A DNA stretch of 64,000 nt from Salinivirgaceae bacterium. Its GTDB lineage: Bacteria; Bacteroidota; Bacteroidia; Bacteroidales; SZUA-534. The notes under the pieces are model-generated. The model saw only the letters and a list, made by a program, of their open reading frames with translations. It did no database searches and was not told the DNA's origin. The stretch spans positions 64,001-128,000 of the forward strand of contig JAKSOL010000001.1 in the NCBI GenBank assembly GCA_024405635.1. The letters are read 5' to 3'. Below are positions 1 through 64,000 of this stretch, in pieces; positions within the stretch are counted from its first letter, which is position 1; each line of letters begins with the position of its first letter. Both the position numbers and the translations under genes were made by a program.

Positions 1-2
1 CA

Positions 3-1025
3 TACGGAATCGGCATAGAAGTTCATGATAGCGCGAGGAATAAAGATGTCTTTATTCCTATGAAGGGACTGGAAAAAAATCAGCCAATACCAGCGGTTGG
101 AATCCGAAACGGCCTGAAAACTTCACGTCAGATTCGCCCTGGCATGACTGCAGACAGATTAGTTATTCCTATTTATCAAGGCGAATATAACGCTGAAGGT
201 ACAAGTGCCATATACAACGACCATGTGTTTGACGTTGAGATAACTGGCGATGATGTCCCTGCGCTTGTTCCTGCCAATAGCGATATCGACATCACTATCA
301 AAGTGGACAAATCACAGGGAATGCTTCTTGAAACCACATTCCCAGTTATCGGAGAGACCGTTGAAAAAATCATTGAGGTTAAACAAAGAAGTGGTGTAGA
401 TGCCAATGACCTGTCTTCAAGAATACGAGAAGCAAAGAGCAAATTAAGGGGTCTTAAGTCAAGCGGGATATCGGCAAGCGAAACATCAGAAGCAGAAGCT
501 GCACTAAACGATGTCGAAAATCGTTTTGATGGAGAAAAAAATTCCGAAGACGGAAAGATGCATTTGCTTGCAGACTTACGTCGTGCATTCTTAAAAATAG
601 AAGAAGTTGAGAATGCACATGAATGGGAATCCATAGAGAATCAGCTACGTGAAGAATTTGACAAACTTGAAAAGGCTAATAACGACCTTGGAAACAAATA
701 TGATTCACAGGTAGAAGACCTTCGCAAGCAGACAGATATAGCTATACGTCAAAAGAATGCTGATATGGGACGTCAAGTATTGAGTGATATTCGATCTGTA
801 TTTGTAGGGGTTACACTTATCTATCAGCTTGTCGGCTTTGTCCGCCACTATAGTTCGGACTTTAATCAGTACAAATGGAAAGACGCAAGCCGAGCTCGTC
901 GGCTACTCAACCAAGGAATGCAAATTATAGGAAATAATCCTAACGAAGGTGAGTTGCATCCTCTTGTATGTCAAGTGATAGAGTTGCTTGATGAACCAGA
1001 AAGTGAGAAGTTGAAGATAGGATAA
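3..1025 (+). CDS. Non-canonical Hsp70 (DnaK-like) family protein, C-terminal part (5' end outside window)
   Basis: Frame is open from position 3 (YGIGIEVHDS...). IPIYQGE and DITIKVDKS segments resemble the Hsp70 substrate-binding beta domain, followed by a long helical tail unlike canonical DnaK. Confidence 0.75.
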   Translation, partial: YGIGIEVHDSARNKDVFIPMKGLEKNQPIPAVGIRNGLKTSRQIRPGMTADRLVIPIYQGEYNAEGTSAIYNDHVFDVEITGDDVPALVPANSDIDITIKVDKSQGMLLETTFPVIGETVEKIIEVKQRSGVDANDLSSRIREAKSKLRGLKSSGISASETSEAEAALNDVENRFDGEKNSEDGKMHLLADLRRAFLKIEEVENAHEWESIENQLREEFDKLEKANNDLGNKYDSQVEDLRKQTDIAIRQKNADMGRQVLSDIRSVFVGVTLIYQLVGFVRHYSSDFNQYKWKDASRARRLLNQGMQIIGNNPNEGELHPLVCQVIELLDEPESEKLKIG

Positions 1026-1027
1026 TT

Positions 1028-1648
1028 ATGGCATTTTCAATACAACATCCAATACGAAGAATGATTAATCAAGAGGCCGATTATATTCGGTCTCTGATTT
1101 GTCGTTTCCCAGAACAACAAAAAGACTGGATAGATAAAATAGATTCTGAATTCAAGAAATTAGCTCAAACGGAATTTCCTAATGAAAGCGATTCTGCTTA
1201 TCAAATGTATAGATCTTATTCATCAGCTGCCTTGGACTCTTGCGAACTTGAAAAAGACATGTTCTATAAGTCAATGTTCTTGATGACATATATCTATTAT
1301 GAAAGCGCATTGAAAAAAATATTCGCAAAATCGAATGTCAACAAGTCTCTAGAGTATTATATCTCAACAAATCATCTTGAGCTTAAACAAGCTACATATT
1401 CAGATTATGAATTCGTAAAAAAGTATGCCAAGGCTCTCCGTGATCACTTATGTCATAATGGCTACGGTGAAGAATACAAAGTAGAAAAAATCACAAGCAA
1501 GCTAGCTGACTACCCTGAAGTGTCAATCAACGAAGATGGAGTTGTGACTATAACTGATTCAAAATTTATTCTTGATGTTTTGGGAAAAGAACAAAACATT
1601 TTGAATGAAATCGCAGAACGGTTAGGTTTTAAAAATAAAATAATATGA
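1028..1648 (+). CDS. Hypothetical protein with HEPN-like RxxxxH motif (putative RNase)
   Basis: 206 aa, appears helical. YYE92 in an N-terminal helix and R138-DHLC-H143-N motif. Starts 2 nt after the Hsp70 stop. Confidence 0.6.
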   Translation: MAFSIQHPIRRMINQEADYIRSLICRFPEQQKDWIDKIDSEFKKLAQTEFPNESDSAYQMYRSYSSAALDSCELEKDMFYKSMFLMTYIYYESALKKIFAKSNVNKSLEYYISTNHLELKQATYSDYEFVKKYAKALRDHLCHNGYGEEYKVEKITSKLADYPEVSINEDGVVTITDSKFILDVLGKEQNILNEIAERLGFKNKII

Positions 1649-2746
1649 ACAATAGGATCAAAATAACAAAATGGGCTTCTATAGCTGGATTGACATTCGC
1701 AATAGCTATGCCAATACTCGCAAGAATTGTCGATGGAGAAATATTATCTGACAGTCTGAAATACGCGAAGGGATTTGTAGTGGGATTTTTGGTCTTATTT
1801 TGGAGTGGAATTCTCATCTACGTGATGATAAAATCCAGACACAAAAAAATAGCATCCTTGAATATTGATGCAGACAAGGAGTTTGTTGCTAGTAACGATA
1901 TTCTATTTTCAATTAAGAACAACTACGACAATGTTAAAGGCTTGTTCTCGTCAAATACTACCAATACAAGCAAGAATACATATCAATTAATAGTTGTAGC
2001 CACAATAATAGTTGCTTGTGTGTTTGATTATTTTTCGTTCGTAATAGGGCCTAAAGTCTTGAAATCCTACATATACGACTGCCAAGTTGAACGCCAGAAG
2101 GAACAAATCAATTTGATGAAGGAACTCGCATTTGAAGACATTACCCAAGCAGACTCAATTGCAAGAAAACTTTTCAAGAAGACATATGAAAAAGGTGTGA
2201 TTGTAAACTTATACAAAGACAAAGTCGGAGATTGGTATCATGAAAACTGGGATTTATGTAACAATGTCGCATTTCAGATATTGCGTAATGCAGCTGAAAA
2301 AGGGGAGCACCAGTCACAATTCACTCTTGGGTGTGTTTATGCGGGTGCGAAGTTAGACGACCTGGTTGCGGACCAAGATTGGGACGGCAGTATCACGATT
2401 ATGAAGGAACCTATCGACCGAGCAAGAGCAGCATATTGGTATAAACAAGTAGCGGAAGGTGGTAATGTCAAAGCTATGTGGAATCTTGCAGATGCATAAG
2501 TTAGAGGTATGGGAGTTCCTATGAATAAAGAGAAAGGGGTGGACTGGATAAAAAAAAGCGGCCAATATTGGCGAGAAAAAAAGTCAGAATTTTTTAGGTA
2601 ATCTATAAGAAATTGGTGTTAGGTCATCATATTATGATGACTGGCTTTTGCCACGTGATATTGAGCGCGCAAAATATTGGTGGAGAAAAGCAACAGAACA
2701 AGGTGATGAAGCTGCAAAAAAAAAAATGGAAAATATTTACGAATAA
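1645..2746 (+). pseudogene. Membrane-anchored Sel1-repeat protein, disrupted at its 3' end
   Basis: ORF 1645-2499 has about 3 TM segments and Sel1 motifs (QFTLGCVY, AAYWYKQVAEGGNVKA). Sel1 sequence continues past TAA 2497, a +1 shift in A8 (2550-2557) and TAA 2606 to ...AKYWWRKATEQGDEAAKKKMENIYE* at 2746. Confidence 0.75.
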
Positions 2747-2752
2747 ACTCCT

Positions 2753-4510
2753 ATGCTACCGAAAAAAGAACACATAGCAAACTACACAATAACCTTCCCT
2801 TGTAAGGAGGGTGCTTACGCTGAAACATACAGGGTAAAGGGTGCTGATGGTAAAAACTATTTCTTGAAACTTATCAATTGCTCAAAACTAAACCGAAGAC
2901 AATTTGATAACTGCGGGAATATAGTTGAAGTTGACATTGCAAAACAACTGCATCATGACAATATCACTTCATATCATGATAGCGGAGAGATAATATTGAA
3001 TAACAAGCGATATGCATACATTGTTTTCGACTTCATCAGTGGTGAGACTGTTGCGGAGAAGGTGACTCGCGAACAAAGATGTTCTGTATATGATGCTAAG
3101 CAAATTGTTCTTGGTGTTCTTAACGGATTAAAATATCTTCATTCGTTACAAAGACCTGTTATCCATAATGAACTGACCATACAAAATGTCATGCTTGACA
3201 TGACGAGCGGAATACCAGTAGCGAAGATGATTGACTTTGGTTATGCCAGATATATGGATATGGGTATCAGTGCATTTGACAAAGATGGGTTGAATCTATT
3301 CTACGTTGCCCCAGAAGCACTGAATGGCGATTATTCTGTTAGGTCGGATTTGTTTTCTGTAGGAGTTATGCTTTATCATCTCCTGTATGGAATGTTGCCA
3401 TATCACGTAGACTTATCTGATTGTTCCAACATGTCTGAAAAACTTGATGCAATATTAGAAGCAAGACAAAGACCATTGCGAATACCGGACATCGATATAT
3501 TTGAGCTTGACGAGCAACTGCTGAATATTATATCAAAAGCGTTATCAATAAATGTCGATGACAGATTCCAATCGGCAGACGAGTTCATAAAGGCTCTCAA
3601 TGGAGAAATTACGGTAGAGGTTAGCAAACGAGAAAGTCCAACACAAAGAATCACTAAAGAGCAACAACAAATCAATATAAAAAAAGGCAATGGGTTTGCT
3701 GATGTGGCAGGTATGACAGAGTTGAAGAACCAATTACAATCTGACGTTATTGATTTGCTCCAGGACCCAGAGCAGGCGAAGTCACTAGGGATATCCATTC
3801 CCAATGGTCTGCTATTTTACGGACCTCCAGGATGTGGGAAAACATTCTTTGCAGAAAAATTTGCAGAAGAGATTGGTTGCAATTATCAATATGTAAAATG
3901 CTCAGATATTGCATCTCCTTTCATTCATGGAGGGCAGGATAAGATTGCCGCAGTCTTCGACAACGCAAGAAAAAATGCGCCAACGATTCTATTCTTTGAT
4001 GAGATTGATGCCATGATAAAGGATAGGCGTAAGCAAAACAACGTCAGTGAAGCTGGCGAAGTAAATGAATTCTTGACACAGCTTAATAATTGTGGACATG
4101 ATGGCGTTCTTGTTATTGGTGCTACAAACAGGCCTGGCGAAATTGATGAAGCTGCACTACGTGCCGGTAGATTAGAATTGAAGTACTACATTCCATTACC
4201 CGACAAATCTACTCGAGAAAAGATGTTTGAAATTGAACTAAGTCATCGAAAGGTGGATTTTGGCATTGACTACGAGAAATTGGCAGAAATGACAGATGGA
4301 TACATTTCTGCTGATATCAGATTGATTGTTGACACTTCGGCAAGAATGGCATTTAGACAAAAAACTAAAATCACAGAACTTATGTTGATGGAGGCGATAA
4401 AAAACACTAAGCCTAGCTTGACGAAAGAATCTGTGGAGGAACACGAAAACATCAGAAGATATTTTGAAGGTGATGTTCCACAACAAACAAGGAAGAAAGT
4501 AGGATTTTAA
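2753..4510 (+). CDS. Ser/Thr protein kinase-like domain fused to a CDC48-type AAA+ ATPase
   Basis: Kinase motifs FLK, HNELTIQN, DFG, APE and SDLFSVG. AAA motifs GPPGCGKT (Walker A), FFDEID (Walker B) and ATNRPGEIDEAALRAGR (second region of homology). C-terminal KKVGF. Confidence 0.9.
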   Translation: MLPKKEHIANYTITFPCKEGAYAETYRVKGADGKNYFLKLINCSKLNRRQFDNCGNIVEVDIAKQLHHDNITSYHDSGEIILNNKRYAYIVFDFISGETVAEKVTREQRCSVYDAKQIVLGVLNGLKYLHSLQRPVIHNELTIQNVMLDMTSGIPVAKMIDFGYARYMDMGISAFDKDGLNLFYVAPEALNGDYSVRSDLFSVGVMLYHLLYGMLPYHVDLSDCSNMSEKLDAILEARQRPLRIPDIDIFELDEQLLNIISKALSINVDDRFQSADEFIKALNGEITVEVSKRESPTQRITKEQQQINIKKGNGFADVAGMTELKNQLQSDVIDLLQDPEQAKSLGISIPNGLLFYGPPGCGKTFFAEKFAEEIGCNYQYVKCSDIASPFIHGGQDKIAAVFDNARKNAPTILFFDEIDAMIKDRRKQNNVSEAGEVNEFLTQLNNCGHDGVLVIGATNRPGEIDEAALRAGRLELKYYIPLPDKSTREKMFEIELSHRKVDFGIDYEKLAEMTDGYISADIRLIVDTSARMAFRQKTKITELMLMEAIKNTKPSLTKESVEEHENIRRYFEGDVPQQTRKKVGF

Positions 4511-4521
4511 TACTAAAAAAC

Positions 4522-5013
4522 ATGGAAATAAATGAATTATATCTTAGGACTGCTTTTGCTTGCATGTCTAGTGACGGCGACATAGCAAAAGAAGAAGTTG
4601 CGCTCATAGAAAAAATGAATAATGAGGACCATCTTTTTGGCGATATCAATCTAACTCAAAGGTTAGAGGTGTTGCTTACAGAGATAAACGAACAAGGGTT
4701 GGGTTTCATGAAAAAATTCATAGACGAATTGTCAAAACAAAACCTATCCATCGAGGAAGAATTACAACTTCTAACAATAGCAGCAAAGACAATATATGCT
4801 GATAACAAAGTAGAATATAGCGAGGTGAAGTTTTTTAAGTTGATAAGATCTTGTCTTAAGAAAGTTGATAATCAAACTATCCTTAATTCAATCGAAGAAA
4901 TTGATGAAAATTGGGTAGAAGAAGATATTGTTTGCGATAATGATTTATTGTATGTTTCATATAGCAAAAATGTTGAGATGAAGCTTTTTGATTTGAGTGT
5001 AATAAATAATTAG
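4522..5013 (+). CDS. TerB-like (tellurite resistance family) protein
   Basis: Duplicated TerB signatures MSSDGDIAKEE and IYADNKVEYSE. Confidence 0.75.
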   Translation: MEINELYLRTAFACMSSDGDIAKEEVALIEKMNNEDHLFGDINLTQRLEVLLTEINEQGLGFMKKFIDELSKQNLSIEEELQLLTIAAKTIYADNKVEYSEVKFFKLIRSCLKKVDNQTILNSIEEIDENWVEEDIVCDNDLLYVSYSKNVEMKLFDLSVINN

Positions 5014-5034
5014 AGCGCTACTTGACATCTCTCA

Positions 5035-5061
5035 ACTCATTATTAAATGAGTGATTTTTTT
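5035..5061 (+). terminator. Probable intrinsic terminator at the end of the accessory operon
   Basis: actcat-tattaa-atgagt hairpin followed by a T run. Confidence 0.5.
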
Positions 5062-5067
5062 ATTAAT

Positions 5068-5763
5068 TTACTTCACTTTAAGCGATTTAAGTAGTTCCTT
5101 TTGTTCGGGTGTAATTCGGTAGCTTTCAATTGCTTTTTGTATCGATTTGTTGTGAACCCAAACAGGCAGTTTTTGGCTTGTAATGATTGGCAAGGTTGAA
5201 TCCCATTGTTTGGCTAAAGCTGTTGCAAAGTACCAAGCTTGAGCCATTTGTACGTAGAATTCGGTGTTGGAAACAGCAACAACGCGTTGTAAGTATTCGG
5301 GCTTAAACACTGGCGCATCAAGATAAAAATCCATAAGCATAACAATGCCAAAGCGAACCGAGTAAGTATGCTCCGAGTGTAGCCAACAATCAATATGTTG
5401 AATAAAATGGTTGGTGTTGCGCTTAATAACTTTTGGCGATAGACTGTCGCAAACTGCCCAATTATCGATGTATGGTACCCAGCGCTCAAGTTCGTTAACC
5501 ACGGTTTGGTAGTCTTTGCAACAACATATTAGATAGTCGTGCAGCATGTTTTCTTCGTGAAATGAGTGGGGCAGTTGTTGCATAAAAGCCAAAGACTCGT
5601 TTGTGCCTGCAAGTTGTTTTGCCAATGTGCGAATGTCGGGATTGCGAACGCCAATGAACAACTCGGTTGGCAGTTTTATAATTTTTGCTTGAAATTGCCG
5701 AAATGCAGCAAGTTTTTGTGTGTCGGAGTCGCAAAGCGCACGTAGTTGGTCAATTATTTCCAT
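5068..5763 (-). CDS. DNA alkylation repair protein (AlkD-like HEAT-repeat family)
   Basis: IGVRNPDIR, IDNWAVCD and YVQMAQAWYFATALAKQWD motifs. ATG at 5763 lies just after the upstream stop. Confidence 0.85.
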   Translation of the reverse strand: MEIIDQLRALCDSDTQKLAAFRQFQAKIIKLPTELFIGVRNPDIRTLAKQLAGTNESLAFMQQLPHSFHEENMLHDYLICCCKDYQTVVNELERWVPYIDNWAVCDSLSPKVIKRNTNHFIQHIDCWLHSEHTYSVRFGIVMLMDFYLDAPVFKPEYLQRVVAVSNTEFYVQMAQAWYFATALAKQWDSTLPIITSQKLPVWVHNKSIQKAIESYRITPEQKELLKSLKVK

Positions 5764-5764
5764 T

Positions 5765-6067
5765 TTATTCAATTGTTTCAATTAAAAAACTAACAGGGCG
5801 AAAACCATCGTTACACGAAATCATTGCCGAATGTGGATTTTGCATCCAACCGTTGTAAAAATTGCCGCCACCGATGGCCAATTCGGTAACAAATTCAACC
5901 ATCGATTGCCATGCGCTGTCGCACATGTTGGTTGGGCGTTGGGCATTGTGGCTTATAAAAGTTTGACCTAACACCATGTCGCATGTGTGTTCAATTGGGT
6001 TTTCGTATTGGGCCATTAAGTCGCTATAGTTGGCCATTCGCATTACTGTAATTCGTACGTCTTTCAT
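5765..6067 (-). CDS. TIGR04076 family protein
   Basis: CDSAW and ISCNDGFRPVSF motifs. Confidence 0.8.
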   Translation of the reverse strand: MKDVRITVMRMANYSDLMAQYENPIEHTCDMVLGQTFISHNAQRPTNMCDSAWQSMVEFVTELAIGGGNFYNGWMQNPHSAMISCNDGFRPVSFLIETIE

Positions 6068-6426
6068 CTTTTCATTTTGTAAAGTTCGGCCAGTTGAGTC
6101 TGGCTAAGTTTGTGTAACACAAGGTTGTGCGCGTGCTCAATTAGTTCGGTTACAAGTGCGTTGTTTATGTCGGTTCCATTAAGGTCAATTTGAATCCAGT
6201 GGCGTTTGTTTAAGTGCCATGCGGGTTGAATTGAAGTGTGGGAGGCTCGCAGTTCTTCCGATAATTCGGGGGCGCATTTGAGCGATAGTTGTTCGTTGCG
6301 CATCAGCATCATAAGTGCAAATATTTTTCCTCCTACACGAAAGGCTATAGCGTCGTCGCCAAATGGCATGTCTTCGGTGGCGTATGGTTGACTGATGCAA
6401 AGGTCGTGTGCCTCTTCAATATTCAT
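6064..6426 (-). CDS. MmcQ/YjbR family DNA-binding protein
   Basis: EDMPFG, FRVGGKIFA, LKCAPE and PAWHLNKRHW motifs. Confidence 0.9.
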   Translation of the reverse strand: MNIEEAHDLCISQPYATEDMPFGDDAIAFRVGGKIFALMMLMRNEQLSLKCAPELSEELRASHTSIQPAWHLNKRHWIQIDLNGTDINNALVTELIEHAHNLVLHKLSQTQLAELYKMKR

Positions 6427-6448
6427 AGTTGGTGTTTTTTTTGGGTGG

Positions 6449-6456
6449 CAAATATA
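6449..6456 (-). promoter_or_regulatory. Bacteroidota -7 promoter element (TAnnTTTG) for the mmcQ operon
   Basis: tatatttg on the minus strand, 22 nt before the start codon. Confidence 0.55.
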
Positions 6457-6629
6457 TCGAATTTGAAAGGCAAATTTTGTTGTGTCCGATGCTGTGTGGT
6501 CAAGTTGCGATGGTGGTTATACCGTAATATTATTTTGATATAAACGGTTGAAAATGTGCAATAAATGTTTGGTTTCGGCAACTGATTATCAGTGTTTTAT
6601 TGGTACCGATGCAATATATTTGGAGTGCT

Positions 6630-7019
6630 ATGAAGAGGGAACTGTTTACATATTTGCGATGCTTTTTTATGGCCATTATGGTTGGTTTGGTGGCAACTCC
6701 ATTGCTACGGCACTCGCTGAGTTCAATTGACCAACAAATGACCGATTGTTTGCCCGAGCAATGCGCAGTTTGTGCAACTCTTGCAACCACTGTTGATGTT
6801 GAATTGGTTGGCGAGTGTGTTAGCGGTGTGCAATTTGCATTTCGAAATGTAAAAACGGTTGAATCTGAAGTAGTTGATAAAACACGCCATGTTGAGGCAA
6901 ATAGTTTTGCTCAGTTTGCAGCAGCCAACAAACTCTTGTCAAACATTGGCGCGCATCATATAGTACAATGTCGCGCCTGCGACTATTATGTTTACACATT
7001 GCGCAAGTTGCTCATTTAG
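6630..7019 (+). CDS. Hypothetical protein with N-terminal hydrophobic segment
   Basis: ATG 6630 follows a tatatttg promoter motif (6615-6622). Ends YYVYTLRKLLI. Confidence 0.6.
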   Translation: MKRELFTYLRCFFMAIMVGLVATPLLRHSLSSIDQQMTDCLPEQCAVCATLATTVDVELVGECVSGVQFAFRNVKTVESEVVDKTRHVEANSFAQFAAANKLLSNIGAHHIVQCRACDYYVYTLRKLLI

Positions 7020-7122
7020 CAAATAACAATCTGCTTGGCATGCCACAAAGCAACCAATGTAAAAATTGGTGTGCTGTGCATGTATGTGTCTGATTGTTAA
7101 TTTGTTAAAAAAGAGAATTGTT

Positions 7123-7458
7123 ATGCGCAAAACTATATTTTACATCATTTTTGGCATTGTGGTGCTACTTACAATTGGTGTGTTTGCTTTTGGCAACAAT
7201 TTCGGTTCAATTGTAAGCGGCGATGCTATGTCGCTAAACAACAATGCTTTGCTAACGTTTAGCAAACCTATTTTAATTACAATATTGTTGTTTATGCTGG
7301 CAATTATGTTGTCGATTGGCACTGCTGAAAACAAGCGACCTAGGCGTGTGTTGTCGCCACAATCGGAGTTGAGGTTGCGTAGGCTATTTAGGCATAGGGG
7401 TAGATTAAAATCTGCTGTTCCACGCAATTCGCGCCACACACAAATATCTAGAGTCTAA
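7123..7458 (+). CDS. Hypothetical two-TM membrane protein with basic tail
   Basis: Two hydrophobic stretches and an Arg-rich C-terminus. Confidence 0.6.
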   Translation: MRKTIFYIIFGIVVLLTIGVFAFGNNFGSIVSGDAMSLNNNALLTFSKPILITILLFMLAIMLSIGTAENKRPRRVLSPQSELRLRRLFRHRGRLKSAVPRNSRHTQISRV

Positions 7459-7495
7459 ACTTGTTTTTATTAAAATCGGTAAATGCTATTGTGTT

Positions 7496-7951
7496 ATGAA
7501 TCAGAATGTTATAATACGAAAAATTTCGGTTGGCAACTTGCTGGCAAACTCAACATTTGTAATTGTTTGTGTGTTTTTTGCATTTGTGTTGCACCAAAAT
7601 CGATTGCAGATGAACTATGCCATTTATGCTTTTTTGGTGATTGCCGATGCTTTGCTACTTATTGTGGCATTGTATGGGGTTATTGTTTTTAGTACCAACG
7701 AAATACATGCCGAGAGTGGCGAACAAATTGTGCGCGAGCGCTTTTATTGTCGCACCGATGGTTGCACAGTTGAATCGTTGCTCAACATGTTGCGAAATTG
7801 GGATTTGAGTTCGTTGTTTAAATTAAAAACAACCCAAGTGTCGGGCTACGATGTTGAAATTACATATACCAAAGGTGGAGAATATCGAGCCTATTCAGTG
7901 TTTGTGTTCTGCAATTTTAGGTACAAGTGTGTCGAAAGTGCCGAATTGTAG
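7496..7951 (+). CDS. Hypothetical two-TM membrane protein
   Basis: 151-aa ORF with two hydrophobic stretches, followed by a terminator. Confidence 0.6.
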   Translation: MNQNVIIRKISVGNLLANSTFVIVCVFFAFVLHQNRLQMNYAIYAFLVIADALLLIVALYGVIVFSTNEIHAESGEQIVRERFYCRTDGCTVESLLNMLRNWDLSSLFKLKTTQVSGYDVEITYTKGGEYRAYSVFVFCNFRYKCVESAEL

Positions 7952-7979
7952 GCGATGTGTATTGTTGTTTTTAGCGTGG

Positions 7980-8012
7980 GGGAGGGTCAACATCAGTTGG
8001 CTCTCCCTTTTT
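7980..8012 (+). terminator. Intrinsic terminator
   Basis: gggagggtcaac-atca-gttggctctccc followed by a T run. Confidence 0.7.
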
Positions 8013-8027
8013 GGGGAGGCAAGTGCA

Positions 8028-8060
8028 TAAAAAAAGCACCACATTTTTAGGTGTGGTGCT
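8028..8060 (-). terminator. Intrinsic terminator of the RND efflux operon
   Basis: agcaccaca...tgtggtgct stem with an A run on the left (U tail on the minus strand). Confidence 0.75.
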
Positions 8061-8086
8061 AACAAAAAACAAACAATTAATCATTT

Positions 8087-8144
8087 CCCCCTATAGTCCC
8101 TGAGAAAAGAGGACTGAATTGTATGGAGATAGGGGGTGCTCCAT
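8087..8144 (-). other. Putative three-stem pseudoknot element in the 3' UTR of the efflux operon
   Basis: Minus strand has crossing perfect stems atggag/ctccat and ccccctat/ataggggg, with a nested agtcc/ggact hairpin. Confidence 0.4.
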
Positions 8145-8157
8145 TTTATTTTTAGAA

Positions 8158-9675
8158 TTAATTCTGGCCAGTTATCATTTTGTAATTTGTAAGAGCAACA
8201 GCATATTCGCTAAGCGAGTCGGTTAACATGTCGTAAGCTTTTTGTAGCAACATTTGTGCTTGAAGCAAATCGCTTACCGATAACATGCCTGCTCTGTACG
8301 AGTTTCTGTTTATCTCCAAATTCTCTTTTGCTTGCTCAATAGAACGTTGTGCTAATTGCACTTGCAAATATACTTGTTGTAATGAATTATACGACTGTTG
8401 CATCTGAATAATTAGCATTTTATTTAAGTCTTTTTGTGTGTTTTGTGACGATTGTATCTCAAGTTTATGTTTTTTAACATCGTGAGAGGTCGATCCCCAC
8501 AAATCGGAGATTGGAATTGATACGGTTGCATACAACATCCCGAATGTTGTGTTGGCATCAAAAGCCATTTTGTGGTAAACAAGCGAGCCGCCTACAGCCA
8601 CGGTTGGCATTAACTTGCCGCGTTCCATTTTCATTTGTAATTGGCTAGCTTCCACTTTCTTTTCAAGCAATTGGAATTCGGCGCGGTTTTGCAGCGCAGT
8701 CTCATGGTCAACTTTTAGTTGGTCGGGTGTTTGCAAATTGTTTGGCGATAGCATTGCAGTGTCAACCATAAAATCGTCGGTTTCAAGACCAATGTATTGT
8801 GCAAGCACCATTTTCGACAATTCAATTCCGTTTTCGAGTTTGATGCGGCTGTTTTGCAGTTCGTTTTTCTTCAGTTGAACTTGAAGCGAGTCGTTGCGTA
8901 GGCATACTTTTGCTTGCAAAGCTGCATTCACATCTTTCTCAATCGATTGTAGCATTGAGTCGAGTGCGTTAATCGTGTTCATTTTCTGAATCAAGGTAAT
9001 CAGTTGGCAGTAGTAGCGCTCGGTGGTAAGCAAAACCTCGTCGGTGGTTTGTTTCTTTTGAATTTCTTTAACCTCAATAGCCACGTCGGCCAGTTTGTTG
9101 CCGTTGTTTATTTGTCCGCCAGCAAACAAAGGCATCATTGCGTTGAGCGAAGCCATAGGTCCGCCAGTAATGTCGATGCCGTTCATCATTGAGTTTAACA
9201 TTGGCGATAGCATTTCGCTCATGGCCGATCCCATTTGGCTCAACTGAGAGGCTTGTGCCATTAGTTGAGTTAGTTGTTCTTGGTATTGTTGGGCAGCTGC
9301 CAAATCGCCAGCAGCCGCTGCTTGTTGAGCTGCAGCGCCAAGTTGCATAGCTTTGTTGGTCATATCGGCAGTTATTTGCTCTTTAGCCGATGAAATGTTG
9401 CCTTTAATGTCGTCGCCAACTTTGTCGGTGTTGAGCATGTTGTCAGAACTTTTTACATAAGCGGCAACAGCGTTAACGGTTGGAAGTCGTTTGGTAAAAG
9501 CACCTTTTTGGGTTTCTTGTGCGGCCTCAATTTCAAGGTCAGCATTTTTAATCTTCACGTTGTTTTGCAATGCCATTTCGCGGCATTGTTCAAGAGTGAG
9601 TTGTTGTTGGGCGGTAGCGTTGTTGATGTTGGTCAACATTAACGCTACCATTATGATGTAAGAAATTCGTTTCAT
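8158..9675 (-). CDS. TolC family outer membrane efflux protein
   Basis: Signal peptide, LTLEQCREMALQNN, PLFAGG and two helical repeats. Last gene of the RND operon. Confidence 0.92.
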   Translation of the reverse strand: MKRISYIIMVALMLTNINNATAQQQLTLEQCREMALQNNVKIKNADLEIEAAQETQKGAFTKRLPTVNAVAAYVKSSDNMLNTDKVGDDIKGNISSAKEQITADMTNKAMQLGAAAQQAAAAGDLAAAQQYQEQLTQLMAQASQLSQMGSAMSEMLSPMLNSMMNGIDITGGPMASLNAMMPLFAGGQINNGNKLADVAIEVKEIQKKQTTDEVLLTTERYYCQLITLIQKMNTINALDSMLQSIEKDVNAALQAKVCLRNDSLQVQLKKNELQNSRIKLENGIELSKMVLAQYIGLETDDFMVDTAMLSPNNLQTPDQLKVDHETALQNRAEFQLLEKKVEASQLQMKMERGKLMPTVAVGGSLVYHKMAFDANTTFGMLYATVSIPISDLWGSTSHDVKKHKLEIQSSQNTQKDLNKMLIIQMQQSYNSLQQVYLQVQLAQRSIEQAKENLEINRNSYRAGMLSVSDLLQAQMLLQKAYDMLTDSLSEYAVALTNYKMITGQN

Positions 9676-9684
9676 GGTTAAAGT

Positions 9685-12600
9685 TTATTTTTCGTTTTTG
9701 TAACGCACTGCGTAGTAAACTGGCAACACGGTTATTATCAGAACCATTGAAATCATTGTGCCGAAACAAACAACCGTTCCCATTGGGCACCAAAGTTCGC
9801 TGTGGCTAATAATCATTGGTATAACGCCCATTGATGCGGCAGCTGAAGTAAGGAAGATAGGGCGCATACGGCGTTCGGCCGATTTAAGCGCGGCATCTTC
9901 AACGCTCATTTTGTACTTGTGGCGAAGTTCGTTTGTGTAGTCGAACATTATGATGCCGTTACGTACAATGATGCCCATCAGGCTAATTACGCCAAGCACT
10001 GAAGTTATGCTGAAGTCGAGATTCATAACCCAAACTCCAAATGTGGCGCCAAACAAGCAAAGGGCAATAGCACCCAAAATGGTGAGCGACAACGATACTT
10101 GTTGGTAGTGGAACAACAAGATTAAGAAGATGATGGCAACCGATATGGTTAGAGCCAGAATTATTCCTGGAATGGTTTCGTTGTCGTGCTCAATTGCGCC
10201 GCCAATTTCCATGCGAACACCTTCGGGCAGGGTTAGTTTTTGGCATTGAGAACTTATAACTTCGGTTTCGGTATTTACATTGGCATCGCGGCAAACATCG
10301 GCCATTAGCGAGATGCAGCGAACACCGTTGCGGCGAATTACCGTTGAACCTTCCCAACTAGGAGTAAGTTTTGCAATTTGGCGCAATGGTACCGATACAC
10401 CAGGCAAAACACCGCTAACTTGTGTGTTCATTAGTTCGTCGGTGGTTTGTTGTTTGGTTTTCATGTCTTTTAATACCACAGGAACCTCTTTGCCGTCTTC
10501 CCAAATGTTAGTAATGCTCAATCCGTTGCTGAATTTAGTAGCAAGTTGCAACGATAGCAGCGCTTTGTTTACACCGATGCGGTTGGCTTCGTTTTCGTCA
10601 ATATCAACACGAACTGTTGGAATGGCATTGCTAAAGTTTGAGTGAACAAAGCAAAGGTTTGGATTGTTGCGCATCATGTTTAGCACGGTGTCGCCAATGC
10701 TTCGCAAATCGTCAAGGTTGTCGCCGTAAAAGCGAATTTCAACTGGCGAGGTTACTGCGTTGTAGTCCATTTGTTTGAAACGGATTGTGGCCTCAGGAAA
10801 ATACTCGGCATATTTTTCAGCGTACTCGTCAAGCAGTTCAACAGTTGCAGCGTTGTTCACAGTGTTTACAATAAATTGAGCACGGTTGCTGCCTGGCAAA
10901 CTAGGTGCGTAGGTTGTGTGGAAACGAGGCGAACTGCTTCCGTAGAACACTGTGATGGCGGTTACACGATTGTCGGCACGTAAAATCGATTCCATGCTAT
11001 CGGCAACGGCGGCTGTTTGCTCAAGCGAAGTGCCTTCGGGCAAGGTGAATTCAAGAGCAAATTGGTTGCGCTCGGCAATTGGCAACAAGCGTTGTGGTAA
11101 AATGGTGTAGATTAACGCTCCTGCAATAATTGATGCGGCACCGCAGCCAAGTGTAAATGCCTTGTGGCGGAAACACCAACGTATAACAATCTCGTATCCT
11201 TTTTGTACCAAGTCGAGAAACGACACTTTTTTAACCTTTGGCTTGCCTGAGTTTGTTTTAGGTGTTAGTCCGTGACGTATGAAATAGAACTGCATGTAAG
11301 GAACCAAAAACTCGGCCACAAGCAACGACACAAACAAAATTATTGAAATTGCCCATGGAAAGTGAATCAAAAAGTCGAGCATTGGGCCTTCCATTGTAAA
11401 CAACAGAGGGAAGAATGTTACGCTGATGGCCAAAGTTGCATCAATAATTGAGCGTGCAAACTCGCGAGCACTTTGTATTGATGCGTTCCAACGGCTAACA
11501 CCTTCGTCAATCTTTTCAAGATAACTATCGATAATTACAATTGAGTTATCGACCACCATGCCCAATGTTGCCAGCATTGCAGCAAGTGTGGCAGTGTTAA
11601 TTTCGATGCCAAATAGGTAGAACAAACCAATGGCAATGAAAATTGAAATTGGAATGGTTGCTGCAGCTACCGAAGCAACTCGCAATGGTAAAAGCAACAT
11701 AACTACCAGAATAACAGCGCAAATGGCAATTAGCAATTCGCGTAGAAAAGTGTTCACGCTATCGGCAACAACGGTGCTTTGGTCGCAAATGTAGTGCAGC
11801 TTAACATCGTTTGGCAGTTGGTTTTCAAATTCGGTAACCATGTTTTTTACATCGTTGCCAAACTCAACAATGTTGAATCCGTTGCTCATTTCGAGCGACA
11901 ACACAACACACTTGTTTTTGTTGGTTGTAATGTATTCTGATGGGGTAGGAAATTCGCGCACCACAGTAGCAACGTCGCGAACACGAATAACATTTCCAGC
12001 AACATCGGAGTAAATAATTTTTTCGGCAATGTCGTTTATGCTGTTCATCGATTCGTTGATGCGTATTGGCATTGTGTTGTGACCGTTGTCAATGCTTCCG
12101 CTTGTGGTTTTTAGTCCGTCGCCCATCAGCATTGCCGATAGGGTTTGTGGCGAAATACCATAGTCGGTTAGTTTGTCACGGTCAACATAAATGGCAATTT
12201 GCTCTTTTTGCAATCCATAGGTGCGAATGTTTGAAACCGAGTTGATGCTACGTATTTTGTCCGACAACGACTCCAAGTAGTCTTCAAGTTCAGCGTATGT
12301 TTTGCTTTCGCTTTCCATGGCAAGCAAAATAGCCGAAGTGTTACCAAAGTCGTCTTTTGCAAGAAGCGCCAACACACCGCTAGGCATCGACATTTTAGCG
12401 GTTGAAAGTCCGTGTTTAAATTTGCTCCAAAAGGCGTCTTTGTCGTTTACGTTGCCTTTTAGTTCAACAAAAGCAACGCACATTCCGCTCATGCTTTGGG
12501 TGTAGGTTTTCTCTTTGTTTATTTCGGGATATTGCCACATGAACGCCTCAAGTGGTTTAGCAACTTGAGTTTCAACCTCTTCGGCGCTTGCACCGGGATA

Positions 12601-12765
12601 AACAGCAATAACTAAACCTTGGCGAATGGTGATGTTTGGAAACTCGTTTTTAGGCATCACCTTTAGCGAGTAAATGCCAAAGATTACGAGTGCCGATACT
12701 AGCAATATCACTATCTGGCGGTAGTGCATTGCCATTTCAACTAGCGACATTTTGTGTTTTTTCAT
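9685..12765 (-). CDS. RND efflux transporter permease (AcrB/AcrD/AcrF family)
   Basis: 1026 aa with 12-TM pattern, GMVVDNSIV, GIIVRNGII and RRMRPIFLT motifs. Confidence 0.96.
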   Translation of the reverse strand: MKKHKMSLVEMAMHYRQIVILLVSALVIFGIYSLKVMPKNEFPNITIRQGLVIAVYPGASAEEVETQVAKPLEAFMWQYPEINKEKTYTQSMSGMCVAFVELKGNVNDKDAFWSKFKHGLSTAKMSMPSGVLALLAKDDFGNTSAILLAMESESKTYAELEDYLESLSDKIRSINSVSNIRTYGLQKEQIAIYVDRDKLTDYGISPQTLSAMLMGDGLKTTSGSIDNGHNTMPIRINESMNSINDIAEKIIYSDVAGNVIRVRDVATVVREFPTPSEYITTNKNKCVVLSLEMSNGFNIVEFGNDVKNMVTEFENQLPNDVKLHYICDQSTVVADSVNTFLRELLIAICAVILVVMLLLPLRVASVAAATIPISIFIAIGLFYLFGIEINTATLAAMLATLGMVVDNSIVIIDSYLEKIDEGVSRWNASIQSAREFARSIIDATLAISVTFFPLLFTMEGPMLDFLIHFPWAISIILFVSLLVAEFLVPYMQFYFIRHGLTPKTNSGKPKVKKVSFLDLVQKGYEIVIRWCFRHKAFTLGCGAASIIAGALIYTILPQRLLPIAERNQFALEFTLPEGTSLEQTAAVADSMESILRADNRVTAITVFYGSSSPRFHTTYAPSLPGSNRAQFIVNTVNNAATVELLDEYAEKYAEYFPEATIRFKQMDYNAVTSPVEIRFYGDNLDDLRSIGDTVLNMMRNNPNLCFVHSNFSNAIPTVRVDIDENEANRIGVNKALLSLQLATKFSNGLSITNIWEDGKEVPVVLKDMKTKQQTTDELMNTQVSGVLPGVSVPLRQIAKLTPSWEGSTVIRRNGVRCISLMADVCRDANVNTETEVISSQCQKLTLPEGVRMEIGGAIEHDNETIPGIILALTISVAIIFLILLFHYQQVSLSLTILGAIALCLFGATFGVWVMNLDFSITSVLGVISLMGIIVRNGIIMFDYTNELRHKYKMSVEDAALKSAERRMRPIFLTSAAASMGVIPMIISHSELWCPMGTVVCFGTMISMVLIITVLPVYYAVRYKNEK

Positions 12766-13796
12766 AGCGCAGCAATTTTTGAACCCTCACTAATTTTTTG
12801 CGATCCTGAGGTTACCACTTGGTCACCTTCGGCAAGTCCGCTTGTAATAACAACGCCAGATGCAACTGCGTTACCAACTTTTACGGTGCGGCGTTGTGCA
12901 ATTCCGTTGTTCACAACCCAAACGTAGGTTGAGTTGTTTGAGTCGAGTTTAACAGCGCTGTTTGGTACCACAATAATTTGTTGTTGGTTGTTGTTGGTTT
13001 GTAGGTTAACCGAGCAAACCATGCCTGGCATAATGGCGTTGTTGCTGTTTTGCGCGGTGATGCGAACCTCGTAAGTGTGCGACAACAAATTGGCGCTTAT
13101 TCCTTTTTCGGTAACCTTGCCTTCAAAGGTTTGTCCGTCAAGTGCCGAAACGCTGAATGTGGCTTTTTGTCCAATTTGTACTTTCGATATCTCGTTTTCG
13201 GGAACCGAAATTTTTACGTCGATGTTGTCAATTTTAACCAACTTTATTGCACTTGAGGTTGGTAGTGCATAATTGCCAGCGTCGATGTTGCGAGCGGCAA
13301 CTACACCAGCAAAAGGAGCGCGAAGCTCGGTGTTCTTTAAGTTGTTTTGTGCAATGGTTAAAGCGGCTTTTGCGTTTGCTACTTTGGTTTCAATGTCAAC
13401 CATTTTAACCTCAGGAAGCGAGCCTTTGTCGTACATGTCTTTCATGCGTTTGTAACCATCTTCGGCTTGGTTTAAAGTCGATTTGGCAGCGGCAACTGTG
13501 CTTTCAAGCGATTCTTTGTCAAGCACCGCAAGCAGTTGTCCTTGCTTTACACTTTCGCCTGCCGACACGTAAACCTTTTCAACCAAACCGGGTACGGCAA
13601 AGTTCAGTTCCGAACCATACGATTCTTTAACTGTGCCAACGTAAGCTTTTGATTGATTGTTTGTTGTTAGTTGAATGGTTAATACATTAACCGATACAGG
13701 TTTTGTTCCTTTTTCGGTTTGCTCGGCAGAGCCGCAGGCACCCATCAAAATTCCTGTTAGTGCCATTGCTGCTAATGTTTGCAGTTTTGTTTTCAT
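12762..13796 (-). CDS. RND efflux periplasmic adaptor subunit (lipoprotein)
   Basis: Lipobox MGAC, lipoyl halves GESVKQGQLL and LRAPFAG, GLAEGDQVV. Confidence 0.95.
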   Translation of the reverse strand: MKTKLQTLAAMALTGILMGACGSAEQTEKGTKPVSVNVLTIQLTTNNQSKAYVGTVKESYGSELNFAVPGLVEKVYVSAGESVKQGQLLAVLDKESLESTVAAAKSTLNQAEDGYKRMKDMYDKGSLPEVKMVDIETKVANAKAALTIAQNNLKNTELRAPFAGVVAARNIDAGNYALPTSSAIKLVKIDNIDVKISVPENEISKVQIGQKATFSVSALDGQTFEGKVTEKGISANLLSHTYEVRITAQNSNNAIMPGMVCSVNLQTNNNQQQIIVVPNSAVKLDSNNSTYVWVVNNGIAQRRTVKVGNAVASGVVITSGLAEGDQVVTSGSQKISEGSKIAAL

Positions 13797-13980
13797 AGTA
13801 GATTAGTATTATTTGTTCAATATTTTTTTCTGTTTTCAACACTGCAAAGATGTGGTTACCTATTGGGTTGGTTGTAGCCTTTAAGTTGACAGATTTTTCC
13901 TTTTGGTCGAATTATTTAATAAATAATCACTTTTAATTGCCGATATTGACTAAAAAAATCGTCAAATAGTCGGAAAATGA

Positions 13981-13988
13981 TATATTTG
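13981..13988 (+). promoter_or_regulatory. -7 promoter element for the AraC gene
   Basis: tatatttg matches TAnnTTTG. Confidence 0.5.
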
Positions 13989-14035
13989 CATCGGCTTTAT
14001 GCGAAAAAAAGGAAAAAACACAATAACTATTAAAT

Positions 14036-14926
14036 ATGAATTACTCAATTCAAGATGTGTTTCAGCGCTACATTAAAGGCGAAGAATTTAACCTGTTGTT
14101 GCGCAACGATGTGCTAGTGTTTAACGATATGAGCACACTTAAAGTGGTGTATGAATATCCACTGCGGCTCAACGCCATAATAATGATGGCTTGTTGGCAA
14201 GGAACAGTAGAATTTAGTGTAAATGCCGAAAACTACGCAGTTCACACGGGGCAGTTTGCAATAGTAACACCCGATAGTCTTTTGCGCGTAACCCACACCA
14301 GTGCCGATTTTGATGCAATGTTGTTCATAGCATCAGTCGATTATTTAATGGCGCTTAAACTTGAATTGAAAGAATATTTGCCATACTATTTTTCGTTGCA
14401 AGGCGGAGTGGTTATTCCGTTGTGCGACAATTGTTTTAGCCGAATTTGGAAAATATCAAACATACTAATTTCAATTGACGACGAGGAGGGCGACACCTCA
14501 TCGGTGCGTCGCAGTTTGGTAGCAGCATTGGTTGAGTCGTTGCGTTTTGCATTTGACCATCACATGCCAAGTTCGCAAATTCCCGATTCAACAACCGCTC
14601 CCGTTATGCTCAACAATTCGCTAATGAACAAGTTTATTACATTGCTACAAGAGAAACATAATCAGGAGCATAAGGTGATTTATTATGCTGATAAATTGGG
14701 TTTAACTCCAAAGTATTTTTCGCAGGTAATTAGGCAGATGAGCGGCAAAAGTGCTGTTGATTGGATTAACGAATATGTTATTGTTGAGGCACAAAACCGT
14801 TTGCGTTACTCGCAAGCCAGCATTGCCGATATTGCCGACGAATTGGGATTTGCATCGCAAACACAATTTTGCAAAAGCTTTAAGCGACTTTGTGGCTGTA
14901 CGCCAAACGAATACCGTAAAAAATAG
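14036..14926 (+). CDS. AraC family transcriptional regulator, divergent from the RND operon
   Basis: YYADKLGLTPKYFS and IADELGFASQTQFCKSFKRLCGCTPNEYR double HTH. Confidence 0.95.
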   Translation: MNYSIQDVFQRYIKGEEFNLLLRNDVLVFNDMSTLKVVYEYPLRLNAIIMMACWQGTVEFSVNAENYAVHTGQFAIVTPDSLLRVTHTSADFDAMLFIASVDYLMALKLELKEYLPYYFSLQGGVVIPLCDNCFSRIWKISNILISIDDEEGDTSSVRRSLVAALVESLRFAFDHHMPSSQIPDSTTAPVMLNNSLMNKFITLLQEKHNQEHKVIYYADKLGLTPKYFSQVIRQMSGKSAVDWINEYVIVEAQNRLRYSQASIADIADELGFASQTQFCKSFKRLCGCTPNEYRKK

Positions 14927-15043
14927 GTTGATTAAGAGTTTTTAAAACCTCAATAAACCGAGTAAATTCGCGCCATAAATCAGCAAATGCTACAATAGTC
15001 TTGTTGTTGTGGGTATTTGTTTGATATACAAATTATTACGCGC

Positions 15044-15373
15044 ATGTTAACTTGGTTGTATCTTATTATTGCGGCTGTTTTTGAAGTGGGTTGGCCGCTT
15101 GGTTTTCGCTTGGCTGGTACGCATGCCGAGCATTTTTGGTTTTACATTATTATTTCGGCCATTTCAATGGCTTTGAGTGGAATTTTTCTTTATTTGGCAC
15201 AACTTAACATTCCAACAAGCACCGCCTACATCATGTGGACAGGTTGCGGAGCAATATTTACATTCATTATCGGCATATTGTTTTTTGGCGATTCGGCATC
15301 GTTGCTACGAATGTTTTTCTCGTTGCTCATATTGGTAGGCTTAGTTGGGCTTGAATTAGTTGGTAACAAATAA
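15044..15373 (+). CDS. SMR/DMT family small multidrug or guanidinium exporter (SugE/Gdx-like)
   Basis: WLYLIIAAVFEVGW and TAYIMWTGCG motifs; 4 TM segments. Confidence 0.9.
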   Translation: MLTWLYLIIAAVFEVGWPLGFRLAGTHAEHFWFYIIISAISMALSGIFLYLAQLNIPTSTAYIMWTGCGAIFTFIIGILFFGDSASLLRMFFSLLILVGLVGLELVGNK

Positions 15374-15450
15374 TAGATTAATAATCAAATAGATATACTG
15401 CTTTGTTAGGTAAAAACTACCTTTCGGAGTGTTTTATAAAAAACTGAACA

Positions 15451-18400
15451 ATGAAGAAATTTTTTCTATCGGTATTGATGCTAGCAACAATAGGAGTTAG
15501 CGCACAAACGGTATTTTTTCAAGAGGACTTTGAAAACGGAGGTTCGCGTCCCGATGGATGGACCGAGGAATATGTATCAAACGGTAATGAGCATTTGAGT
15601 TGGACTTACCAAAATGGCGGAACAAAACCTGCTGGTGCTTATGCAGAACCAATACCATCAAGTGCGCATGGTGGCAACTACAACGCATTCTTTTATCGTA
15701 GATCGTTGGGATACACGCAAGAAACTTATTTGGTGTCACCAACCATCGACCTTGAGTTTGCGCATAAACCAATGTTGGTGTTTTACTACTCGTTGATGGC
15801 TAGTCAGTTAACTATAGAAGATAAAGCCGATTGCTTTACATTTTCGCTTTGCTATCGCGTGCTCGATGGTACATCGAAAAAGTGGGTTGAGCTGAAAGAA
15901 TACTCTGACATGACAACCGAAATGTACCCATGGCGAGGCGATTCAATTTACTTACCCGACACTCTTTGCAAATACCGTCAAGTTCAAATTGCTTTTTTGG
16001 GAAAAACCAAGGTAATGGGTTTGGGTGTATGCATCGACGATATTAAAATTATTGAAACACAAGTAGTTAATAAATATATTGAGAATGTTTATGCGTCGCA
16101 ACCAAACGTTAATGTAGTGCCAACTGGTTCAAAAGACAACCCAGTGTTGCGTTTGCGATTCCCAGTTATGGGTAACGACAACAAGCTAATGCTGCAAAAA
16201 CTGACAGTTAATGCACTTATGCAAACCAAAGATGCAGTACCTGCCAATGGTGTAAAAATTTATCACACAACAACCGAGTATTTTAGCACCAACACGCTAC
16301 TTGGTACAGCATCAATAGTAAACGGAAAAGCGGTTTTTAACAATATAAACTACGACTTGCCATACGGAAACTCGTATGTGTGGGTTGCTTGCGATGTTAA
16401 GCAAGATAATAATCACGAACTTAAAGGTTACAACATCGACTTTTCGGTTGATGCCAATGCTATAGCAATAAACGGAATAAATTATCCGTCGAGCGAACTG
16501 AACCCTACAGGTCAGCGTACTATTAACGAATCAATTTTGATTAACGACTTTGAGGAATCAATTGCTGGGTGGACTTTCACTGGCGAGTTTGAATGGTCAG
16601 AAGCCAAAGGTTTGGGCAGCGGATCGACAGGAGCAAAAGACCCAAGTTATGCTCATAGTGGCAAAAAAATGATAGGAACCGACATTAGCGGTTTGGGAAC
16701 TTATCCCGGAGACTACGAACTCGGCATTGAAGGTGCTGGGTATAAGGCAGTTACTCCTGAATTGAATTGCTACCACTACAAAGACATCAGTCTTATGTTC
16801 TATCGTTGGTTTAATGTAAGCTTTGGCGATAGCGCAACTATTGACGTGAGCCTTGATAACGGAACCACTTGGAACCCATTGTGGGAAAATGCCGTGTATA
16901 TTTCAGAACGCGATTGGAGTTTCCATAAAATATCGTTGGGCAAATTTGCCGACCGCGCACCAAGCGTAAAACTGCGCTTTACATTAGGACCAACGGGCGA
17001 GCTGATGCACCTTTCGGGTTGGAATATCGACGACGTTGCTGTGGTTGGTACCTTTGTTTATGTTGATGCTGCAGTTACCGCCATCAATTCTCCTATTGAC
17101 GATTGCGGTCTTTCGTCGGCTGAAGAGGTTAGTGTTACCATTAAAAATACAGGTTATAGTAACATAAGTAGCAGTTATAAAGTGAGTTACTCGCTCGATG
17201 GTAAAGATTGGGTAACCGAAACGGTTAATCATCCTCTTGTACGCGACGAGGAGTTTGTTTACACTTTTAGTAAGAAAGCAGATTTTTCGGCACTTGGCAA
17301 CCACAATCTTACAGTTCGTGTAGAATTGCCCGACGACGAGTATGCTAAAAACGACGAAGTAAGTACTGTAATTCGTTCTATTCCATACTTTGAACTCCCT
17401 TATGCTGAAGAATTTGAAGAAAACGATGGCTATTGGCGAAATATAGGCAACAGCACAACTTGGCAATATGGCCGTCCAACGGGCGATAACATATCGTCGG
17501 CATACAAAAGCAACAAATGTTGGTTTACTAAACCTGCCAATGGTTATGAGGCAAACAATGTTGTTTATCTAGAGAGCCCTTGCTTTAATTTTAGCAACGT
17601 GCAACGCCCAATGATGAGTTTTGCAATAACTGGTCATTCAATTGAAAATCAAGATGGTGTGGCAGTTTATTATACTACCGATAACGGTCGTACTTGGACT
17701 TTGCTACCTGCTGGTGTTGAGTACAGCAAACTACATTGGTACAACAAAAGCACTAACATTTCAGCTTTAGGCTCTAGCGGCTTTAGTGGCACATTTGGTT
17801 GGACTTACATTGAGCAACTTTTGCCTGTTGAATTGGCAGGAAAGTCGGCTGTAAAATTCCGAATAATGTTTGCCACCGGTGCAGCAAAAACTACTACCCA
17901 GAAGATAGAAAACGGAGATGGCGAAGAAGACGATGAATACGTTGATGTGATAGTTCCTTACGACGGTTTTGCTATCGATAACTTTAAAGTATTTGAGTGC
18001 CCTGTTGATGCTGGCGTGCTTGCTATTACTTCGCCAACAAGCGATTGCTATTTGAGCAAACAACAACAAATTAGCGTAAGCATTAAAAACTATGGTATTC
18101 GCGCCATTACTCCAGCCGACACGTTGAGCGCTGCTGTTGAATTGGGTAGCAAAGTATTCCATCAAAAATTCTTTGCAAGCACCAATATACCGGTTGGCCA
18201 ATCTGCAACATTTACATTCGACACCACATTCAACATGTACGACAAAAAGACATATAACATTGTGGCTTACACCGAATTGTATGGCGACACATTGCTATTC
18301 AGCACAATAAATAACGACCAAGCTACAGCTCAAGTTTCGGTACTTGGCGAACCTGCCTACACTTTAGGTCCCGATATTGGTACACTTGATCCAGCAACTT

Positions 18401-21400
18401 GTGTGGTCGATGGCGGTAAACAATCAAACGGTTCCGATTTTGTTAGTTATGTGTGGAAGTGCGACGGTGCTCAGGTTTCAACAAACCGTAAAATAAACGG
18501 TGTGTCTTTTGCCGATGGAACCGACCGCAAAACTTACACTATTGAAGTACAAAACAGCAACAATTGTATTTCGCGCGACACCATTGTGGTAATCAATTCG
18601 GTGCGTAATATTGGCGTGTCGGCAGTTGAAGGCCTTACCAACAATGGCTCTATTTGTATTAACAAATTAAACAACGAGGTAACCGTTACAATTACCAACT
18701 TCTCAAATCGCGAAGACCTTCGTGTGGGCGAAACATTGGGCGTTGGTTACATTTTGTACGACGAAGAAGGCCACGAACAAAAAACTGTTGAAACGGTTCA
18801 AGTTCCAGGCACAATTGGCTATAACCAAAGTTTCCGATACAAATTCACCAACAAACTGAATTTTATTACCAGCGGAGAGCAAAAGGTAAAATTCTTTACA
18901 GTGGTTGAGGCTGATATTCAGTACGATAACGACACCACAACGCTCAATATGACAGTTAATCCTGTGCCAGTAGTAAACTTGGGCTCTCGTTATTGGCAAG
19001 TAGCCGATCCTACTACCATTACACTCGATGCCACCAACGATTTCCCTTGTACCTACGTTTGGCAAGACGGATCAACCAACCCAACATTAAGTATTACCAA
19101 TCCAGCCTCGGCTCACTATGAAGTACGCGTAACCGATTCGCACAATTGTGCCACAGTTTTAGGTCAAACCGATATTAAAACCGACGATTGGCAAGTGGTT
19201 GAAATTACTTCGCCAACCGATATTTGTGCCCCCGAAAGTGACATTGCAGTGTCGTTTATTTTGAAAAACAATAGTGCCAATGTTTATTCTTCTAGCACCA
19301 CATTAAAAGCCGATGTAATATTTGGAACAAAAAATTTCAGCGAGCAATTTGCTTTGCCTGACAATGTTGGTGCATACGAGGAAATTGAATGCACGTTAAG
19401 TACCACCAAAGTTGATATGTCAAGCATTGGAGCTTATAACATAAAACTCACCATTACTCCAAACTTCGACATCGACCGTACAAACAACCAAATTTTCGAA
19501 ACGGTAAACTTGTGGGAGGTGAAAGACGTTGACCTTGGCGATCCTATAATTTACACTCACCGTGCCGATACCATTACTCTTGATGCAGGCGCAGGTTGGG
19601 CTAGTTATAGTTGGAATGGTGGCCAGTCTGCTGCCCAAACATTTACCATACCTAGCAACGAAGATGCTTCGTATTATGTCGAGGTTGAAGATATTCATGG
19701 TTGTCAGGGCTCTTTTGCACAAGTCGATATTGTTACTACCGATATTTATGTAGAAGAAATTTTGTCGCCAACTACATCGTGCGACATTGCTGGAATTAGC
19801 ACCATTAAATTGCGCATTCGCAACAACGGTATGAGCGCTATTTTGCCAGACACCGAACTGTCTTTTAAATTTACAATTGATAACGGAGTAGAGCAGAGCG
19901 AAACGTTTGTTTTAACCGAAGGCCTTGATTCTTGTGCAACTGCCATTGCCTTTTTCAATCACAACCTTAATCTAAATGCCAACTACGAGCACTCGTTCAA
20001 AATTCGTCTCGATTGGGACGAAGATCACTTCGTTGACAACAACTCGCTATCAACTCAAATTAAGCAATATCAACACCCAGAGTCATTTAACTTGGGCGAC
20101 GATATGTACACTTCTCGCCCCGATACTTTGCATTATTCGTTGCCTAGCGGATATGTAAACTATATGTGGAGTCATGGCGAGCAAACCGCAGACGTTACCT
20201 TGCCATACACCGCTTCAACTCAATATTGGGCGCGTATCAGCAACGAGTATGGCTGCGTTTCAACCGACACATTCAACATTTACACTCACGACGTTGCGCT
20301 TAACATAACTGAAGGTGCAGTTGCACACTGCGAACCTTTTGAAGGTGAAACCGTTAAAGGCCAAATTGTAATGGAGTCGCTTGACGAAATTGACGAAACA
20401 ACATCCTTTATTGTAACCTTTAGTGTAAATGGCTACACCGATAGCAAGACTATTACAGCTCCTAGTATTTCGCACACCGAGCCAGTTGACTTTAGTTTTG
20501 ATGTGCCAATAACCTTACCTGAAATTGGCAACTACCAATTAACCACAAGCGTTGAAATGCTTGGTCATCGCGACGTTAACCTTGCAAACAATAACCAAGA
20601 GTCGGAAGTGCGAGTTGGCGCTTACCCTTTACCATTGCTCGATAAGGTTAAAACATACAACCAACTATCAGAAGGCTACGTAATTGATGCAGGTCCTAAT
20701 TTCGTAAGTTTCGATTGGAGTGTTAGCGGTGAACACTCGCAACAACTAACCATCCACGAAACAGGAACATACAGCGTTACAGCAACCGACAATAATGGTT
20801 GCCAAACAACAGGCAAAACTTTTGTGTTCTTTGCCGAACCAAAATTCGAGATAACCGACCTTTATCAGTTTAACGACATGTGTAGCACAACCGACCCAGT
20901 TTCGGTTGGTTTCTTGCTGGCAAACTCGGGTAACGACACATTGTATGTTGGTAGCAAAATAGACATTGCATATACCATTGGCGCAAATGCTACAATTAAC
21001 GAGCAATATGAAGTAACTACCGATATCTTACCAAAAGACACAATTCCTGTAGTGTTTAAAACTAAAGCCGATTTTAGCACCGCAAACGAAAGTGGCTATT
21101 TGGTTAATATCGAAGCATCGGTTGAGGGCGCAGCAAGCGTTTCGCGACCTGTTATGATTCACGTTTGGCAACTCCCTAAAGTTGAACTCATTGAGGTGGT
21201 TAACGACAAAGATGGCGAACTCCTAACTCGTAACGTATCAACATTGAAATCAAGTTTCGAAATGGGAACCTCAGGAGTGTTTAACACCTATTTGTGGAGC
21301 AATAAATCAACCGGACAAACTCTAACCGTTGACAAAAGCGGCACTTATTGGGTTACTGCAACCAACCAACATGGATGTAGAGCTGCCGATACCGTTGACC

Positions 21401-22236
21401 TCCACTTTATTCCTCCAACTGTGGCCATTATCGATATGAAAGCACCAAACTCGGTTTGTGGCAGCATCGACAACCAAACAGTAAGCGTGGTTATTATGAA
21501 CAATGGCGAAAAAGTTGTTGATGCTGGAACCGACATCCATCTACATTACATTGTTGACAAGTATGCCGATGTTTCAGAAGACTTGACTCTTAAATCCGAT
21601 TTTGTTTATGGTGCAAGCATAAACTACGACTTTAAAAATAAACTAACCATTGCCGAATCGGGCGACTATGCAGTCAAATTCATCTTAACAATAGGCGACG
21701 AAACAAAAGATACAAGCATATACAACTTGAGCGCTTATCCAGTGCCTGAATTTACTTTCCCACATGCCGAAATTAAGTCGAAAGAGTCTCCTTACACCAT
21801 TGAGGCCCCAAAATCGGCAGTTTCCGACGTGGCTTACCTTTGGAGCACTGGAGCAACATCAAACAGCATAAGTGTATTTGGCTCTGGTAAATACGAACTT
21901 ACACTTACCACTCCACAAGGATGTAGCTTTACAAGTTCGGTGTCGTTTGTTTTAGAAAACAACCAAGGCATTGACGACGATAACATTTCAGAAGTGCAAA
22001 TTCAAATGGTGAAACTATATCCAGTACCTGCGCGAAACTTGCTTAACGTAAATTTGCCACATCAATTGCAAGGTTCAAACTTGGTAATAATGAATTCAGC
22101 AGGAATGGTTATTAGCAAAATTGATGCAGCTGAAATGGTAAATACTATTGACGTTAGCAATTGGGCTCAAGGCGTTTACTTCTTGAATTTGGAAAACAAC
22201 CAAGGTTCAGCAACATTCAAATTCATTGTTCAATAA
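15451..22236 (+). CDS. Very large T9SS type-A cargo surface protein (2261 aa, adhesin-like multi-domain)
   Basis: Signal peptide ending SA-Q, jelly-roll modules (FQEDFE...IDDIKI), repeated Ig/CARDB-like units and LDAG..Y.W repeats. C-terminal sorting domain LYPVPARNLLNV...GVYFL. Confidence 0.88.
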   Translation: MKKFFLSVLMLATIGVSAQTVFFQEDFENGGSRPDGWTEEYVSNGNEHLSWTYQNGGTKPAGAYAEPIPSSAHGGNYNAFFYRRSLGYTQETYLVSPTIDLEFAHKPMLVFYYSLMASQLTIEDKADCFTFSLCYRVLDGTSKKWVELKEYSDMTTEMYPWRGDSIYLPDTLCKYRQVQIAFLGKTKVMGLGVCIDDIKIIETQVVNKYIENVYASQPNVNVVPTGSKDNPVLRLRFPVMGNDNKLMLQKLTVNALMQTKDAVPANGVKIYHTTTEYFSTNTLLGTASIVNGKAVFNNINYDLPYGNSYVWVACDVKQDNNHELKGYNIDFSVDANAIAINGINYPSSELNPTGQRTINESILINDFEESIAGWTFTGEFEWSEAKGLGSGSTGAKDPSYAHSGKKMIGTDISGLGTYPGDYELGIEGAGYKAVTPELNCYHYKDISLMFYRWFNVSFGDSATIDVSLDNGTTWNPLWENAVYISERDWSFHKISLGKFADRAPSVKLRFTLGPTGELMHLSGWNIDDVAVVGTFVYVDAAVTAINSPIDDCGLSSAEEVSVTIKNTGYSNISSSYKVSYSLDGKDWVTETVNHPLVRDEEFVYTFSKKADFSALGNHNLTVRVELPDDEYAKNDEVSTVIRSIPYFELPYAEEFEENDGYWRNIGNSTTWQYGRPTGDNISSAYKSNKCWFTKPANGYEANNVVYLESPCFNFSNVQRPMMSFAITGHSIENQDGVAVYYTTDNGRTWTLLPAGVEYSKLHWYNKSTNISALGSSGFSGTFGWTYIEQLLPVELAGKSAVKFRIMFATGAAKTTTQKIENGDGEEDDEYVDVIVPYDGFAIDNFKVFECPVDAGVLAITSPTSDCYLSKQQQISVSIKNYGIRAITPADTLSAAVELGSKVFHQKFFASTNIPVGQSATFTFDTTFNMYDKKTYNIVAYTELYGDTLLFSTINNDQATAQVSVLGEPAYTLGPDIGTLDPATCVVDGGKQSNGSDFVSYVWKCDGAQVSTNRKINGVSFADGTDRKTYTIEVQNSNNCISRDTIVVINSVRNIGVSAVEGLTNNGSICINKLNNEVTVTITNFSNREDLRVGETLGVGYILYDEEGHEQKTVETVQVPGTIGYNQSFRYKFTNKLNFITSGEQKVKFFTVVEADIQYDNDTTTLNMTVNPVPVVNLGSRYWQVADPTTITLDATNDFPCTYVWQDGSTNPTLSITNPASAHYEVRVTDSHNCATVLGQTDIKTDDWQVVEITSPTDICAPESDIAVSFILKNNSANVYSSSTTLKADVIFGTKNFSEQFALPDNVGAYEEIECTLSTTKVDMSSIGAYNIKLTITPNFDIDRTNNQIFETVNLWEVKDVDLGDPIIYTHRADTITLDAGAGWASYSWNGGQSAAQTFTIPSNEDASYYVEVEDIHGCQGSFAQVDIVTTDIYVEEILSPTTSCDIAGISTIKLRIRNNGMSAILPDTELSFKFTIDNGVEQSETFVLTEGLDSCATAIAFFNHNLNLNANYEHSFKIRLDWDEDHFVDNNSLSTQIKQYQHPESFNLGDDMYTSRPDTLHYSLPSGYVNYMWSHGEQTADVTLPYTASTQYWARISNEYGCVSTDTFNIYTHDVALNITEGAVAHCEPFEGETVKGQIVMESLDEIDETTSFIVTFSVNGYTDSKTITAPSISHTEPVDFSFDVPITLPEIGNYQLTTSVEMLGHRDVNLANNNQESEVRVGAYPLPLLDKVKTYNQLSEGYVIDAGPNFVSFDWSVSGEHSQQLTIHETGTYSVTATDNNGCQTTGKTFVFFAEPKFEITDLYQFNDMCSTTDPVSVGFLLANSGNDTLYVGSKIDIAYTIGANATINEQYEVTTDILPKDTIPVVFKTKADFSTANESGYLVNIEASVEGAASVSRPVMIHVWQLPKVELIEVVNDKDGELLTRNVSTLKSSFEMGTSGVFNTYLWSNKSTGQTLTVDKSGTYWVTATNQHGCRAADTVDLHFIPPTVAIIDMKAPNSVCGSIDNQTVSVVIMNNGEKVVDAGTDIHLHYIVDKYADVSEDLTLKSDFVYGASINYDFKNKLTIAESGDYAVKFILTIGDETKDTSIYNLSAYPVPEFTFPHAEIKSKESPYTIEAPKSAVSDVAYLWSTGATSNSISVFGSGKYELTLTTPQGCSFTSSVSFVLENNQGIDDDNISEVQIQMVKLYPVPARNLLNVNLPHQLQGSNLVIMNSAGMVISKIDAAEMVNTIDVSNWAQGVYFLNLENNQGSATFKFIVQ

Positions 22237-22243
22237 ACTGAAT

Positions 22244-22996
22244 ATGGCGCGCTACTTTTTGGTACTCGATTACAACGGAACCAACTTTTTTGGCTGGCAG
22301 CGGCAACCAAAACAAATAACTGTGCAAGGTTGTATTGAGCAAGCCTTGTCAACCTTGTTGCACCAACCAACTGAGGTTACTGGTTGTGGCCGCACCGACA
22401 CAGGTGTGCATGCAGTTAATTACGTTGCACATTTTGATGCCGAACAAACCAACCTTCACACCGATAGTAAATTCTTGTATCAACTTAATAGCATGCTGCC
22501 ATATCATATTTGCATCAAACGCATATCGCCAGTTCCGACCGAAGCGCATGCAAGGTTTGATGCAACTTGCCGCACATATAAATATTATCTCACAACACGA
22601 AAAGACCCGTTTCGGCTCGATTTTGCAATGCTGCAACGTGGTAGCAACGTGCCAAATATCGAATTGATGAACCAAGCTGCCGAACATTTGTTGCACATCA
22701 ACGATTTTGCAAGTTTCTGCAAAGCCGGTAGCGACATTAAAACCACACTTTGTGAAGTGAGCGTGGCACATTGGGAACAACAAGGCGATTTGCTAGTGTT
22801 TACAATAAGAGCCAATCGTTTTTTGCGAAACATGGTGCGTGCAGTAGTTGGAACATTACTCGAAGTAGGTACAGGCAAAATATCGGTTAACGATTTTTAC
22901 AACATTGTTGAAAGCCATAACCGAGGCTGTGCAGGCACCTCTGCCGATGCAAAAGGACTTTTTTTAGTTGACATTAAATACCCTTACGAATATTAG
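22244..22996 (+). CDS. truA: tRNA pseudouridine(38-40) synthase
   Basis: YNGTNFFGWQRQ, GCGRTDTGVHA, HARFDA and FLRNMVR motifs. Confidence 0.97.
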   Translation: MARYFLVLDYNGTNFFGWQRQPKQITVQGCIEQALSTLLHQPTEVTGCGRTDTGVHAVNYVAHFDAEQTNLHTDSKFLYQLNSMLPYHICIKRISPVPTEAHARFDATCRTYKYYLTTRKDPFRLDFAMLQRGSNVPNIELMNQAAEHLLHINDFASFCKAGSDIKTTLCEVSVAHWEQQGDLLVFTIRANRFLRNMVRAVVGTLLEVGTGKISVNDFYNIVESHNRGCAGTSADAKGLFLVDIKYPYEY

Positions 22997-22997
22997 T

Positions 22998-23366
22998 ATG
23001 AAAACGTTTCTTACAATTACCTTGCTCGTGTTGAGCAACACTTTTATGACCTTTGCGTGGTATGGCCACCTTAAGTTCAAAGAAATGAAATGGTTTAGTG
23101 CGCTACCATTGGTTGCTGTAATTCTCATTAGTTGGGGAATAGCACTATTTGAGTACTTCTGTCAAGTGCCTGCCAATCGCATTGGTTTTCGCGAAAACGG
23201 TGGACCTTTTTCGTTGGTTGAACTTAAAGTCATTCAAGAAGTTATAACACTTACTATCTTCACCATTTTTACATTGGTGTTTTTTAAAACCGAAACATTT
23301 CGTCTCAATCACCTAATTGGTTTTGTATTCCTTATTCTTGCAGTTTATTTCATTTTTAAGAAATAG
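22998..23366 (+). CDS. DMT family protein (DUF486-like)
   Basis: SNTFMTFAWYGHL, SWGIALFEY and QVPANRIG motifs. Confidence 0.9.
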   Translation: MKTFLTITLLVLSNTFMTFAWYGHLKFKEMKWFSALPLVAVILISWGIALFEYFCQVPANRIGFRENGGPFSLVELKVIQEVITLTIFTIFTLVFFKTETFRLNHLIGFVFLILAVYFIFKK

Positions 23367-23388
23367 GCAGTAGAATTACAAAAGGCAT

Positions 23389-23427
23389 AAAAAAAGCGAG
23401 AATCTTTTTTCAAGGTCCTCGCTTTTT
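23389..23427. terminator. Bidirectional intrinsic terminator
   Basis: aaaaagcgag...ctcgcttttt between convergent genes. Confidence 0.75.
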
Positions 23428-23447
23428 ATTTTGTACAATTTTAAGAC

Positions 23448-23951
23448 TTATCTTGCAAATTTATCAAGGTCGCTAGCCATTTGCAATTTGTGAGCTGTTA
23501 CGTTGTCTTTTCTAATCTCAATTTTAATCTTATCGTCTTGAACGTAAAAATTAATAGCCGAACCTTTTTCAAGTGAACCAGTACGTTCAGTAACAATCAA
23601 TGTGCTAGCATCAGCCACAAGACCTGTTGCTTTTTCCATGTTTGCAGCATTGCTTACACCAGTTCCTAAAAACAAAATGTGGCATTTTGAAATTTCGTCA
23701 ACGGTTTTCACTTTTCTAATAACAATATCTTGCATACCCAATTTTTTACCTGTTGTAATGGTTGTCAATTGTGATGCAAGTTCATTGTGGTTAACAACAC
23801 ATATAACAAAATCGCCATTCTTGTCTGCCGATGGCCAGTTTATTTGTTTAGTGAAGTTATAGATAAACAGCGCCTTGTATTTCGCATCTTGAGCCTCTAC
23901 GCACAGAGCGAATAGGAAAACGCTCGCAATGGTTAGAAGTATTCTTTTCAT
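23448..23951 (-). CDS. YfiR family periplasmic protein
   Basis: KALFIYNFTKQINWP, CHILF and GSAINF motifs; signal peptide. Confidence 0.88.
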   Translation of the reverse strand: MKRILLTIASVFLFALCVEAQDAKYKALFIYNFTKQINWPSADKNGDFVICVVNHNELASQLTTITTGKKLGMQDIVIRKVKTVDEISKCHILFLGTGVSNAANMEKATGLVADASTLIVTERTGSLEKGSAINFYVQDDKIKIEIRKDNVTAHKLQMASDLDKFAR

Positions 23952-24261
23952 ATTCGTATAGTTTGTGGTTTGTGATAGTGTTGCTAAAATATGTATTAAA
24001 ACTATTCACAATGCATTGTTAAGAAGTTTTTTTTGTTAAAAAGAACTTTTTTGTAGCAATAATTTGTTCAATAATGACATTTGTCATTAAAATATGTCAC
24101 CTATTTGCATAATAGATAAATAGACCTATTGTACAAACGACAAATGTTATTGCATAGTTACTATGCTAGCTAATGGTTAAAGTTTTTTGATGCGAAAGGT
24201 GCTAATATCAAAAATTCATTGAATAAACCTTTTTACTTTTGTGCCGCTAAAATCAATGTAG

Positions 24262-25692
24262 ATGGAAGTAGGCAATTTGCTCAACAACGATATTTTTAAA
24301 GCAGTTTCGACCATTTTGGGGCAACGCAATCAGCAAGCTTTTGTAATTGGAGGTTTTGTGCGTGATTGGAAATTGGGACGCCCATCAAACGATATCGATA
24401 TAGTTACTGTTGGTAGTGGAATTGAATTGGCTACTGAAGTGGCTGCATACCTTGGCAAAAAAGTGCATCGCAACATTAAAGTGTCGGTGTTTAAAAACTT
24501 TGGCACAGCCATGTTTAAGTTCAATAATATTGAGGTTGAATTTGTTGGTGCACGTAAAGAATCGTATAACCGAAATTCGCGCAAGCCTATTGTTGAAGAT
24601 GGCACTTTAGAGGATGACCAATGTCGTCGCGATTTTACCATAAATGCACTAGCCCTCAACTTACATCCCGACCATTATGGCGAATTGATTGACCCATTTG
24701 GTGGAATTCAGGACTTGGAAAATAAAATTATTCGCACTCCTCTTGACCCCGATACCACATACTCTGACGACCCGTTGCGAATGTTGCGAGCCATAAGGTT
24801 TGCTACTCAACTCAATTTTATGATTGAAGACGAGTCGTTTGCCGCCATTGAGCGTAATAAAGAGCGAATAAAAATTATTTCGCAAGAGCGTGTTATTGAG
24901 GAGTTTAATAAAATTATGCTTTCGCCGCAGCCGTCAGTGGGCATAAAGTTGCTTCAAAAAGTAGGGTTGCTTGCCATAGTTTTTCCTCAAATAGAGGCTC
25001 TTAAAGGTGTTGAGGTTATTGATGGTTGCCGACATAAAGACAATTTTTATCACACAATTGAGGTGCTTGATAATGTTTGCCGAACTTCTAACGACATTTG
25101 GCTTCGTTGGGCAGCATTGTTGCACGATGTGGGTAAACCAGTAACAAAAAAATATATTAAAGATCAGGGGTGGACTTTTCGTGGTCACGAATTTGTTGGC
25201 AGTAAAATGGTTCCACAAATCTTTAAACAGTTGAAACTTCCACTAAATGAGAAGATGAAGTATGTGCAAAAAATGGTGTTGTTGCACATGCGCCCAATTG
25301 TTTTGGCCGAAGATATTGTGACCGATAGCGCAGTTCGTCGGTTGTTGTTTGAGGCTGGCGACGATATTGACGACCTAATGTTGTTGTGCGATGCCGATAT
25401 TACTTCAAAAAATCCCGAAAAGGTTAGTCGTTACCTTGATAACTACCAACTTGTGCGAAGAAAATTGGTAGAGGTAGAGGAAAAAGATCGGGTGCGGAAC
25501 TGGCAACCTCCTATTACTGGCGAAATGATTATTGAAACATTTAAGTTGTCGCCATGTAGGGCTATTGGTGATATAAAAAACGCAATAAAAGAGGCTATTC
25601 TTGATGGAGAGATTGAAAATTCGTACGAGGCTGCTTATGCGTTTATGCTTGAAAAAGGGCAAGAAATGGGCCTTAAAGTGGGGGGCAAATAG
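24262..25692 (+). CDS. cca: CCA tRNA nucleotidyltransferase / poly(A) polymerase family with HD domain
   Basis: [32 protein letters not shown] and LLHDVGK motifs. tacttttg promoter element at 24234-24241. Confidence 0.93.
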
Positions 25693-26232
25693 TTAATTGT
25701 CAATATATTCTTCTTCGTTGCCTTTATACCACTCGGCAAAGTCGATATAGTGGTTGGCCGATTTGGTAATCATTGCTTCGCATTGTGCGGGCGAAAGGTC
25801 TTTTACTTTTTTTGCAGGAACTCCAGCATATACACTATTTGCCTCAAGTACAGTTCTTCCTAACACTAAGGCTCCAGCGGCAACAATTACGTTTGAGTTT
25901 ACAACAGCATTGTCAAGTATGGTTGATCCCATGCCAATCAAAACATTGTCTTTTACTGTTGCTCCATGAACAGTGGCGTTGTGGCCAATGGTTACGTTGT
26001 TGCCAATAATGGTTTGCGATGTTTTAAAACTACCATGAATCACAGCCCCATCTTGAATGTTTGTGCAGTTGCCAATGCGTATTCCGCTAACGTCGCCGCG
26101 CAAAACTGCTCCGTACCAAATGCTGCAGTTGTCGCCGGTTTCAACATCGCCAATTACAACGGCAGTTTCTGCTAAAAAATTGTTTTTGCCTAGTTTTGGT
26201 TTTACGCCATTCAGTGTTCTTATAAGTGCCAT
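25693..26232 (-). CDS. Gamma carbonic anhydrase family (hexapeptide-repeat) protein
   Basis: IWYGAVLRGD, NIQDGAVIH and TIGHNATVHG motifs. Confidence 0.93.
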   Translation of the reverse strand: MALIRTLNGVKPKLGKNNFLAETAVVIGDVETGDNCSIWYGAVLRGDVSGIRIGNCTNIQDGAVIHGSFKTSQTIIGNNVTIGHNATVHGATVKDNVLIGMGSTILDNAVVNSNVIVAAGALVLGRTVLEANSVYAGVPAKKVKDLSPAQCEAMITKSANHYIDFAEWYKGNEEEYIDN

Positions 26233-26308
26233 AATTGTTAGTTTCTTTTGGCTCAAAAGTGCACAATTATCTTTTGCGTTTCAATAGCAAATGTTGGTTG
26301 TTGGGGAA

Positions 26309-26341
26309 TAAAAAACGCCCGAATTAGTGTTCGAGCGTTTT
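26309..26341 (-). terminator. Intrinsic terminator after rluB
   Basis: aaaacgcccgaa...ttcgagcgtttt stem. Confidence 0.65.
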
Positions 26342-26361
26342 GTGTTAACTTATGCAAATGT

Positions 26362-27570
26362 TTATTTGTAAGTGCCTCGTTTTAGCATAATTACTTCTTT
26401 TTCTTCCAAAAAGCGCCATTTGCCGCGTGGAAGATTCTTTTTTGTTAAACCGGCATAGTAAACGCGGTCAAGTTTTTTCACTTTGTAGCCAAGTGCTTCA
26501 AACATGCGGCGTACAATGCGGTTGCGGCCACTGTGGATTAAAATTCCAACTTCGGTTTTGTCGCCTGGAGTGCAATATTCAAGGTCGTCGGCTTGGGCTG
26601 GACCATCTTCAAGAGTAATGCCGTTTAGTAGTTTTTCAATGTCGGCCTCGCTAACAGCGTGGTCAAGCGTTACTTGGTAAATTTTTTGTTTGTTGTAGCG
26701 AGGGTGCGACAATTGTTCGGCTAATTCGCCATCGTTGGTTAGTAGTAGCAAACCTGTTGTCGATTTGTCAAGTCGGCCAACTGGAAAAACTCTTCCATGT
26801 CCTGCGTTGCCAATAAGGTCCATCACTGTTTTGTCGGCATGAGGGTCGTCAAGTGTGGTAACGTAGTCTTTTGGTTTGTTTAGCAAAATGTAGGTTTTCT
26901 TTTCGGGCATTAGTGGTGCGTCGTTAAACTTCACTATATCGCCATAGTAAACTTTAGTTGCTAGTTCGGTTACAATTTTTCCGTTTATTGAAATAACACC
27001 AGCGGTTATGTATTTTTCAGCATCGCGACGGCTGCACACTCCAGCATTTGCAATGTAGCGGTTAAGGCGTATGCCTTCTGGGTCGCTCATTGTTACTGCG
27101 GCATTTTGTGAGCGTGTTGGTTTGTCTTGTATAATGTCGGTTAACTTGTTTTCAAATTTTTTGGTGTTAAATGATTTTCTTTCACCATCGTTTTTGCTTC
27201 CAAAACGAGGTTTGCGGTCGGTTTTTTCGCCAAAACGAGGTTTGCGGTCAGTTCTTTCGCCAAAGCGAGGTTTACGGTCAGAGTCGTTGGCAAAGCGAGG
27301 TTTGCGTTCGCCTTCGGTTCTGTCGCCAAAGCGTTTTGTTTGAGCGCCAGATTTTTTCTCAAAAGAGTGGCGGCTGAAATGTTTTTGACCTTGTTCGTCG
27401 GTTTCAAACGATTTGTGTCCAAACGATTTGCGTGGACGTTCTCCGTCAGAGTCATCGCGACGTGGACGGGCTGAGTGACTTGGTTTTCGGTCGGAGCTAC
27501 GGCCAAAACTTCTTCCTTCTTGGTTGCCGCCTTGGCGTGATGCTCTGCGGCTGTTGTTTGAATATTGCAT
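26362..27570 (-). CDS. rluB: rRNA pseudouridine synthase (RluB/RsuA family) with long basic low-complexity N-terminus
   Basis: S4 domain RLNRYIANAGVCSRR, LNKPKDY, PVGRLD and GRNRIVRRM motifs. Confidence 0.88.
   Translation of the reverse strand: MQYSNNSRRASRQGGNQEGRSFGRSSDRKPSHSARPRRDDSDGERPRKSFGHKSFETDEQGQKHFSRHSFEKKSGAQTKRFGDRTEGERKPRFANDSDRKPRFGERTDRKPRFGEKTDRKPRFGSKNDGERKSFNTKKFENKLTDIIQDKPTRSQNAAVTMSDPEGIRLNRYIANAGVCSRRDAEKYITAGVISINGKIVTELATKVYYGDIVKFNDAPLMPEKKTYILLNKPKDYVTTLDDPHADKTVMDLIGNAGHGRVFPVGRLDKSTTGLLLLTNDGELAEQLSHPRYNKQKIYQVTLDHAVSEADIEKLLNGITLEDGPAQADDLEYCTPGDKTEVGILIHSGRNRIVRRMFEALGYKVKKLDRVYYAGLTKKNLPRGKWRFLEEKEVIMLKRGTYK
27200..27335 (-). repeat. Coding tandem repeat, about 4 x 30 bp (DRKPRFGEKT-like)
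   Basis: Units start at 27200, 27230, 27260 and 27290 (ccaaaacgaggtttgcggtc...). Confidence 0.9.
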
Positions 27571-27607
27571 TTTGTTTTTGTTTATAGGGCCGCAAAAGTA
27601 AGTAAAA

Positions 27608-29713
27608 TTACTTGCCTTTGGTTGCACCAATTTCACTCATAAGTATTTCTGTAATAGACTTGTCGCTCGTGCGGAATTTTTGGAATGTTTTGTATTGACG
27701 TTCCTCGTCGGCAAGCCATTGTTCAAGTCTTTTGGCGTCAAATTGTTCAAGATTTTGTTTTGCTACAAGTCGGCATATCACAGCGCACAACTTTTTGTAG
27801 CTCGATGGCAGAGCCTCGTCTGGTGTGATATTTTTCAGGTAATCAGTAGCTTCAGCGTATTTGTTTTGGTTGTAGCGCATTACACTCATTCCAAGTAGCG
27901 CCATGTTGTTACGGGGCGAAATGTCTAGTGCTTTTAGGTAGTATTTTTCAGCCTCTTCGTTTTGGTTTAGCAACACTAGCGACGATGCGTATTCGGTTAG
28001 CGATATAATGTGGTAAGGCGCATATTCAAGTCCTTTTTTGTAGGCTTCGGCAGCTTCTTTGCTTTTTTTCTGCAGAATGTATGCATGACCGCGATAATGT
28101 TGTATTGGCGCGCTATAGTTGTTAATGGTGTATATCGAATTGTCAATTTTATTTGTCAGTTTTATCACTCGATCCCAATTAGCTTGATAGTAAGCCGAAA
28201 GAATTTTGCGAGCTCGAACTTCGCCGTTGTAGTATTTATAGGTAACAAATGAGGCTATTGATAATAGAACAAGAGCAGTGATACCAATTGCTATTGAAGT
28301 TTTGTGCCCCAAAGATTTAGGCTCACTTTTGCTTTGGTCTGATGAGTCGAAAAGAACAATGGCAGCAATTGTTAAATACATAAGGTTATGCTCAACTCGC
28401 TCGTGCGGAAAGTCGCAGAACGATACTGCAATAAATCCAACAAAAAAGCCAATTGCAATAATGCCAAATGTGCTTGAGTTTAGCGAACCTTTGGTTGTGT
28501 TGCGCAAGCAGAGCCACATTATGCCAAATAAAAACAAAAGGTAGCCAAACAGTCCTATGATGCCGTTTTCTGATAAAATCCAAAGGATGTCGTTGTGAGG
28601 ACGTTGAAAGGTAAGCGAACCGTCGCGTAGGTTGTATTCAAATTCGTCAACGCCATATTTGGGTATAAGCAGTTGCCATTGCCCAGCTCCTGATCCAATA
28701 AAAGGATGCTCTTTAACCATTTGCATGGTTTTGTTCCAAACGGTTACGCGCATGTGTGTCGATTTGTTATAGCCGTCGGGATTGTCGTCGTTGCTTAATG
28801 CGTTTGATATTTTTTCAACCACATAGTTGCGTGCTGTTTGGTTTTTAATAATGAATCCAGTTGCTCCGCAAAGCAGTATTAAAGGAATAGCAATTGCTAA
28901 TATGTTTACTATTAAACTGCGTTTTTTTCCAGCACGACGTTGAACTACAAATATGTAGTAGTAAACTGCCGAAAACGAAACTCCAAAAAACAATATAACA
29001 CCCATCCATGTAGCTCGACTGCTTAATAGTGCTATAAATACAATAGAAAGAACCAATTCAATGGATGCAATTATGCGCCATATAATATTACCTCGCAACA
29101 TTTCGTATAAGCACAATGGAGTTAGGCAAAGCAACATTGACGAGAAAAGGTTTTTGTTTGAGCAATGCGAAATAATCTTGTTCATCGCAAGATTAAAATA
29201 GTATGAGTAGTCAGATGTTGCGGTTTTGAATGGTGTAAAATCAGCTTGCAATAATTGTTGGCAACCAAATGCTATAAAAAAGCCGCCCATTACCATAAGC
29301 GATTTTATTAAAATGTCACGGCTTTTGGGCTGATTTTTCATTGTTACGTAAACAATAAAAAACCAAATGCCAAAGGTGAACTCTTTAAAAATGTGGAATA
29401 AAGCCTCGTAAATGTTTATGGCATTAACCGATGAAATAATTTGCATCAGTAGGTAAACCCCTAAACCACTGAATATAATGCACTCGGTTCGGCTGACCGA
29501 TAATTTGAATGCGCCACGAATAAATTTTATTAAGAGTAGTGCTGAAGTAATAGTAATGCCAATGGTTGCAACCAATAGTCGAGGCAAAAGTGAAGCGTCG
29601 AGCATTCCTTTATTATCCCAAGCAAAAGGCAAGTATATAATCAAAACCGAAATGACGGTTAAAAGCCCATATTCTGCCAAAAAATTCTTGGCTATTTGTG
29701 TGTTGAATTTCAT
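27608..29713 (-). CDS. O-antigen ligase/Wzy_C family membrane protein with C-terminal TPRs
   Basis: Many TM segments, SSRATW, HPFIGSGAG and RPHNDILWILSENGIIG motifs, then TPR helices. Confidence 0.88.
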   Translation of the reverse strand: MKFNTQIAKNFLAEYGLLTVISVLIIYLPFAWDNKGMLDASLLPRLLVATIGITITSALLLIKFIRGAFKLSVSRTECIIFSGLGVYLLMQIISSVNAINIYEALFHIFKEFTFGIWFFIVYVTMKNQPKSRDILIKSLMVMGGFFIAFGCQQLLQADFTPFKTATSDYSYYFNLAMNKIISHCSNKNLFSSMLLCLTPLCLYEMLRGNIIWRIIASIELVLSIVFIALLSSRATWMGVILFFGVSFSAVYYYIFVVQRRAGKKRSLIVNILAIAIPLILLCGATGFIIKNQTARNYVVEKISNALSNDDNPDGYNKSTHMRVTVWNKTMQMVKEHPFIGSGAGQWQLLIPKYGVDEFEYNLRDGSLTFQRPHNDILWILSENGIIGLFGYLLFLFGIMWLCLRNTTKGSLNSSTFGIIAIGFFVGFIAVSFCDFPHERVEHNLMYLTIAAIVLFDSSDQSKSEPKSLGHKTSIAIGITALVLLSIASFVTYKYYNGEVRARKILSAYYQANWDRVIKLTNKIDNSIYTINNYSAPIQHYRGHAYILQKKSKEAAEAYKKGLEYAPYHIISLTEYASSLVLLNQNEEAEKYYLKALDISPRNNMALLGMSVMRYNQNKYAEATDYLKNITPDEALPSSYKKLCAVICRLVAKQNLEQFDAKRLEQWLADEERQYKTFQKFRTSDKSITEILMSEIGATKGK

Positions 29714-29892
29714 GAGATTCTAAAATTATAAAACGCACAAAAATAGTTTTTTGGTTAAAAAAAAACTTAAAGACCAACAGCGCATTTGCACGCTTAACGT
29801 TTTGTGGCGAAACATAAACTAATTGACAAAAAATAAGGTATCGTTAAAAAATACACTACCTTTACGCGGTTTGAACTAAAAGAAAGAAAATA

Positions 29893-30612
29893 GTGAGTAA
29901 GAAGATTAAATTATTGATTATAAGTTCTCTAGTAGTAATTTGTGTTGTTGCTATTATTGTATGCGCAGACCAATTGAGTGGTTTGTGGGGCAAAACAGCA
30001 AACATCATTTCGGGGAATACAAATTCTGGAAGTTTTAAGTACAAAATAACCTATTTATCAAAGGAAGAAGAAAAACCAGTTGTGGGACTTCTGCCAAAAA
30101 CACTTTCTTTAAAATATAAAGATAGTTGCGTAGTGATTGATGTTGAAGGATATGGACGGATATTTAAATCAACCTTTATTAAACATTCCGACAATTCAAC
30201 CGACATGACACTGCGTATTTTGCGCGACAAACACAAATTGCATACCAACCCGGGCGAAGGCTTTTATGGTTTAACATTGCCAGCCGAAACAACACTCGAA
30301 ATTGACGAAACAACCGACAAAATACTTGGCTTTGATTGCCATCACGCTTTGTTGCACACCGCCGATTCGGTTTTCGAAATTTATTATACAAAAGAAATAT
30401 CAGTAGGTCAGATTTATGAAAACACAGTGTTTGACCAACTAGAAGGCATGCCTCTGAAATTATATATTGAAATGGCTGGCATACCAATGTATCTTGAGGC
30501 TATTGAATACAATAGAATTGCTGTTGAGGATGAAGCATTTGTCGTGCCCGACGATTATGAAGAAATATCGCGAGAGCGAATGGATAAATACTTCTCAGAT
30601 TTGAGCAAATAG
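29893..30612 (+). CDS. Hypothetical exported protein (DUF4412/GLPGLI-like fold)
   Basis: N-terminal TM segment, DKILGFDCHHA, LEGMPL and FVVPDDY motifs. Confidence 0.65.
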   Translation: MSKKIKLLIISSLVVICVVAIIVCADQLSGLWGKTANIISGNTNSGSFKYKITYLSKEEEKPVVGLLPKTLSLKYKDSCVVIDVEGYGRIFKSTFIKHSDNSTDMTLRILRDKHKLHTNPGEGFYGLTLPAETTLEIDETTDKILGFDCHHALLHTADSVFEIYYTKEISVGQIYENTVFDQLEGMPLKLYIEMAGIPMYLEAIEYNRIAVEDEAFVVPDDYEEISRERMDKYFSDLSK

Positions 30613-30632
30613 CCATCTAATCCTATTTCAAT

Positions 30633-33167
30633 ATGGCTACCAAACAAGCACCATCGGCACAAGAACAGATGAGTTTAATTCGCATTTTTTGCGGATTGTT
30701 TCTTTGTGGCTTCACCTTCTTGTTGGCCTTTGCATTTGTATCGTATCTTTTTACATGGCGAAACGACCAAAGCATGCTCGACATACCATTGTCGGCTCTG
30801 TTTTCCGATAAAGATATTTTGGTGCAAAACTGGTCAGGTAAAGTAGGAGCATTGTTAGCTCACTGCTGCATGTATAAAGGCATTGGTGTTGCAGCCTTTG
30901 GTTTGGTCATTATTCTCTTTTGCGCAGTTTTCAATATCTTTTTAAAAGAAAACCGATTGCCATTGCTCACCATTATTGAATATGTGAGCGGATATGCTAT
31001 TTGGACTTCCATTGCCATGGGATACTTTTTCCAATCGTCGCAATTTGCTCCCGGTGGAATGCAAGGTCACTTTGTTAGCGAATGGCTTAACGCAACAATT
31101 GGTAGGGCATCAACCTTTATGTTGCTGCTTATTTTTCTGTTTATATTAATGTCGCTAACCATAAAAGGTTTTGTTGATAAATGCCGAAGCTTAATTGATA
31201 GAGTCCGTAGCTTGCGAAATGTTAAAATGGTTGAAGTTGAGCCAATTGCAATAGGTCCAACCGACCAACCAGAAGTTGAAAATACAACTGACGTCGAAAC
31301 TGAAAAATCGGAGGTTGATGACGCTGAACTTGTTGACGATAACTTGGATAGCCAAAACGATGAGCAACCAAATGTAAACGAGGTTGATTTATCAATTAGC
31401 ATTAGTGAAAAAGCAGAAGAAAGTTCAACTGACAGCGATTTTGAAATAACTCACGCAGTTATTACCGATGATGGCGATTCTGACAACAACTATGAAGATA
31501 ATCTTGAGGTGGTTGAAACTTCGCCAGCTGAAGAATTACCAAAGCAAGATGAGGTTGAACCAAAGGAACAACAAACCGAGTCAACCAAAACCGACATTGA
31601 AATTGATCACGGAGTAGAGGAGGAAGAGGCCAAAACAATTAGCGATAAACCTCTTGAAGACTATGATCCTAAATTGGAATTGTCGCACTATACTTTGCCA
31701 TCAATCGATTTGCTAAAAGAGTACGAGACCAACAACGATAGCGTTTCTGAAGAGTTGGTAAAAGAAAACAAAGACAAGATTGTGCAATCGTTGGCCGATT
31801 TTAAAATTGAAATTGAAAGCATTAAAGCTACCATAGGTCCAGCAATTACGCTATATGAAATAGTGCCAAAGCGCGGAACAAAAATTGCTAAAATAAAAAG
31901 TTTAGCCGACGATTTGGCTCTTAGTTTGTCGGCTTTGCAAATTCGTATCATAGCCCCAATTCCCGGTAAAAACACAGTAGGTATTGAGGTGCCAAATGCA
32001 AAAGCATCAATGGTGTCGATGCGCTCAATGATTAAAACTGCCAAATTCCAAGAGTCGAAAATGGAACTGCCAGTAGCCATCGGTAGAACTATTACAAACG
32101 AGGTGTTTATGTTCGATTTGGCCAAAACTCCACACTTGCTTGTGGCTGGAGCAACTGGTCAAGGTAAATCGGTTGGTTTAAATGCCATTGTTACTTCTCT
32201 ATTGTATAAAAAGCATCCTTCGCAACTAAAATTTGTGATGGTTGACCCTAAAATGGTTGAGTTCAGCATTTACAAGGATTTGGAAAAACACTACATGGCC
32301 AAATATCCCGATGATAACCCAATTATCATTACCGATTGCGATAAAGTGAAACAAACTTTGAACTCGCTTGTGCAAGAAATGGAAGACCGATACAAGTTGC
32401 TTATGGAGGCAAAATGCCGCAACATTGTTGAGTACAACAACCGTTTCATAAAACGTCAGCTTAATCCAAATAATGGACACAAGTATTTGTGCTACATTGT
32501 AATAATAATCGACGAGTTTGGCGACTTTATTATGCAAGCAGGCAAAGAAATTGAAACGCCAATTGCACGTATTGCTCAAAAAGCTCGCGCTGTTGGTATG
32601 CACATGATTTTGGCAACCCAACGCCCAAGTGTCAACATTATTACTGGTATAATTAAAGCCAATGTTCCAGGTCGTATGGCATTCCGCACATCGTCAAGCA
32701 TCGATAGCCGAACCATTCTTGATGCAAACGGAGCCGAGCGTCTTGTTGGTAAAGGCGATTTGCTTATTTCGCCTAACGGACAAGAACCTGAGCGTGTGCA
32801 ATGTGCTTTTGTCGATACCGACGAGGTTGTAGCAATTGTTAACCACATTAAATCGCAACAAAGTTACCTTGAACCATATATGTTGCCCGAGTTGCCCGAT
32901 GAAACAGGTGGCGAGGCGGCAACTTTTGATACTAGCAAGAAAGATATTTTGTTTGAGGAAGTTGCGCGATTTGTTGTTTCAACTCAAACAGGTTCAACGT
33001 CAAACATTCAGCGTAAATTCGAAATTGGTTATAACCGTGCTGGTCGCATTATGGATCAGTTGGAAGGTGCGGGCATTGTGGGACCACAAGAGGGCAGCAA
33101 ACCTCGTCGCGTGCAGATTCAAGATGAATTTTCGCTTGACCAACTTTTAGCAGCAATATCACGATGA
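30633..33167 (+). CDS. ftsK: DNA translocase FtsK
   Basis: 4-TM N-terminus, PHLLVAGATGQGKS, IIIDE, ATQRPS and gamma domain IGYNRAGRIMDQLE. Confidence 0.97.
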   Translation: MATKQAPSAQEQMSLIRIFCGLFLCGFTFLLAFAFVSYLFTWRNDQSMLDIPLSALFSDKDILVQNWSGKVGALLAHCCMYKGIGVAAFGLVIILFCAVFNIFLKENRLPLLTIIEYVSGYAIWTSIAMGYFFQSSQFAPGGMQGHFVSEWLNATIGRASTFMLLLIFLFILMSLTIKGFVDKCRSLIDRVRSLRNVKMVEVEPIAIGPTDQPEVENTTDVETEKSEVDDAELVDDNLDSQNDEQPNVNEVDLSISISEKAEESSTDSDFEITHAVITDDGDSDNNYEDNLEVVETSPAEELPKQDEVEPKEQQTESTKTDIEIDHGVEEEEAKTISDKPLEDYDPKLELSHYTLPSIDLLKEYETNNDSVSEELVKENKDKIVQSLADFKIEIESIKATIGPAITLYEIVPKRGTKIAKIKSLADDLALSLSALQIRIIAPIPGKNTVGIEVPNAKASMVSMRSMIKTAKFQESKMELPVAIGRTITNEVFMFDLAKTPHLLVAGATGQGKSVGLNAIVTSLLYKKHPSQLKFVMVDPKMVEFSIYKDLEKHYMAKYPDDNPIIITDCDKVKQTLNSLVQEMEDRYKLLMEAKCRNIVEYNNRFIKRQLNPNNGHKYLCYIVIIIDEFGDFIMQAGKEIETPIARIAQKARAVGMHMILATQRPSVNIITGIIKANVPGRMAFRTSSSIDSRTILDANGAERLVGKGDLLISPNGQEPERVQCAFVDTDEVVAIVNHIKSQQSYLEPYMLPELPDETGGEAATFDTSKKDILFEEVARFVVSTQTGSTSNIQRKFEIGYNRAGRIMDQLEGAGIVGPQEGSKPRRVQIQDEFSLDQLLAAISR

Positions 33168-33823
33168 AAAAACTATTGTTAATAATATCGGCATTGGTTG
33201 CTTCAACCTTTGCTAATGCCCAAGTTGATGAAGGTCGTCAACTGCTCGATAAAGTGGCGCAAAAGGCTAACAGCTACAAGAATATTTGCGCCGATTTTGT
33301 TTATGATTATGAGAATTTGGCCGAAGAAAAAACTGAAAGCCAACAAGGTACCTTGCTAATTAAGGGTAAAAAATTCCATATCGATTTTGAAGGTACAAGC
33401 ATTTTTAGCGATGGAAAAAGTCGTTGGGTTTACCTTAAAGAAAGCAACGAGGTTACCATTACCAAAATTGAAACCAAAGAATCGGACACTCCTGAAGATA
33501 GATTGCTAAGCGACCCAATGTCGTTGTTCTCATATCATAAAAATGGGTTCAAATATTTGTTGGTAGGTACCGAAATGGTTGCTGGCAAACAAATGCAAGT
33601 GGCTGAAATATCGCCAATTAACAAAAATCAAAAACTATTTAAGGTTAAGTATTGGATTGATGCAAACAACAACCTTTATCAAATAAAGTGTTTTCAAAAA
33701 GACGGAACACGCATCACTTTAACGCTAAATAACATGAAGGTGAATCAAAAAGTTGAGGATTCAAATTGCACCTTCAATGTGAGCCAATATCCTGATGTTG
33801 AGGTGATTGATATGCGCGACTAA
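33164..33823 (+). CDS. lolA: Outer membrane lipoprotein carrier LolA-like
   Basis: Overlaps the ftsK stop. GTLLIKGKKF, FSDGKSRWVY, NEVTI and C-terminal VIDMRD. Confidence 0.85.
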   Translation: MKKLLLIISALVASTFANAQVDEGRQLLDKVAQKANSYKNICADFVYDYENLAEEKTESQQGTLLIKGKKFHIDFEGTSIFSDGKSRWVYLKESNEVTITKIETKESDTPEDRLLSDPMSLFSYHKNGFKYLLVGTEMVAGKQMQVAEISPINKNQKLFKVKYWIDANNNLYQIKCFQKDGTRITLTLNNMKVNQKVEDSNCTFNVSQYPDVEVIDMRD

Positions 33824-34419
33824 ACGTTGTGTCCATTGTCGCGGCGAATATCGTCAATCCATTTTTCAATTACTGGCGCTTTGTAACTTTTAAGTAAAGC
33901 AAACACCTCTTGTGGGGTATTTGCAAATAGGGCCATTGCCGAGTGCGGCTCAAGCAACATTTTGCTGCTAACCATGTGATTTAGTTGCTGTTGCAAATAA
34001 CTGTAATAGTTTAGTGTATTGAGAAATACAACAGGTTTTTTGTGAAATCCAAGTTGAGCAGCGGTAAGTACTTCAAAAGTTTCTTCTAATGTTCCAAAAC
34101 CACCAGGCATTATTACAAAAGCATCGGCCAATTCTGCCATTTTTGCTTTGCGCTCTTGCATAGTTTCAACCACAATAAGTTCTTTTAGTCCTTGTTGGGT
34201 TAAGTGTTTTTGGGCTAAAAAGGTAGTTATAACGCCCGTAACTTCGGCACCACCTTGTATGGCTGCCTCGGCACAACAACGCATTAAACCCACATTGGCA
34301 CCGCCATAAATCATGCCAAAACCTTGTTTGGCAATAAGTTGTCCCAACTCGGTAGCTACCTTAGCATACTCGGGTTTGTCGCCCAAATTTGAACTACAAA
34401 ACACACAAACGTTGTACAT
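33820..34419 (-). CDS. LOG family (TIGR00730) Rossmann-fold phosphoribohydrolase
   Basis: VCVFCSS, YGGANVGLM, MQERKAKM and PGGFGTLEE motifs. Confidence 0.95.
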   Translation of the reverse strand: MYNVCVFCSSNLGDKPEYAKVATELGQLIAKQGFGMIYGGANVGLMRCCAEAAIQGGAEVTGVITTFLAQKHLTQQGLKELIVVETMQERKAKMAELADAFVIMPGGFGTLEETFEVLTAAQLGFHKKPVVFLNTLNYYSYLQQQLNHMVSSKMLLEPHSAMALFANTPQEVFALLKSYKAPVIEKWIDDIRRDNGHNV

Positions 34420-34462
34420 AGTTTCATGTTGATGATGTTTTTGCAAAGGAACGAAAAAGATG
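34410..34462 (+). repeat. Left 53-bp direct repeat bounding the Rhs island (includes LOG start codon and upstream region)
   Basis: cgttgtacatagtttcatgttgatgatgtttttgcaaaggaacgaaaaagatg; 51/53 identical to 41303-41355. Confidence 0.92.
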
Positions 34463-34574
34463 GTAGTAAAGGTAATATTCCTATAATAGGTTTTTAATTA
34501 ACGATTTTGAGTTGATACATGATTATACTTTACAACAAAAACATTCGCAACATTTAATAATTTGATACACAATC

Positions 34575-35855
34575 ATGCGACTCACAAAAGAGACTACTGG
34601 CAGCCAGTCAATAGCATATACCTACGACAGTTATAACCGCATCACAAAAAAGTCATACGTAATTGATGGCACAACCCTGAATTTTACCTATACTTACAAC
34701 TCCAACGGGCAACTATCTTCAAAAACATTCCCCGACGGCATGACCGAAAACTACACATACGATAGCTACGGCAACCTATCATGCATTAAGATGGGCTCAA
34801 CCCGTGTGTGGGAGCTTGATAGCTACAATGGTACAACACGCTCGGCATATCTCGGCACGGCACCTTTGACGCATACAAAAAGCTATTCAACTAAAGGATT
34901 GCTCACAGGCACCTCAATAAAAAACGGCAGCACAACGCTCCACAGCTTTAGCTACACCATTGATGGCACCACAGGCAACCTTACTGCACGCACTGGCATG
35001 AACGGCTCTGAGAGTTTCACCTACGACCAGTTTGACCGACTTACAAACGCAAAGGTTGGCAGTACCGACAATAAGGTAACTTACAAGTTAACTGGCAACA
35101 TAAACAGCAAAACTAGCTTAGGCACATACTCCTACGATGCCACCAAGAAGCATGCCGTAACTAACATTGCTAACCTTAAGCCAACCAACCAAACCGTAAC
35201 CTACAACGCATTCAACAAGGTGGCTAAAGTGGAAACCAACAGTGCCACGCTAACCATAACCTACGGCCCCAACAGGCAACGGGTTAAAACCTACTACACA
35301 ACCAGTGGTGTAACCCAAACCACGCTCTATGCCGATAACTACGAGCAGCGCACCGTAAACGGTACCGTGAGCACCTACCACTACGTGAGCAGTCCCGACG
35401 GACTGGTGGCAATATACGTAAAGAAAGGCACGGCGGCAATGACTCCCTATTACGTTGAGACCTACCACCTCGGCAGTATCTGCAAGATATACAACGCCGC
35501 AGGCACCAAGCAGTTTGATGCCACCTATGACGCATGGGGCAAGCAAACCGTAAACGTCAACTACATAGGCATAACCCGCGGCTACACTGGCCACGAGCAC
35601 TGGAACCAGTTTGGCTTGATAGACATGAACGGCAGGTTTTATGACCCAGTAGTAGGCCGTTTCCTCAGCCCCGACCCTTACGTGCAAGACCCCACCAACC
35701 TGCAGAACTTTAACCGCTACTCGTATTGCTTAAACAACCCACTGAAGTATAATGACCCGAGCGGGGAATGGATATTGACATGGGGTATTAATAAAGGAGG
35801 ATTTAGTATTGGCTTGAATTTCGCGCCATATCCTGTTGGCTTTGGAATCCAATAG
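34575..35855 (+). CDS. Rhs/YD-repeat protein fragment with Rhs-associated core; no N-terminal region, truncated tip
   Basis: YTYDSYNR-type repeats, [31 protein letters not shown] and [19 protein letters not shown]; only 28 residues follow the core. Confidence 0.9.
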   Translation: MRLTKETTGSQSIAYTYDSYNRITKKSYVIDGTTLNFTYTYNSNGQLSSKTFPDGMTENYTYDSYGNLSCIKMGSTRVWELDSYNGTTRSAYLGTAPLTHTKSYSTKGLLTGTSIKNGSTTLHSFSYTIDGTTGNLTARTGMNGSESFTYDQFDRLTNAKVGSTDNKVTYKLTGNINSKTSLGTYSYDATKKHAVTNIANLKPTNQTVTYNAFNKVAKVETNSATLTITYGPNRQRVKTYYTTSGVTQTTLYADNYEQRTVNGTVSTYHYVSSPDGLVAIYVKKGTAAMTPYYVETYHLGSICKIYNAAGTKQFDATYDAWGKQTVNVNYIGITRGYTGHEHWNQFGLIDMNGRFYDPVVGRFLSPDPYVQDPTNLQNFNRYSYCLNNPLKYNDPSGEWILTWGINKGGFSIGLNFAPYPVGFGIQ

Positions 35856-35918
35856 GCGGTCACATGCGCGGACCAACCTCTTTCCTAAAAATTGGTTCAA
35901 TCTTTTAACCTCACAGAA

Positions 35919-36533
35919 ATGAAAAATATATTGCTATTATTAATAATGTTAGTAAGTTTTTCTGTTCAATCTCAAGATTGCGAATCTGCATTTATTGAAA
36001 GATTTACAAAGGCTTACACCAAAAATCAGAAATGGTTAAACAAGAAAGCTAAGAAAATATACCGCAATCATGGTAATGCTGATAGTGATAGCGTTAGCTT
36101 TATATTTGAAGTTGAAGTCTGGGCTAGTAAATTTAAAGAATGCGATTACAATCCAGATATTGTTCTTTGTAAAATAGATTATTGGAACAAGAGATATACA
36201 TATGCATTAGTATTTAAGGATACTCATTTTAAGGGTATAATAGATATTTTTGATGAAGTTTATCACGATAGTGCTTTTGTTAATACATACTTCAAAGCAC
36301 ATTATAAACTATTTGAAGAGCTAAGGAATAATAAAATCGATTTGGCTTTCGACATCAATGGATTTGGAGGAAATTGTTATTGGTATATTGCAAATGAAAA
36401 ATTATTTGTGTTGGCTCATTCTGAAAACGATAATGGCTACAAAATATATAATGCAAGTTCATATATGCACACTGTATATGACCCTCTAATGGCTCTTTTC
36501 GGAAGAAACAAGCGATTTAAAACGAAATACTAA
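35919..36533 (+). CDS. Putative immunity protein 1 (Sec signal peptide)
   Basis: MKNILLLLIMLVSFSVQS-Q; AT-rich; directly downstream of the Rhs tip. Confidence 0.65.
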   Translation: MKNILLLLIMLVSFSVQSQDCESAFIERFTKAYTKNQKWLNKKAKKIYRNHGNADSDSVSFIFEVEVWASKFKECDYNPDIVLCKIDYWNKRYTYALVFKDTHFKGIIDIFDEVYHDSAFVNTYFKAHYKLFEELRNNKIDLAFDINGFGGNCYWYIANEKLFVLAHSENDNGYKIYNASSYMHTVYDPLMALFGRNKRFKTKY

Positions 36534-36539
36534 CGATAA

Positions 36540-36584
36540 TGAACTATACATGCACCTTTGGGAGTGTGTATAGTTCAATTTTTT
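36540..36584 (+). terminator. Intrinsic terminator after cassette 1
   Basis: tgaactataca...tgtatagttca 11-bp stem plus T run. Confidence 0.75.
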
Positions 36585-36587
36585 AAA

Positions 36588-37823
36588 ATGATATCAGTTA
36601 CAAGCATCTCATATTTTCAAGAGCAAGACTCAACCACAACCTCATACTACGTTGAAACCGACCATCTTGGCAGCATCTGCAAAATATACGATGCCGCAGG
36701 CTCCAAGCAATACGACGCTACCTACGATGCATGGGGCAAGCAGACAGTTAATTACAACACGCTTGGCCTCACCCGAGGCTACTGCGCCCACGAGCATTGG
36801 AACCAGTTTGGCTTGATAGACATGAACGGCCGTTTCCTCAGCCCCGACCCATACGTACAAGACCCCACCAACCTGCAGAACTTTAACCGCTACTCGTATT
36901 GCCTAAACAACCCACTGAAGTATAATGACCCGAGCGGGGAGTCTGCCGTATTGACTGCCGCAATTATAGGCGCAGTTGTTGGAACATATATAGGTGGAAT
37001 AATGGCAAACAACACATACAATCCTATTAAATGGAACTATAACGAACTCAAAACATGGGGCTATATGGGCGGTGGTGCAATAGTTGGTGCAGCTAGCGGT
37101 GCGGCGGGTGCCTACGTAGGAAGCACCGTAGGAGGTTATTTTGCAGGGTCAAGTTTTGTAGCAGGAGCGGCATCGGGCGCAGCGGCTGGAGCAGTTAGCG
37201 GCACTATTTCAGGAGCTGGGTATTCTTGGCTTAATGGAGCCTCTTTTAGACAAGGTGTTTGGAAAGGCTTTATTGGTGGCAATGTTGGTGGGCTAACTGG
37301 CGGTGTAATGGGAGGCTTGGCTGGAGGCATATCAGCATATAACAATGATTGCAATTTCTGGAATGGCAAACCAAACACATTGTTAGATGAAATAGATTAC
37401 AATCTTCCATTTTGCCCAAATGAAGGTAGTAATGATTGTTTTGTAAAATCGGCCGAAGCTATTGAGAGCAAATTTGCCGAAAACCCTAGAACTTCTACAC
37501 AATTAAGAACTAGTATTGGGAAGACAAAAAATGAATTGGTTAGTGTTGAGGATATGCAAAACAAAGCTGGATACAGGTTTACTACAACAAAGGACCGCTG
37601 TCAAGCATTTGAAAAGCTAAAAAATGGAAAACTATCTTTTCATGCAACAGATTGGGGAGACGGCACTGGACATATGACAGCTGTTAATAAAATGCAAATG
37701 TGGCAACGAGCAAACGGTAAATTATATTTCCGATTATTTACTATGGATTCTGCAAAAGGACAATATTCAAGAACATTAATAAATCGCTTTTACTTCGTTG
37801 AAGCCATCAGCCGAAACTTTTAA
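36588..37823 (+). CDS. Orphan Rhs core, Gly-rich linker and papain/C39-like peptidase toxin tip
   Basis: Homology to cassette 1 begins near 36644 (YYVETDHLGS). NDPSGE core end. Tip with DC...GHMTAV...MDS. The 5' end is uncertain. Confidence 0.8.
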   Translation: MISVTSISYFQEQDSTTTSYYVETDHLGSICKIYDAAGSKQYDATYDAWGKQTVNYNTLGLTRGYCAHEHWNQFGLIDMNGRFLSPDPYVQDPTNLQNFNRYSYCLNNPLKYNDPSGESAVLTAAIIGAVVGTYIGGIMANNTYNPIKWNYNELKTWGYMGGGAIVGAASGAAGAYVGSTVGGYFAGSSFVAGAASGAAAGAVSGTISGAGYSWLNGASFRQGVWKGFIGGNVGGLTGGVMGGLAGGISAYNNDCNFWNGKPNTLLDEIDYNLPFCPNEGSNDCFVKSAEAIESKFAENPRTSTQLRTSIGKTKNELVSVEDMQNKAGYRFTTTKDRCQAFEKLKNGKLSFHATDWGDGTGHMTAVNKMQMWQRANGKLYFRLFTMDSAKGQYSRTLINRFYFVEAISRNF

Positions 37824-37835
37824 TAACAGCTTACC

Positions 37836-38507
37836 ATGAAAAAAATTATAAATCTAATAGTCTGCATGTTTGCTATTACTTGTAATGCTCAAAAAATTAA
37901 ATACACTGAACGCGATATAGCAATAATTGACTCTTTGGCGAAAAAGGCTTTCGAAAAATGTATAACTAAAAACCAAATACAATCGATAGAAAAAATAGAC
38001 CGTTCTTTATTTGAAGGATCCAAATTAATAGCAATACCTACTTGTAAAATACACAATGAACAATATTGGGTTATTGACACCTCACATGTTCCTTATTTGT
38101 CATTAATAATGAAAGATGAATCTTGCATTGGTGTTGTTAGTTCTGACGATTGTAACAATAGTTATATTGATGTAAACTATTGCTACAAAAAGAATTTAGG
38201 GGGTTGTTCTAATGTTGGTCATATGGTAAATATTATTACCAATACAAAAGATAGTTTGATATTCAGCCTAAGAGGAACTGATGATAAAATACTTTTTATG
38301 TATAATCAAGACGAAATCAAATATGTTGATATAGTTGCCGATTATATTGAAAATGAAGAAGTATATAATTCAGTTTCATTTGATATTAGAATGGTATCAT
38401 TTAAATCATTAGATCAAATATCAAATTGTGGATTGCCAACAAGAGAAAAAAAGAAAAATTCAAAAAAGAATTTGCGACATCCACTAGAGAGTATTCTCTA
38501 CGATTAA
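37836..38507 (+). CDS. Putative immunity protein 2 (Sec signal peptide)
   Basis: MKKIINLIVCMFAITCNA-Q; 12 nt after the toxin stop. Confidence 0.65.
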   Translation: MKKIINLIVCMFAITCNAQKIKYTERDIAIIDSLAKKAFEKCITKNQIQSIEKIDRSLFEGSKLIAIPTCKIHNEQYWVIDTSHVPYLSLIMKDESCIGVVSSDDCNNSYIDVNYCYKKNLGGCSNVGHMVNIITNTKDSLIFSLRGTDDKILFMYNQDEIKYVDIVADYIENEEVYNSVSFDIRMVSFKSLDQISNCGLPTREKKKNSKKNLRHPLESILYD

Positions 38508-38525
38508 CGAGTTAGTTCATTTTAT

Positions 38526-38561
38526 TAAGCCGCAAGCGGAGTAATTTCTGCTTGCGGCTTA
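38526..38561. repeat. Inverted-repeat hairpin at the end of cassette 2 (second copy at 41229-41260)
   Basis: taagccgcaagc...gcttgcggctta perfect 12-bp stem. Confidence 0.8.
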
Positions 38562-39808
38562 TTACTAAAAAACAACTTTTGAATATAACTTACACATATA
38601 ACTACAAGCAAACCGTAAACGTTAACTACATTGGCATAACCCGCGGCTACACAGGCCACGAGCACTGGAACCAGTTTGGTCTTATTGACATGAATTTTGC
38701 GATTGAGCGAGAGCAGAGTGAATATGTGGTAACATATTCAGCTATGCCGAGCGTGAGCAAAATGGGCGAAGCCAACTTCGGCCGTTTCTACGACCCAGTA
38801 GTAGGCCGCTTTCTCAGTCCCGACCCTTACGTGCAAGACCCAAGCAACCCGCAGAACTTCAACCGCTACTCGTATTGCTTAAATAACCCGCTGAAGTATA
38901 ATGACCCTAGTGGGGAATCTGCCGTATTGACGGCCGCAATTATAGGCGCAGTTATTGGAACATATATAGGAGGAACAATGGCAAACAACACTTATAATCC
39001 CATTAAATGGAACTATAGCGAACTCAAAACATGGGGATACATGGGCGGAGGTGCAATAGTTGGTGCGGCTAGCGGTGCAGCTGGTGCCTATGTTGGAAGC
39101 ACCGTAGGAGGTTATTTTGCCAGTTCGAGTTTCGTTGCAGGATCTGCTTCGGGCGCAGCTGCTGGTGCCGTTGGTGGTACAATTTCAGGAGCTGGATATT
39201 CTTGGCTAGATGGAGCCTCTTTTAAACAAGGTGCTTGGAAAGGTTTTGTTAGCGGTAATGTTGGTGCTCTTACTGGCGGCTTGCTTGGTGGAATCGTTGG
39301 TGGCATTGATGCATATTGCGACGGCCGAAATGCGTGGACAGGCAAAGAAGTTGCCATGGGACGATCAAGGTTGGCTTTTAACAATACAGATTTGCTTGCA
39401 AACAAATACCAAGTTGGGCCAGGAGAAGTGCGAAATGCAAATTATATAAATGAAGAAATGGCGAGCTCCAATCCAAAATATGACTATGCCAAATATGGTA
39501 AAGTTGATAAAAATGGCTTATCAACTGGTACTATTTCAAAGTACCAAAATTACACAATGGAAAGTAGAGAATATGAAGTGTTTCAGAATTTTAAAGGCAG
39601 GGCTTATTTGGAAGTAAAAAGCACAGGTACATTTGATGTTTCATTCAGTTTAGATGGTAAAATTATTACACCAGATTCAAATGGATTATTCCACTTACCC
39701 CAAGGATGTAAATTACTGCAAATAAATATGATTAGGTCAGAAACTTCATCTATGATAAATGCGGTTTCACCTCTTAGATTTACAATTCAAGGCTACTCAA
39801 TTCCTTAA
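38552..39808 (+). CDS. Orphan Rhs core with 28-aa in-frame insert, Gly-rich linker and unknown toxin tip
   Basis: [20 protein letters not shown] identical to cassette 1; NDPSGE; linker nearly identical to cassette 2. No credible start codon, since the ORF start lies inside the hairpin. Confidence 0.8.
38695..38778. mobile_element. 84-bp structured, frame-preserving insertion element in the Rhs core
   Basis: Absent from the two paralogous cores (atgaa|cggc). Nested inverted repeats ttttgc/gcaaaa, tgaatatgt/acatattca and ggc-gaa-gcc. Confidence 0.75.
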
Positions 39809-39822
39809 ATAAGTGTTTAAAA

Positions 39823-40512
39823 ATGAACAATTTTATATACGCAAAGAACATACTTGTAAGTTTGTTCTTGTTACTTCCATTTTTTTCAATGTCACAATCA
39901 GATGAAATTGGTTGGGCAATATTCAATTATCCCCAAAATATTACGATTAACGGGGCAAAATACACATATCATTATGCAAATGGTGATGAGGCAGAAACAG
40001 ATTCGTTACTTTATGAACCAAACGAATATTTTAAGTTCTTTCCTAAAAATCATAAACTTAATGAATTGGACACTATGGATTTTGTGTATGGTTCAAGGAA
40101 AGTTCATAAAGTTTACGGGAAGAAAATTCAGTACAATAAGCAACATGATTATGTGTCATTTTTATCTTGGAACGAAGGCACTGAATACCTACTAATTACG
40201 TTTAAAGAGAAGGATTTGTTTATTGAATATTGCGATTCAACCATTAAGTCACCTAATAGCATTGCGATGGTAAAAAGAATGAATAAAGTTAGAAGTGTTA
40301 TTGTAAAGAGTAAGATTAAAAAAATAGAGAAACTAAGCCACAACATTGAGTACAATGCTGAATCTATTTCCACTCCCCCTATAGTTTTTGAATTGAAAAT
40401 TGGAGATAATTACAAGATATTACCCATTCTAACCTTAGACGCGCCAAAAGCATTTAAAAAATCATATAGTTTGTACAAAAGGCTAATAAATAATGCAAAA
40501 AAAGGCATATGA
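39823..40512 (+). CDS. Putative immunity protein 3 (Sec signal peptide)
   Basis: Hydrophobic N-terminus ending SMS-Q; 14 nt after the toxin stop. Confidence 0.65.
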   Translation: MNNFIYAKNILVSLFLLLPFFSMSQSDEIGWAIFNYPQNITINGAKYTYHYANGDEAETDSLLYEPNEYFKFFPKNHKLNELDTMDFVYGSRKVHKVYGKKIQYNKQHDYVSFLSWNEGTEYLLITFKEKDLFIEYCDSTIKSPNSIAMVKRMNKVRSVIVKSKIKKIEKLSHNIEYNAESISTPPIVFELKIGDNYKILPILTLDAPKAFKKSYSLYKRLINNAKKGI

Positions 40513-40656
40513 CTGCTGTAAATAAAATGCAAATGTGGCAACGAACTAATGGTAAAATTTATTATCGCTTATTTACAATGGATTCGGCCAAAGGACAATA
40601 CACAAGAACCGCTATTAATCGGTTTTATTGTTGAAGCGATAAGAACATGACTTTAG
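40504..40656 (+). pseudogene. Remnant of a paralogue of the cassette-2 peptidase-like tip
   Basis: HMTAVNKMQMWQRTNGKIYYRLFTMDSAKGQYTRTAINRFY aligns with 37671-37823; frameshift near its end. Confidence 0.85.
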
Positions 40657-40667
40657 ATGTTACTTAA

Positions 40668-40748
40668 AATCATTTACTTCACGCTCAAATGTATTTACGC
40701 TCTGCTGGAGTGCGCCCTTTGCTTTATTCTTACTATTTAAACCAATAA
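40668..40748 (+). pseudogene. Probable remnant of a further toxin C-terminus
   Basis: NHLLHAQMYLRSAGVRPLLYSYYLNQ* stops 2 nt before the next signal-peptide gene. Confidence 0.45.
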
Positions 40749-40750
40749 AC

Positions 40751-41202
40751 ATGAAACTCCTAAGTATCATTATAATGATTTGCAGCATCGGATCAACAAT
40801 AAAGTCAGATATCGATTTAATGAACTAAGCGAAGTTCAGCTATACTCTTATTTCACAGAACAAGGGGCCCGAAAACTTGAACTCAATTCTAAATTTGATG
40901 AATTCAAAAGAGATTCAATAAATAAAATAACTATTGAGCAAGAAGACGTACAAGTAATTAGACAAATTTTGTCAACCGCAGAGAGATACAAATTAAAAGG
41001 TGATAAGGTTGGAATAAACTTATTGTATTTTGATTTTATTTTTTCTTCAAGCACTAATTCTCAGCAGTTTATATTAGTAAACAATAGCAGTTTTATCGAC
41101 TTAAATAACAATTGTGCGTATATAGTTAACAACGATAAGCATCGTATGTGGCTTAAAGAGTTTCTAAACAAATACAGAAATGTGGTATCCTCAATATTTT
41201 GA
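40751..41202 (+). pseudogene. Frameshifted putative immunity gene
   Basis: Signal-like MKLLSIIIMICSIG... from ATG 40751 joins the 40780-41202 frame if one T is restored at gatttaat (about 40815). Confidence 0.65.
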
Positions 41203-41228
41203 ATCGGAGTAACTTTATAAAAATCAAG

Positions 41229-41260
41229 AGCCGCAAGCGGAGTATTTTCAGCTTGTGGCT
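41229..41260. repeat. Second copy of the cassette-end hairpin
   Basis: agccgcaagcggagtattttcagcttgtggct, close to 38528-38559. Confidence 0.8.
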
Positions 41261-41302
41261 TATTGCTATAAAAAAGCCAACAATTAAACAGAGAGAATAT
41301 TC

Positions 41303-41355
41303 CGTTGTACATAGTTTCAAGTTGATGATGTTTTTACAAAGGAACGAAAAAGATG
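41303..41355 (+). repeat. Right 53-bp direct repeat bounding the Rhs island
   Basis: cgttgtacatagtttcaagttgatgatgtttttacaaaggaacgaaaaagatg; 2 mismatches versus 34410-34462. Confidence 0.92.
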
Positions 41356-41463
41356 TCTGCAAAGACAATAAACAATAGCATTGCATCGTAAAAGTAAGTG
41401 CTATTTTATACCTTTGGAAACTATGCTAAAAAAGCATCACCACGAATTAATTTGATAAATAAA

Positions 41464-43077
41464 ATGATACGTAAGTTATTCGCTATTACTTGTTTGGCTT
41501 TTGTTGGGCTAGCAACATCTGCGCAAAATACCTTTAGTGTGCAGAACTACAAGATGAGCCGAGTGCTAACTTTAATCGACCATTTGTATGTTGACACCGT
41601 TGACGATGCAAAGATTGTTGAGGCTGGCATCGTTGCAATGCTCAAAGAACTTGACCCTCATTCGATATATGTTTCGCCCGACGAGGTAAAAGAAATGAAC
41701 GAACCGCTTGAGGGTAATTTTGAAGGCATAGGCATTCAGTTTAGCATTATTAACGATACACTGATGGCGGTAGGTATTATTCCCGGTGGCCCTTCGGAGC
41801 GGGTTGGACTAATGGCTGGCGACCGTATTCTGTATATCGACTCGACAAATGTTGCTGGAGTTGGAATAACAAACAACGATGTTTTTAAAAAGCTACGTGG
41901 CAAAAAAGGAACAAAGGTTACGGTAAAAATTCAGCGTCATGGTTCGCCCGAGTTGCTCGAATTTACCATCACTCGCGACAAAATTCCAATCTATAGTGTT
42001 GATGCATCGTATGTTATCGACAAAAAAGAAAAGATAGGATATGTTAAAGTGAACAAGTTTGCTGCAACAACAACCGACGAATATACCAAGGCAATGGAAA
42101 AATTGCGCAAGGCTGGTGTTCGTAATCTGATTCTTGACCTTACTGACAATGGTGGAGGTTTCTTAAATTCAGGTTTTGACCTTGCTAGTCAATTCTTAAA
42201 CGATGGACAAATGGTAGTTTATACCGATGGAGTTAAACAACCACGTCAAGATTACAGAGCGCGTGGCAAAAAAAGTTTGGACTACGATAGAGTTGTAGTA
42301 ATGGTTGACGAGGGGTCGGCATCGGCAAGCGAAATTGTAACTGGTGCTCTTCAAGATTGGGACCGTGCTGTGGTTGTTGGTCGTCGCACTTTTGGTAAGG
42401 GATTGGTACAAAATCAGTTCCCGCTAACCGATGGGTCAATGATTCGACTTACAGTTGCTCGCTATTACACACCAACAGGTCGTTGCATTCAGCGTCCATA
42501 TTCGGCAGGCGTTGATCAGTACGAGCAAGATTTTATTGACCGTTACAACAATGGCGAACTTAATAGTGCCGATTCAATTCATCTGCCAACTTCTGAAATT
42601 TATTATACACTTAATAGTCATCGTCCGGTGTACGGCGGTGGTGGCATTATACCCGACATTTTTGTGCCTATCGATACAACTTATTATTCAGACTATTATG
42701 CAAGAATGATTCGTAGCGGCATATTTAATCGCTTTGTTATTGAGTATATCGACACTCATCGCGACTCGCTTGAACGTGTTTACAAAAGCACAAAAACCGA
42801 TGCCGATTTTGACAAGTTTAATGCAAAGTTTGAGGTTACCGATGCTTTGCTGCAAGAATTGATTGATTATGCAGCAAAAAATAAACTTGAGTACGTTGAT
42901 GCTGATTTTGCTCGTAGTAAAGAGTATATCCGTTTTTACTTAAAGGCGGCAATTTCGCGCGATTTGTACGATAGTGGAGAGTTTTACCAAATTTATAATT
43001 TGCATAACCCAATTTTTAAAGAGGCTGTAAGAGTTATTAAAGACGTTGATTTGTATAACTCAAAATTGGCAAAGTAA
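41464..43077 (+). CDS. S41 family carboxyl-terminal processing protease (CtpA/Prc-like)
   Basis: LDPHS, PDZ GIGI, ILDLTDNGGG, SASASEI, TFGKGLVQ and ARYYTPTGR motifs. tacctttg promoter element at 41409-41416. Confidence 0.95.
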   Translation: MIRKLFAITCLAFVGLATSAQNTFSVQNYKMSRVLTLIDHLYVDTVDDAKIVEAGIVAMLKELDPHSIYVSPDEVKEMNEPLEGNFEGIGIQFSIINDTLMAVGIIPGGPSERVGLMAGDRILYIDSTNVAGVGITNNDVFKKLRGKKGTKVTVKIQRHGSPELLEFTITRDKIPIYSVDASYVIDKKEKIGYVKVNKFAATTTDEYTKAMEKLRKAGVRNLILDLTDNGGGFLNSGFDLASQFLNDGQMVVYTDGVKQPRQDYRARGKKSLDYDRVVVMVDEGSASASEIVTGALQDWDRAVVVGRRTFGKGLVQNQFPLTDGSMIRLTVARYYTPTGRCIQRPYSAGVDQYEQDFIDRYNNGELNSADSIHLPTSEIYYTLNSHRPVYGGGGIIPDIFVPIDTTYYSDYYARMIRSGIFNRFVIEYIDTHRDSLERVYKSTKTDADFDKFNAKFEVTDALLQELIDYAAKNKLEYVDADFARSKEYIRFYLKAAISRDLYDSGEFYQIYNLHNPIFKEAVRVIKDVDLYNSKLAK

Positions 43078-43102
43078 AATGAATTAACTTGCTGATTTAT
43101 AA

Positions 43103-43143
43103 TAAAAAAGCGGTTGTGTTTATAATAAATACAACCGCTTTTT
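43103..43143. terminator. Bidirectional intrinsic terminator
   Basis: aaaaagcggttgt...acaaccgcttttt. Confidence 0.8.
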
Positions 43144-43151
43144 GTTTGCTA

Positions 43152-44645
43152 TTATGGTTCAATGAATTTAGTTCCAGTGTTGTGGCAAAGTCGCTGAACT
43201 GCAAACTTGCCAGCTACCACAGCATTTGGTAAGCCGCCGGGAGGAATAATCCATTGCCCTGCCATATATAAGTTGTCAATACCGGCAATGCGGCCGCAAT
43301 GTGTTTCGCGAGGCGTTTCGCTAGTGGTTATAAAACTCATGTATGCGCCCTTGTGTGCACCGCAAAAACGGTGGAAACTATATGGAGTTACAATCTCAAC
43401 AACAGTAAGTTTACCTTTTAGGTTAGGGTAGTGATCTTCAACTTGGGCAACTATTTCGTTTGCAATGCGTTCTTTTTCAGCACGATAGGTTGATGTGTCG
43501 ATGTGTAGTTTTTCCCACTCATCAAACTCATTTTTTGTTTGCAAAATCATCAGTTGAAGCAGGTTTTTGCCTTCGGGCGAGTACGATGGTTCGTAGTTGT
43601 AATTGTTTACCACTATTTTTTCGTATTTGTTGCCAAACACATCAATTGGTTTGTTGCATTTGAAGATTGACATGTTTGCCATGTTTTTGCAAGAGTCGTC
43701 AACTCCAACATAAACATTAAAACTGCTGAACACAGGGTGCTTTTGTGGCAAACTATAGCGCGATGTGAAGTAGTCGTCCATATAGCTTTTGCCAACAAGT
43801 TTGTATGTTACTTCGGTGTCGGTTGCTACAATAATATTCTCACAATCAATTGTTTCGCCATTTTTAAAACTAACACTTTTGGCTTTGCCGTTATCAATGT
43901 TGATTTTTGTTGCCTCGTAACCAGTGTGAATTTTACCTCCAAGGCTAACAAAACGTTCTTCCATTCGTTTTGCAATGCCAAGTGAACCTCCGCGAGGAAC
44001 AGCTCCATTTCCACTGATAAACGTGGAGTACATATAAACAATACCAATGGTGTTGAAGTCGTCGGGTAGGTACGATAGAATCATTGTGCGAATAATGTCG
44101 CTTTTGAATCGTTTTACGTATTCGGTAAGTGGCACTTTGTTGTATTTGGCAGCGTGTGGAATAACTGGAAAAATTTTTGCCAACAAGCGCATCTTGTCCA
44201 TAAATTTTTGTTGCTCAGGAGGTTTTATTGCTGGTACTTCCATGCTACAAAACGCCTTAAGCATTTTAATAAAATGGCGAATTTCTTTTTTGTCTTCGGG
44301 CGATATGGCAATCATATCGGTTTGCAGTTTTTTCAAATCGTTCCAAACGTTTAGTGTTTTGCCGTCTTGTTCAACTTGCATAAACGATTTGTGTTGAATA
44401 ATTTCAACATCGTCGGTAATTGCGCCCACATCGCGCCATACTTTATGCACTTCTTTGCTGGGCAAAGTGCCAGTCATCCAGTGCACACAGTTGTCAATAT
44501 GGTAGCCTTTTCGTGTCCAAGCCGTGCATTGTCCGCCAGTTATGGTGTGTCGCTCGTAAAGTTCGCATTCAAATCCCGATAGGAGTGCGTATATGCCTGA
44601 TGCTAAACCAGATATGCCGCCTCCTATTATTGTCACTTTCCCCAT
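43152..44645 (-). CDS. NAD(P)/FAD-dependent oxidoreductase, phytoene desaturase family
   Basis: IIGGGISGL, GGQCTAWTRKGY, PRGGS and LYMAGQW..PGGLP motifs. Confidence 0.88.
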   Translation of the reverse strand: MGKVTIIGGGISGLASGIYALLSGFECELYERHTITGGQCTAWTRKGYHIDNCVHWMTGTLPSKEVHKVWRDVGAITDDVEIIQHKSFMQVEQDGKTLNVWNDLKKLQTDMIAISPEDKKEIRHFIKMLKAFCSMEVPAIKPPEQQKFMDKMRLLAKIFPVIPHAAKYNKVPLTEYVKRFKSDIIRTMILSYLPDDFNTIGIVYMYSTFISGNGAVPRGGSLGIAKRMEERFVSLGGKIHTGYEATKINIDNGKAKSVSFKNGETIDCENIIVATDTEVTYKLVGKSYMDDYFTSRYSLPQKHPVFSSFNVYVGVDDSCKNMANMSIFKCNKPIDVFGNKYEKIVVNNYNYEPSYSPEGKNLLQLMILQTKNEFDEWEKLHIDTSTYRAEKERIANEIVAQVEDHYPNLKGKLTVVEIVTPYSFHRFCGAHKGAYMSFITTSETPRETHCGRIAGIDNLYMAGQWIIPPGGLPNAVVAGKFAVQRLCHNTGTKFIEP

Positions 44646-44749
44646 TATTGTTGCTGATTTTTAGTGTCGCAAAAAAAGTAAAATGCATTTTTTGCGCCAA
44701 GCCAAATTGAGGCTTTTTTAGATAGTTTATAGTTCTTGTTGTTTTGCTA

Positions 44750-44784
44750 TAAAAAACGAGCAGGCGGGAGTTCCGTCTGCTCGC
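44750..44784 (-). terminator. Intrinsic terminator after the GH27 gene
   Basis: cgagcaggcgg...ccgtctgctcg stem with a left A run. Confidence 0.75.
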
Positions 44785-44807
44785 GAATATGAAAAGTTAT
44801 AGCTTGG

Positions 44808-46172
44808 TTATTCTTTAAAACTAACCAATATACTTTCGTGAGGTTTAAGTTCTTTGGTAAACGAATCGGATATTTCGCCCAAATCTTCGCCAGTCCACAT
44901 ATTAGTAGCAATGGCTGAAAATTCAATATTTAAGTCGGAAAGTTGAACACTAATATTTTGGGAAACCGAGTCGCTAATGTTGAACATGGCGACGTACACA
45001 TCACCGTTTTCAGCATTAGTTGATGTGATGCATACTTGGCCGTTTTGGTTAAACAACTGACGCACGTTGTTGCCTTGTTTGTGCATTTTAAGCACTTCGG
45101 TATTGGTAAGTAGGCTCAATGTAAAATCGTCGTTGCTTGGTAGGTCGCCACCAAACATTAAAGGCGAGCGGAAAATGGTGAACAGAGTCATCAGTGTGTA
45201 TTGTTCGTCTTTTGTTAGTCGGGTATTGCGTTCTTCGCCACGTTCGCCGCGAATCGATATTCTGCCAAGAGGAATCATGTCGCAATCGGGCCAAGTGCCG
45301 TTGCCAATGTGCTCGTACCAACCTTGTGCCACGTCAATCAAATGTGGAATATCGCGCCACACGTCCCACACATCGTCAACCATGCGCCACATGTTGGCAT
45401 GCTCTTTTACGTGTGCAGCTTCTTCAACTGGAGTTTTTCCGGGCGAAAGGCTTAGCACAATTGGACGGCCGCAATTGTCAATGGCATTGCGAATTAACTC
45501 AATTTCGGCTTTATGATAAGGACGGCTCAAATCGTCAATCTTAATAAAATCGACACCCCAACTTGCGTATAGTTCAAAAATGGAGTTGTAATATTCTTGT
45601 GCTCCGGGTTTTGATGCAACAATGGTGTAATTGTCGCGCAACCAAGGACATTGAAGTTCGGTGCTGAATATTTGGTCGGCTGTTATGTTGGTGCCTTTAA
45701 TTGGCATTTTGTTTTCAACTGCCACTTTTGGCACTCCGCGCATAATGTGAATACCAAATTTCAAACCTTGCTTATGAACGTAGTCGGCCAAAGTTTTAAA
45801 TCCATTGCCGTTTGCTGCCGATGGAAAACGGTTTACTGCAGGGTTGTACCGGCCAAAACTATCGATAACATATCGTGGGTCGTCTTGGTTGTAGCCTCCA
45901 GCTTTGTCGTTTTCAACAAACCAACGAATGTCAACCACAACATATTCCCAACCGTATTTTTTTAAGTTGGCAGCCATATAATCGGCATTTGACATTACTT
46001 CGCTTTCAACAACTGTAGGACCGTAGCAGTCCCAACTATTCCATCCCATTGGTGGGGTTTGGGCCCATTGTTTAAATTCTCCTTTGGCAAATCCTGATGT
46101 TTGTGGTTGGTTGCTGCAAGCCGCAAGCATCAATGCCGATGCAATAAACAGTACAGTTTTTTTCATATTCAT
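44808..46172 (-). CDS. Glycoside hydrolase family 27 lipoprotein (alpha-galactosidase/beta-L-arabinopyranosidase-like)
   Basis: Lipobox LAAC, PPMGWNSW, WGVDFIKID, WRMVDD and WPDCDM motifs. Confidence 0.93.
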   Translation of the reverse strand: MNMKKTVLFIASALMLAACSNQPQTSGFAKGEFKQWAQTPPMGWNSWDCYGPTVVESEVMSNADYMAANLKKYGWEYVVVDIRWFVENDKAGGYNQDDPRYVIDSFGRYNPAVNRFPSAANGNGFKTLADYVHKQGLKFGIHIMRGVPKVAVENKMPIKGTNITADQIFSTELQCPWLRDNYTIVASKPGAQEYYNSIFELYASWGVDFIKIDDLSRPYHKAEIELIRNAIDNCGRPIVLSLSPGKTPVEEAAHVKEHANMWRMVDDVWDVWRDIPHLIDVAQGWYEHIGNGTWPDCDMIPLGRISIRGERGEERNTRLTKDEQYTLMTLFTIFRSPLMFGGDLPSNDDFTLSLLTNTEVLKMHKQGNNVRQLFNQNGQVCITSTNAENGDVYVAMFNISDSVSQNISVQLSDLNIEFSAIATNMWTGEDLGEISDSFTKELKPHESILVSFKE

Positions 46173-46184
46173 AAGTATTTGGTT

Positions 46185-47159
46185 TTATTCAAATTTGTAC
46201 TCGTCAATATTGCGGAATCCACACAAAAATTCGGCAACATTCATTCGTTTTTTACCTGCAATTTGCAAACTGCTTATCGAAATGGAGCCGCCGTTTACAA
46301 ATACGTCAATTTTGTTTTTGTGGTTGGTTTCAATGGTGCCGTTAGTTTTTCCGTGGTTACATTCGGTAAACTTGGCTTCAAATATTTTAACCGAAACCGA
46401 TTCTCCATTTTGAGAACGAAGTAACGACCACGCTGCTGGATAAGGACTTAATCCGCGAATTTTGTTTATGATGCGTGAGGGCTCATCGTTCCAGTCAATT
46501 TGGCAATCTTCTTTAAATATTTTAGGTGCGGGTTTAAGTTCGGTATTTGGTGCAACCATTTCGCTTTGAGGCGTTTCGGTGTAGTTTTCGCTCATTACAG
46601 CATCAAGAGTTTTAAGCAACAATGGACCACTGCGGTACATTAGTTTGTCGTGCAAGGTACCTGCATTGTCGTCGGGAGTTATTTCAACTCGGTCGCAAAA
46701 TAGAACGTTGCCTGTATCAATTTCGTGTTTCAGAAAGAAAGTTGTTATGCCGCTTTCTTTTTCTCCGTTTATAATTGCCCAGTTGATAGGCGCTGCGCCG
46801 CGATAGTTTGGTAGTATTGACGCATGAATGTTTATTGAGCCAAGTTTTGGCATCGACCAAATGCTTTCAGGTAACATTCTGAATGCTACAATTATCTGAA
46901 TGTCAGCATTTAGAGCTTTTAATTCTGAATAAAAAGTTTCGTCTTTTAACTTGTCGGGTTGCAGAATAGGTATGTTTAGGGTTTTGGCATATTGTTTAAC
47001 AGCACTTTCGCTTAATTTTTGGCCTCTGCCAGCAGGTTTGTCTGGTGTTGTTACAACTCCAACTACATTAAAATTATTGTCAACCAGAGTTTTAAGTCCC
47101 TCAACTGCAAACTCGGGTGTACCCATAAATACTATTCGTAAATTTTCTTTTGTGTACAT
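46185..47159 (-). CDS. fmt: Methionyl-tRNA formyltransferase
   Basis: FMGTPEFA, PDKPAGRG and NIHASILPNYRGAAPINW motifs. Confidence 0.97.
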   Translation of the reverse strand: MYTKENLRIVFMGTPEFAVEGLKTLVDNNFNVVGVVTTPDKPAGRGQKLSESAVKQYAKTLNIPILQPDKLKDETFYSELKALNADIQIIVAFRMLPESIWSMPKLGSINIHASILPNYRGAAPINWAIINGEKESGITTFFLKHEIDTGNVLFCDRVEITPDDNAGTLHDKLMYRSGPLLLKTLDAVMSENYTETPQSEMVAPNTELKPAPKIFKEDCQIDWNDEPSRIINKIRGLSPYPAAWSLLRSQNGESVSVKIFEAKFTECNHGKTNGTIETNHKNKIDVFVNGGSISISSLQIAGKKRMNVAEFLCGFRNIDEYKFE

Positions 47160-47219
47160 AAATGTGTATAAATAAATAAGGCTGCGCAAGGCAGCCTTAA
47201 ATTTTTGAGTTATAGTAAG

Positions 47220-48629
47220 TTAGGCTTTTTCAAAGCATCTAACCCAATCAATTTGCATTTTTGATGGTAAGTTATCGGCTTCGTGCATTAAACCTGCCGA
47301 AAGCACAATGTAAAGTGGCTCGTTTGGTAGTACGTTGCTTGATGTTAGAACCTCAACTCCGTTCACTTTCCAAGTTATTTGCTTTTGGTCCCACTCAATG
47401 CTATAAATAAAGAAGTCTTTACTCAAAGCTTTGCCACCAAATTTTGTTCCAACGGTGTTTTTGCCATCGTAAGCCGACATTTGCATTTGACCGTTTTTGC
47501 CAACATTGTATTTAAAAATGTCGATTTGTGGGGTGATTTTTTCGCCTTTCAACCAAAATGCTTGATAAACAGGAGCTTCTGCGTCAATTTTGATTTTGGC
47601 CTCAAAGCGACCGCATTTTTGACGGAACACTTGCGCTGTGTTTATCATTCCCGATGTGTAATCAAATTCGCGTTGAATAAATCCGGCTTTTTCGTTCCAA
47701 ACTTTGCCTGTAGCTTTCTCCTTTTTGGTTACTATTTTCAAAACCGAGTTGTCAATTTCAAAGTTTTTGCCGTCGGTGTGAACTTGTTTTTCGCCGTTGA
47801 TAACATAACTATCGTTTATGCCCATTTTGCCCCAAAGGAAACTATTCATCCATTTGCTATCGTCAACTTTGGCTGCTGTAAAATCGTCTTCAAAGGTTAA
47901 TTTCCAAGCGTTTAGTTGGTCAAATTTGTTTGAGTCAACAACCGATTTAAACCATTTAATGTTGGCCGAGTTGAGTAATTCGTTGTATTGTTGCTCTTTT
48001 TTGGCCTCATCGGTTTTGCTGTATTTGTCTTTGTCAAGCAAATAGGCTTTTTCTTGTGCAAACTCGGCAGAGTTTATTTTTGTTTCAAGTTCGGCCAATT
48101 CGGTTAACATACTCGACTCTTTCGTGCGCAAGTATTGTTGGTATTTGCCTTTTTGGCTGAATTTGTGGTAGAATTTAATGTCGGCGTCTTTGCTCAAAAT
48201 TTTTAGTTCGCCATCAAGGTCAGCCTCTGGTTGAGCTTGTTTTAGAGCTGCCATATTTTTGCTAAGGTCGTTAAAGCGAGCCAATTTTTCTGAAGTCTCA
48301 ACTTGTTGCAAGTGTTTAAGTTCTTGCGAGTTAAGCACCTTGAAATAGTTTACTATGTTTTTGTCTTTCTTTAAAGATTTGTAGCGCAATTCGGCTTTCT
48401 CAATGTCGGAGCCTTTGTAGATTTTTGCAGATAAGTCAGCCTTTAGCTTTTTCAGTTCGGCTGAATTTGCAAATTGACTCAGTTCGTTGAATGCTTTTAG
48501 CTCGTCGGAGTTTTTGTACTCGTTAAGTTTTTGATATTCAGCAACTAAATCATTGTACTGTCCTTCAACTTTTTCGGTTTTTGGAAGTAGGCCCAAGGCC
48601 AAGCGTAGTGCGAAACTAAAATTTGCCAT
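47220..48629 (-). CDS. Coiled-coil protein with C-terminal GH16-like domain lacking catalytic glutamates
   Basis: WKLTFEDDF, YTSGMI, GRFEAKIK, AFWL, QIDIFK (versus EIDxxE) and IDWVRC; no signal peptide. Confidence 0.8.
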   Translation of the reverse strand: MANFSFALRLALGLLPKTEKVEGQYNDLVAEYQKLNEYKNSDELKAFNELSQFANSAELKKLKADLSAKIYKGSDIEKAELRYKSLKKDKNIVNYFKVLNSQELKHLQQVETSEKLARFNDLSKNMAALKQAQPEADLDGELKILSKDADIKFYHKFSQKGKYQQYLRTKESSMLTELAELETKINSAEFAQEKAYLLDKDKYSKTDEAKKEQQYNELLNSANIKWFKSVVDSNKFDQLNAWKLTFEDDFTAAKVDDSKWMNSFLWGKMGINDSYVINGEKQVHTDGKNFEIDNSVLKIVTKKEKATGKVWNEKAGFIQREFDYTSGMINTAQVFRQKCGRFEAKIKIDAEAPVYQAFWLKGEKITPQIDIFKYNVGKNGQMQMSAYDGKNTVGTKFGGKALSKDFFIYSIEWDQKQITWKVNGVEVLTSSNVLPNEPLYIVLSAGLMHEADNLPSKMQIDWVRCFEKA

Positions 48630-48740
48630 CTATTTATTCATTTTACGAAACGCAAATATAGAAATTTACAATGCTATAGGGCAATTGTGTACAAGTTTTT
48701 ATTTGCGTAGTTGCACAATTAAATGTTGTCTTTTGGTTGC

Positions 48741-49175
48741 CTATTTTCTGCTGTATTGCTCTTCAAGTTGGTTAAATTGTCGCAGGCGTTTTACCAATGG
48801 CACAAGCATCAGTTTCCATAGGGCAGGTTTGGCGTTAAGTACCGATTCAAGTTTGTCGGCGCTTAGCTCAAAGCACAGCACATCGGTGAGCGCAGTTGCG
48901 CTAGTTGATCGGGTGCCTCCGTCAATCAATGCGTATTCGCCCATAATTTGTCCGCGACCAAGTGTTGCAAATACGTGTTCGTTGTGGTGTATGCTCACTT
49001 TGCCGTCAATAAGTATGTACATTGAATCGCCTTTGTCGCCTGCCGAAAAAATTAGCGTGCTGCAAGGTATCTTTTTGAGTGTCAGGTTACTTGCTAAAAA
49101 TTGAAGGCTATTTGAGTCGAAGTTGTTGAATATGTCAATGCTTCGAAGTGTGTTTACCATTTTGTCAAATTCCAT
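48741..49175 (-). CDS. Stand-alone cyclic nucleotide-binding domain protein
   Basis: IFSAGDKGDSMYILIDGKV and GEYALIDGGTRSTSA motifs. Confidence 0.9.
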   Translation of the reverse strand: MEFDKMVNTLRSIDIFNNFDSNSLQFLASNLTLKKIPCSTLIFSAGDKGDSMYILIDGKVSIHHNEHVFATLGRGQIMGEYALIDGGTRSTSATALTDVLCFELSADKLESVLNAKPALWKLMLVPLVKRLRQFNQLEEQYSRK

Positions 49176-49356
49176 AGCCAAAGTTGTTGGTTGTAAATGT
49201 TTGATTTGTTGCTAAATGTAGTACAAATGCAAAAAAAATGTGCTTGCATTGTGCGGTTTTTCAGTAGTGTTTATGCGGTAATAATTGTTGTATGTTACGC
49301 TCACACTATTGTTTTTGCACTATTTTAGAGCAAAATTTTTAATTGTTTGGCGCATT

Positions 49357-51387
49357 ATGAATGTTCCTAAAATTGTTCAAAACGATCCATGGTTAAGTCC
49401 ATTTAGTTCCATTATCACAAAACGAATGTCGAACTATTGTGAAACTTACGATCGATTGCTAAAAAACCAAAGTTCGTTGCTCGATTTTGCTAATGGGCAC
49501 TTGTTTTATGGCTGTTTTTGTAATGGCGATACAACAACCTTGCGCGAGCGTTTGCCAAATGCCACCGAGGTTTATTTAATTGGCGATTTTAATAACTGGC
49601 AAGCCACCCCCGAGTATAAACTTAAAAATATTGGTGGCGGCAATTGGGAAATAACATTGCCAGCTAGCGTGTTTGGTCATTTGAGCCTTTATCGACTTAA
49701 GGTTTGTTGGAAAGGCGGCAATGGCGAACGCATTCCTGCTTGGGCTAGGCGAGTGGTTCAGAACGAAAAAACAGCAATTTTTAGCGCACAAGTTTGGGCT
49801 CCATTGCAGCCGCATCAGTGGCAAGTAACCGACCAATTGCCAAATGCCGAACCATTTATTTACGAGGCTCACATTGGCATGGCTGGTGAAAAAATGGGAG
49901 TGTCAACTTTTGCTGAATTTCGCCAAAACGTGTTGCCTCGCATACAAAAATTGGGATATAACGTAGTTCAACTAATGGCCATTCACGAGCATCCATACTA
50001 CGGCTCGTTTGGTTACCACGTGTCAAGCTTTTTTGCGCCATCGTCGCGATTTGGTACCCCAGAGGAACTTAAAGCCTTGGTTGACGATTGCCATTCGCGC
50101 GGCATACGTGTTGTTATGGATTTGGTTCATTCTCATGCAGTTAAAAACATTAACGAGGGCTTGGGCCTATACGACGGAACTCGTTATCAGTTTTTTCACG
50201 AGGGCGAGCGTGGCGAGCATCCAGCTTGGGACTCGTTTTGCTTTAATTATGCCAACGATAATGTGCTGCATTTCCTTTTGTCAAACATTAAATATTGGTT
50301 AACCGAATTCCACTTCGATGGTTTCCGTTTCGATGGTGTAACCAGTATGATTTATTACAACCACGGACTAGGCAATAACTATACATCGTACGAGCAATAC
50401 TTTGATGGCACGCAAGACGATGATGCTATTACGTATCTAAAATTGGCCAATAAACTTATTAAGGAGGTAAATCCTAATGCCATTTCAATTGCCGAGGAAA
50501 TGAGTGGATATCCAGGTTTGGCAGCACCAATTGCCGATGGCGGTTTAGGTTTCGATTTTAGGCTTGCAATGGGTGTGCCCGACATGTGGATTAAAATTCT
50601 AAAAGAACAAACCGACGATAGTTGGGACCTTGGTCATATTTATCATGAACTTACATCGAAACGCGACGACGAGCGTGTGATTTCGTATGCCGAAAGCCAC
50701 GACCAAGCTCTTGTTGGCGACAAAACCATAGCCTTTTGGCTTATGGACAAGGAGATGTACTTCAACATGATGGTTGATTCGCAAAACTTGCAAATTGACC
50801 GTGGTATGGCTTTGCACAAAATGATTCGTTTGCTCACAGCATCAACAGCAGGTGGTGGTTATTTGAACTTTATGGGTAACGAATTTGGCCACCCCGAGTG
50901 GATCGATTTTCCTCGCGAGGGCAATAACTGGTCGTACCAATATGCACGCAGACAATGGAGCCTTGTCGACCGAAAAGACCTTAAATATCAGTATCTTAAC
51001 GAGTTTGACTTGGCAATGGTTCATTTGTTGCGACAATATAATGTGCTTGGCATATTCCCATTTTATGCGCAGCAGGTTAATCAACAAAACAAGGTCATGG
51101 CCTTTACTCGTGGCGATTTGTTGTTTGTATTCAACTTTAATTCAACCGAAAGTTTTACCAACTACGGCGTTCCTGTAATTCCAGGCAAATACAAAATTTT
51201 GATGGATACCGATGAACAACGTTTTGGCGGTTTTGGCCGAATTGACCACAATATGTTATATATGACCGCTGCTGGAGGCGAAAGCAAAACTGCAAATCTT
51301 AACCTTTATTTGCCATCTCGCACAGCAATTATTCTTCAACGCCAAGCAATTCCAAGTGTTTATCAACGACTAACAAAAAAGAAATGA
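49357..51387 (+). CDS. glgB: 1,4-alpha-glucan branching enzyme (GH13_8-type)
   Basis: IYEAHIG, YYGSFGYHV, MDLVHSH, FDGFRFDGVTSM, IAEE and YAESHDQ motifs. Confidence 0.95.
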   Translation: MNVPKIVQNDPWLSPFSSIITKRMSNYCETYDRLLKNQSSLLDFANGHLFYGCFCNGDTTTLRERLPNATEVYLIGDFNNWQATPEYKLKNIGGGNWEITLPASVFGHLSLYRLKVCWKGGNGERIPAWARRVVQNEKTAIFSAQVWAPLQPHQWQVTDQLPNAEPFIYEAHIGMAGEKMGVSTFAEFRQNVLPRIQKLGYNVVQLMAIHEHPYYGSFGYHVSSFFAPSSRFGTPEELKALVDDCHSRGIRVVMDLVHSHAVKNINEGLGLYDGTRYQFFHEGERGEHPAWDSFCFNYANDNVLHFLLSNIKYWLTEFHFDGFRFDGVTSMIYYNHGLGNNYTSYEQYFDGTQDDDAITYLKLANKLIKEVNPNAISIAEEMSGYPGLAAPIADGGLGFDFRLAMGVPDMWIKILKEQTDDSWDLGHIYHELTSKRDDERVISYAESHDQALVGDKTIAFWLMDKEMYFNMMVDSQNLQIDRGMALHKMIRLLTASTAGGGYLNFMGNEFGHPEWIDFPREGNNWSYQYARRQWSLVDRKDLKYQYLNEFDLAMVHLLRQYNVLGIFPFYAQQVNQQNKVMAFTRGDLLFVFNFNSTESFTNYGVPVIPGKYKILMDTDEQRFGGFGRIDHNMLYMTAAGGESKTANLNLYLPSRTAIILQRQAIPSVYQRLTKKK

Positions 51388-53090
51388 GCTTAATATCAAT
51401 TTACCAAGTATTTACGCGTTTGGCAACCAACCATGTCAACTCGCCAGTTTATAACGGAACTATTGAGCAAAATGGAGTGGGCAAACTCAACGATTTTACT
51501 ACCGAGGTATTAAAAGAAATAAAAAAACTAGGAGTAACTCACGTGTGGTACACTGGTGTTATTGAACATGCACGATGCACTGCTAATGCCGAATGTGGCA
51601 TTGAAGGAGGCAACCCTCGTGTGATAAAAGGACGTGCAGGTTCGCCTTATGCTATTACTGACTATTACGACATTGACCCTGACCTTGCCGTGTCGGTGCC
51701 AAACCGCATGCAAGAGTTTGCTCGTTTGGTTAAACACACTCACGATGCAGGTTTAAAGGTGATTATTGATTTTGTTCCAAACCACGTATCGCGTCTTTAT
51801 AAATCCGATGTTTTTCCTGAGCGCGATTTTGGCAAAGATGACAACCCAGCATGGGCTTTTTCTATTAAAAACGACTTTTACTATATTGTAAATCAAGACC
51901 TTGTGCTGCCTGAAAATTCGGGCGCCGAAGTTGAGGGCAAAGAAAAACTTGCATTTTTCGAGTCTCCTGCAAAGGTTACTGGTAACAATCAGTTTTCGGC
52001 TTGGCCAACAATCGACGATTGGTACGAAACGGTTAAACTAAATTATGGCGTTGATTATCAGAATGGTGGAAAATGCTACTTTGTCCCTCAGCCATCGGTT
52101 TGGGGCAAAATGCTCGATATTCTGCTTTATTGGGCTAGCAAAGGAGTTGATGCTTTTCGCTGCGATATGGTTGAAATGACCCCAGTTGAGTTTTGGCAGT
52201 TTGCAATAGCCGAGGTTAATAAGCAATATCCAAACATTAAGTTTATAGCCGAGGTTTATAATCCATCAATGTATGCCGATTATGTTAAACGCGGCGGTTT
52301 TCATTATTTGTACGACAAAGTTGGACTTTACGACACTTTGCGTGCAATTGTGAGCAGCGATGCTCCTGCCTACAACCTTTCTGGTTGCTGGCAACGTTTG
52401 GGTGGATTGGATGCAAACATGGTTCGTTTTCTCGAAAATCACGATGAGCAGCGTGTTGCATCGCGCTTTTTCTCGCCCGATCCGCAAAAAGCTATTCCCG
52501 CAATGTTAGCATCGGCCACAATGAACCAAGGTGCTATTATGACATACTTTGGACAAGAAGTGGGCGAACCTGCACTTGGCAAAACAGGCTACAGCGGCGA
52601 CGATGGCCGCACTACTATTTTTGATTATTACAACGTTCCTGCTTTTCAAAAGTGGTACAACAACGGCAAACCATCGTATGCAAATTTAACCCCTGACCAG
52701 CAACTTTTGCGCGACCAATATGCTGAAATTCTGAATCTTGCCATTTCAGAACCATGTTTTACCAATGGCGCATTTTACGACATTATGTGGGTTAACAATC
52801 CCGAATGTGGTGTTGATAACACTCGCATCTTTGCTTATTTGCGTTACACAGCAACAGAGGCAATGCTAGTGGTGCTAACATTTAATGGCGACAAACAACT
52901 TAACTTTAATATACGAATACCCGAGCACGCATGGAATGCTATGGGAGTTAGCCTTGCTTCGGCAGTAAAATTGAAACCGGTTTTGGGCATTGCTCAACCG
53001 TTTGATGCTAGTGTAGGTCAACTTATATACAATGGTTTACCAATGCAAATGCAGCCATCGAGTGGAGTGGTGTTCCGCGTTGTGTGGTAG
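51384..53090 (+). CDS. Alpha-amylase family glycoside hydrolase (GH13)
   Basis: GSPYAITDYY, IDFVPNH, FRCDM, IAEVY and FLENHDEQR motifs. Confidence 0.93.
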   Translation: MSLISIYQVFTRLATNHVNSPVYNGTIEQNGVGKLNDFTTEVLKEIKKLGVTHVWYTGVIEHARCTANAECGIEGGNPRVIKGRAGSPYAITDYYDIDPDLAVSVPNRMQEFARLVKHTHDAGLKVIIDFVPNHVSRLYKSDVFPERDFGKDDNPAWAFSIKNDFYYIVNQDLVLPENSGAEVEGKEKLAFFESPAKVTGNNQFSAWPTIDDWYETVKLNYGVDYQNGGKCYFVPQPSVWGKMLDILLYWASKGVDAFRCDMVEMTPVEFWQFAIAEVNKQYPNIKFIAEVYNPSMYADYVKRGGFHYLYDKVGLYDTLRAIVSSDAPAYNLSGCWQRLGGLDANMVRFLENHDEQRVASRFFSPDPQKAIPAMLASATMNQGAIMTYFGQEVGEPALGKTGYSGDDGRTTIFDYYNVPAFQKWYNNGKPSYANLTPDQQLLRDQYAEILNLAISEPCFTNGAFYDIMWVNNPECGVDNTRIFAYLRYTATEAMLVVLTFNGDKQLNFNIRIPEHAWNAMGVSLASAVKLKPVLGIAQPFDASVGQLIYNGLPMQMQPSSGVVFRVVW

Positions 53091-53114
53091 GTTTGAGTAT
53101 TTGCTTTAATAAAC

Positions 53115-53151
53115 AAAAACGGGAATCTTTATTCAAAGGTTCCCGTTTTTT
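53115..53151. terminator. Bidirectional intrinsic terminator
   Basis: aaaaacgggaa...ttcccgttttt. Confidence 0.8.
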
Positions 53152-53175
53152 ATTTTAAAGCTGTTATGCAATAAA

Positions 53176-55497
53176 CTATTTTCCGGCTGCCGAGGTTCCG
53201 CCTGAATTTTCGCTATTGTTGTTGATGCGTTTGTAATCTGAACTGTTGTGCTTTTTGCCCCAATTGACTTTATAATTCACTTTTACCAAAAATACATTTT
53301 CGGCCATGTTGCTACGAATACTGCGTTTGTATCCAGCCAATTGGTTGCGGTTTTCGCTGTCAACTTTCCATGTCGATAGAAAAGGATTTAAGCAACTTGC
53401 TGTTACTGTCCATTGCTTGTTTATGCGGTAGTCAAGCGACAAAAGATTAACAAACTCGTTGCCCTCCATTGTTTCGCCATAAAATGAGTTGTGTGGCAGT
53501 TGGGTTAACCATTGCAAAGTGAAATCGTAGTGCGATAGTTCGGCCGAAATTGTGCCAGCAAAATTGTCGAATGTGTGCGAGTAGTTGTTACCAATTGAGT
53601 AGGTGTGTAAGTAGCGCACGTTTCCACCAACCGATAGCCAGTCTTTAATCAACTCGGCGCGTGCACTTAAACTATATTTTGTTGAGTGAAGAGCCTTTTG
53701 ATTAGCCGACGAACTGATTATTTGAGTGTGGTCGTCGTTCCAACGTTTTTCTTCCATTATAGGTTTCCATACATGCGAATACGAAACTCCAACTTTTACG
53801 TAAAGGCGATTGGTGTTGTAGTCTTGTTCGGTTGCAATGTTCAATCCGATGTAGTTTTTTAGGTTTGAGTTACCTGTCGACGACTGGTAAGCATCAACTT
53901 GTTGCTCAACTTGGCTTAACTGTCCAATGCTTGGTGTGCGGTTAAAAACTTCGCTTGTAAGGTTAAAGTTGGCTTTGTTTGACCATCGCCAATGATAGCG
54001 AACTCGTGGTTGTACAATGGTTGAACTAATGCGGTCAATGCCTTCCATTTTGGTAAAATTGTGGTTCACGGCCAAACCAGCAGTCAAATCCATGTTGTTG
54101 GCAATGTTGTACATTCCCTCCACAAATGCGTATGTAAAGCCCGATTGTGTGTTAACGGTTGTGTCGTTCAACATTTTGTATATAGTTTCGGTATGCGCCA
54201 AATTTTGTTTAACGCCAACAGTGATGCGGCCTTTTTCAAAACCTTTCTCGTAATCAACTTCGCCATTAAATTTTAGTTGAGGTTCGGTTATTTCTGTGGC
54301 GGTGCTAAATGTGTAGTAGTATGCCGAATCGATGCTATTTTCGTTGTAAGTGCGCGCTGAACTACTTTTATACCAGTTTCCGTTGGCACTAACAATAATC
54401 ATTTGGTCGTTTTTCAGTTTTCGGTGGTAGTAAATATTTCCCCACGAATTGATAATTTTTGAATTATTGTGGTCTTGCGCAAATGTTCTATAATTTGACA
54501 TGTTACTACTAATAATGCCATTGTAGTGTTGCGTAGATTTGTTACCGCCAATGCCACCGCTTACCGATAGTAATTGAAGCGAATCGGTGATGCTATATTC
54601 CAAATAACCACCCAAATTCTGATTGTTTAATTTGCCTTTTTGTCCGTCTTCTTTGCGAATAAGATACGAACCGTCGGCGTTTTGATATTTTTCTTCGTTG
54701 ATGCGGTAAAGGTTTAGCTTTTGGCGGTTCATGTCCCACAAATTAAAACTCAATGCCGATTTGCCTTTAAATACCTCTATTTCTCCCCAACAATCGTTAA
54801 AGTACAAGTTGTTTAGTGCCTGATTATGTTGAACCACAGCATTTCCACCGCCATCGGGATTTTCAACAATAAAATCGATAACAGCCTTTGCATCGCCCCA
54901 ACGCATCGATGGTTTGTCGTGATACTCAACACGTTTAATGTTATTGGGGTCGATGGCTCTAATTTGCTCAGCATTTACAGGTCGTCCGTTGATGCAGAGG
55001 GTAACGTTTCCGTTGTCGGCCAACGAAATTGATCCATCTACTTTGTTTACAAACACATCGGGAATCTTCAGTTTCGAAAGGAAATCGGTGCCGTTTGTGC
55101 ATCGTGCTGCCATTCCTTCTTTTGGTACATAAAGTTGGCGGTCACTTTTGGTTATTATGCTTGGAGCTTCAATGGTAATCTCGTCAAGGTTTTGGGCATC
55201 GTTGTTCATAACAATGTCGCCAATGTTGCCAATGCTTGTTTCAATGGTTTTGGTTTGGTATCCAACTGAACTGAATCGCAAAATTGATTTGGGCTCGCTG
55301 CTTGCTATTACAAAATTGCCCTCAAAATCTGTTGTGGTTCCAGTTATTATGCTCGAGTCGGTTTGATTTAGCAACGCTACGGTTACAAATTCAAGAGGTT
55401 GCGCATTTTCGTCAACCACACGTCCCTTAATTTCGTTCTTTGCTGAAAGTTGAATACTTACAGCAGTCATAATTAAAAATGATAATAAGCGTTTCAT
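53176..55497 (-). CDS. Outer membrane beta-barrel / TonB-dependent receptor-like protein with N-terminal carboxypeptidase-regulatory-like domain
   Basis: IKGRVVDENAQPLEFVTV, FSSVGY, plug INGRP...IKRVEY and GNSNLK motifs. Confidence 0.8.
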   Translation of the reverse strand: MKRLLSFLIMTAVSIQLSAKNEIKGRVVDENAQPLEFVTVALLNQTDSSIITGTTTDFEGNFVIASSEPKSILRFSSVGYQTKTIETSIGNIGDIVMNNDAQNLDEITIEAPSIITKSDRQLYVPKEGMAARCTNGTDFLSKLKIPDVFVNKVDGSISLADNGNVTLCINGRPVNAEQIRAIDPNNIKRVEYHDKPSMRWGDAKAVIDFIVENPDGGGNAVVQHNQALNNLYFNDCWGEIEVFKGKSALSFNLWDMNRQKLNLYRINEEKYQNADGSYLIRKEDGQKGKLNNQNLGGYLEYSITDSLQLLSVSGGIGGNKSTQHYNGIISSNMSNYRTFAQDHNNSKIINSWGNIYYHRKLKNDQMIIVSANGNWYKSSSARTYNENSIDSAYYYTFSTATEITEPQLKFNGEVDYEKGFEKGRITVGVKQNLAHTETIYKMLNDTTVNTQSGFTYAFVEGMYNIANNMDLTAGLAVNHNFTKMEGIDRISSTIVQPRVRYHWRWSNKANFNLTSEVFNRTPSIGQLSQVEQQVDAYQSSTGNSNLKNYIGLNIATEQDYNTNRLYVKVGVSYSHVWKPIMEEKRWNDDHTQIISSSANQKALHSTKYSLSARAELIKDWLSVGGNVRYLHTYSIGNNYSHTFDNFAGTISAELSHYDFTLQWLTQLPHNSFYGETMEGNEFVNLLSLDYRINKQWTVTASCLNPFLSTWKVDSENRNQLAGYKRSIRSNMAENVFLVKVNYKVNWGKKHNSSDYKRINNNSENSGGTSAAGK

Positions 55498-55650
55498 TTT
55501 AAGTTTTAGTTTGGTGATTTTTAATTCTGAACTAATGACTTTTGCTGAATTAAAATGTTACACACAAACGATTATTTTTTTTTTTGAAAGCACTCTTATC
55601 TTTTTGCCAAAGTGTTGATTATTAGACTGTAAAGACGATTGCTTATAAAC

Positions 55651-55682
55651 AAAAAATCCGCCCCGAATTGAGGCGGATTTTT
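55651..55682 (-). terminator. Intrinsic terminator after the fumarase gene
   Basis: aaaaatccgcc...ggcggattttt. Confidence 0.8.
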
Positions 55683-55704
55683 AGTGCTATTTATTTGGTA
55701 ACTG

Positions 55705-57357
55705 TTATTTCAAAATTGTGCAACCTGGATTTGGTTGTAGTTGTTTGAAAAAGTCGTTGCCTTTGTCGTCAACCAAGATAAATGCAGGGAAGTTTTCAAC
55801 TTCGATTTTCCAAATGGCTTCCATTCCAAGTTCTGGATACTCAACACATTCAATTGATTTGATGTTGTTTTGAGCCAAGATGGCAGCTGGACCACCAATT
55901 GAACCAAGGTAGAAACCACCATGATCTTTACATGCATTAGTAACGTCGATTGAACGGTTACCTTTTGCCAACATAATCATTGATCCTCCGTTGTCTTGGA
56001 ACTCGTAAACGTAAGGGTCCATACGTCCAGCGGTGGTTGGGCCCATTGAACCGCATGCCATACCAGCAGGAGTTTTAGCAGGACCAGCATAGTAAATAGG
56101 GTGGTCTTTCAAATATTGTGGCATGCCTTCGCCAGCATCCAAGCGAGCTTTAATTTTAGCGTGTGCAATATCGCGACCTACAATGATAGTACCATTCAAA
56201 CTTAAGCGGGTGCCGATTGGGTATTTGGTTAAAATTTTGCAAACATCAGCCATTGGTTGATTCAAGTCGATTTTAACAGCGTCGCCTTCGCCAGCATTGC
56301 GCAATTCTTCTGGAATGAGTTCGTATGGTTTGTCGTCCATCTTTTCAATCCAAATACCGTCTTTATTGATTTTAGCTTTAATGTTACGGTCGGCTGAGCA
56401 ACTTACACCCAAACCAATAGGGCAACTAGCACCGTGGCGAGGTAAACGAACTACGCGAACGTCGTGTGCCATGTATTTGCCTCCAAATTGAGCGCCCAAA
56501 CCAATTTTGTAAGCCTCTTGAAGCAATTGCTTTTCAAGTTCAATGTCGCGGAATGCGCGGCCAGTTTCGTCGCCAGTTGTTGGAAGCGAATCGTAGTAGT
56601 GAGTTGACGCCAACTTAACTGTAAGCAAGTTCTTTTCGGCTGAAGTACCACCAATAACAATTGCAATGTGATATGGAGGGCAAGCTGCAGTACCCAAACT
56701 CTTCATTTTTTCAACCAAAAAAGGAATAAGAGTGCCAGGGTTTTGTATGCGAGCTTTGGTTTCTTGATACAAGTATGTTTTGTTTGCCGAACCGCCGCCT
56801 TTGGTTACGCAAAGAAAACGATATTCCATGCCTTGAGTAGCCTCAATGTCAATTTGAGCAGGAAGGTTGCATTTTGTGTTAACCTCGTTGTACATATCAA
56901 GTGGCGCATTTTGGCTATAGCGAAGGTTTTCTTCGGTGTATGTTTTGTAAACGCCTTTTGCAATGGCTTCTTCATCTTCAAATCCAGTCCAAACTTGTTG
57001 TCCTTTTTCGCCGTGAACAATAGCGGTACCAGTGTCTTGGCAAAGAGGTAGTTTTCCTTTTGCGGCAATTTCGGCATTGCGTAAGAAGGTAAGTGCTACA
57101 TATTTATCGTTGTCAGAAGCCTCTGGGTCGCGAAGAATTTTAGCTACTTGTTCGTTGTGTGAGCGGCGAAGCAAGAAACTAACATCGCGAAAAGCTGCGT
57201 TGGTCATTTTTGTAAGTGCCTCTTCTGTTACTTTAAGGATTGGTTTTCCTTCAAATTCGCTAACAGAAACACCCTCTTTGGTTAAGAGGTAGTATTCGGT
57301 ATCGTCTTTGCCCAATTGGAACATTGGGGCGTACTTAAACTCTGGTATTGTTGCCAT
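55705..57357 (-). CDS. fumA: Fumarate hydratase class I (Fe-S)
   Basis: [34 protein letters not shown] and GPTTAGRMD motifs. Confidence 0.93.
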
Positions 57358-57413
57358 AGTAGTATTTATTTTTGTGTTAAAATTTGCTGCGAATGTAGTG
57401 AAAAGCCTTGGTA

Positions 57414-57977
57414 TTAATTTGGGGCTTCTAAATGTAGTTCGGTAATTAGTTTTTCAATCAAGTTGTTGCGCGATCGCATTTCGCTTAACCTTTCAAGTGG
57501 TGTTTTTTCGTAGTCTATGATAGGGCGTTTTCCTAGTGCTGATACGCAGAACTGAAGTTTTATGTTGTCATTTTTAAGTTCGCGACGTAAGGTCGTTTGC
57601 AAGTGCTGCAACACGTTTTTGTCCATGTAGTCTTTGTAGAACGATGTTTCAACGTAAAATGTTAATTGTGTTCCTAATGTAATAGTAGGTGCTTGATTTT
57701 CAAGAATTTGACCTAAATGTGGTAGGTTTTTCTTTATATGACGAGCATACTCAATCCACACTTCGTGTAGTCGTTCGGCTTCAAAACTATTGTTTTGTAT
57801 TGTTCCAGTATCTTGAGTTGATTCTGTTTTTTTGCCAATTTGGTTCAGCTTTGGGGTTGGCTGGTATCCTGTGTACACAGCGGGCCCCGTTTTCTTTTGG
57901 CTTATTGTAATGTTAGGTCTTCGATGTGTTGAGTTTGAAGCATTGGCGTTTGGCCCTATAATATTTAGTTCGGCCAT
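57414..57977 (-). CDS. dnaX: C-terminal (tau-specific) part of DnaX, in the -1 frame
   Basis: Frame is open upstream to the A11 run ([20 protein letters not shown]). Ends ...[22 protein letters not shown], like DnaX C-termini. Confidence 0.7.
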
Positions 57978-58006
57978 TCGTTTTTGTCGCCATGCTAATT
58001 GTTTGG

Positions 58007-59125
58007 CTAAACGTCGTTCTCTTTTTTTTTTTCAGCCTTCAAGTTGCACAAACCAATAAGAGCCAACTCAACTACCAAGCGTTTGTTTTGTGTGCTACGG
58101 TAGTTTATCTCAGCATCGTTTAGGGTTCTTAGAGCATCAAAAATGAACCAAGGTTCGCATTTTTGAGTTTGTTCAAGGTATTTGGCGCGAGTGCTATCGC
58201 CTGCTTCAATCAATTTTACAGTGCGCTCGTCTTTTGATACTAGCAAGTCGCGAAAATGTTTGCTCAAGCCCGAAAGAAATACTTGACCATCAAAACCTTT
58301 TTCAAGCACATCGTTGTATATGTCGAGGCATGTGTGAGAGTTTTCGTCAATTGCGGCATCAACAACCTTGAAAAAGTAATCGTAGTCTAGTACATTGAGG
58401 TTCGCAATGGCTTTTTCGTAAGTTATTTCGTTGCCCGAAAAGCTAACTATTTGGTCAAAAATTGACAATGCATCGCGCATTGCGCCATCGGCCTTTTGTG
58501 CTATTATATTAAGAGCCTCAGGGTCGGCTGTAACACCTTCGCATTTAGCAACATATTCAAGATGTTTTGCTGCATCGGCTATTGTTATACGACCAAAGGT
58601 AAATACTTGGCAGCGCGATAATATGGTTGGCAACACTTTGTGTTTTTCGGTTGTTGCCATAATAAATACTGCATGTTGTGGTGGCTCTTCAAGTGTTTTC
58701 AAAAACGCATTAAAGGCGGCTGTGGTAAGCATGTGCACCTCATCGATAATGTACACGCTGTAGTTGCCTATTTGTGGTTTTACGCGCACTTGGTCTATCA
58801 ACGATCGAATGTCGTCAACTGAGTTGTTTGATGCAGCATCAAGTTCGTGAATATTGTATGAACGGTCTTGGTTAAATGCCATGCACGACTCGCATTCGTT
58901 GCAAGGCTCCATGTTGGCGGTTGGATTTAGACAATTTATTGTTTTGGCAAAAATGCGGGCGCATGTGGTTTTTCCAACACCGCGTGGGCCACAAAACAAG
59001 TAGGCATGTGCCATGTGTTTGTTCTGAATGGCGTTTTTTAGAGTGGTGGTAATTGCACTTTGACCAACAACACTTTCAAATGTTGTGGGGCGATATTTTC
59101 GTGCTGAAACAATAAACTCGTTCAT
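58007..59125 (-). CDS. dnaX: DNA polymerase III subunit gamma/tau, zero-frame (gamma-like) product of 372 aa
   Basis: ARKYRP, GPRGVGKTT, zinc cysteines, ELDAAS, IIDEVHML and TILSRC motifs. Confidence 0.97.
   Translation of the reverse strand: MNEFIVSARKYRPTTFESVVGQSAITTTLKNAIQNKHMAHAYLFCGPRGVGKTTCARIFAKTINCLNPTANMEPCNECESCMAFNQDRSYNIHELDAASNNSVDDIRSLIDQVRVKPQIGNYSVYIIDEVHMLTTAAFNAFLKTLEEPPQHAVFIMATTEKHKVLPTILSRCQVFTFGRITIADAAKHLEYVAKCEGVTADPEALNIIAQKADGAMRDALSIFDQIVSFSGNEITYEKAIANLNVLDYDYFFKVVDAAIDENSHTCLDIYNDVLEKGFDGQVFLSGLSKHFRDLLVSKDERTVKLIEAGDSTRAKYLEQTQKCEPWFIFDALRTLNDAEINYRSTQNKRLVVELALIGLCNLKAEKKKENDV
58022..58032 (-). promoter_or_regulatory. A11 slippery run (candidate recoding site) in dnaX
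   Basis: gct gaa aaa aaa aaa gag; one extra A or a -1 shift fuses the two ORFs. Confidence 0.7.
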
Positions 59126-59198
59126 AATTCTTGTTGTAACTCCACAAATATAAATAAAGCCTTATTTCTGCCGCGTAATACTTTTTAACAATTTAACA

Positions 59199-60488
59199 TC
59201 ATTTTACTTTCAGTAGTTCGTTCCAATTGGTTGTGTAACGCTCTGAAAGGTGTTCGCGGCGCAAGTTATTGTTAAAAAGTGGTTGGGTATTGTCGTTATT
59301 TGGTTCCGATAGTTGTGCTGCAAGGCAAATTGTGTCGCGACCGTTTGCTTTGTTTATGCTGTCGATAAGTGCCGATAGTCGGTTGTCTTTGTCGCGTCGG
59401 TTTTGATTTTCGTCAAACATCGATGTTTGAATGGCATTGGCAGGGCTTATGTCGCATAGCACAACTCCAGCTTTTTTGTACTGAACGCCTTTTTTGAAAA
59501 TCTTATGCAGCGCCAAACTGGCGGCCGATACAATTTCGTATGTGTTTGATGCAGCAACCTCAAGCATTTGTGTGCATGCGTTTGAGTATTGTTGCAGGTC
59601 GGTGCGGAATCGGTTTGAAGAAATAAAAACCATAACTGATTGTGCAGCACTATGTTGCTTGCGCAGTTTCATTGCACATTGAGCGGCAAAGTTGGCTATG
59701 TGGGTTTGCAGTTGCTCTTCGTTATCAACCATTTGTGCAAACGACCTCGATGTGCAAATGCTTTGTTTGTTGTCGCCTTTTTCAATGTCGATGCAGTCAA
59801 TGCCATTTAGTTCTTTCCATGTTTGGGCGAGTGGCAATCCAAATTCGCGGCGAATATCTTTTTCGTTTAGTCTTAGAAAATCGGCGGCGGTTACTATTCC
59901 TTTTTGTTTTAGCGTTGGAATGGTTCTGCGCCCAATTCCCCAAACATCTTCAATGGCAGTTAATTGCAACGCTTTCATTCGTTTTTCGTCGGTGTTTATT
60001 ATACATGCCGATTTGTAGCCTTTGAGTTTCTTGGCAAATTTGCATGCTACTTTTGCCAGTGTTTTGGTTGGTGCAATGCCAATGCTAACTGGTATTCCTG
60101 TTGATTGATGTATGTTTTTTGCTAACGCAACAGCTTTTGTGTGAGGGAGTTGCTGAAAGTTATCAATAGCAAAAAACGATTCGTCAATTGAGTAGGGAAT
60201 AATGTTGCCAATGGTGTTTGATAGTATGCTCATAACCCGGTGCGACATGTCGCCATATAGCACGTAGTTTGATGAGAATGCTGTTACTATGTTGTTTTTG
60301 TCGTGTTCTTTGAGTTGATAAAACGGCATGCCCATTGGAATGTTCATGGCTTTGGCCTCGTTGCTTCGCGACACAACACAACCGTCGTTGTTTGATAGCA
60401 CTACAACAGGTTTGTTGTTTAGTTCGGGCCTAAACACTCGTTCGCACGACACAAAAAAGTTGTTGCAATCAACCAATCCGTAGGGCAT
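59199..60488 (-). CDS. umuC: Y-family DNA polymerase V catalytic subunit
   Basis: DCNNFFVSCE, LSNNDGC, YSIDE, VWGIG and C-terminal LSERYTTNW motifs. Confidence 0.95.
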   Translation of the reverse strand: MPYGLVDCNNFFVSCERVFRPELNNKPVVVLSNNDGCVVSRSNEAKAMNIPMGMPFYQLKEHDKNNIVTAFSSNYVLYGDMSHRVMSILSNTIGNIIPYSIDESFFAIDNFQQLPHTKAVALAKNIHQSTGIPVSIGIAPTKTLAKVACKFAKKLKGYKSACIINTDEKRMKALQLTAIEDVWGIGRRTIPTLKQKGIVTAADFLRLNEKDIRREFGLPLAQTWKELNGIDCIDIEKGDNKQSICTSRSFAQMVDNEEQLQTHIANFAAQCAMKLRKQHSAAQSVMVFISSNRFRTDLQQYSNACTQMLEVAASNTYEIVSAASLALHKIFKKGVQYKKAGVVLCDISPANAIQTSMFDENQNRRDKDNRLSALIDSINKANGRDTICLAAQLSEPNNDNTQPLFNNNLRREHLSERYTTNWNELLKVK

Positions 60489-60508
60489 AGCAAATTATGT
60501 TCATTGGT

Positions 60509-60958
60509 TTAAATGCGCGAGTTGCGTTTTTTTATAGTATAGGTTACTATGCCCCAAACCATAAAGTCGCTTTCGGGCTGAACTTCAATGTCTTTGTAGG
60601 CTTTGTTTCCCGACACTAAAAATAGTTTTCCCTTGCGTTGACTGATAAACTTTAATGCAAATTCGCCATCAATAAAGCACACTGCCATGTCTCCGTTTTG
60701 TGGTTCAAGCGATTTGTCAACTACTAAAACATCGCCTTCGTCAATGCCTTCATCTTGCATTGAATTGCCAACCACGCGAGCATAAAATGTGCTTGCTGGG
60801 TGTCTTACAAGTTCACGGTTCAGGTCAATCGACTGTTCAGCATAGTCTTGCGCTGGACTAGGGAATCCTGCGTGTACATCGCTACCAGCCAATGGAATTG
60901 ACATGTACGATTGAGTTTCGGGCTCAAAAAATTCAATCTGGTTGTTTTGTGTGGCCAT
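60509..60958 (-). CDS. umuD: DNA polymerase V accessory subunit (S24 autopeptidase)
   Basis: AGFPSPA, GNSM, FALK and WGIV motifs. Confidence 0.93.
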   Translation of the reverse strand: MATQNNQIEFFEPETQSYMSIPLAGSDVHAGFPSPAQDYAEQSIDLNRELVRHPASTFYARVVGNSMQDEGIDEGDVLVVDKSLEPQNGDMAVCFIDGEFALKFISQRKGKLFLVSGNKAYKDIEVQPESDFMVWGIVTYTIKKRNSRI

Positions 60959-61014
60959 TTTATGTGTGTTTCAGTTGGCAAAGTAACCAATTTGTGTAGG
61001 CTTTTTATCTAAAT

Positions 61015-61050
61015 AAAAAAGCCAGCCTTAATTTTTTTAAAGCTGGCTTT
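61015..61050 (-). terminator. Intrinsic terminator after the sensor gene
   Basis: aaagccagc...gctggcttt. Confidence 0.7.
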
Positions 61051-61072
61051 GGAGTATTGTTTTGAGTTGTTG

Positions 61073-63754
61073 CTATTGTAACTTAATGGCAAACTCTTTA
61101 AGCTGCTTGTAGTGCTTAGGCAACCATTTGTAAATAATGTTGAGCAATGCGGCAACCGCTTTTGCTTTTCCGTTGTTGAATTGTTCTTGGCATTTTTTAA
61201 GTTCTTTTGTAATGTCTTGGTTTGCTTCAACATAATGAACCATTTCGGTATAGTTGTGCATCTTCATTGCATCTTCGGTTGAGCCAAAATGGTAAGACGT
61301 AAAGTCAATCAAGCTTTGTATTATTTCCTTTGTCTCTTTCTTTGATTTGCTCTTTTTGTACGATTCGCAAAGCTCATTTATCAAATAGAGTAGTTGTTGG
61401 TTTTGTCCGTCAAAATCGGGATTTCCGTTGTCGTAAGCAGGGTCCCAATGTTGTGGTTCTGGTTCTGGAATTTCGGGTTCTGATTCTGAAATTATTTTTG
61501 CCACATCGGTTTGGTTGTTGCTGCTTTGTGCTGCTTTTCCCAATTCAAGTTGCAAAGCCGAAACTTGCGATTCAAGTTCCATAATTCGCATCTCGTCGGC
61601 GCGTTGTTTGGTAATGTTTATAGCTACAAGATGCACTTTGTAAGGTTGACCGGTAAGGTCGTCAACTAGTGGAGAATAAAGTTCAAGCAACCATTCTTCG
61701 TTGTTGTTCATGGTTACATGAGCAGTTCTGTTTTGTGTTTTTCCGCGTTTTAGTTCGGCCCAAATGCGATTGTATTCAGGTAGGTCGGCGGTTGTAATAT
61801 TCATCACGTCTTTGTGCGATTTGCCAAGCAGTGCGCTCTCTGGTATACCAACCAAGTCGCAGAAGTTTTGGTTTGCGCTTAAGAAGTAACCATCAAGATC
61901 AAACTCGCAATTGTAGCCTAACGAACTGATAATGTTTATCATTTTCTCTGATTCGCGAGCTTTGCGGTCCGATTCTTCTTGTGTGGCTTGCAATTCTTCC
62001 ATGTTTTGTCGCATCTCTTCTTCTTGAGCAGCTAGCTCTTCTTTTTGGAACTGAGCGTTTTGTGCCATCAAAGCTGTGCGTTCAGCAGTTTTGGCTGTTG
62101 ATATGGTAGATGCAATGTTTTCGGCAAGTCGTTCAATAAAGTCAATTTTGTAGTTGTCAATAGGTTGGAATGATGCCAACTCAATAATACCAAACACTTC
62201 GTTGTTTATAACCAATGGTACAATAAGCAAAACAGATGCAGTAGCTTCGCCTAAACCTGAAGTTATTGTAATGTATCCTTGTGGGACGTCGGTCATGTAA
62301 ATGGTTTTACGCTCGTATGCGCAACGACCAATTAAATCTTCGCCAACGCGGAATTGCTTTTGCATGAATTTGCGGCGGTCGTATGCGATGGCCGAAGTCA
62401 TATCGTAAACTTCGTCGTTGGTTTCTTCGTCAACATTTTTGATATAGAAAGCACCTTGGTTTACTCCAACGTATTCAATCAAGTTTTTCAAAATGTTGTA
62501 TGAAAGGTCTTTGATGTTGTTGTTGCCATTGTCGGCATGTAGCACGTTTCCTAGTTTAGCTAATCCCGATGTTGCCCAGTTTACTTTGTCGTCTTCAATC
62601 TTGCGGCGTTCTGCTTCTTCGCGGTTCGATTGTAGGTTAGCGCGCATCTCTAGTAGCGAGTTTCCAAGTGTGTCGACTTCGCTTAATGGGGTAAATTGGG
62701 CATCAAGGTTGCCGGTTCCAATTTGGTTGGCAAATTCGGTAGTGTCTTTCAGTCCGTTAAGTAACTTGTCTAGGGCAATGTGAATTTTTTCAATGTCGCT
62801 ACTTGCAGCTGCTATAGTTATTTGAGCATTGTTTACATCGCCAAGGGCAAGTTTATTGAGCGATTCGGTAAGTTCTTTGATTGGTGCAATAATTTTGTTT
62901 GCGGTTAACCAAACTAAAAGAGTGATGGCAAATGCGCCAATGATGGATAGTAGTACAACAACTTTTGATGCTTTGTTTGCGTTGTTTAGTACAGCACCTT
63001 TGTTGTATGTGGTGCATAGTGTCCAATATTTTCCTTTGCTATATTCAATTGGAGTTACACGCATCATTACGTTGCCCATTCCTTGAACGTGTCCGGTAAA
63101 GTCAAATTGTTTGTCGGTGCCAATGTTGGCAGAAAGGTTGGAGGCTTCGTCAAGAGCGGGTAATACTTCTGAAACTGTAAGCCCGCATTGTAGAGGCGAT
63201 GTGCTCCAGAAAATTACATTATCGCTCGATACTAAAAAAGCAAGGTTCTCGCCACAAGTTTCGGTCAATTTTGCTTTAAGAGTGTCTAGTTGTATGGTTG
63301 CGGTGATGGCTCCAATAAAGTAGTCGTCCTCGGTAAGTGGTGATGCAATGTTGAGTGATGTTGTTGTTGTCTCAACGCGTGGTGCTGATACTTCAACAAA
63401 ATCAGATTCAAGCATTATCCAGTTTTCTTTAATTGATTTAAAGTTTGGGTGCTTGTTTAGTAATTGCTTATCAATGTTCATCAAGTTGTATGAGCGGTCG
63501 TCTTCGTCTTCAAATTGAAAATGGCTATATGAATGTGCCAATGTTCCAATAATGGCTTTGGCGTTTGATAGTTCAGCATTGATAAGTTCGCTACAGTTTG
63601 CTGTTATTGCTGAAAGTTGGTCCTTTTGTGTGGTTTTTACCATCTTCAGAATATTGGCATTGCTGTAAACTGCCATTACCAAAAATACTACTAACGATGT
63701 TGCTGCTGCGTAGAGCAGCATTTGTGCTTTGATTGATAGTTTTCTTGACTTCAT
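61073..63754 (-). CDS. Membrane sensor: Cache-like periplasmic domain, HAMP, GAF, coiled coil, PAS and degenerate hemerythrin-like domain
   Basis: Two TM segments; GAF LIGRCAYE...LLIVPL...GIIELAS; QEEEMRQNMEELQATQEE; PAS FDLDGYFLSANQNF; C-terminal W..AYDNG...DGQN...YHF...WLPKH. Confidence 0.85.
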   Translation of the reverse strand: MKSRKLSIKAQMLLYAAATSLVVFLVMAVYSNANILKMVKTTQKDQLSAITANCSELINAELSNAKAIIGTLAHSYSHFQFEDEDDRSYNLMNIDKQLLNKHPNFKSIKENWIMLESDFVEVSAPRVETTTTSLNIASPLTEDDYFIGAITATIQLDTLKAKLTETCGENLAFLVSSDNVIFWSTSPLQCGLTVSEVLPALDEASNLSANIGTDKQFDFTGHVQGMGNVMMRVTPIEYSKGKYWTLCTTYNKGAVLNNANKASKVVVLLSIIGAFAITLLVWLTANKIIAPIKELTESLNKLALGDVNNAQITIAAASSDIEKIHIALDKLLNGLKDTTEFANQIGTGNLDAQFTPLSEVDTLGNSLLEMRANLQSNREEAERRKIEDDKVNWATSGLAKLGNVLHADNGNNNIKDLSYNILKNLIEYVGVNQGAFYIKNVDEETNDEVYDMTSAIAYDRRKFMQKQFRVGEDLIGRCAYERKTIYMTDVPQGYITITSGLGEATASVLLIVPLVINNEVFGIIELASFQPIDNYKIDFIERLAENIASTISTAKTAERTALMAQNAQFQKEELAAQEEEMRQNMEELQATQEESDRKARESEKMINIISSLGYNCEFDLDGYFLSANQNFCDLVGIPESALLGKSHKDVMNITTADLPEYNRIWAELKRGKTQNRTAHVTMNNNEEWLLELYSPLVDDLTGQPYKVHLVAINITKQRADEMRIMELESQVSALQLELGKAAQSSNNQTDVAKIISESEPEIPEPEPQHWDPAYDNGNPDFDGQNQQLLYLINELCESYKKSKSKKETKEIIQSLIDFTSYHFGSTEDAMKMHNYTEMVHYVEANQDITKELKKCQEQFNNGKAKAVAALLNIIYKWLPKHYKQLKEFAIKLQ

Positions 63755-63857
63755 TTCTCTTTTAGTTAAAAGGGTGTGCACCCGACAAACAAAGTGCTAT
63801 TTTAAGAAAAAAAGAGAAATGCGATAGTGTTTTTCTGAAAAATGATTTGATTGCAAA

Positions 63858-63895
63858 TAAAAAACGCTCTTAAAGAATGTCTCTAAGAGCGTTTT
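63858..63895 (-). terminator. Intrinsic terminator
   Basis: aaaacgctctta...taagagcgtttt. Confidence 0.75.
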
Positions 63896-63914
63896 GGTAT
63901 CAACCTTGACTGGG

Positions 63915-64000
63915 TTATTTGTTTGTTAGCACAATTTGGCCGTTTTGTCCACTAATGTTAATGGTCTTGTCTTTGTTAACGTCTCCGCTGATTATTGCGG
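63915..64000 (-). CDS. 3' end of a gene running in from beyond the window, possibly ClpB
   Basis: AIISGDVNKDKTINISGQNGQIVLTNK* resembles Clp ATPase C-termini; followed by a terminator. Only 27 codons are visible. Confidence 0.45.
   Translation of the reverse strand, partial: AIISGDVNKDKTINISGQNGQIVLTNK

Follow-up and report, generated by a model that had tools for sequence, protein, structure and literature searches.

A patchily distributed five-gene module with its own atypical Hsp70, a kinase-like/AAA+ fusion and a variable slot in gut Bacteroidota

The genome of a Salinivirgaceae bacterium includes a 9-kb operon of seven genes (A to G), five of which, A, B, C, F and G, are the conserved core of a horizontally mobile module. 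The core encodes two candidate co-chaperones (A and B), an atypical Hsp70 (C), a fusion protein of a kinase-like domain and an AAA+ ATPase (F) and a TerB-like protein (G), and it surrounds a slot between C and F that in this genome holds a gene for a predicted HEPN RNase (D) and a broken gene (E). The operon begins 3.9 kb before the window, i.e. the whole stretch of 64,000 nucleotides that was analysed, and the part shown holds its 3′ two-thirds. We judge the chances about even that the module is a mobile conflict system, associated with the membrane and directed against phages or mobile elements, with its own Hsp70 as the gate.

In the window the operon comprises, on the plus strand, the Hsp70 ORF, open at its 5′ end (C, 3-1025, listed as part 1 to 1025), the HEPN gene (D, 1028-1648, 206 amino acids), a broken gene for a protein with a TM segment and Sel1-like repeats (E, 1645-2746, with an open frame at 1645-2499 of 284 amino acids and a decayed tail up to a stop codon at 2744-2746), the kinase-like/AAA+ gene (F, 2753-4510, 585 amino acids) and the TerB-like gene (G, 4522-5013, 163 amino acids). 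The initial annotation had described five co-oriented genes, all of which were found, with gaps of −4 to 11 nt and a closing hairpin. As called, the C/D, D/E, E/F and F/G gaps are +2, −4, 253 and +11 nt, and the range given for them applies to E/F only if E is read through its lesions to its last stop codon, which leaves 6 nt. The hairpin (5035-5061, plus strand) exists as a 7-bp A/U-rich stem (5035-5052) followed by T7 (5055-5061), located between the operon and a converging DNA-alkylation-repair gene (5068-5781, minus strand), but it is weak: its centroid energy is −6.3 kcal/mol, a 71-nt piece containing it does no better than shuffles (z −0.58), and it is absent from the list of a terminator scan that requires three G-C pairs. 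The 5′ part lies outside the window, as annotated. The complete Hsp70 gene (G000:C1:62524-65025, equivalent to L002 10524-13025, plus strand) encodes 833 amino acids, of which the window has the last 340 codons, and retrieval of the upstream sequence revealed two more conserved genes that are invisible in the window, the J-like A (L002 8106-9566, 486 amino acids) and the GrpE-like B (L002 9571-10518, 315 amino acids).

The codon style of the operon differs from that of the flanking genes, in agreement with the initial annotation. AGA represents 30 of 93 arginine codons in the seven operon genes and 3 of 94 in seven flanking genes, and the corresponding counts are 100/249 and 32/151 for ATA, and 45/149 and 29/170 for GGA. 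When 1,094 long ORFs of the genome were used for comparison, AGA alone was unusual, with the pooled operon value in the top 5.9% and that of gene F in the top 1.4%, while ATA and GGA were in the top 17% and 35%, respectively. The G+C content of the operon is 38.4% compared to 40.3% for the genome, which places it at the 16th percentile among 9-kb windows; therefore it is not an outlier. The operon is flanked in this genome by housekeeping genes (PFOR, DNA-alkylation repair and YjbR).

The order A-B-C-[slot]-F-G is kept in 15 of the 15 related loci with enough flank. These are nine long contigs from 12 close relatives (9/9, with the three short contigs agreeing within their reach), five extended loci of the order sample (5/5) and the plasmid pHALHY02. 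In the phylum sample F is followed by G in 5/5 loci, and an Hsp70 gene is found ahead of F, within 1.5 kb, in four of the five. Even in another class of the phylum, where the proteins are 26-49% identical, the order holds. The slot between C and F ranges from 26 nt to 1.7 kb, and elsewhere it contains genes for a CpXC zinc-ribbon protein with a TM segment, YfiO/TPR-like proteins with a TM segment or other TM proteins, or it is empty (L005, L010, L011 and the plasmid). In L003, L006, L007 and L014 a Cys-containing TM tail forms the C-terminus of the slot proteins. The initial annotation had suggested looking for a conserved Hsp70/TerB core with a variable middle slot, and this is exactly what was found. 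On the other hand, it had counted HEPN and Sel1 as parts of the system, and since D and E are present in none of the 15 related loci they are better considered cargo of the variable slot. HEPN cannot be the general toxic effector that had been proposed because three contig loci and the plasmid copy have no slot gene, and a general role of Sel1 as sensor is contradicted by the fact that E is broken here.

The distribution of the locus is not that of vertically conserved core genome: full-length F was found in none of the 32 other genomes of the family, in 7 of 400 genomes of the order sample (plus one weak match) and in 6 of 400 of the phylum sample. The module is patchy, scattered among gut Bacteroidota. 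Defence genes were mapped at 5 of the 15 loci with flanks, namely AbiEii at L012, GmrSD and putAbiC at L013, type I HsdM at L097, GmrSD at L099, and BREX and McrBC-like genes beside the plasmid copy (L168). Mobile-element genes or a plasmid setting were found at six of the 15 (IS66 at L003 and L008, ISL3 at L098, an integrase at L013, a relaxase and a T4 coupling protein at L014, and the plasmid L168). The defence-island setting anticipated by the initial annotation can be recognized at several loci, as raw counts that do not amount to an enrichment; the 122 flank ORFs were covered by individual scans for 30 of them and by tallies for the others. The scanned flanks of L004 and L010 are housekeeping genes, and among the recurrent neighbours of the module are TPR/aspartyl-protease lipoproteins and DUF6804 membrane proteins.

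Four of the five domain assignments made initially, those of Hsp70, HEPN, kinase-AAA and TerB-like proteins, were recovered, and Sel1 was weakly so, as one repeat under the Pfam cut-off. C matches Pfam HSP70 (PF00012) at 8e-67 over residues 9-378, with 226 bits and a cut-off of 20.6. It has the actin-like nucleotide-binding domain with the phosphate-1, phosphate-2 and adenosine motifs of Hsp70 proteins, and across 18 homologues its ATPase motifs GIDLGTTNS, EP, DFGGGTFD and LVGGPT show little or no variation. The NCBIfam DnaK model (TIGR02350) gives 246 bits, over residues 9-414 only, far under the equivalog cut-off of 822, which rules out C as a canonical DnaK. Canonical DnaK, GrpE and DnaJ are also encoded elsewhere in the genome, with the true DnaK on contig C21. 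Judged by its sequence, C is an atypical Hsp70 private to the module.

A consists of a J-like N-terminus and a C-terminal TM segment with a Cys-containing tail, and B, which is bitopic, of a signal/TM segment, a coiled coil, a TM segment and a GrpE-like C-terminus. In the A family F43 and D46 are invariant (FPxD) at the position where J domains align HPD; this tripeptide, expected between helices II and III of a J domain (PF00226), is missing from A. Comparison of the A N-terminus with 29 J domains gave a column-permutation z of 4.95, with 0 of 300 permutations reaching the score, and the top PDB match of its profile was 2cug (E 0.74), over J-type helices I-II. Pfam matched no J domain in A at E ≤ 0.1, the hhalign probability was 16.7%, and the atlas search returned no DnaJ family. 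The B C-terminus compared with 29 GrpE proteins gave a z of 6.9 (0/300 permutations), the observed score being 32.8 and that of the reversed-sequence control 27.7. GrpE (PF01025) was not matched in B by Pfam at E ≤ 0.1, the Pfam GrpE scan of the genome had no signal at B even at E ≤ 10, the hhalign probabilities were 0.4% and 1.3%, and GrpE was absent among the PDB matches of the B profile. A and B can be considered candidate J-like and GrpE-like co-chaperones, respectively, with a weak likeness in the case of B. Long forms of A carry YfiO/TPR-like repeats, the tail of the plasmid orthologue is named CFI-box-CTERM by RefSeq, and L003, L010 and L014 have duplicated paralogues of A.

F includes a Ser/Thr-kinase-like domain (residues ~19-273; Pfam Pkinase PF00069, 4.6e-33, 115 bits, cut-off 31.7) and a classic-clade AAA+ ATPase domain (~353-540; Pfam AAA PF00004, 4.2e-34, 118 bits). 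Among 18 homologues the Walker A sequence GPPGCGKT is found in 18 and the Walker B DE in 17, and the LRAGR-type motifs are conserved; the AAA+ half looks like an active unfoldase. In the kinase half the homologues keep the beta-3 Lys and alpha-C Glu, and 17/18 have DFG, but the position of HRD is occupied by HNE (15/18), HND (2/18) or HNN (1/18), i.e. the catalytic Asp is replaced by Glu in 15 homologues and by Asn in one. As a consequence, kinase catalysis is uncertain and the domain may be a pseudokinase. The NCBIfam models nearest to the AAA+ domain were FtsH, CDC48 and PAN, all under their cut-offs. PADLOC matched F at the domain level, with mad6 (3.2e-38) and PD-T4-6 (2.9e-35) on the kinase half and IetA (3e-33) on the AAA+ half; F shares domains with IetAS, PD-T4-6 and MADS MAD6, yet its likeness to them is at this level only, the two domains being fused, the loop being HNE, and neither an IetS protease nor methylation genes accompanying it. 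F ends in RKKVGF, and a C-terminal [IVL]G[FY] is found in 17/18 homologues and also in AAA-only relatives. ClpX and ClpA dock ClpP through an [LIV]-G-[FL] tripeptide, and the conserved end of F and its AAA-only relatives could be a putative ClpP dock of this kind. The genome also encodes ClpP and ClpX, which has VGY at the corresponding loop, and clpP is found inside the operon at two loci. Unlike the ClpX loop, the tripeptide of F is at the C-terminus or a few residues from it, and F is a member of the classic, FtsH/CDC48-like AAA clade.

G matched no Pfam family at E ≤ 0.01, and the TerB model PF05099 was among the unmatched. The best PDB match of a profile of 12 homologues was 2h5n (E 0.056), which we take to be a member of the TerB-like superfamily, and Foldseek placed the same structure on top for the predicted model (prob 0.89). 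In an exhaustive fold search 2ou3, a tellurite resistance protein of COG3793, and 2h5n were ranks 1 and 2 of 48,161, with Z values (7.9 and 6.6) that are modest for a helical protein. The plasmid orthologue is named "TerB family tellurite resistance protein" in RefSeq. G is assigned a TerB-like fold. As a separate observation, neighbouring genes at L007 match PF05099 (6.1e-7).

D itself matched no Pfam family, and phmmer collected 77 homologues. HEPN domains are characterized by R-x4-6-H with a polar residue following R, at the end of a helix, as described in the available portion of PMC3710099. In 52 aligned sequences R138 and H143 of an R-x4-H motif are invariant, and R is followed by N in at least 90% of them and by D in this protein; in the predicted model (pLDDT 94) the motif sits at the end of the helix 121-142 of a four-helix up-down fold. 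Curated HEPN models matched some of the 52 (PF18735 HEPN_RiboL-PSP in 10, PF18730 in two and PF18737 in one), and one homologue is fused to SIR2_2. The exhaustive fold search placed HEPN chains at ranks 1-10 of 48,161 (Z 8.4-6.9), including 7ae2 (8.4), 2hsb (8.1), 5yep (8.1) and the Csm6 6tug (8.0); Foldseek alone gave no significant match. D is predicted to be a HEPN-domain RNase with an intact R-x4-H site, and it has no TM segment.

No PADLOC v2 system model fits the gene set, with no family matched by full-length Hsp70, D, E or G, and our literature searches found no paper describing the module, which agrees with the initial view that no named system has this composition. Weak PADLOC matches were LeoBC for the 340-aa Hsp70 fragment (E 0.0033) and Aga_TIR-PNTD1-PNTD2 for A (E 0.0074, sub-threshold), and B had only a coiled-coil match to LmuB. 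Predicted conflict systems of the GAP1-N2 type include private HSP70, GrpE and DnaJ-fused proteins (Kaur, Burroughs, Iyer and Aravind 2020, PMC7159879). As the available portion of that source describes them, they resemble the module in joining a dedicated Hsp70, an exchange factor and a J-type partner in a patchy predicted conflict operon, some variants with protein kinases and TPR proteins, and differ from it in a core of GTPase and FNIII repeats and in being mostly from Actinobacteria and Firmicutes, whereas the hosts of the module are Bacteroidota. The core of the module is the kinase-like AAA+ fusion plus TerB, and its J- and GrpE-like parts have diverged beyond the reach of Pfam. Membership in the GAP1-N2 GTPase systems was rejected since Pfam and NCBIfam found no GTPase domain in the seven operon proteins. 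DjlA has an architecture of TerB plus J. In enterobacteria DjlA, TerB, Hsp70 and Rcs are connected through DjlA-DnaK signalling to the Rcs phosphorelay, according to the part of PMC11709261 available, an arrangement similar to the module in having a membrane-anchored J-type protein, a TerB-type domain, Hsp70 and a kinase at the inner membrane. DjlA works with the housekeeping DnaK, and TerB is fused in it to a J domain with the canonical HPD, while in the module TerB is separate, the Hsp70 is private, FPxD stands for HPD and the kinase-like domain is fused to AAA+. The Shango anti-phage system consists of a TerB-domain protein, an ATPase and a helicase. The module shares with it a TerB-type protein in a multi-gene, ATPase-containing defence-island system, but has no helicase, its ATPase is AAA+ and not of the Shango type, and the PADLOC Shango models matched none of the seven proteins; TerB is mentioned for Shango in the accessible text of 10.1101/2022.05.11.491447 and PMC10250203. 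The type III CoCoNuT systems also combine an Hsp70-like protein (CnuD) and HEPN RNases in one predicted defence operon; the available text of PMC11090510 presents them as McrBC-derived GTPase systems with Hsp70-like domains of degenerate ATPase motifs. In contrast, the module has neither McrB nor McrC, its Hsp70 ATPase motifs are intact, and HEPN is an optional cargo.

If the module is a conflict system, A and B would tether Hsp70 to the inner membrane and power its cycle, and Hsp70 would restrain F or a cargo protein. Infection-derived or damaged proteins could then occupy Hsp70, or TerB and the membrane parts could register envelope damage, and F would be freed to remodel or unfold targets, possibly feeding ClpP, while cargo toxins such as HEPN would be unleashed and the growth of the infected cell would stop. 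Gene content, order, conservation, patchiness, neighbourhoods and motifs were observed directly; we infer every functional step. We arrive at this reading because the order is conserved, the slot is variable, the spread is patchy, defence and mobile-element genes are neighbours and HEPN is a cargo, and because of the private chaperone, the co-chaperone candidates, the F tail, the foreign-looking AGA usage and the published precedents. Against it are the housekeeping genes that flank the module in this genome, at L004 and at L010, a G+C content of the operon that does not deviate, the domain-level nature of the PADLOC matches of F, J and GrpE likenesses missed by HMM methods with HPD absent, a possible pseudokinase, and a slot that is empty at three contig loci and on the plasmid. 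A bolder version of it, which we consider unlikely, is a new class of immune system that would detect infection with the private, membrane-tethered cycle of Hsp70 itself, either because phage proteins titrate the chaperone or because TerB reads envelope damage. As output, a nucleotide-gated pseudokinase-AAA+ unfoldase would connect to host ClpP via its C-terminal IGF-type tail, and a dedicated slot would hold exchangeable toxins, HEPN among them. If true, such a class would give prokaryotes an analogue of the immune receptors that are guarded by chaperones.

Envelope-stress responses are an equally natural setting for TerB, DjlA-type J proteins and Hsp70, and it is possible, although we do not expect it, that the mobile module serves membrane proteostasis or the response to envelope stress and not immunity, with Hsp70, membrane co-chaperones and AAA+ extracting and refolding or degrading damaged membrane proteins, and TerB and the kinase-like domain tuning it to stress in the way DjlA-DnaK signals to Rcs (the link drawn in the available part of PMC11709261). 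The TM segments, or predicted tethering to them, of core parts except F and G, the disaggregase-pair logic of an Hsp70 with an AAA+ unfoldase, clpP at two loci, the recurrent lipoproteins and DUF6804 proteins, and the housekeeping flanks at this locus, L004 and L010 would all fit; against it, a general stress function would rarely show a scattered prevalence of 1.5-2%, DnaK, DnaJ, GrpE, ClpX and ClpP are already present in the genome, BREX, GmrSD, AbiE and type I RM adjoin the module, and the HEPN cargo belongs to a family with a SIR2 fusion. The Cys-containing TM tails of A and of slot proteins at four loci, the long A forms with their repeats and CFI-box-CTERM tail, and the duplicated A paralogues could instead point to a machine that inserts, extracts or activates the membrane proteins of the slot, tail-anchored ones and those with TPR/Sel1, together with the extended C-termini of long A forms, the handled proteins, e.g. 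surface or inter-bacterial factors, being the true output. This is improbable in our estimation, since the slot is empty at L005, L010, L011 and on the plasmid, the HEPN cargo here has no TM segment, and the kinase-like domain and TerB are left unexplained. That the genes are chance same-strand neighbours, or a functionless decaying remnant in this genome, is hardly credible: three lesions in E and the weak terminal hairpin speak for it, but conservation of the order at 26-49% identity in another class already contradicts it, the frames of A, B, C, D, F and G are uninterrupted and their motifs intact, and the intact genes are spaced by only −4 to 11 nt.

The lesions of E are an in-frame TAA (2497-2499), a frame change in an A8 run (2550-2557) and a second TAA (2606-2608). 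Against Pfam Sel1 (PF08238, cut-off 30.7) the open part of E scores 15.2 bits, and the tail piece 2609-2743 scores 25.6 bits (1.7e-5). The E region is covered by a contig of run X3, which comes from another study; the nine differences of this contig all fall outside the lesions, and the lesions recur in an independent sample. An A11 run (2716-2726, plus strand) in the decayed tail, 27 nt before the F start codon, varies in length between samples, being two letters shorter in X2 and one letter shorter in X3.

The window starts within a gene and opens with five co-oriented frames in the ORF listing: the 3′ part of the Hsp70 gene C (3-1025, open at the 5′ end), the HEPN gene D (1028-1648), the open frame of the Sel1-like membrane protein E (1645-2499), the kinase-like and AAA+ gene F (2753-4510) and the TerB-like gene G (4522-5013). 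The 12 kb located 5′ of the window were fetched as L002, for which the window coordinate equals the L002 coordinate minus 12000. In this longer sequence C is a complete gene coding for 833 amino acids (L002 10524-13025), the last 340 codons of which are those found in the window, and it is preceded by two co-oriented genes, A (L002 8106-9566, 486 amino acids) and B (L002 9571-10518, 315 amino acids), with gaps of 4 nt between A and B and 5 nt between B and C. As a consequence the unit consists of seven genes and 8.9 kb, and the five co-oriented genes that the initial annotation described as an operon are present as the last five of these seven. Upstream of A, a pyruvate:ferredoxin oxidoreductase (PFOR) gene and its terminator are followed by a stretch of about 700 nt that lacks a long sense ORF (L002 7410-8105, GC content 37%). 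An Rfam search of the 900 nt upstream of A returned chance-level matches only, and a sigma-70 scan, the model of which was not made for Bacteroidota promoters, found sites no commoner than in shuffled sequences. An antisense ORF of 211 amino acids (L002 7922-8557) that overlaps the start of A has no Pfam match and is probably spurious. On the 3′ side, G is followed by a weak hairpin with a T7 run and then by a converging DNA-alkylation-repair gene. The RNA-library run X7 yielded contigs over parts of 2627-4442, some of them diverged; transcription, strand and operon structure are not readable from these contigs.

The gene order is conserved. A scan of close relatives, with one genome per species, identified 12 loci with a full-length relative of F (52-67% identity). 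When these were searched by tblastn with the seven proteins, the order A, B, C, F, G was found in all nine sufficiently long contigs, and the three short ones agreed as far as they extend. The space between C and F, here called the slot, measures between 26 nt and 1.7 kb and may contain a CpXC zinc-ribbon protein with a C-terminal transmembrane (TM) segment, a TM protein with a YfiO/TPR-like region, other TM proteins, or nothing. The proposal of a conserved core with a variable middle slot was thus correct, the core being five genes and the slot contents changing. On the other hand, D and E were detected by tblastn at none of the 12 loci, and the roles that had been assigned to them, Sel1 as a sensor together with Hsp70 and HEPN as the toxic effector, are therefore not general.

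Among 400 other genomes of the order, full-length F was found in seven (E ≤ 1e-141), a weak match in one and AAA-only relatives in three; the five-gene core was present at all five loci that were extended. In a sample of the phylum, 6 of 400 other genomes matched F, and at the five loci fetched G followed F in every case and an Hsp70 gene lay less than 1.5 kb before F in four. No full-length match to F was found in the 32 other genomes of the source's own family. PFOR orthologues occur in 29 of these 32 genomes, and the 1.5-kb flanks at the 26 loci inspected contained neither A nor the downstream genes; synteny is therefore too eroded for an insertion site to be defined. The module occurs on one of 72,556 plasmids, pHALHY02 (L168), the host of which, Haliscomenobacter hydrossis, belongs to another class of Bacteroidota. 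No phage record covered at least 80% of F, and 25 matched the AAA part only. The module was found in cultured Bacteroides, Parabacteroides, Sodaliphilus and Haliscomenobacter, and is therefore directly testable. Two loci binned to Bacillota, L006 (recorded as Butyricicoccaceae) and L007 (Anaerotignum), have an F with 65% identity and nearly identical slot genes; they represent either a cross-phylum transfer or mis-binned Bacteroidales contigs. Another genome has a divergent, more distant form of the module (L102 599-7987), with a short B-like gene, an Hsp70 gene (29% identical), an A-like gene whose product has a more J-like N-terminus, genes for two TM proteins, an AAA+ gene without the kinase-like domain and a DUF6804-like gene; TerB is absent from it.

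The product of C matches Pfam HSP70 over residues 9-378 (8e-67) with a score far under the DnaK equivalog cut-off, and its ATPase motifs are kept in 18 homologues. Since canonical DnaK, GrpE and DnaJ are encoded elsewhere in the source genome, C is an extra, private Hsp70. A and B belong to unnamed families of at least 999 and 2,357 proteins, respectively, in a 90%-clustered database, and every named protein among the best 120 matches of each is called a hypothetical protein. The N-terminal domain of A, a membrane protein, is strongly conserved (N8, P9, R11, L13, G14, N18, N27, F43 and D46 are among the kept residues) and its sequence pattern resembles helices I-II of J domains, with FPxD in place of HPD. 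In B, a signal or TM segment precedes a coiled coil and a TM segment, and the conserved domain at the C-terminal end is, by eye, reminiscent of the C-terminus of GrpE. Curated and profile methods recognized neither a J domain in A nor GrpE in B, and an atlas search with residues 1-100 of A returned unnamed clusters only. When compared with 29 J domains A scored a z of 4.95, and B reached 6.9 against 29 GrpE sequences; none of 300 column permutations, which preserve relatedness within the query family, attained the observed score in either case. We regard A and B as candidate co-chaperones. A complex prediction with the Hsp70 nucleotide-binding domain (residues 1-390) and two copies of residues 155-315 of B scored 0.05 against a mark of 0.32, and speaks neither way. 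A proteins and several slot proteins have in common a hydrophobic tail at the C-terminus that contains Cys, with G-C-[WILY] ahead of a TM segment, recognized as a sequence pattern in A (L002 9500-9566) and in slot ORFs of four related loci (L003 9130-9648, L006 477-1097, L007 7736-8356 and L014 9448-9984). It may serve as a shared signal for sorting or recognition. The tail at the end of long A forms bears, in the plasmid orthologue, the RefSeq name CFI-box-CTERM.

F includes a kinase-like domain (Pfam Pkinase, 4.6e-33) and an AAA domain (4.2e-34). All of 18 aligned homologues retain Walker A and the arginine-finger region, and 17 have Walker B (DE). The β-3 lysine and α-C glutamate of the kinase-like domain are conserved and DFG is found in 17 of the 18. 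At the catalytic loop 15 homologues have HNE, two HND and one HNN; the domain is of the non-RD kind and, judging from these residues, may be a pseudokinase. A tripeptide [IVL]G[FY] lies at or a few residues from the C-terminus, which is encoded here at 4493-4510, in 17 of 18 F homologues. This ending is kept in the AAA+ subfamily of F with or without the kinase-like domain, as in members at three other loci (L015 9188-10828, L017 9410-10846, and L101 9772-10791 and 10978-12852), and AAA-only relatives terminate in IGFC, IGFR or IGFQ. The tail is reminiscent of the tripeptide with which ClpX and ClpA dock on ClpP. The housekeeping clpP of the source genome (G000:C35:66862-67515) adjoins genes for trigger factor and a ClpX, in which the presumed tripeptide, at the loop by which ClpX docks on ClpP, is VGY instead of IGF. 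Because of the conserved tail and the presence of clpP within the operon at two loci (L007 and L014), we suggest that F may hand over substrates to ClpP.

G has no Pfam match. The structure 2h5n came first in a profile search (E 0.056) and, as a weak top match, in Foldseek (probability 0.89). An exhaustive fold search placed 2ou3, a ‘tellurite resistance protein of COG3793’, at rank 1 (Z 7.9) and 2h5n at rank 2 (Z 6.6), and in RefSeq the plasmid orthologue is annotated as a member of the TerB family.

D itself also lacks a Pfam match and a word-based homologue search found only itself; exhaustive phmmer found 77 relatives. R138, H143 and L192 are the sole invariant residues in 52 aligned relatives, and the residue following R138 is N in at least 90% of the sequences and D here. 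R138 and H143 correspond to the pattern R-x4-6-H, described as the signature defining HEPN RNases (PMC3710099). Ten of the 52 relatives match PF18735 (HEPN_RiboL-PSP), and one relative is fused to SIR2_2. Foldseek of D against the PDB gave nothing significant, with the HEPN protein 2hsb at rank 47; when the structure model (pLDDT 94) was compared with 48,161 solved chains, the ten best matches were HEPN proteins without exception (Z 8.4 to 6.9).

E begins with hydrophobic segments and has Sel1-like repeats, the best of which, with 25.6 bits, is under the Pfam cut-off. Of the domains named in the initial annotation, Sel1 is accordingly supported weakly, and Hsp70, HEPN, kinase-AAA and TerB-like hold. 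The gene is broken by an in-frame TAA (2497-2499), a frame change at an A8 run (2550-2557) and a second TAA (2606-2608). A contig from run X3, which belongs to a different study, covers 1854-4225; its nine differences and single indel all lie away from the three lesions, which are therefore not an artefact of the source assembly. An A11 run in the broken tail of E (2716-2726), 27 nt before the start codon of F, is two letters shorter in run X2 and one shorter in X3, which could be due to slippage or to a homopolymer assembly effect. Run X4 represents a strain 90-95% identical over 1000-4884 that also has D and E. In this contig 133 different letters stand in place of the segment 2499-2632, which borders on the first stop codon and contains the other two lesions, and E may be intact in that strain.

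The surroundings of the module were analyzed at 15 related loci with flanks, 30 of the 122 flank ORFs being scanned singly and the remainder as tallies. Defence genes lie beside the module at five loci: AbiEii (L012), GmrSD and putAbiC (L013), type I HsdM (L097), GmrSD (L099), and BREX with a McrBC-like pair (the plasmid copy, L168). Mobile-element genes or a plasmid setting were found at six: IS66 (L003 and L008), ISL3 (L098), an integrase (L013), a relaxase with a coupling protein (L014) and the plasmid. PADLOC tallies, in which matches are not tied to particular loci, also include pAgo/SIR2-type, PDC-S11, DpdF and type IIG matches, and Schlafen/AlbA_2 genes occur at three loci. Extras that recur beside the core are TPR and aspartyl-protease lipoproteins, DUF6804 membrane proteins, further TerB proteins, and ClpP (L007 and L014). 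Identified flanks at the source locus, L004 and L010 are housekeeping genes. The raw counts, taken without a background rate, suggest an enrichment of defence and mobile genes around the module. In the operon AGA accounts for 30 of 93 arginine codons vs. 3 of 94 in the flanks, which is in the top 5.9% of long ORFs, and the GC content is not deviant; of the codon style noted earlier the AGA bias is real, and ATA and GGA are less unusual.

The module is real, is conserved and mobile, and has no name as yet. Its parts suggest that a membrane-tethered Hsp70 cycle formed by A, B and C would be coupled to F as a nucleotide-gated AAA+ unfoldase and joined by the TerB-type module G, with an exchangeable cargo. 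We favour a conflict system, a reading about as likely as not. In such a system the private Hsp70 would restrain F or the cargo until titrated or signalled; the freed F would remodel or unfold its targets, and toxins such as HEPN would then act. The main rival, which we consider rather unlikely, is that the mobile module serves membrane proteostasis or envelope stress, following the DjlA-DnaK-Rcs pattern. Weaker possibilities are a cargo-handling machine and a non-functional remnant, for which the broken E has to be set beside the Walker motifs of F and the ATPase motifs of C. If the module serves defence, the known anti-phage biology of the dominant gut phylum would gain a principle of sensing through a chaperone and, as executor, a kinase-AAA+ protein; a stress module would be a new, horizontally spreading membrane proteostasis machine. 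The module is abundant in gut metagenomes and assigns a defined, conserved partner set to one DnaK-derived Hsp70, a class of proteins termed largely unexplored in a 2026 review (PMC13580251).

No system model of PADLOC v2 fits the seven-gene set, and a full-text literature search found no paper on it, a mention being possible in supplements or in the 2012 Ter-system paper. The nearest published systems, two groups, share parts of the composition but are built on other cores: the predicted GTPase-centric conflict systems, with a private HSP70-GrpE-DnaJ set (PMC7159879), and the CoCoNuT systems, with the Hsp70-like CnuD and HEPN (PMC11090510). DO-GTPase conflict systems are described as combining tubulin with HSP70 (PMC7159879). 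A tubulin-like gene (Pfam Tubulin_2; L098 13880-15682) lies 1.6 kb 3′ of the module at one related locus, beside an ISL3 transposase fragment.

Follow-up and report, generated by a model that had tools for sequence, protein, structure and literature searches.

Rickettsia palindromic elements (RPEs) are elements of about 150 bp that occupy many unrelated genes as well as intergenic DNA, and their in-frame copies are reported to be translated into peptide segments (PMC10969869). MITEs (Correia, ERIC, BOX) are reported to lie occasionally within genes or to give in-frame fusions (PMC10969869), and the REP/RAYT (REPIN) tag is a conserved GTAG or CGTC at the foot of the palindrome (PMC3733652). We analyzed a 64,000-nt stretch of a Salinivirgaceae genome, hereafter the window, in which an insert in an Rhs cassette is one copy of a widespread structured small-repeat family of Bacteroidota.

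Like the RPEs, the family is small, palindromic, sometimes in frame in coding genes and also intergenic; it differs from them in its unit of about 73 nt, its occurrence in Bacteroidota, a canonical length that is not a multiple of three, and in-gene copies found all at one Rhs junction, in orphan-sized ORFs only. REP/BIME sequences resemble it as short structured extragenic repeats present in tens to hundreds of copies in either orientation, with convergent genes favored over divergent ones (8 vs 2 in the present family), clusters, mosaics with other repeats and a pairing strand bias. The present unit is longer, however, and has conserved internal loops; a Y1 transposase was detected in only two of five high-copy genomes, and in the alignment read by eye the unit carries GTAG or CGTC at neither foot. 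MITEs are likewise non-autonomous, multi-copy and structured; in this family, by contrast, the inverted ends amount to a 6-bp outer stem with the tail outside it, no parent IS was identified, and no target-site duplication accompanies the Rhs site. Shared with IS200/IS605-type elements (HUH, single-strand transposition) and their palindromic derivatives are the lack of target duplication, the hairpins and the strand asymmetry, and insertion 3' of a short motif (..TG^AA) is conceivable; unlike them, the family has one long hairpin plus an unrelated 3-bp mini-hairpin instead of similar subterminal hairpins, its left-flank motif varies among copies, and the enzyme is not consistently present.

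Integron attC sites have boxes with the consensus RYYYAAC/GTTRRRY. Such R'/R'' boxes were not seen by eye in the family, whose copies are scattered on mixed strands rather than one per cassette and form no cassette arrays, and the integron route raised in an initial interpretation of this DNA made from its letters alone (the sequence-only reading) was not supported. rAID-1 and integron-like repeats (10.1101/471110 and PMC12247911) were considered and set aside on array context: the Paraprevotella clara locus with a family copy (L073) is not a small-ORF array, and within-genome matches are not array-like. The family is therefore probably distinct from the rAID-1 repeats, in a comparison that covered array context.

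The insert in Rhs cassette 3 and its fold

Alignment of the three Rhs cassettes of the window (Table 1) revealed 84 extra nucleotides in cassette 3, directly after ATGAA, where cassettes 1 and 2 have uninterrupted GACATGAA|CGG junctions (after 35629 and after 36826, respectively). The sequence-only reading had proposed an 84-bp insert at ATGAA|CGG, stop-free and without evident target duplication. The cassette alignment and an empty contig showed its coordinates to be right to the base; the insert consists of 28 codons without a stop, and comparison of filled with empty alleles in the window and at the L009 locus revealed no target duplication beyond an ambiguous AA. The unit shared with other family copies is 81 nt long in the window copy (38693-38773, AATTTTGCG...GAAGCC); the window sub-lineage has three more bases between this unit and GGC, and Asn codons stand on either side of it (AAT...AAC).

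The empty contig, an independent sequence from an RNA library of another study, joins 38694 straight to 38779 and skips exactly 84 nt. This joint, the flanking Asn codons and a strong hairpin that begins at the take-off side would be in keeping with an element that is spliced out of the RNA in some way, or bypassed by ribosomes that hop from AAT to AAC, giving a protein as if from an empty gene. However, 24 of 322 downstream bases of the contig disagree with the window, and it runs upstream into different core sequence; it is therefore another, empty allele. It is also the sole contig without the 84 nt, and the excision or splicing suggested earlier was not supported. Given also that no Rfam ribozyme or intron was matched, that copies of the family face either way relative to genes and that orphans lack the N-terminal Rhs shell anyway, such removal is very improbable. 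Window stretches without cover in runs X2-X4 were left out of the evidence.

Cassette 3 comprises about 45 core codons 5' of the insert, followed by the remaining core, DPSGE and a C-terminal domain without family match. TIGR03696 scored 67.9, 37.7 and 47.3 bits in cassettes 1, 2 and 3 (curated cut-off 32.5). Its profile positions 1-75 fall at residues 318-397 in cassette 1, and cassette 2 also carries a 24-nt in-frame deletion; cassette 3, whose domain is split by the insert, matches only at positions 34-75, downstream of it. The 229-aa ORF behind cassette 3 had no match in a Pfam search and is, by its position, a putative immunity gene, and like-placed ORFs follow cassettes 1 and 2 (35892..36533 and 37836..38507). 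No recombinase gene, tyrosine recombinases and integrases included, was found near the array.

Table 1. Features of the insert and of the Rhs cassette array, in window coordinates
Feature	Coordinates	Strand	Basis
Rhs cassette 1: 5'-truncated core (YD repeats, full TIGR03696), short C-terminal region, empty site	34575..35855	+	
Rhs orphan cassette 2: short core fragment and C-terminal domain, empty site	36558..37823	+	alignment, TIGR03696
GC-rich inverted repeat, terminator-like (inferred function), at upstream end of cassette 3	38529..38558	+	between preceding ORF and cassette 3
Rhs orphan cassette 3, insert carrier	38552..39808	+	TIGR03696
Family unit aligned to other copies, AATTTTGCG...GGCGAAGCC	38693..38773	+	covariance model R1, 81 bits, E 3e-15
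Bases missing from empty alleles	38695..38778	+	cassette alignment and contig joint 38694->38779
Outer stem, 5' half TTTTGC	38695..38700	+	pairs with GCAAAA 38757-38762; covaries in divergent members
Conserved 5' internal-loop block GATTGAGCGAGAGCA (family consensus GATTAAGCGAGnGCA)	38701..38715	+	alignment
Apical hairpin, perfect 9-bp stem, loop GGTA	38719..38740	+	fold and covariation
Conserved 3' block GCCGAGCGTGAGC and 3' half of outer stem	38746..38762	+	alignment
Tail mini-hairpin GGC-GAA-GCC, GGCGAAGCC	38765..38773	+	alignment and covariation
229-aa ORF directly 3' of cassette 3, putative cognate immunity gene	39823..40512	+	position

DNA folding of 38685-38790 gave -22.7 kcal/mol, compared with -11.02 +/- 2.3 kcal/mol for 200 shuffles (z -5.08, none as good); for the RNA fold of the same interval, z was -3.20 and one shuffle was equally good. 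All the stems named in the sequence-only reading were present, in a fold well beyond those of the shuffles. Of its two tandem GA/GA mismatches, one was found as a tandem G.A/A.G, and the other is a single A.G according to the family-wide pairing. A K-turn in the first internal loop was rejected: most copies have A in place of the G with which its tandem G.A would begin, and its bulge would measure 4 nt. In the apical stem, TGAATATGT (38719-38727) pairs with ACATATTCA (38732-38740); this hairpin, where the family varies and covaries, is 8 nt longer in the window copy than in the canonical unit. The tail mini-hairpin combines a variable stem, in which 3/3 helix-3 pairs have changed on both sides, with a loop that is mostly C-GAA-G, and the invariant AAA-ATG-GGC is present in the window sub-lineage. 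The 3' block and the 3' half of the outer stem are identical in 4/4 DNA copies of this sub-lineage, synonymous positions included, and the last 31 nt at the 3' end are invariant in the same four.

A structured repeat family of Bacteroidota

Canonical copies measure 73 nt. Their outer stem encloses two conserved internal-loop blocks and an apical hairpin that covaries, and a tail mini-hairpin follows. A pattern scan for the 5' end matched at least 119 loci, which ruled out an insert without relatives, and the 3' block was also present in 68 of 123 pattern matches, 47 of them unique among the matches listed. When the whole 96-mer or the 3' block served as query, nothing beyond the Rhs-resident sub-lineage was found, owing to its special tail and long hairpin. 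A covariance model (R1) was built from 46 copies, including the window copy and its relatives L006, L007 and L008. The window copy scored 81 bits (E 3.2e-15, model positions 1-77), a match that is partly by construction since the copy is a training row, and the three relatives, training rows too, scored 72-79 bits. The window copy has the blocks GATTrAGCGAGnGCA and GCCGAGCGTGAGC in the right order, with the hairpin between them. R1 gave 97 matches in 77 loci, and 16 of 151 sampled genomes of the order had a match. In five high-copy genomes R1 copies numbered at least 41, at least 29, at least 95, at least 51 and at least 24, and the Segatella copri genome holds at least 95 family copies.

Pairing was found in 88.7% of cells across the family alignment, compared with 28-46% when partners were slid, and both-side changes occupied 85 cells vs 31.2 in shuffles, a value reached by none of 500 shuffles; covariation of the outer stem was seen in divergent members. 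The small non-autonomous element postulated in the sequence-only reading is borne out, with many relatives among the pattern loci and R1 matches: other copies exist, the stems covary, and the insert is not the end of a known IS. G.T pairs exceed A.C pairs (82 vs 16), which suggests that a single strand folds, as it does in elements processed in single-stranded form.

Most copies are intergenic: for 42 of the 47 unique copies (among the matches listed), no open frame of at least 300 aa runs across the copy; a long open frame over the L035 copy was discarded as spurious, being an R/P/G-rich frame in GC-rich DNA. Copy orientation relative to genes was same/same in 22 cases and opposite/opposite in 19, with 8 convergent vs 2 divergent. 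Within high-copy genomes the copies are scattered over both strands, and tandem arrays are frequent, including head-to-tail arrays without spacer and mosaics with other repeats. Tracts of heptamer repeats surround intergenic copies; the 7-bp target duplication that they suggested did not appear at the Rhs site and was rejected.

A 19-mer of the 3' block had no match among viral contigs, and plasmid and phage searches returned one record each, neither annotated. Rfam 15 gave five weak matches (E up to 10) in window positions 38300-39100, all below gathering thresholds and none over the insert; in 15 loci with canonical copies its sole matches were Bacteroidales-1 and one tRNA, both of them away from the elements. 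A literature search that included literal sequence strings, with supplementary repeat catalogues outside its range, found neither the family nor inserts at the Rhs motif described. The family is apparently unnamed and undescribed in Rfam 15 and the literature searched, although it is a high-copy structured repeat and its phylum is dominant in gut microbiomes. Assembly and gene calling are affected by repeats of this kind, as may be mRNA stability and recombination.

Recurrence at one Rhs junction

Copies were found at the same junction, in the same orientation, at 10 DNA loci from eight genomes (the window, L005, L007/L009, L008, L050, L130, L131, L133, L134 and L135). In each case the copy separates ATG from AAY within the stretch of the Rhs core-coding region that specifies the (D/N)-M-N|G/A-R motif. 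In addition, 18 database proteins, all of 67-631 aa, have inserts of 24-28 aa between M(N/S/K) and GR. Similar inserts at this motif, which the sequence-only reading had suggested for other Bacteroidales, occur both there and in Dysgonomonadaceae-type genomes. No reverse-orientation copy was found at a GR-type site. The Rhs-site searches included the Rhs flank, leaving insertions elsewhere in Rhs genes invisible to them, and the protein searches detect in-frame copies only.

At least two length and hairpin classes occur at this site: Dysgonomonadaceae-type genomes have the 73-nt form, gut Bacteroidales the 81/84-nt form, and the protein matches added forms of 72, 75 and 78 nt. Frame preservation, thought at first to be a property of the element, is no family trait: 73-nt copies at the Rhs site (L050, L130, L134, L135) shift the frame, and some contain a stop. 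The 81/84-nt lineage is in frame in 4/4 DNA copies, and this open frame, together with the 18 proteins that read through the insert, would suit an adaptive peptide loop of 27-28 residues conserved for function. Such a loop is scarcely credible, however, as synonymous sites of the 3' block are conserved like the others, amino-acid changes concentrate where the DNA hairpin covaries, some variants translate a shared DNA block as YAERE... rather than LPSVSK..., having a different frame there, the 73-nt copies shift the frame, and the insert was not seen in any full-length-size protein. Gene callers translate in-frame copies as 24-28-residue Rhs 'loops', which annotators and structure modellers should treat as repeat-derived.

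The element is restricted to orphan-size ORFs. All filled ORFs are of 631 aa or less (10 DNA loci and 18 proteins), 16/16 full-length-size Rhs matches were empty, and a further scoring found 0/20 long candidates filled. Presence/absence alleles occur side by side: at the L009 locus the full-length main gene is empty and the adjoining orphan filled, and the flanks of the empty P0043 (2095 aa) are almost the same as those of the filled P0016 (500 aa). Most orphan cassettes, including window cassettes 1 and 2, are without the element.

Its constant position at the boundary region of orphan cassettes may suggest that it has a function in the Rhs cassettes, serving as a recombination handle or crossover barrier that sets where orphan cassettes are joined to the main gene, as a lock against translation of orphan toxins, or as an internal start (at the invariant AAA-ATG-GGC). 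Rhs homology stops within or right after the element at L005, L131 and L133, an unrelated ORF at L131 begins at the element's ATG, and the invariance of the 3' 31 nt would fit such a role. This is improbable all the same, considering that the bulk of the family lies between genes, with no relation to Rhs, that most orphan cassettes do without a copy, that the array has no recombinase gene nearby, that no promoter-like box was read by eye in the element, and that the internal ATG is missing from other Rhs-site variants (e.g. ...SKISEAN). Bacteroides-type promoter boxes read TTTG and TAnnTTTG; on both strands, by eye, they were absent save for a flank accident in two copies.

Spread of the element and conservation of its flanks

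We favor, as somewhat better than an even bet, a REP/MITE-like repeat lodged in silent orphan cassettes and spread by homologous recombination and horizontal transfer. One family lineage would have lodged between ATG and AAY of the Rhs motif; the Rhs core region is the homology block for recombination of C-terminal cassettes, and the element would travel with the orphan cassettes, moving among paralogues by gene conversion and among species by horizontal cassette transfer. That it always occupies the same base and orientation would follow from being inherited and spread with cassettes through this block. Orphan cassettes are silent, which would explain its persistence there. In full-length genes a 73-nt copy disrupts the reading frame, and even one that is in frame divides the core domain, which is presumably why these genes remain empty. 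We infer that the insert is neutral and that recombination spread it. Its recurrent lodging at one Rhs codon junction provides a natural marker of orphan toxin cassette exchange, and the sharp similarity break at the element is a handle on conversion tracts in Rhs loci.

Alternatively, a trans-acting enzyme that reads the folded top strand may have inserted the element repeatedly and independently, in a truly site- and orientation-specific manner, a possibility that deserves weight and that we still consider unlikely. The target AAT(N)NNG^AAY would be mimicked by the Rhs (D/N)-M-N codons, and insertions would survive only in silent orphans. Intergenic copies have the left-flank consensus AATTNNG^AA (G at -1 in 36 of 62 flanks, AATT at -7 to -4 in 14 of 62), their last three left-flank bases varying (GTG 7, CAC 7, TTG 6, GCG 5, others), and Rhs junctions read AATATG^AA or GAYATG^AA, i.e. 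(A/G)AT-ATG^AAY. Judged from these flanks, the Rhs junction resembles the usual consensus, and an insertion preference is plausible. Site-specific insertion would also account for several element classes at one site, near-identical elements (72/73) in diverged flanks of one genome, the exact boundaries of presence/absence alleles, spacer-free head-to-tail arrays, the strand bias of G.T over A.C together with the DNA-type C-GAA-G mini-hairpin, and the fact that no reversed copies were found.

On the other hand, the Rhs copies are the sole strong members in four genomes, which hence have no resident donor: the only strong R1 match is the Rhs copy in the window's genome, G041 and G042, and G038 has two R1 matches in all, both at Rhs sites. 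The resident subfamily of G039 has outer stems and tails unlike those of the Rhs copy. No candidate enzyme was found: Y1_Tnp (PF01797) was found in two of the five high-copy genomes, which are incomplete metagenome bins, and not in those with 95+, 51+ and 41+ copies. On this distribution HUH mobilization was set aside as the leading idea, and the ends also lack similar hairpins. Moreover, a low-information target motif is not enough by itself to account for one site within 6 kb of gene, and homologous recombination among Rhs cassettes yields the same site and orientation automatically, so that the recurrence is also explicable without the targeted transposition assumed in the sequence-only reading. 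Should true site specificity of insertion be proved, the element would provide a compact model of how folded DNA recognizes its target.

More speculative, and in our view doubtful, is a single-strand-folding mini-element lineage specialized on one Rhs codon junction, which would home to it in silent toxin cassettes across Bacteroidota, in a site- and orientation-specific manner, and whose interruption or sparing of the frame (73 vs 72-84 nt) would gate the reactivation of orphan toxins. Were this true, a selfish element mobilized by a not-yet-recognized enzyme would be the gatekeeper of a toxin arsenal.

Sub-lineage DNA copies are identical at 72-78 of 81 positions of the element, compared with 93-97 of 121 in the downstream coding flank, and third codon positions are invariant at 22/28 in the element vs 18/40 in the flank. 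The upstream flank of cassette 3 is identical to that of cassette 1 at 83 of 90 positions, and to those of other filled loci at 21-32 of 42. Under spread by homologous recombination, flanks would be homogenized with local empty paralogues up to the insert, the insert itself having no local donor, and the element would consequently look better conserved than its flanks. An element far better conserved than its coding flanks also counts against that reading, as constraint or recent independent insertion predicts the same. So do the two or more length/hairpin classes at one site, for which a single ancestral insertion needs much in-place change, and likewise the target-like junction, the lack of a reversed copy and the G.T bias. 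The L134 and L135 copies, which share one genome, are identical at 72 of 73 element positions; identity then decays with distance from the element, to 18 of 20 positions in the first 20 nt of either flank and 8-14 of 20 farther out.

An 84-nt insert in an array of orphan Rhs cassettes

The insert lies in an array of three Rhs cassettes (see the table below). The RHS repeat-associated core domain TIGR03696 (NCBIfam) was detected in all three, and each is followed by one ORF of 213–229 aa; these ORFs had no match in Pfam and are presumably immunity genes. Searching the assembly by tblastn with cassette 1 as the query returned, besides the three pieces of the array, just one divergent locus, located on contig 34, and no full-length Rhs of the cassette-1 subfamily; the array therefore consists of orphan cassettes. 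The second, divergent locus (C34:16682-29125) holds a long Rhs-like gene broken across several frames, followed by two orphan-like pieces.

Features of the Rhs cassette array (window coordinates)
Feature	Position	Strand	Remark
LOG-family gene	33820..34446	minus	borders the array on one side
Rhs cassette 1	34575..35855	plus	5'-truncated gene with YD repeats
Rhs cassette 2	36558..37823	plus	about 45–70 core codons retained
Rhs cassette 3	38552..39808	plus	about 45–70 core codons retained; holds the insert
Insert	38695..38778		84 nt, junction ATGAA^CGG
S41 peptidase gene	41398..43077		borders the array on the other side

Cassette alignment confirmed the exact, stop-free insert at the Rhs motif described in a sequence-only reading: compared with cassettes 1 and 2, whose junctions are uninterrupted (after 35629 and after 36826, respectively), cassette 3 contains exactly 84 additional bases, or 28 codons, 3' of ATGAA. 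The TIGR03696 match in cassette 3 begins only at profile position 34, and the insert thus splits the core domain. All the stems named in that reading were present, and the strong folding it described was reproduced against shuffled sequences, with z = -5.08 for DNA (0 of 200 shuffles as good) and z = -3.20 for RNA (1 of 200). At window 36819-36850, the codons GRFYDPVV (24 nt) are missing from cassette 2, immediately 3' of its DMN junction and between the two GGCCG/GGCAG...GGCCG repeats coding GRF...GRF. Elsewhere in the window, a 2261-aa ORF (15451-22236) with a T9SS C-terminal sorting domain (Por_Secre_tail), a BNR repeat and a reelin-subrepeat-like segment has no relation to the array.

Contigs of four public sequencing runs were compared with window 38400-39100. 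A 232-nt contig from run X2 (another study) was identical to the filled allele, in which the element is present. A 620-nt contig from run X3, an RNA library from a third study, has one difference over 38605-38694, skips exactly 84 nt, and resumes at 38779-39100 with 24 differences. The suggested excision is not supported, and the contig is no evidence for splicing: its upstream sequence (...QFDATYDAWG...) is unlike that of the window, and it is therefore another, empty-site allele of the same cassette type, with a longer core attached. The comparison shows that close relatives differ by clean gain or loss of the insert.

A family of small structured repeats

A 96-mer query gave a single relative (G027, 84% identical) among 32 other genomes of the host's family and no further copy in the genome of the window itself; a large repeat family emerged from pattern searches. 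A codon-degenerate pattern of the 3' block matched three loci among 185,579 species genomes and one metagenome contig, and these loci, like the G027 relative, all had the element at the same junction, in Rhs fragments. The unit is 81 nt long in loci L007, L008 and L009, to which the window and L005 add one codon before GGC or TGC. Between the window copy, L007 and L008, identity is higher in the element (72–78/81) than in the coding flanks (93–97/121 nt downstream, 21–29/42 nt upstream), and 22 of 28 third codon positions are invariant in the element versus 18 of 40 in the flank. The hairpin apex differs in sequence across three versions with its pairing kept.

Used alone as a pattern, the 5' block (TTTTGCGATnrAGCGAGnGCA) matched at least 119 loci. 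Among the matches listed, the 3' block (at most 4 mismatches in 17) was also present in 68 of 123 (47 unique); the other 55 include Campylobacter loci with a common unrelated coding context and some truncated or divergent members. Going by record titles, the members listed represent Segatella copri, Leyella stercorea, Prevotella, Paraprevotella clara, Alistipes, Muribaculaceae, Bacteroidaceae, Proteiniphilum, Prolixibacteraceae, Mangrovibacterium and others. In 31 of the 47 unique copies listed, the core (TTTTGC...GCAAAA) measures 60 nt; among these matches, a core of 68 nt is confined to the four Rhs copies belonging to the window's sub-lineage. The canonical unit of 73 nt comprises the core, two leading A's and an 11-nt tail.

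A covariance model, R1, built from 46 aligned copies (alignment A2), gave 97 matches in 77 fetched loci and at least 41, 29, 95, 51 and 24 copies in five genomes, these being lower bounds with 150 candidates scored per genome. Under stricter filters, 16 of 151 genomes sampled evenly from the order had a match, including the window's own, and the plasmid and phage collections contained one copy each. Two weak matches in the window's genome, C33:8746-8824 (E 0.03) and C23:33583-33657 (E 0.18), resemble divergent family members, with a covarying outer stem CTTCCG/CGGAAG and blocks GAGAGCAG...TGCCGAG. At a loose end at window 38721, run X1 (a metagenome, probably the window's source) yielded a 94-nt contig with an element-like start followed by a different, canonical-type hairpin; this contig represents a further family member, carried by a different organism of that sample.

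The 25 pairs written for A2 were paired in 88.7% of cells, versus 28–46% with the 3' partners slid by 1–3 columns. Covariation of the stems, for which the sequence-only reading had called, was evident, with changes at both partners in 85 cells, compared with 31.2 on average in shuffles (0 of 500 shuffles reached 85), most compensatory changes falling in the apical hairpin and the tail mini-hairpin; invariance of the 5' block in A2 is uninformative, since the search pattern fixed it. The outer stem covaries in divergent members found with R1 (TTATGC/GCATAA, TTCTGC/GCAGAA, CGTTTC/GAAACG, CTATTTC/GAAATAG), and a C-G pair within the conserved blocks is T-A in some of them. The tail is typically xxC-GAA-Gxx, with GTA, GCA, ATA and GTAA as variants; C-GAA-G mini-hairpins are known for exceptional stability in DNA. 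G.T pairs outnumber A.C pairs by 82 to 16 (two conserved pairs account for 49 of the 82), indicating that the displayed strand is the folding one, as RNA or single-stranded DNA. No Rfam family matched the element.

An open frame of at least 300 aa spans just 5 of the 47 unique copies among the matches listed: two in Rhs, two at most 34 codons from an upstream stop, and one in a GC-rich frame rejected as spurious. Long ORFs flanking 82 unique copies were same/same in 22, opposite/opposite in 19, convergent in 8 and divergent in 2 (31 had no ORF call on one side), which indicates no orientation preference relative to transcription. Some copies form head-to-tail arrays with periods of 77–81 nt, including at least six copies of period 77 nt adjoining a tRNA gene in a Mangrovibacterium bin (L013:1566-2014) and similar triplets at G036:C16:24274-24510 and G037:C1:4656713-4656948. 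The Segatella and Leyella copies are the middle modules of composite repeats about 300 nt long, with a conserved 38-nt hairpin to the left and about 190 conserved nt to the right (L018, L024, L037, L045, L063, L070, L079, L115, L118). Intergenic copies are typically flanked on both sides by short heptamer tracts (AATTGAG, AATTCAC, AATGAAG, ATTAGCG and others, also AATGCTC and AATTTTC; L019, L035, L074, L085, L096, L100, L124) in phase with the element's first seven bases (AATTTTG); these tracts are possibly footprints, binding sites or slippage products. The last seven bases of the left flank tend to AATTNNG: of 62 distinct flanks, 36 have G at -1 and 14 have AATT at -7 to -4. One canonical copy has a Bacteroidales-1 RNA (RF01693, 141 bits; L023:468-638) about 220 nt away.

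Rickettsia palindromic elements are the closest analogue for in-frame residence within genes (PMC10969869), and REP/BIME and MITE families are the closest in genomic behaviour. Compared with RAYT-REP, IS200/IS605 derivatives, classical MITEs and attC sites, the element lacks the hallmarks that were tested, and the enzymology first proposed is not supported; a Y1 HUH transposase domain was detected in two of five high-copy genomes. The copy distribution does not support identity with the 'repetitive intergenic sequences' described for rAID-1 immunity arrays (10.1101/471110). Our literature search found no description of the family or of inserts in the Rhs motif. The family is a small structured repeat of a known kind; what is unusual is that it recurs at a single codon junction within one family of toxin genes.

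Recurrence at the Rhs junction

With a pattern in which the Rhs flank (rAyATG) runs directly into the element start, 10 loci were retrieved, comprising nine Rhs fragments and one chance flank. Alongside the 81/84-nt lineage, a 73-nt lineage occupies the Rhs site in Proteiniphilum (L130, L133), a Fermentimonas bin (L134, L135) and 'Bacteroidia bacterium 43-41' (L050), between ATG and AAY of ...(V/I)NMN^(A/T)RLYD.... Preservation of the reading frame, claimed for the window's copy, does not extend to this lineage: across the element the Rhs frame shifts by +1 from the upstream to the downstream side, and L135 has a stop inside the element in the upstream frame. L133 is truncated within the element, and in L131 Rhs homology stops in the element's tail, and another, unrelated ORF begins at the internal ATG of the element. 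Altogether, three loci (L131:790-900, L133 on the minus strand, and L005:948-1145) lose Rhs homology within the element or directly past it, and the element may be a rearrangement hot spot.

When 58 residues spanning the site were searched, without a profile, against 1.84 billion representative proteins, 36 matches were obtained, 18 of which carry an insert of 24–28 residues between M(N/S/K) and GR. These inserts are translated family members (FAIKRGQ...LPSGSKISEAN), some reading the 3' block in a different frame (...YAERE...), and all 18 proteins are 67–631 aa long. Other loci and these proteins uphold one part of the first interpretation, that the insert is a mini-element, non-autonomous, whose relatives occur at this Rhs motif. 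The Rhs-site searches included the Rhs flank and are blind to the element elsewhere in Rhs genes; in the flank-free 5'-block scan, both in-gene copies among the matches listed were at the Rhs site (L006, L050).

None of 20 candidate proteins of 733–2090 aa scored against the window segment. With the filled segment of P0016 as query, 16 of 182 candidates of 876–2500 aa scored, and all 16 read ...MN-GR/AR... without an insert. The flanks of P0043 (2095 aa, empty) and P0016 (500 aa, filled) are almost identical, and L009 contains, in this order, a 1962-aa Rhs gene whose site is empty, an immunity-sized ORF and the filled orphan. Each word-based search is weak evidence, but they agree that full-length Rhs genes are empty.

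Proposed spread among cassettes

In the window's genome, as in genomes G041 and G042, R1 has just one strong match, the Rhs copy; G038 has just two matches, both at Rhs sites, and G039 has 48, with a resident subfamily whose outer stems and tails are unlike those of its Rhs copy. These patterns argue that Rhs copies were not derived from resident intergenic copies. Targeted, site-specific insertion at the Rhs junction is kept as an alternative: the one site holds several length and hairpin classes, its junction, (A/G)AT-ATG^AAY, is similar to the family's usual AATTNNG^AA flank, and strand-biased pairing and the C-GAA-G mini-hairpin fit single-stranded-DNA handling. No reversed copy at GR-type sites was seen in the three Bacteroidota loci among eight matches of a reversed-orientation pattern, which also speaks for this alternative; these three were neither Rhs nor family members, and the other five matches were, by title, from Proteobacteria.

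Recombination among cassettes is the simplest account of the Rhs copies. One or a few entries of the element into the Rhs core-coding block would have been enough; it would later have been copied and lost by homologous recombination or gene conversion among cassettes, and may have been transferred across species together with them. Such spread would explain the same site and orientation, transposase independence and exact presence/absence alleles, and confinement to silent orphans would be due to selection. Conversion from empty paralogues would homogenise flanks only as far as the heterology, where it halts, so that the element appears older and better kept than its surroundings. The two Rhs-site elements of G038 are identical at 72 of 73 positions, as are 18 of the 20 adjacent nt on each side, falling to 8–14/20 farther out. 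Upstream of the insert, cassette 3 is much closer to empty cassette 1 (83 of 90 positions identical) than to the other filled loci (21–32 of 42).
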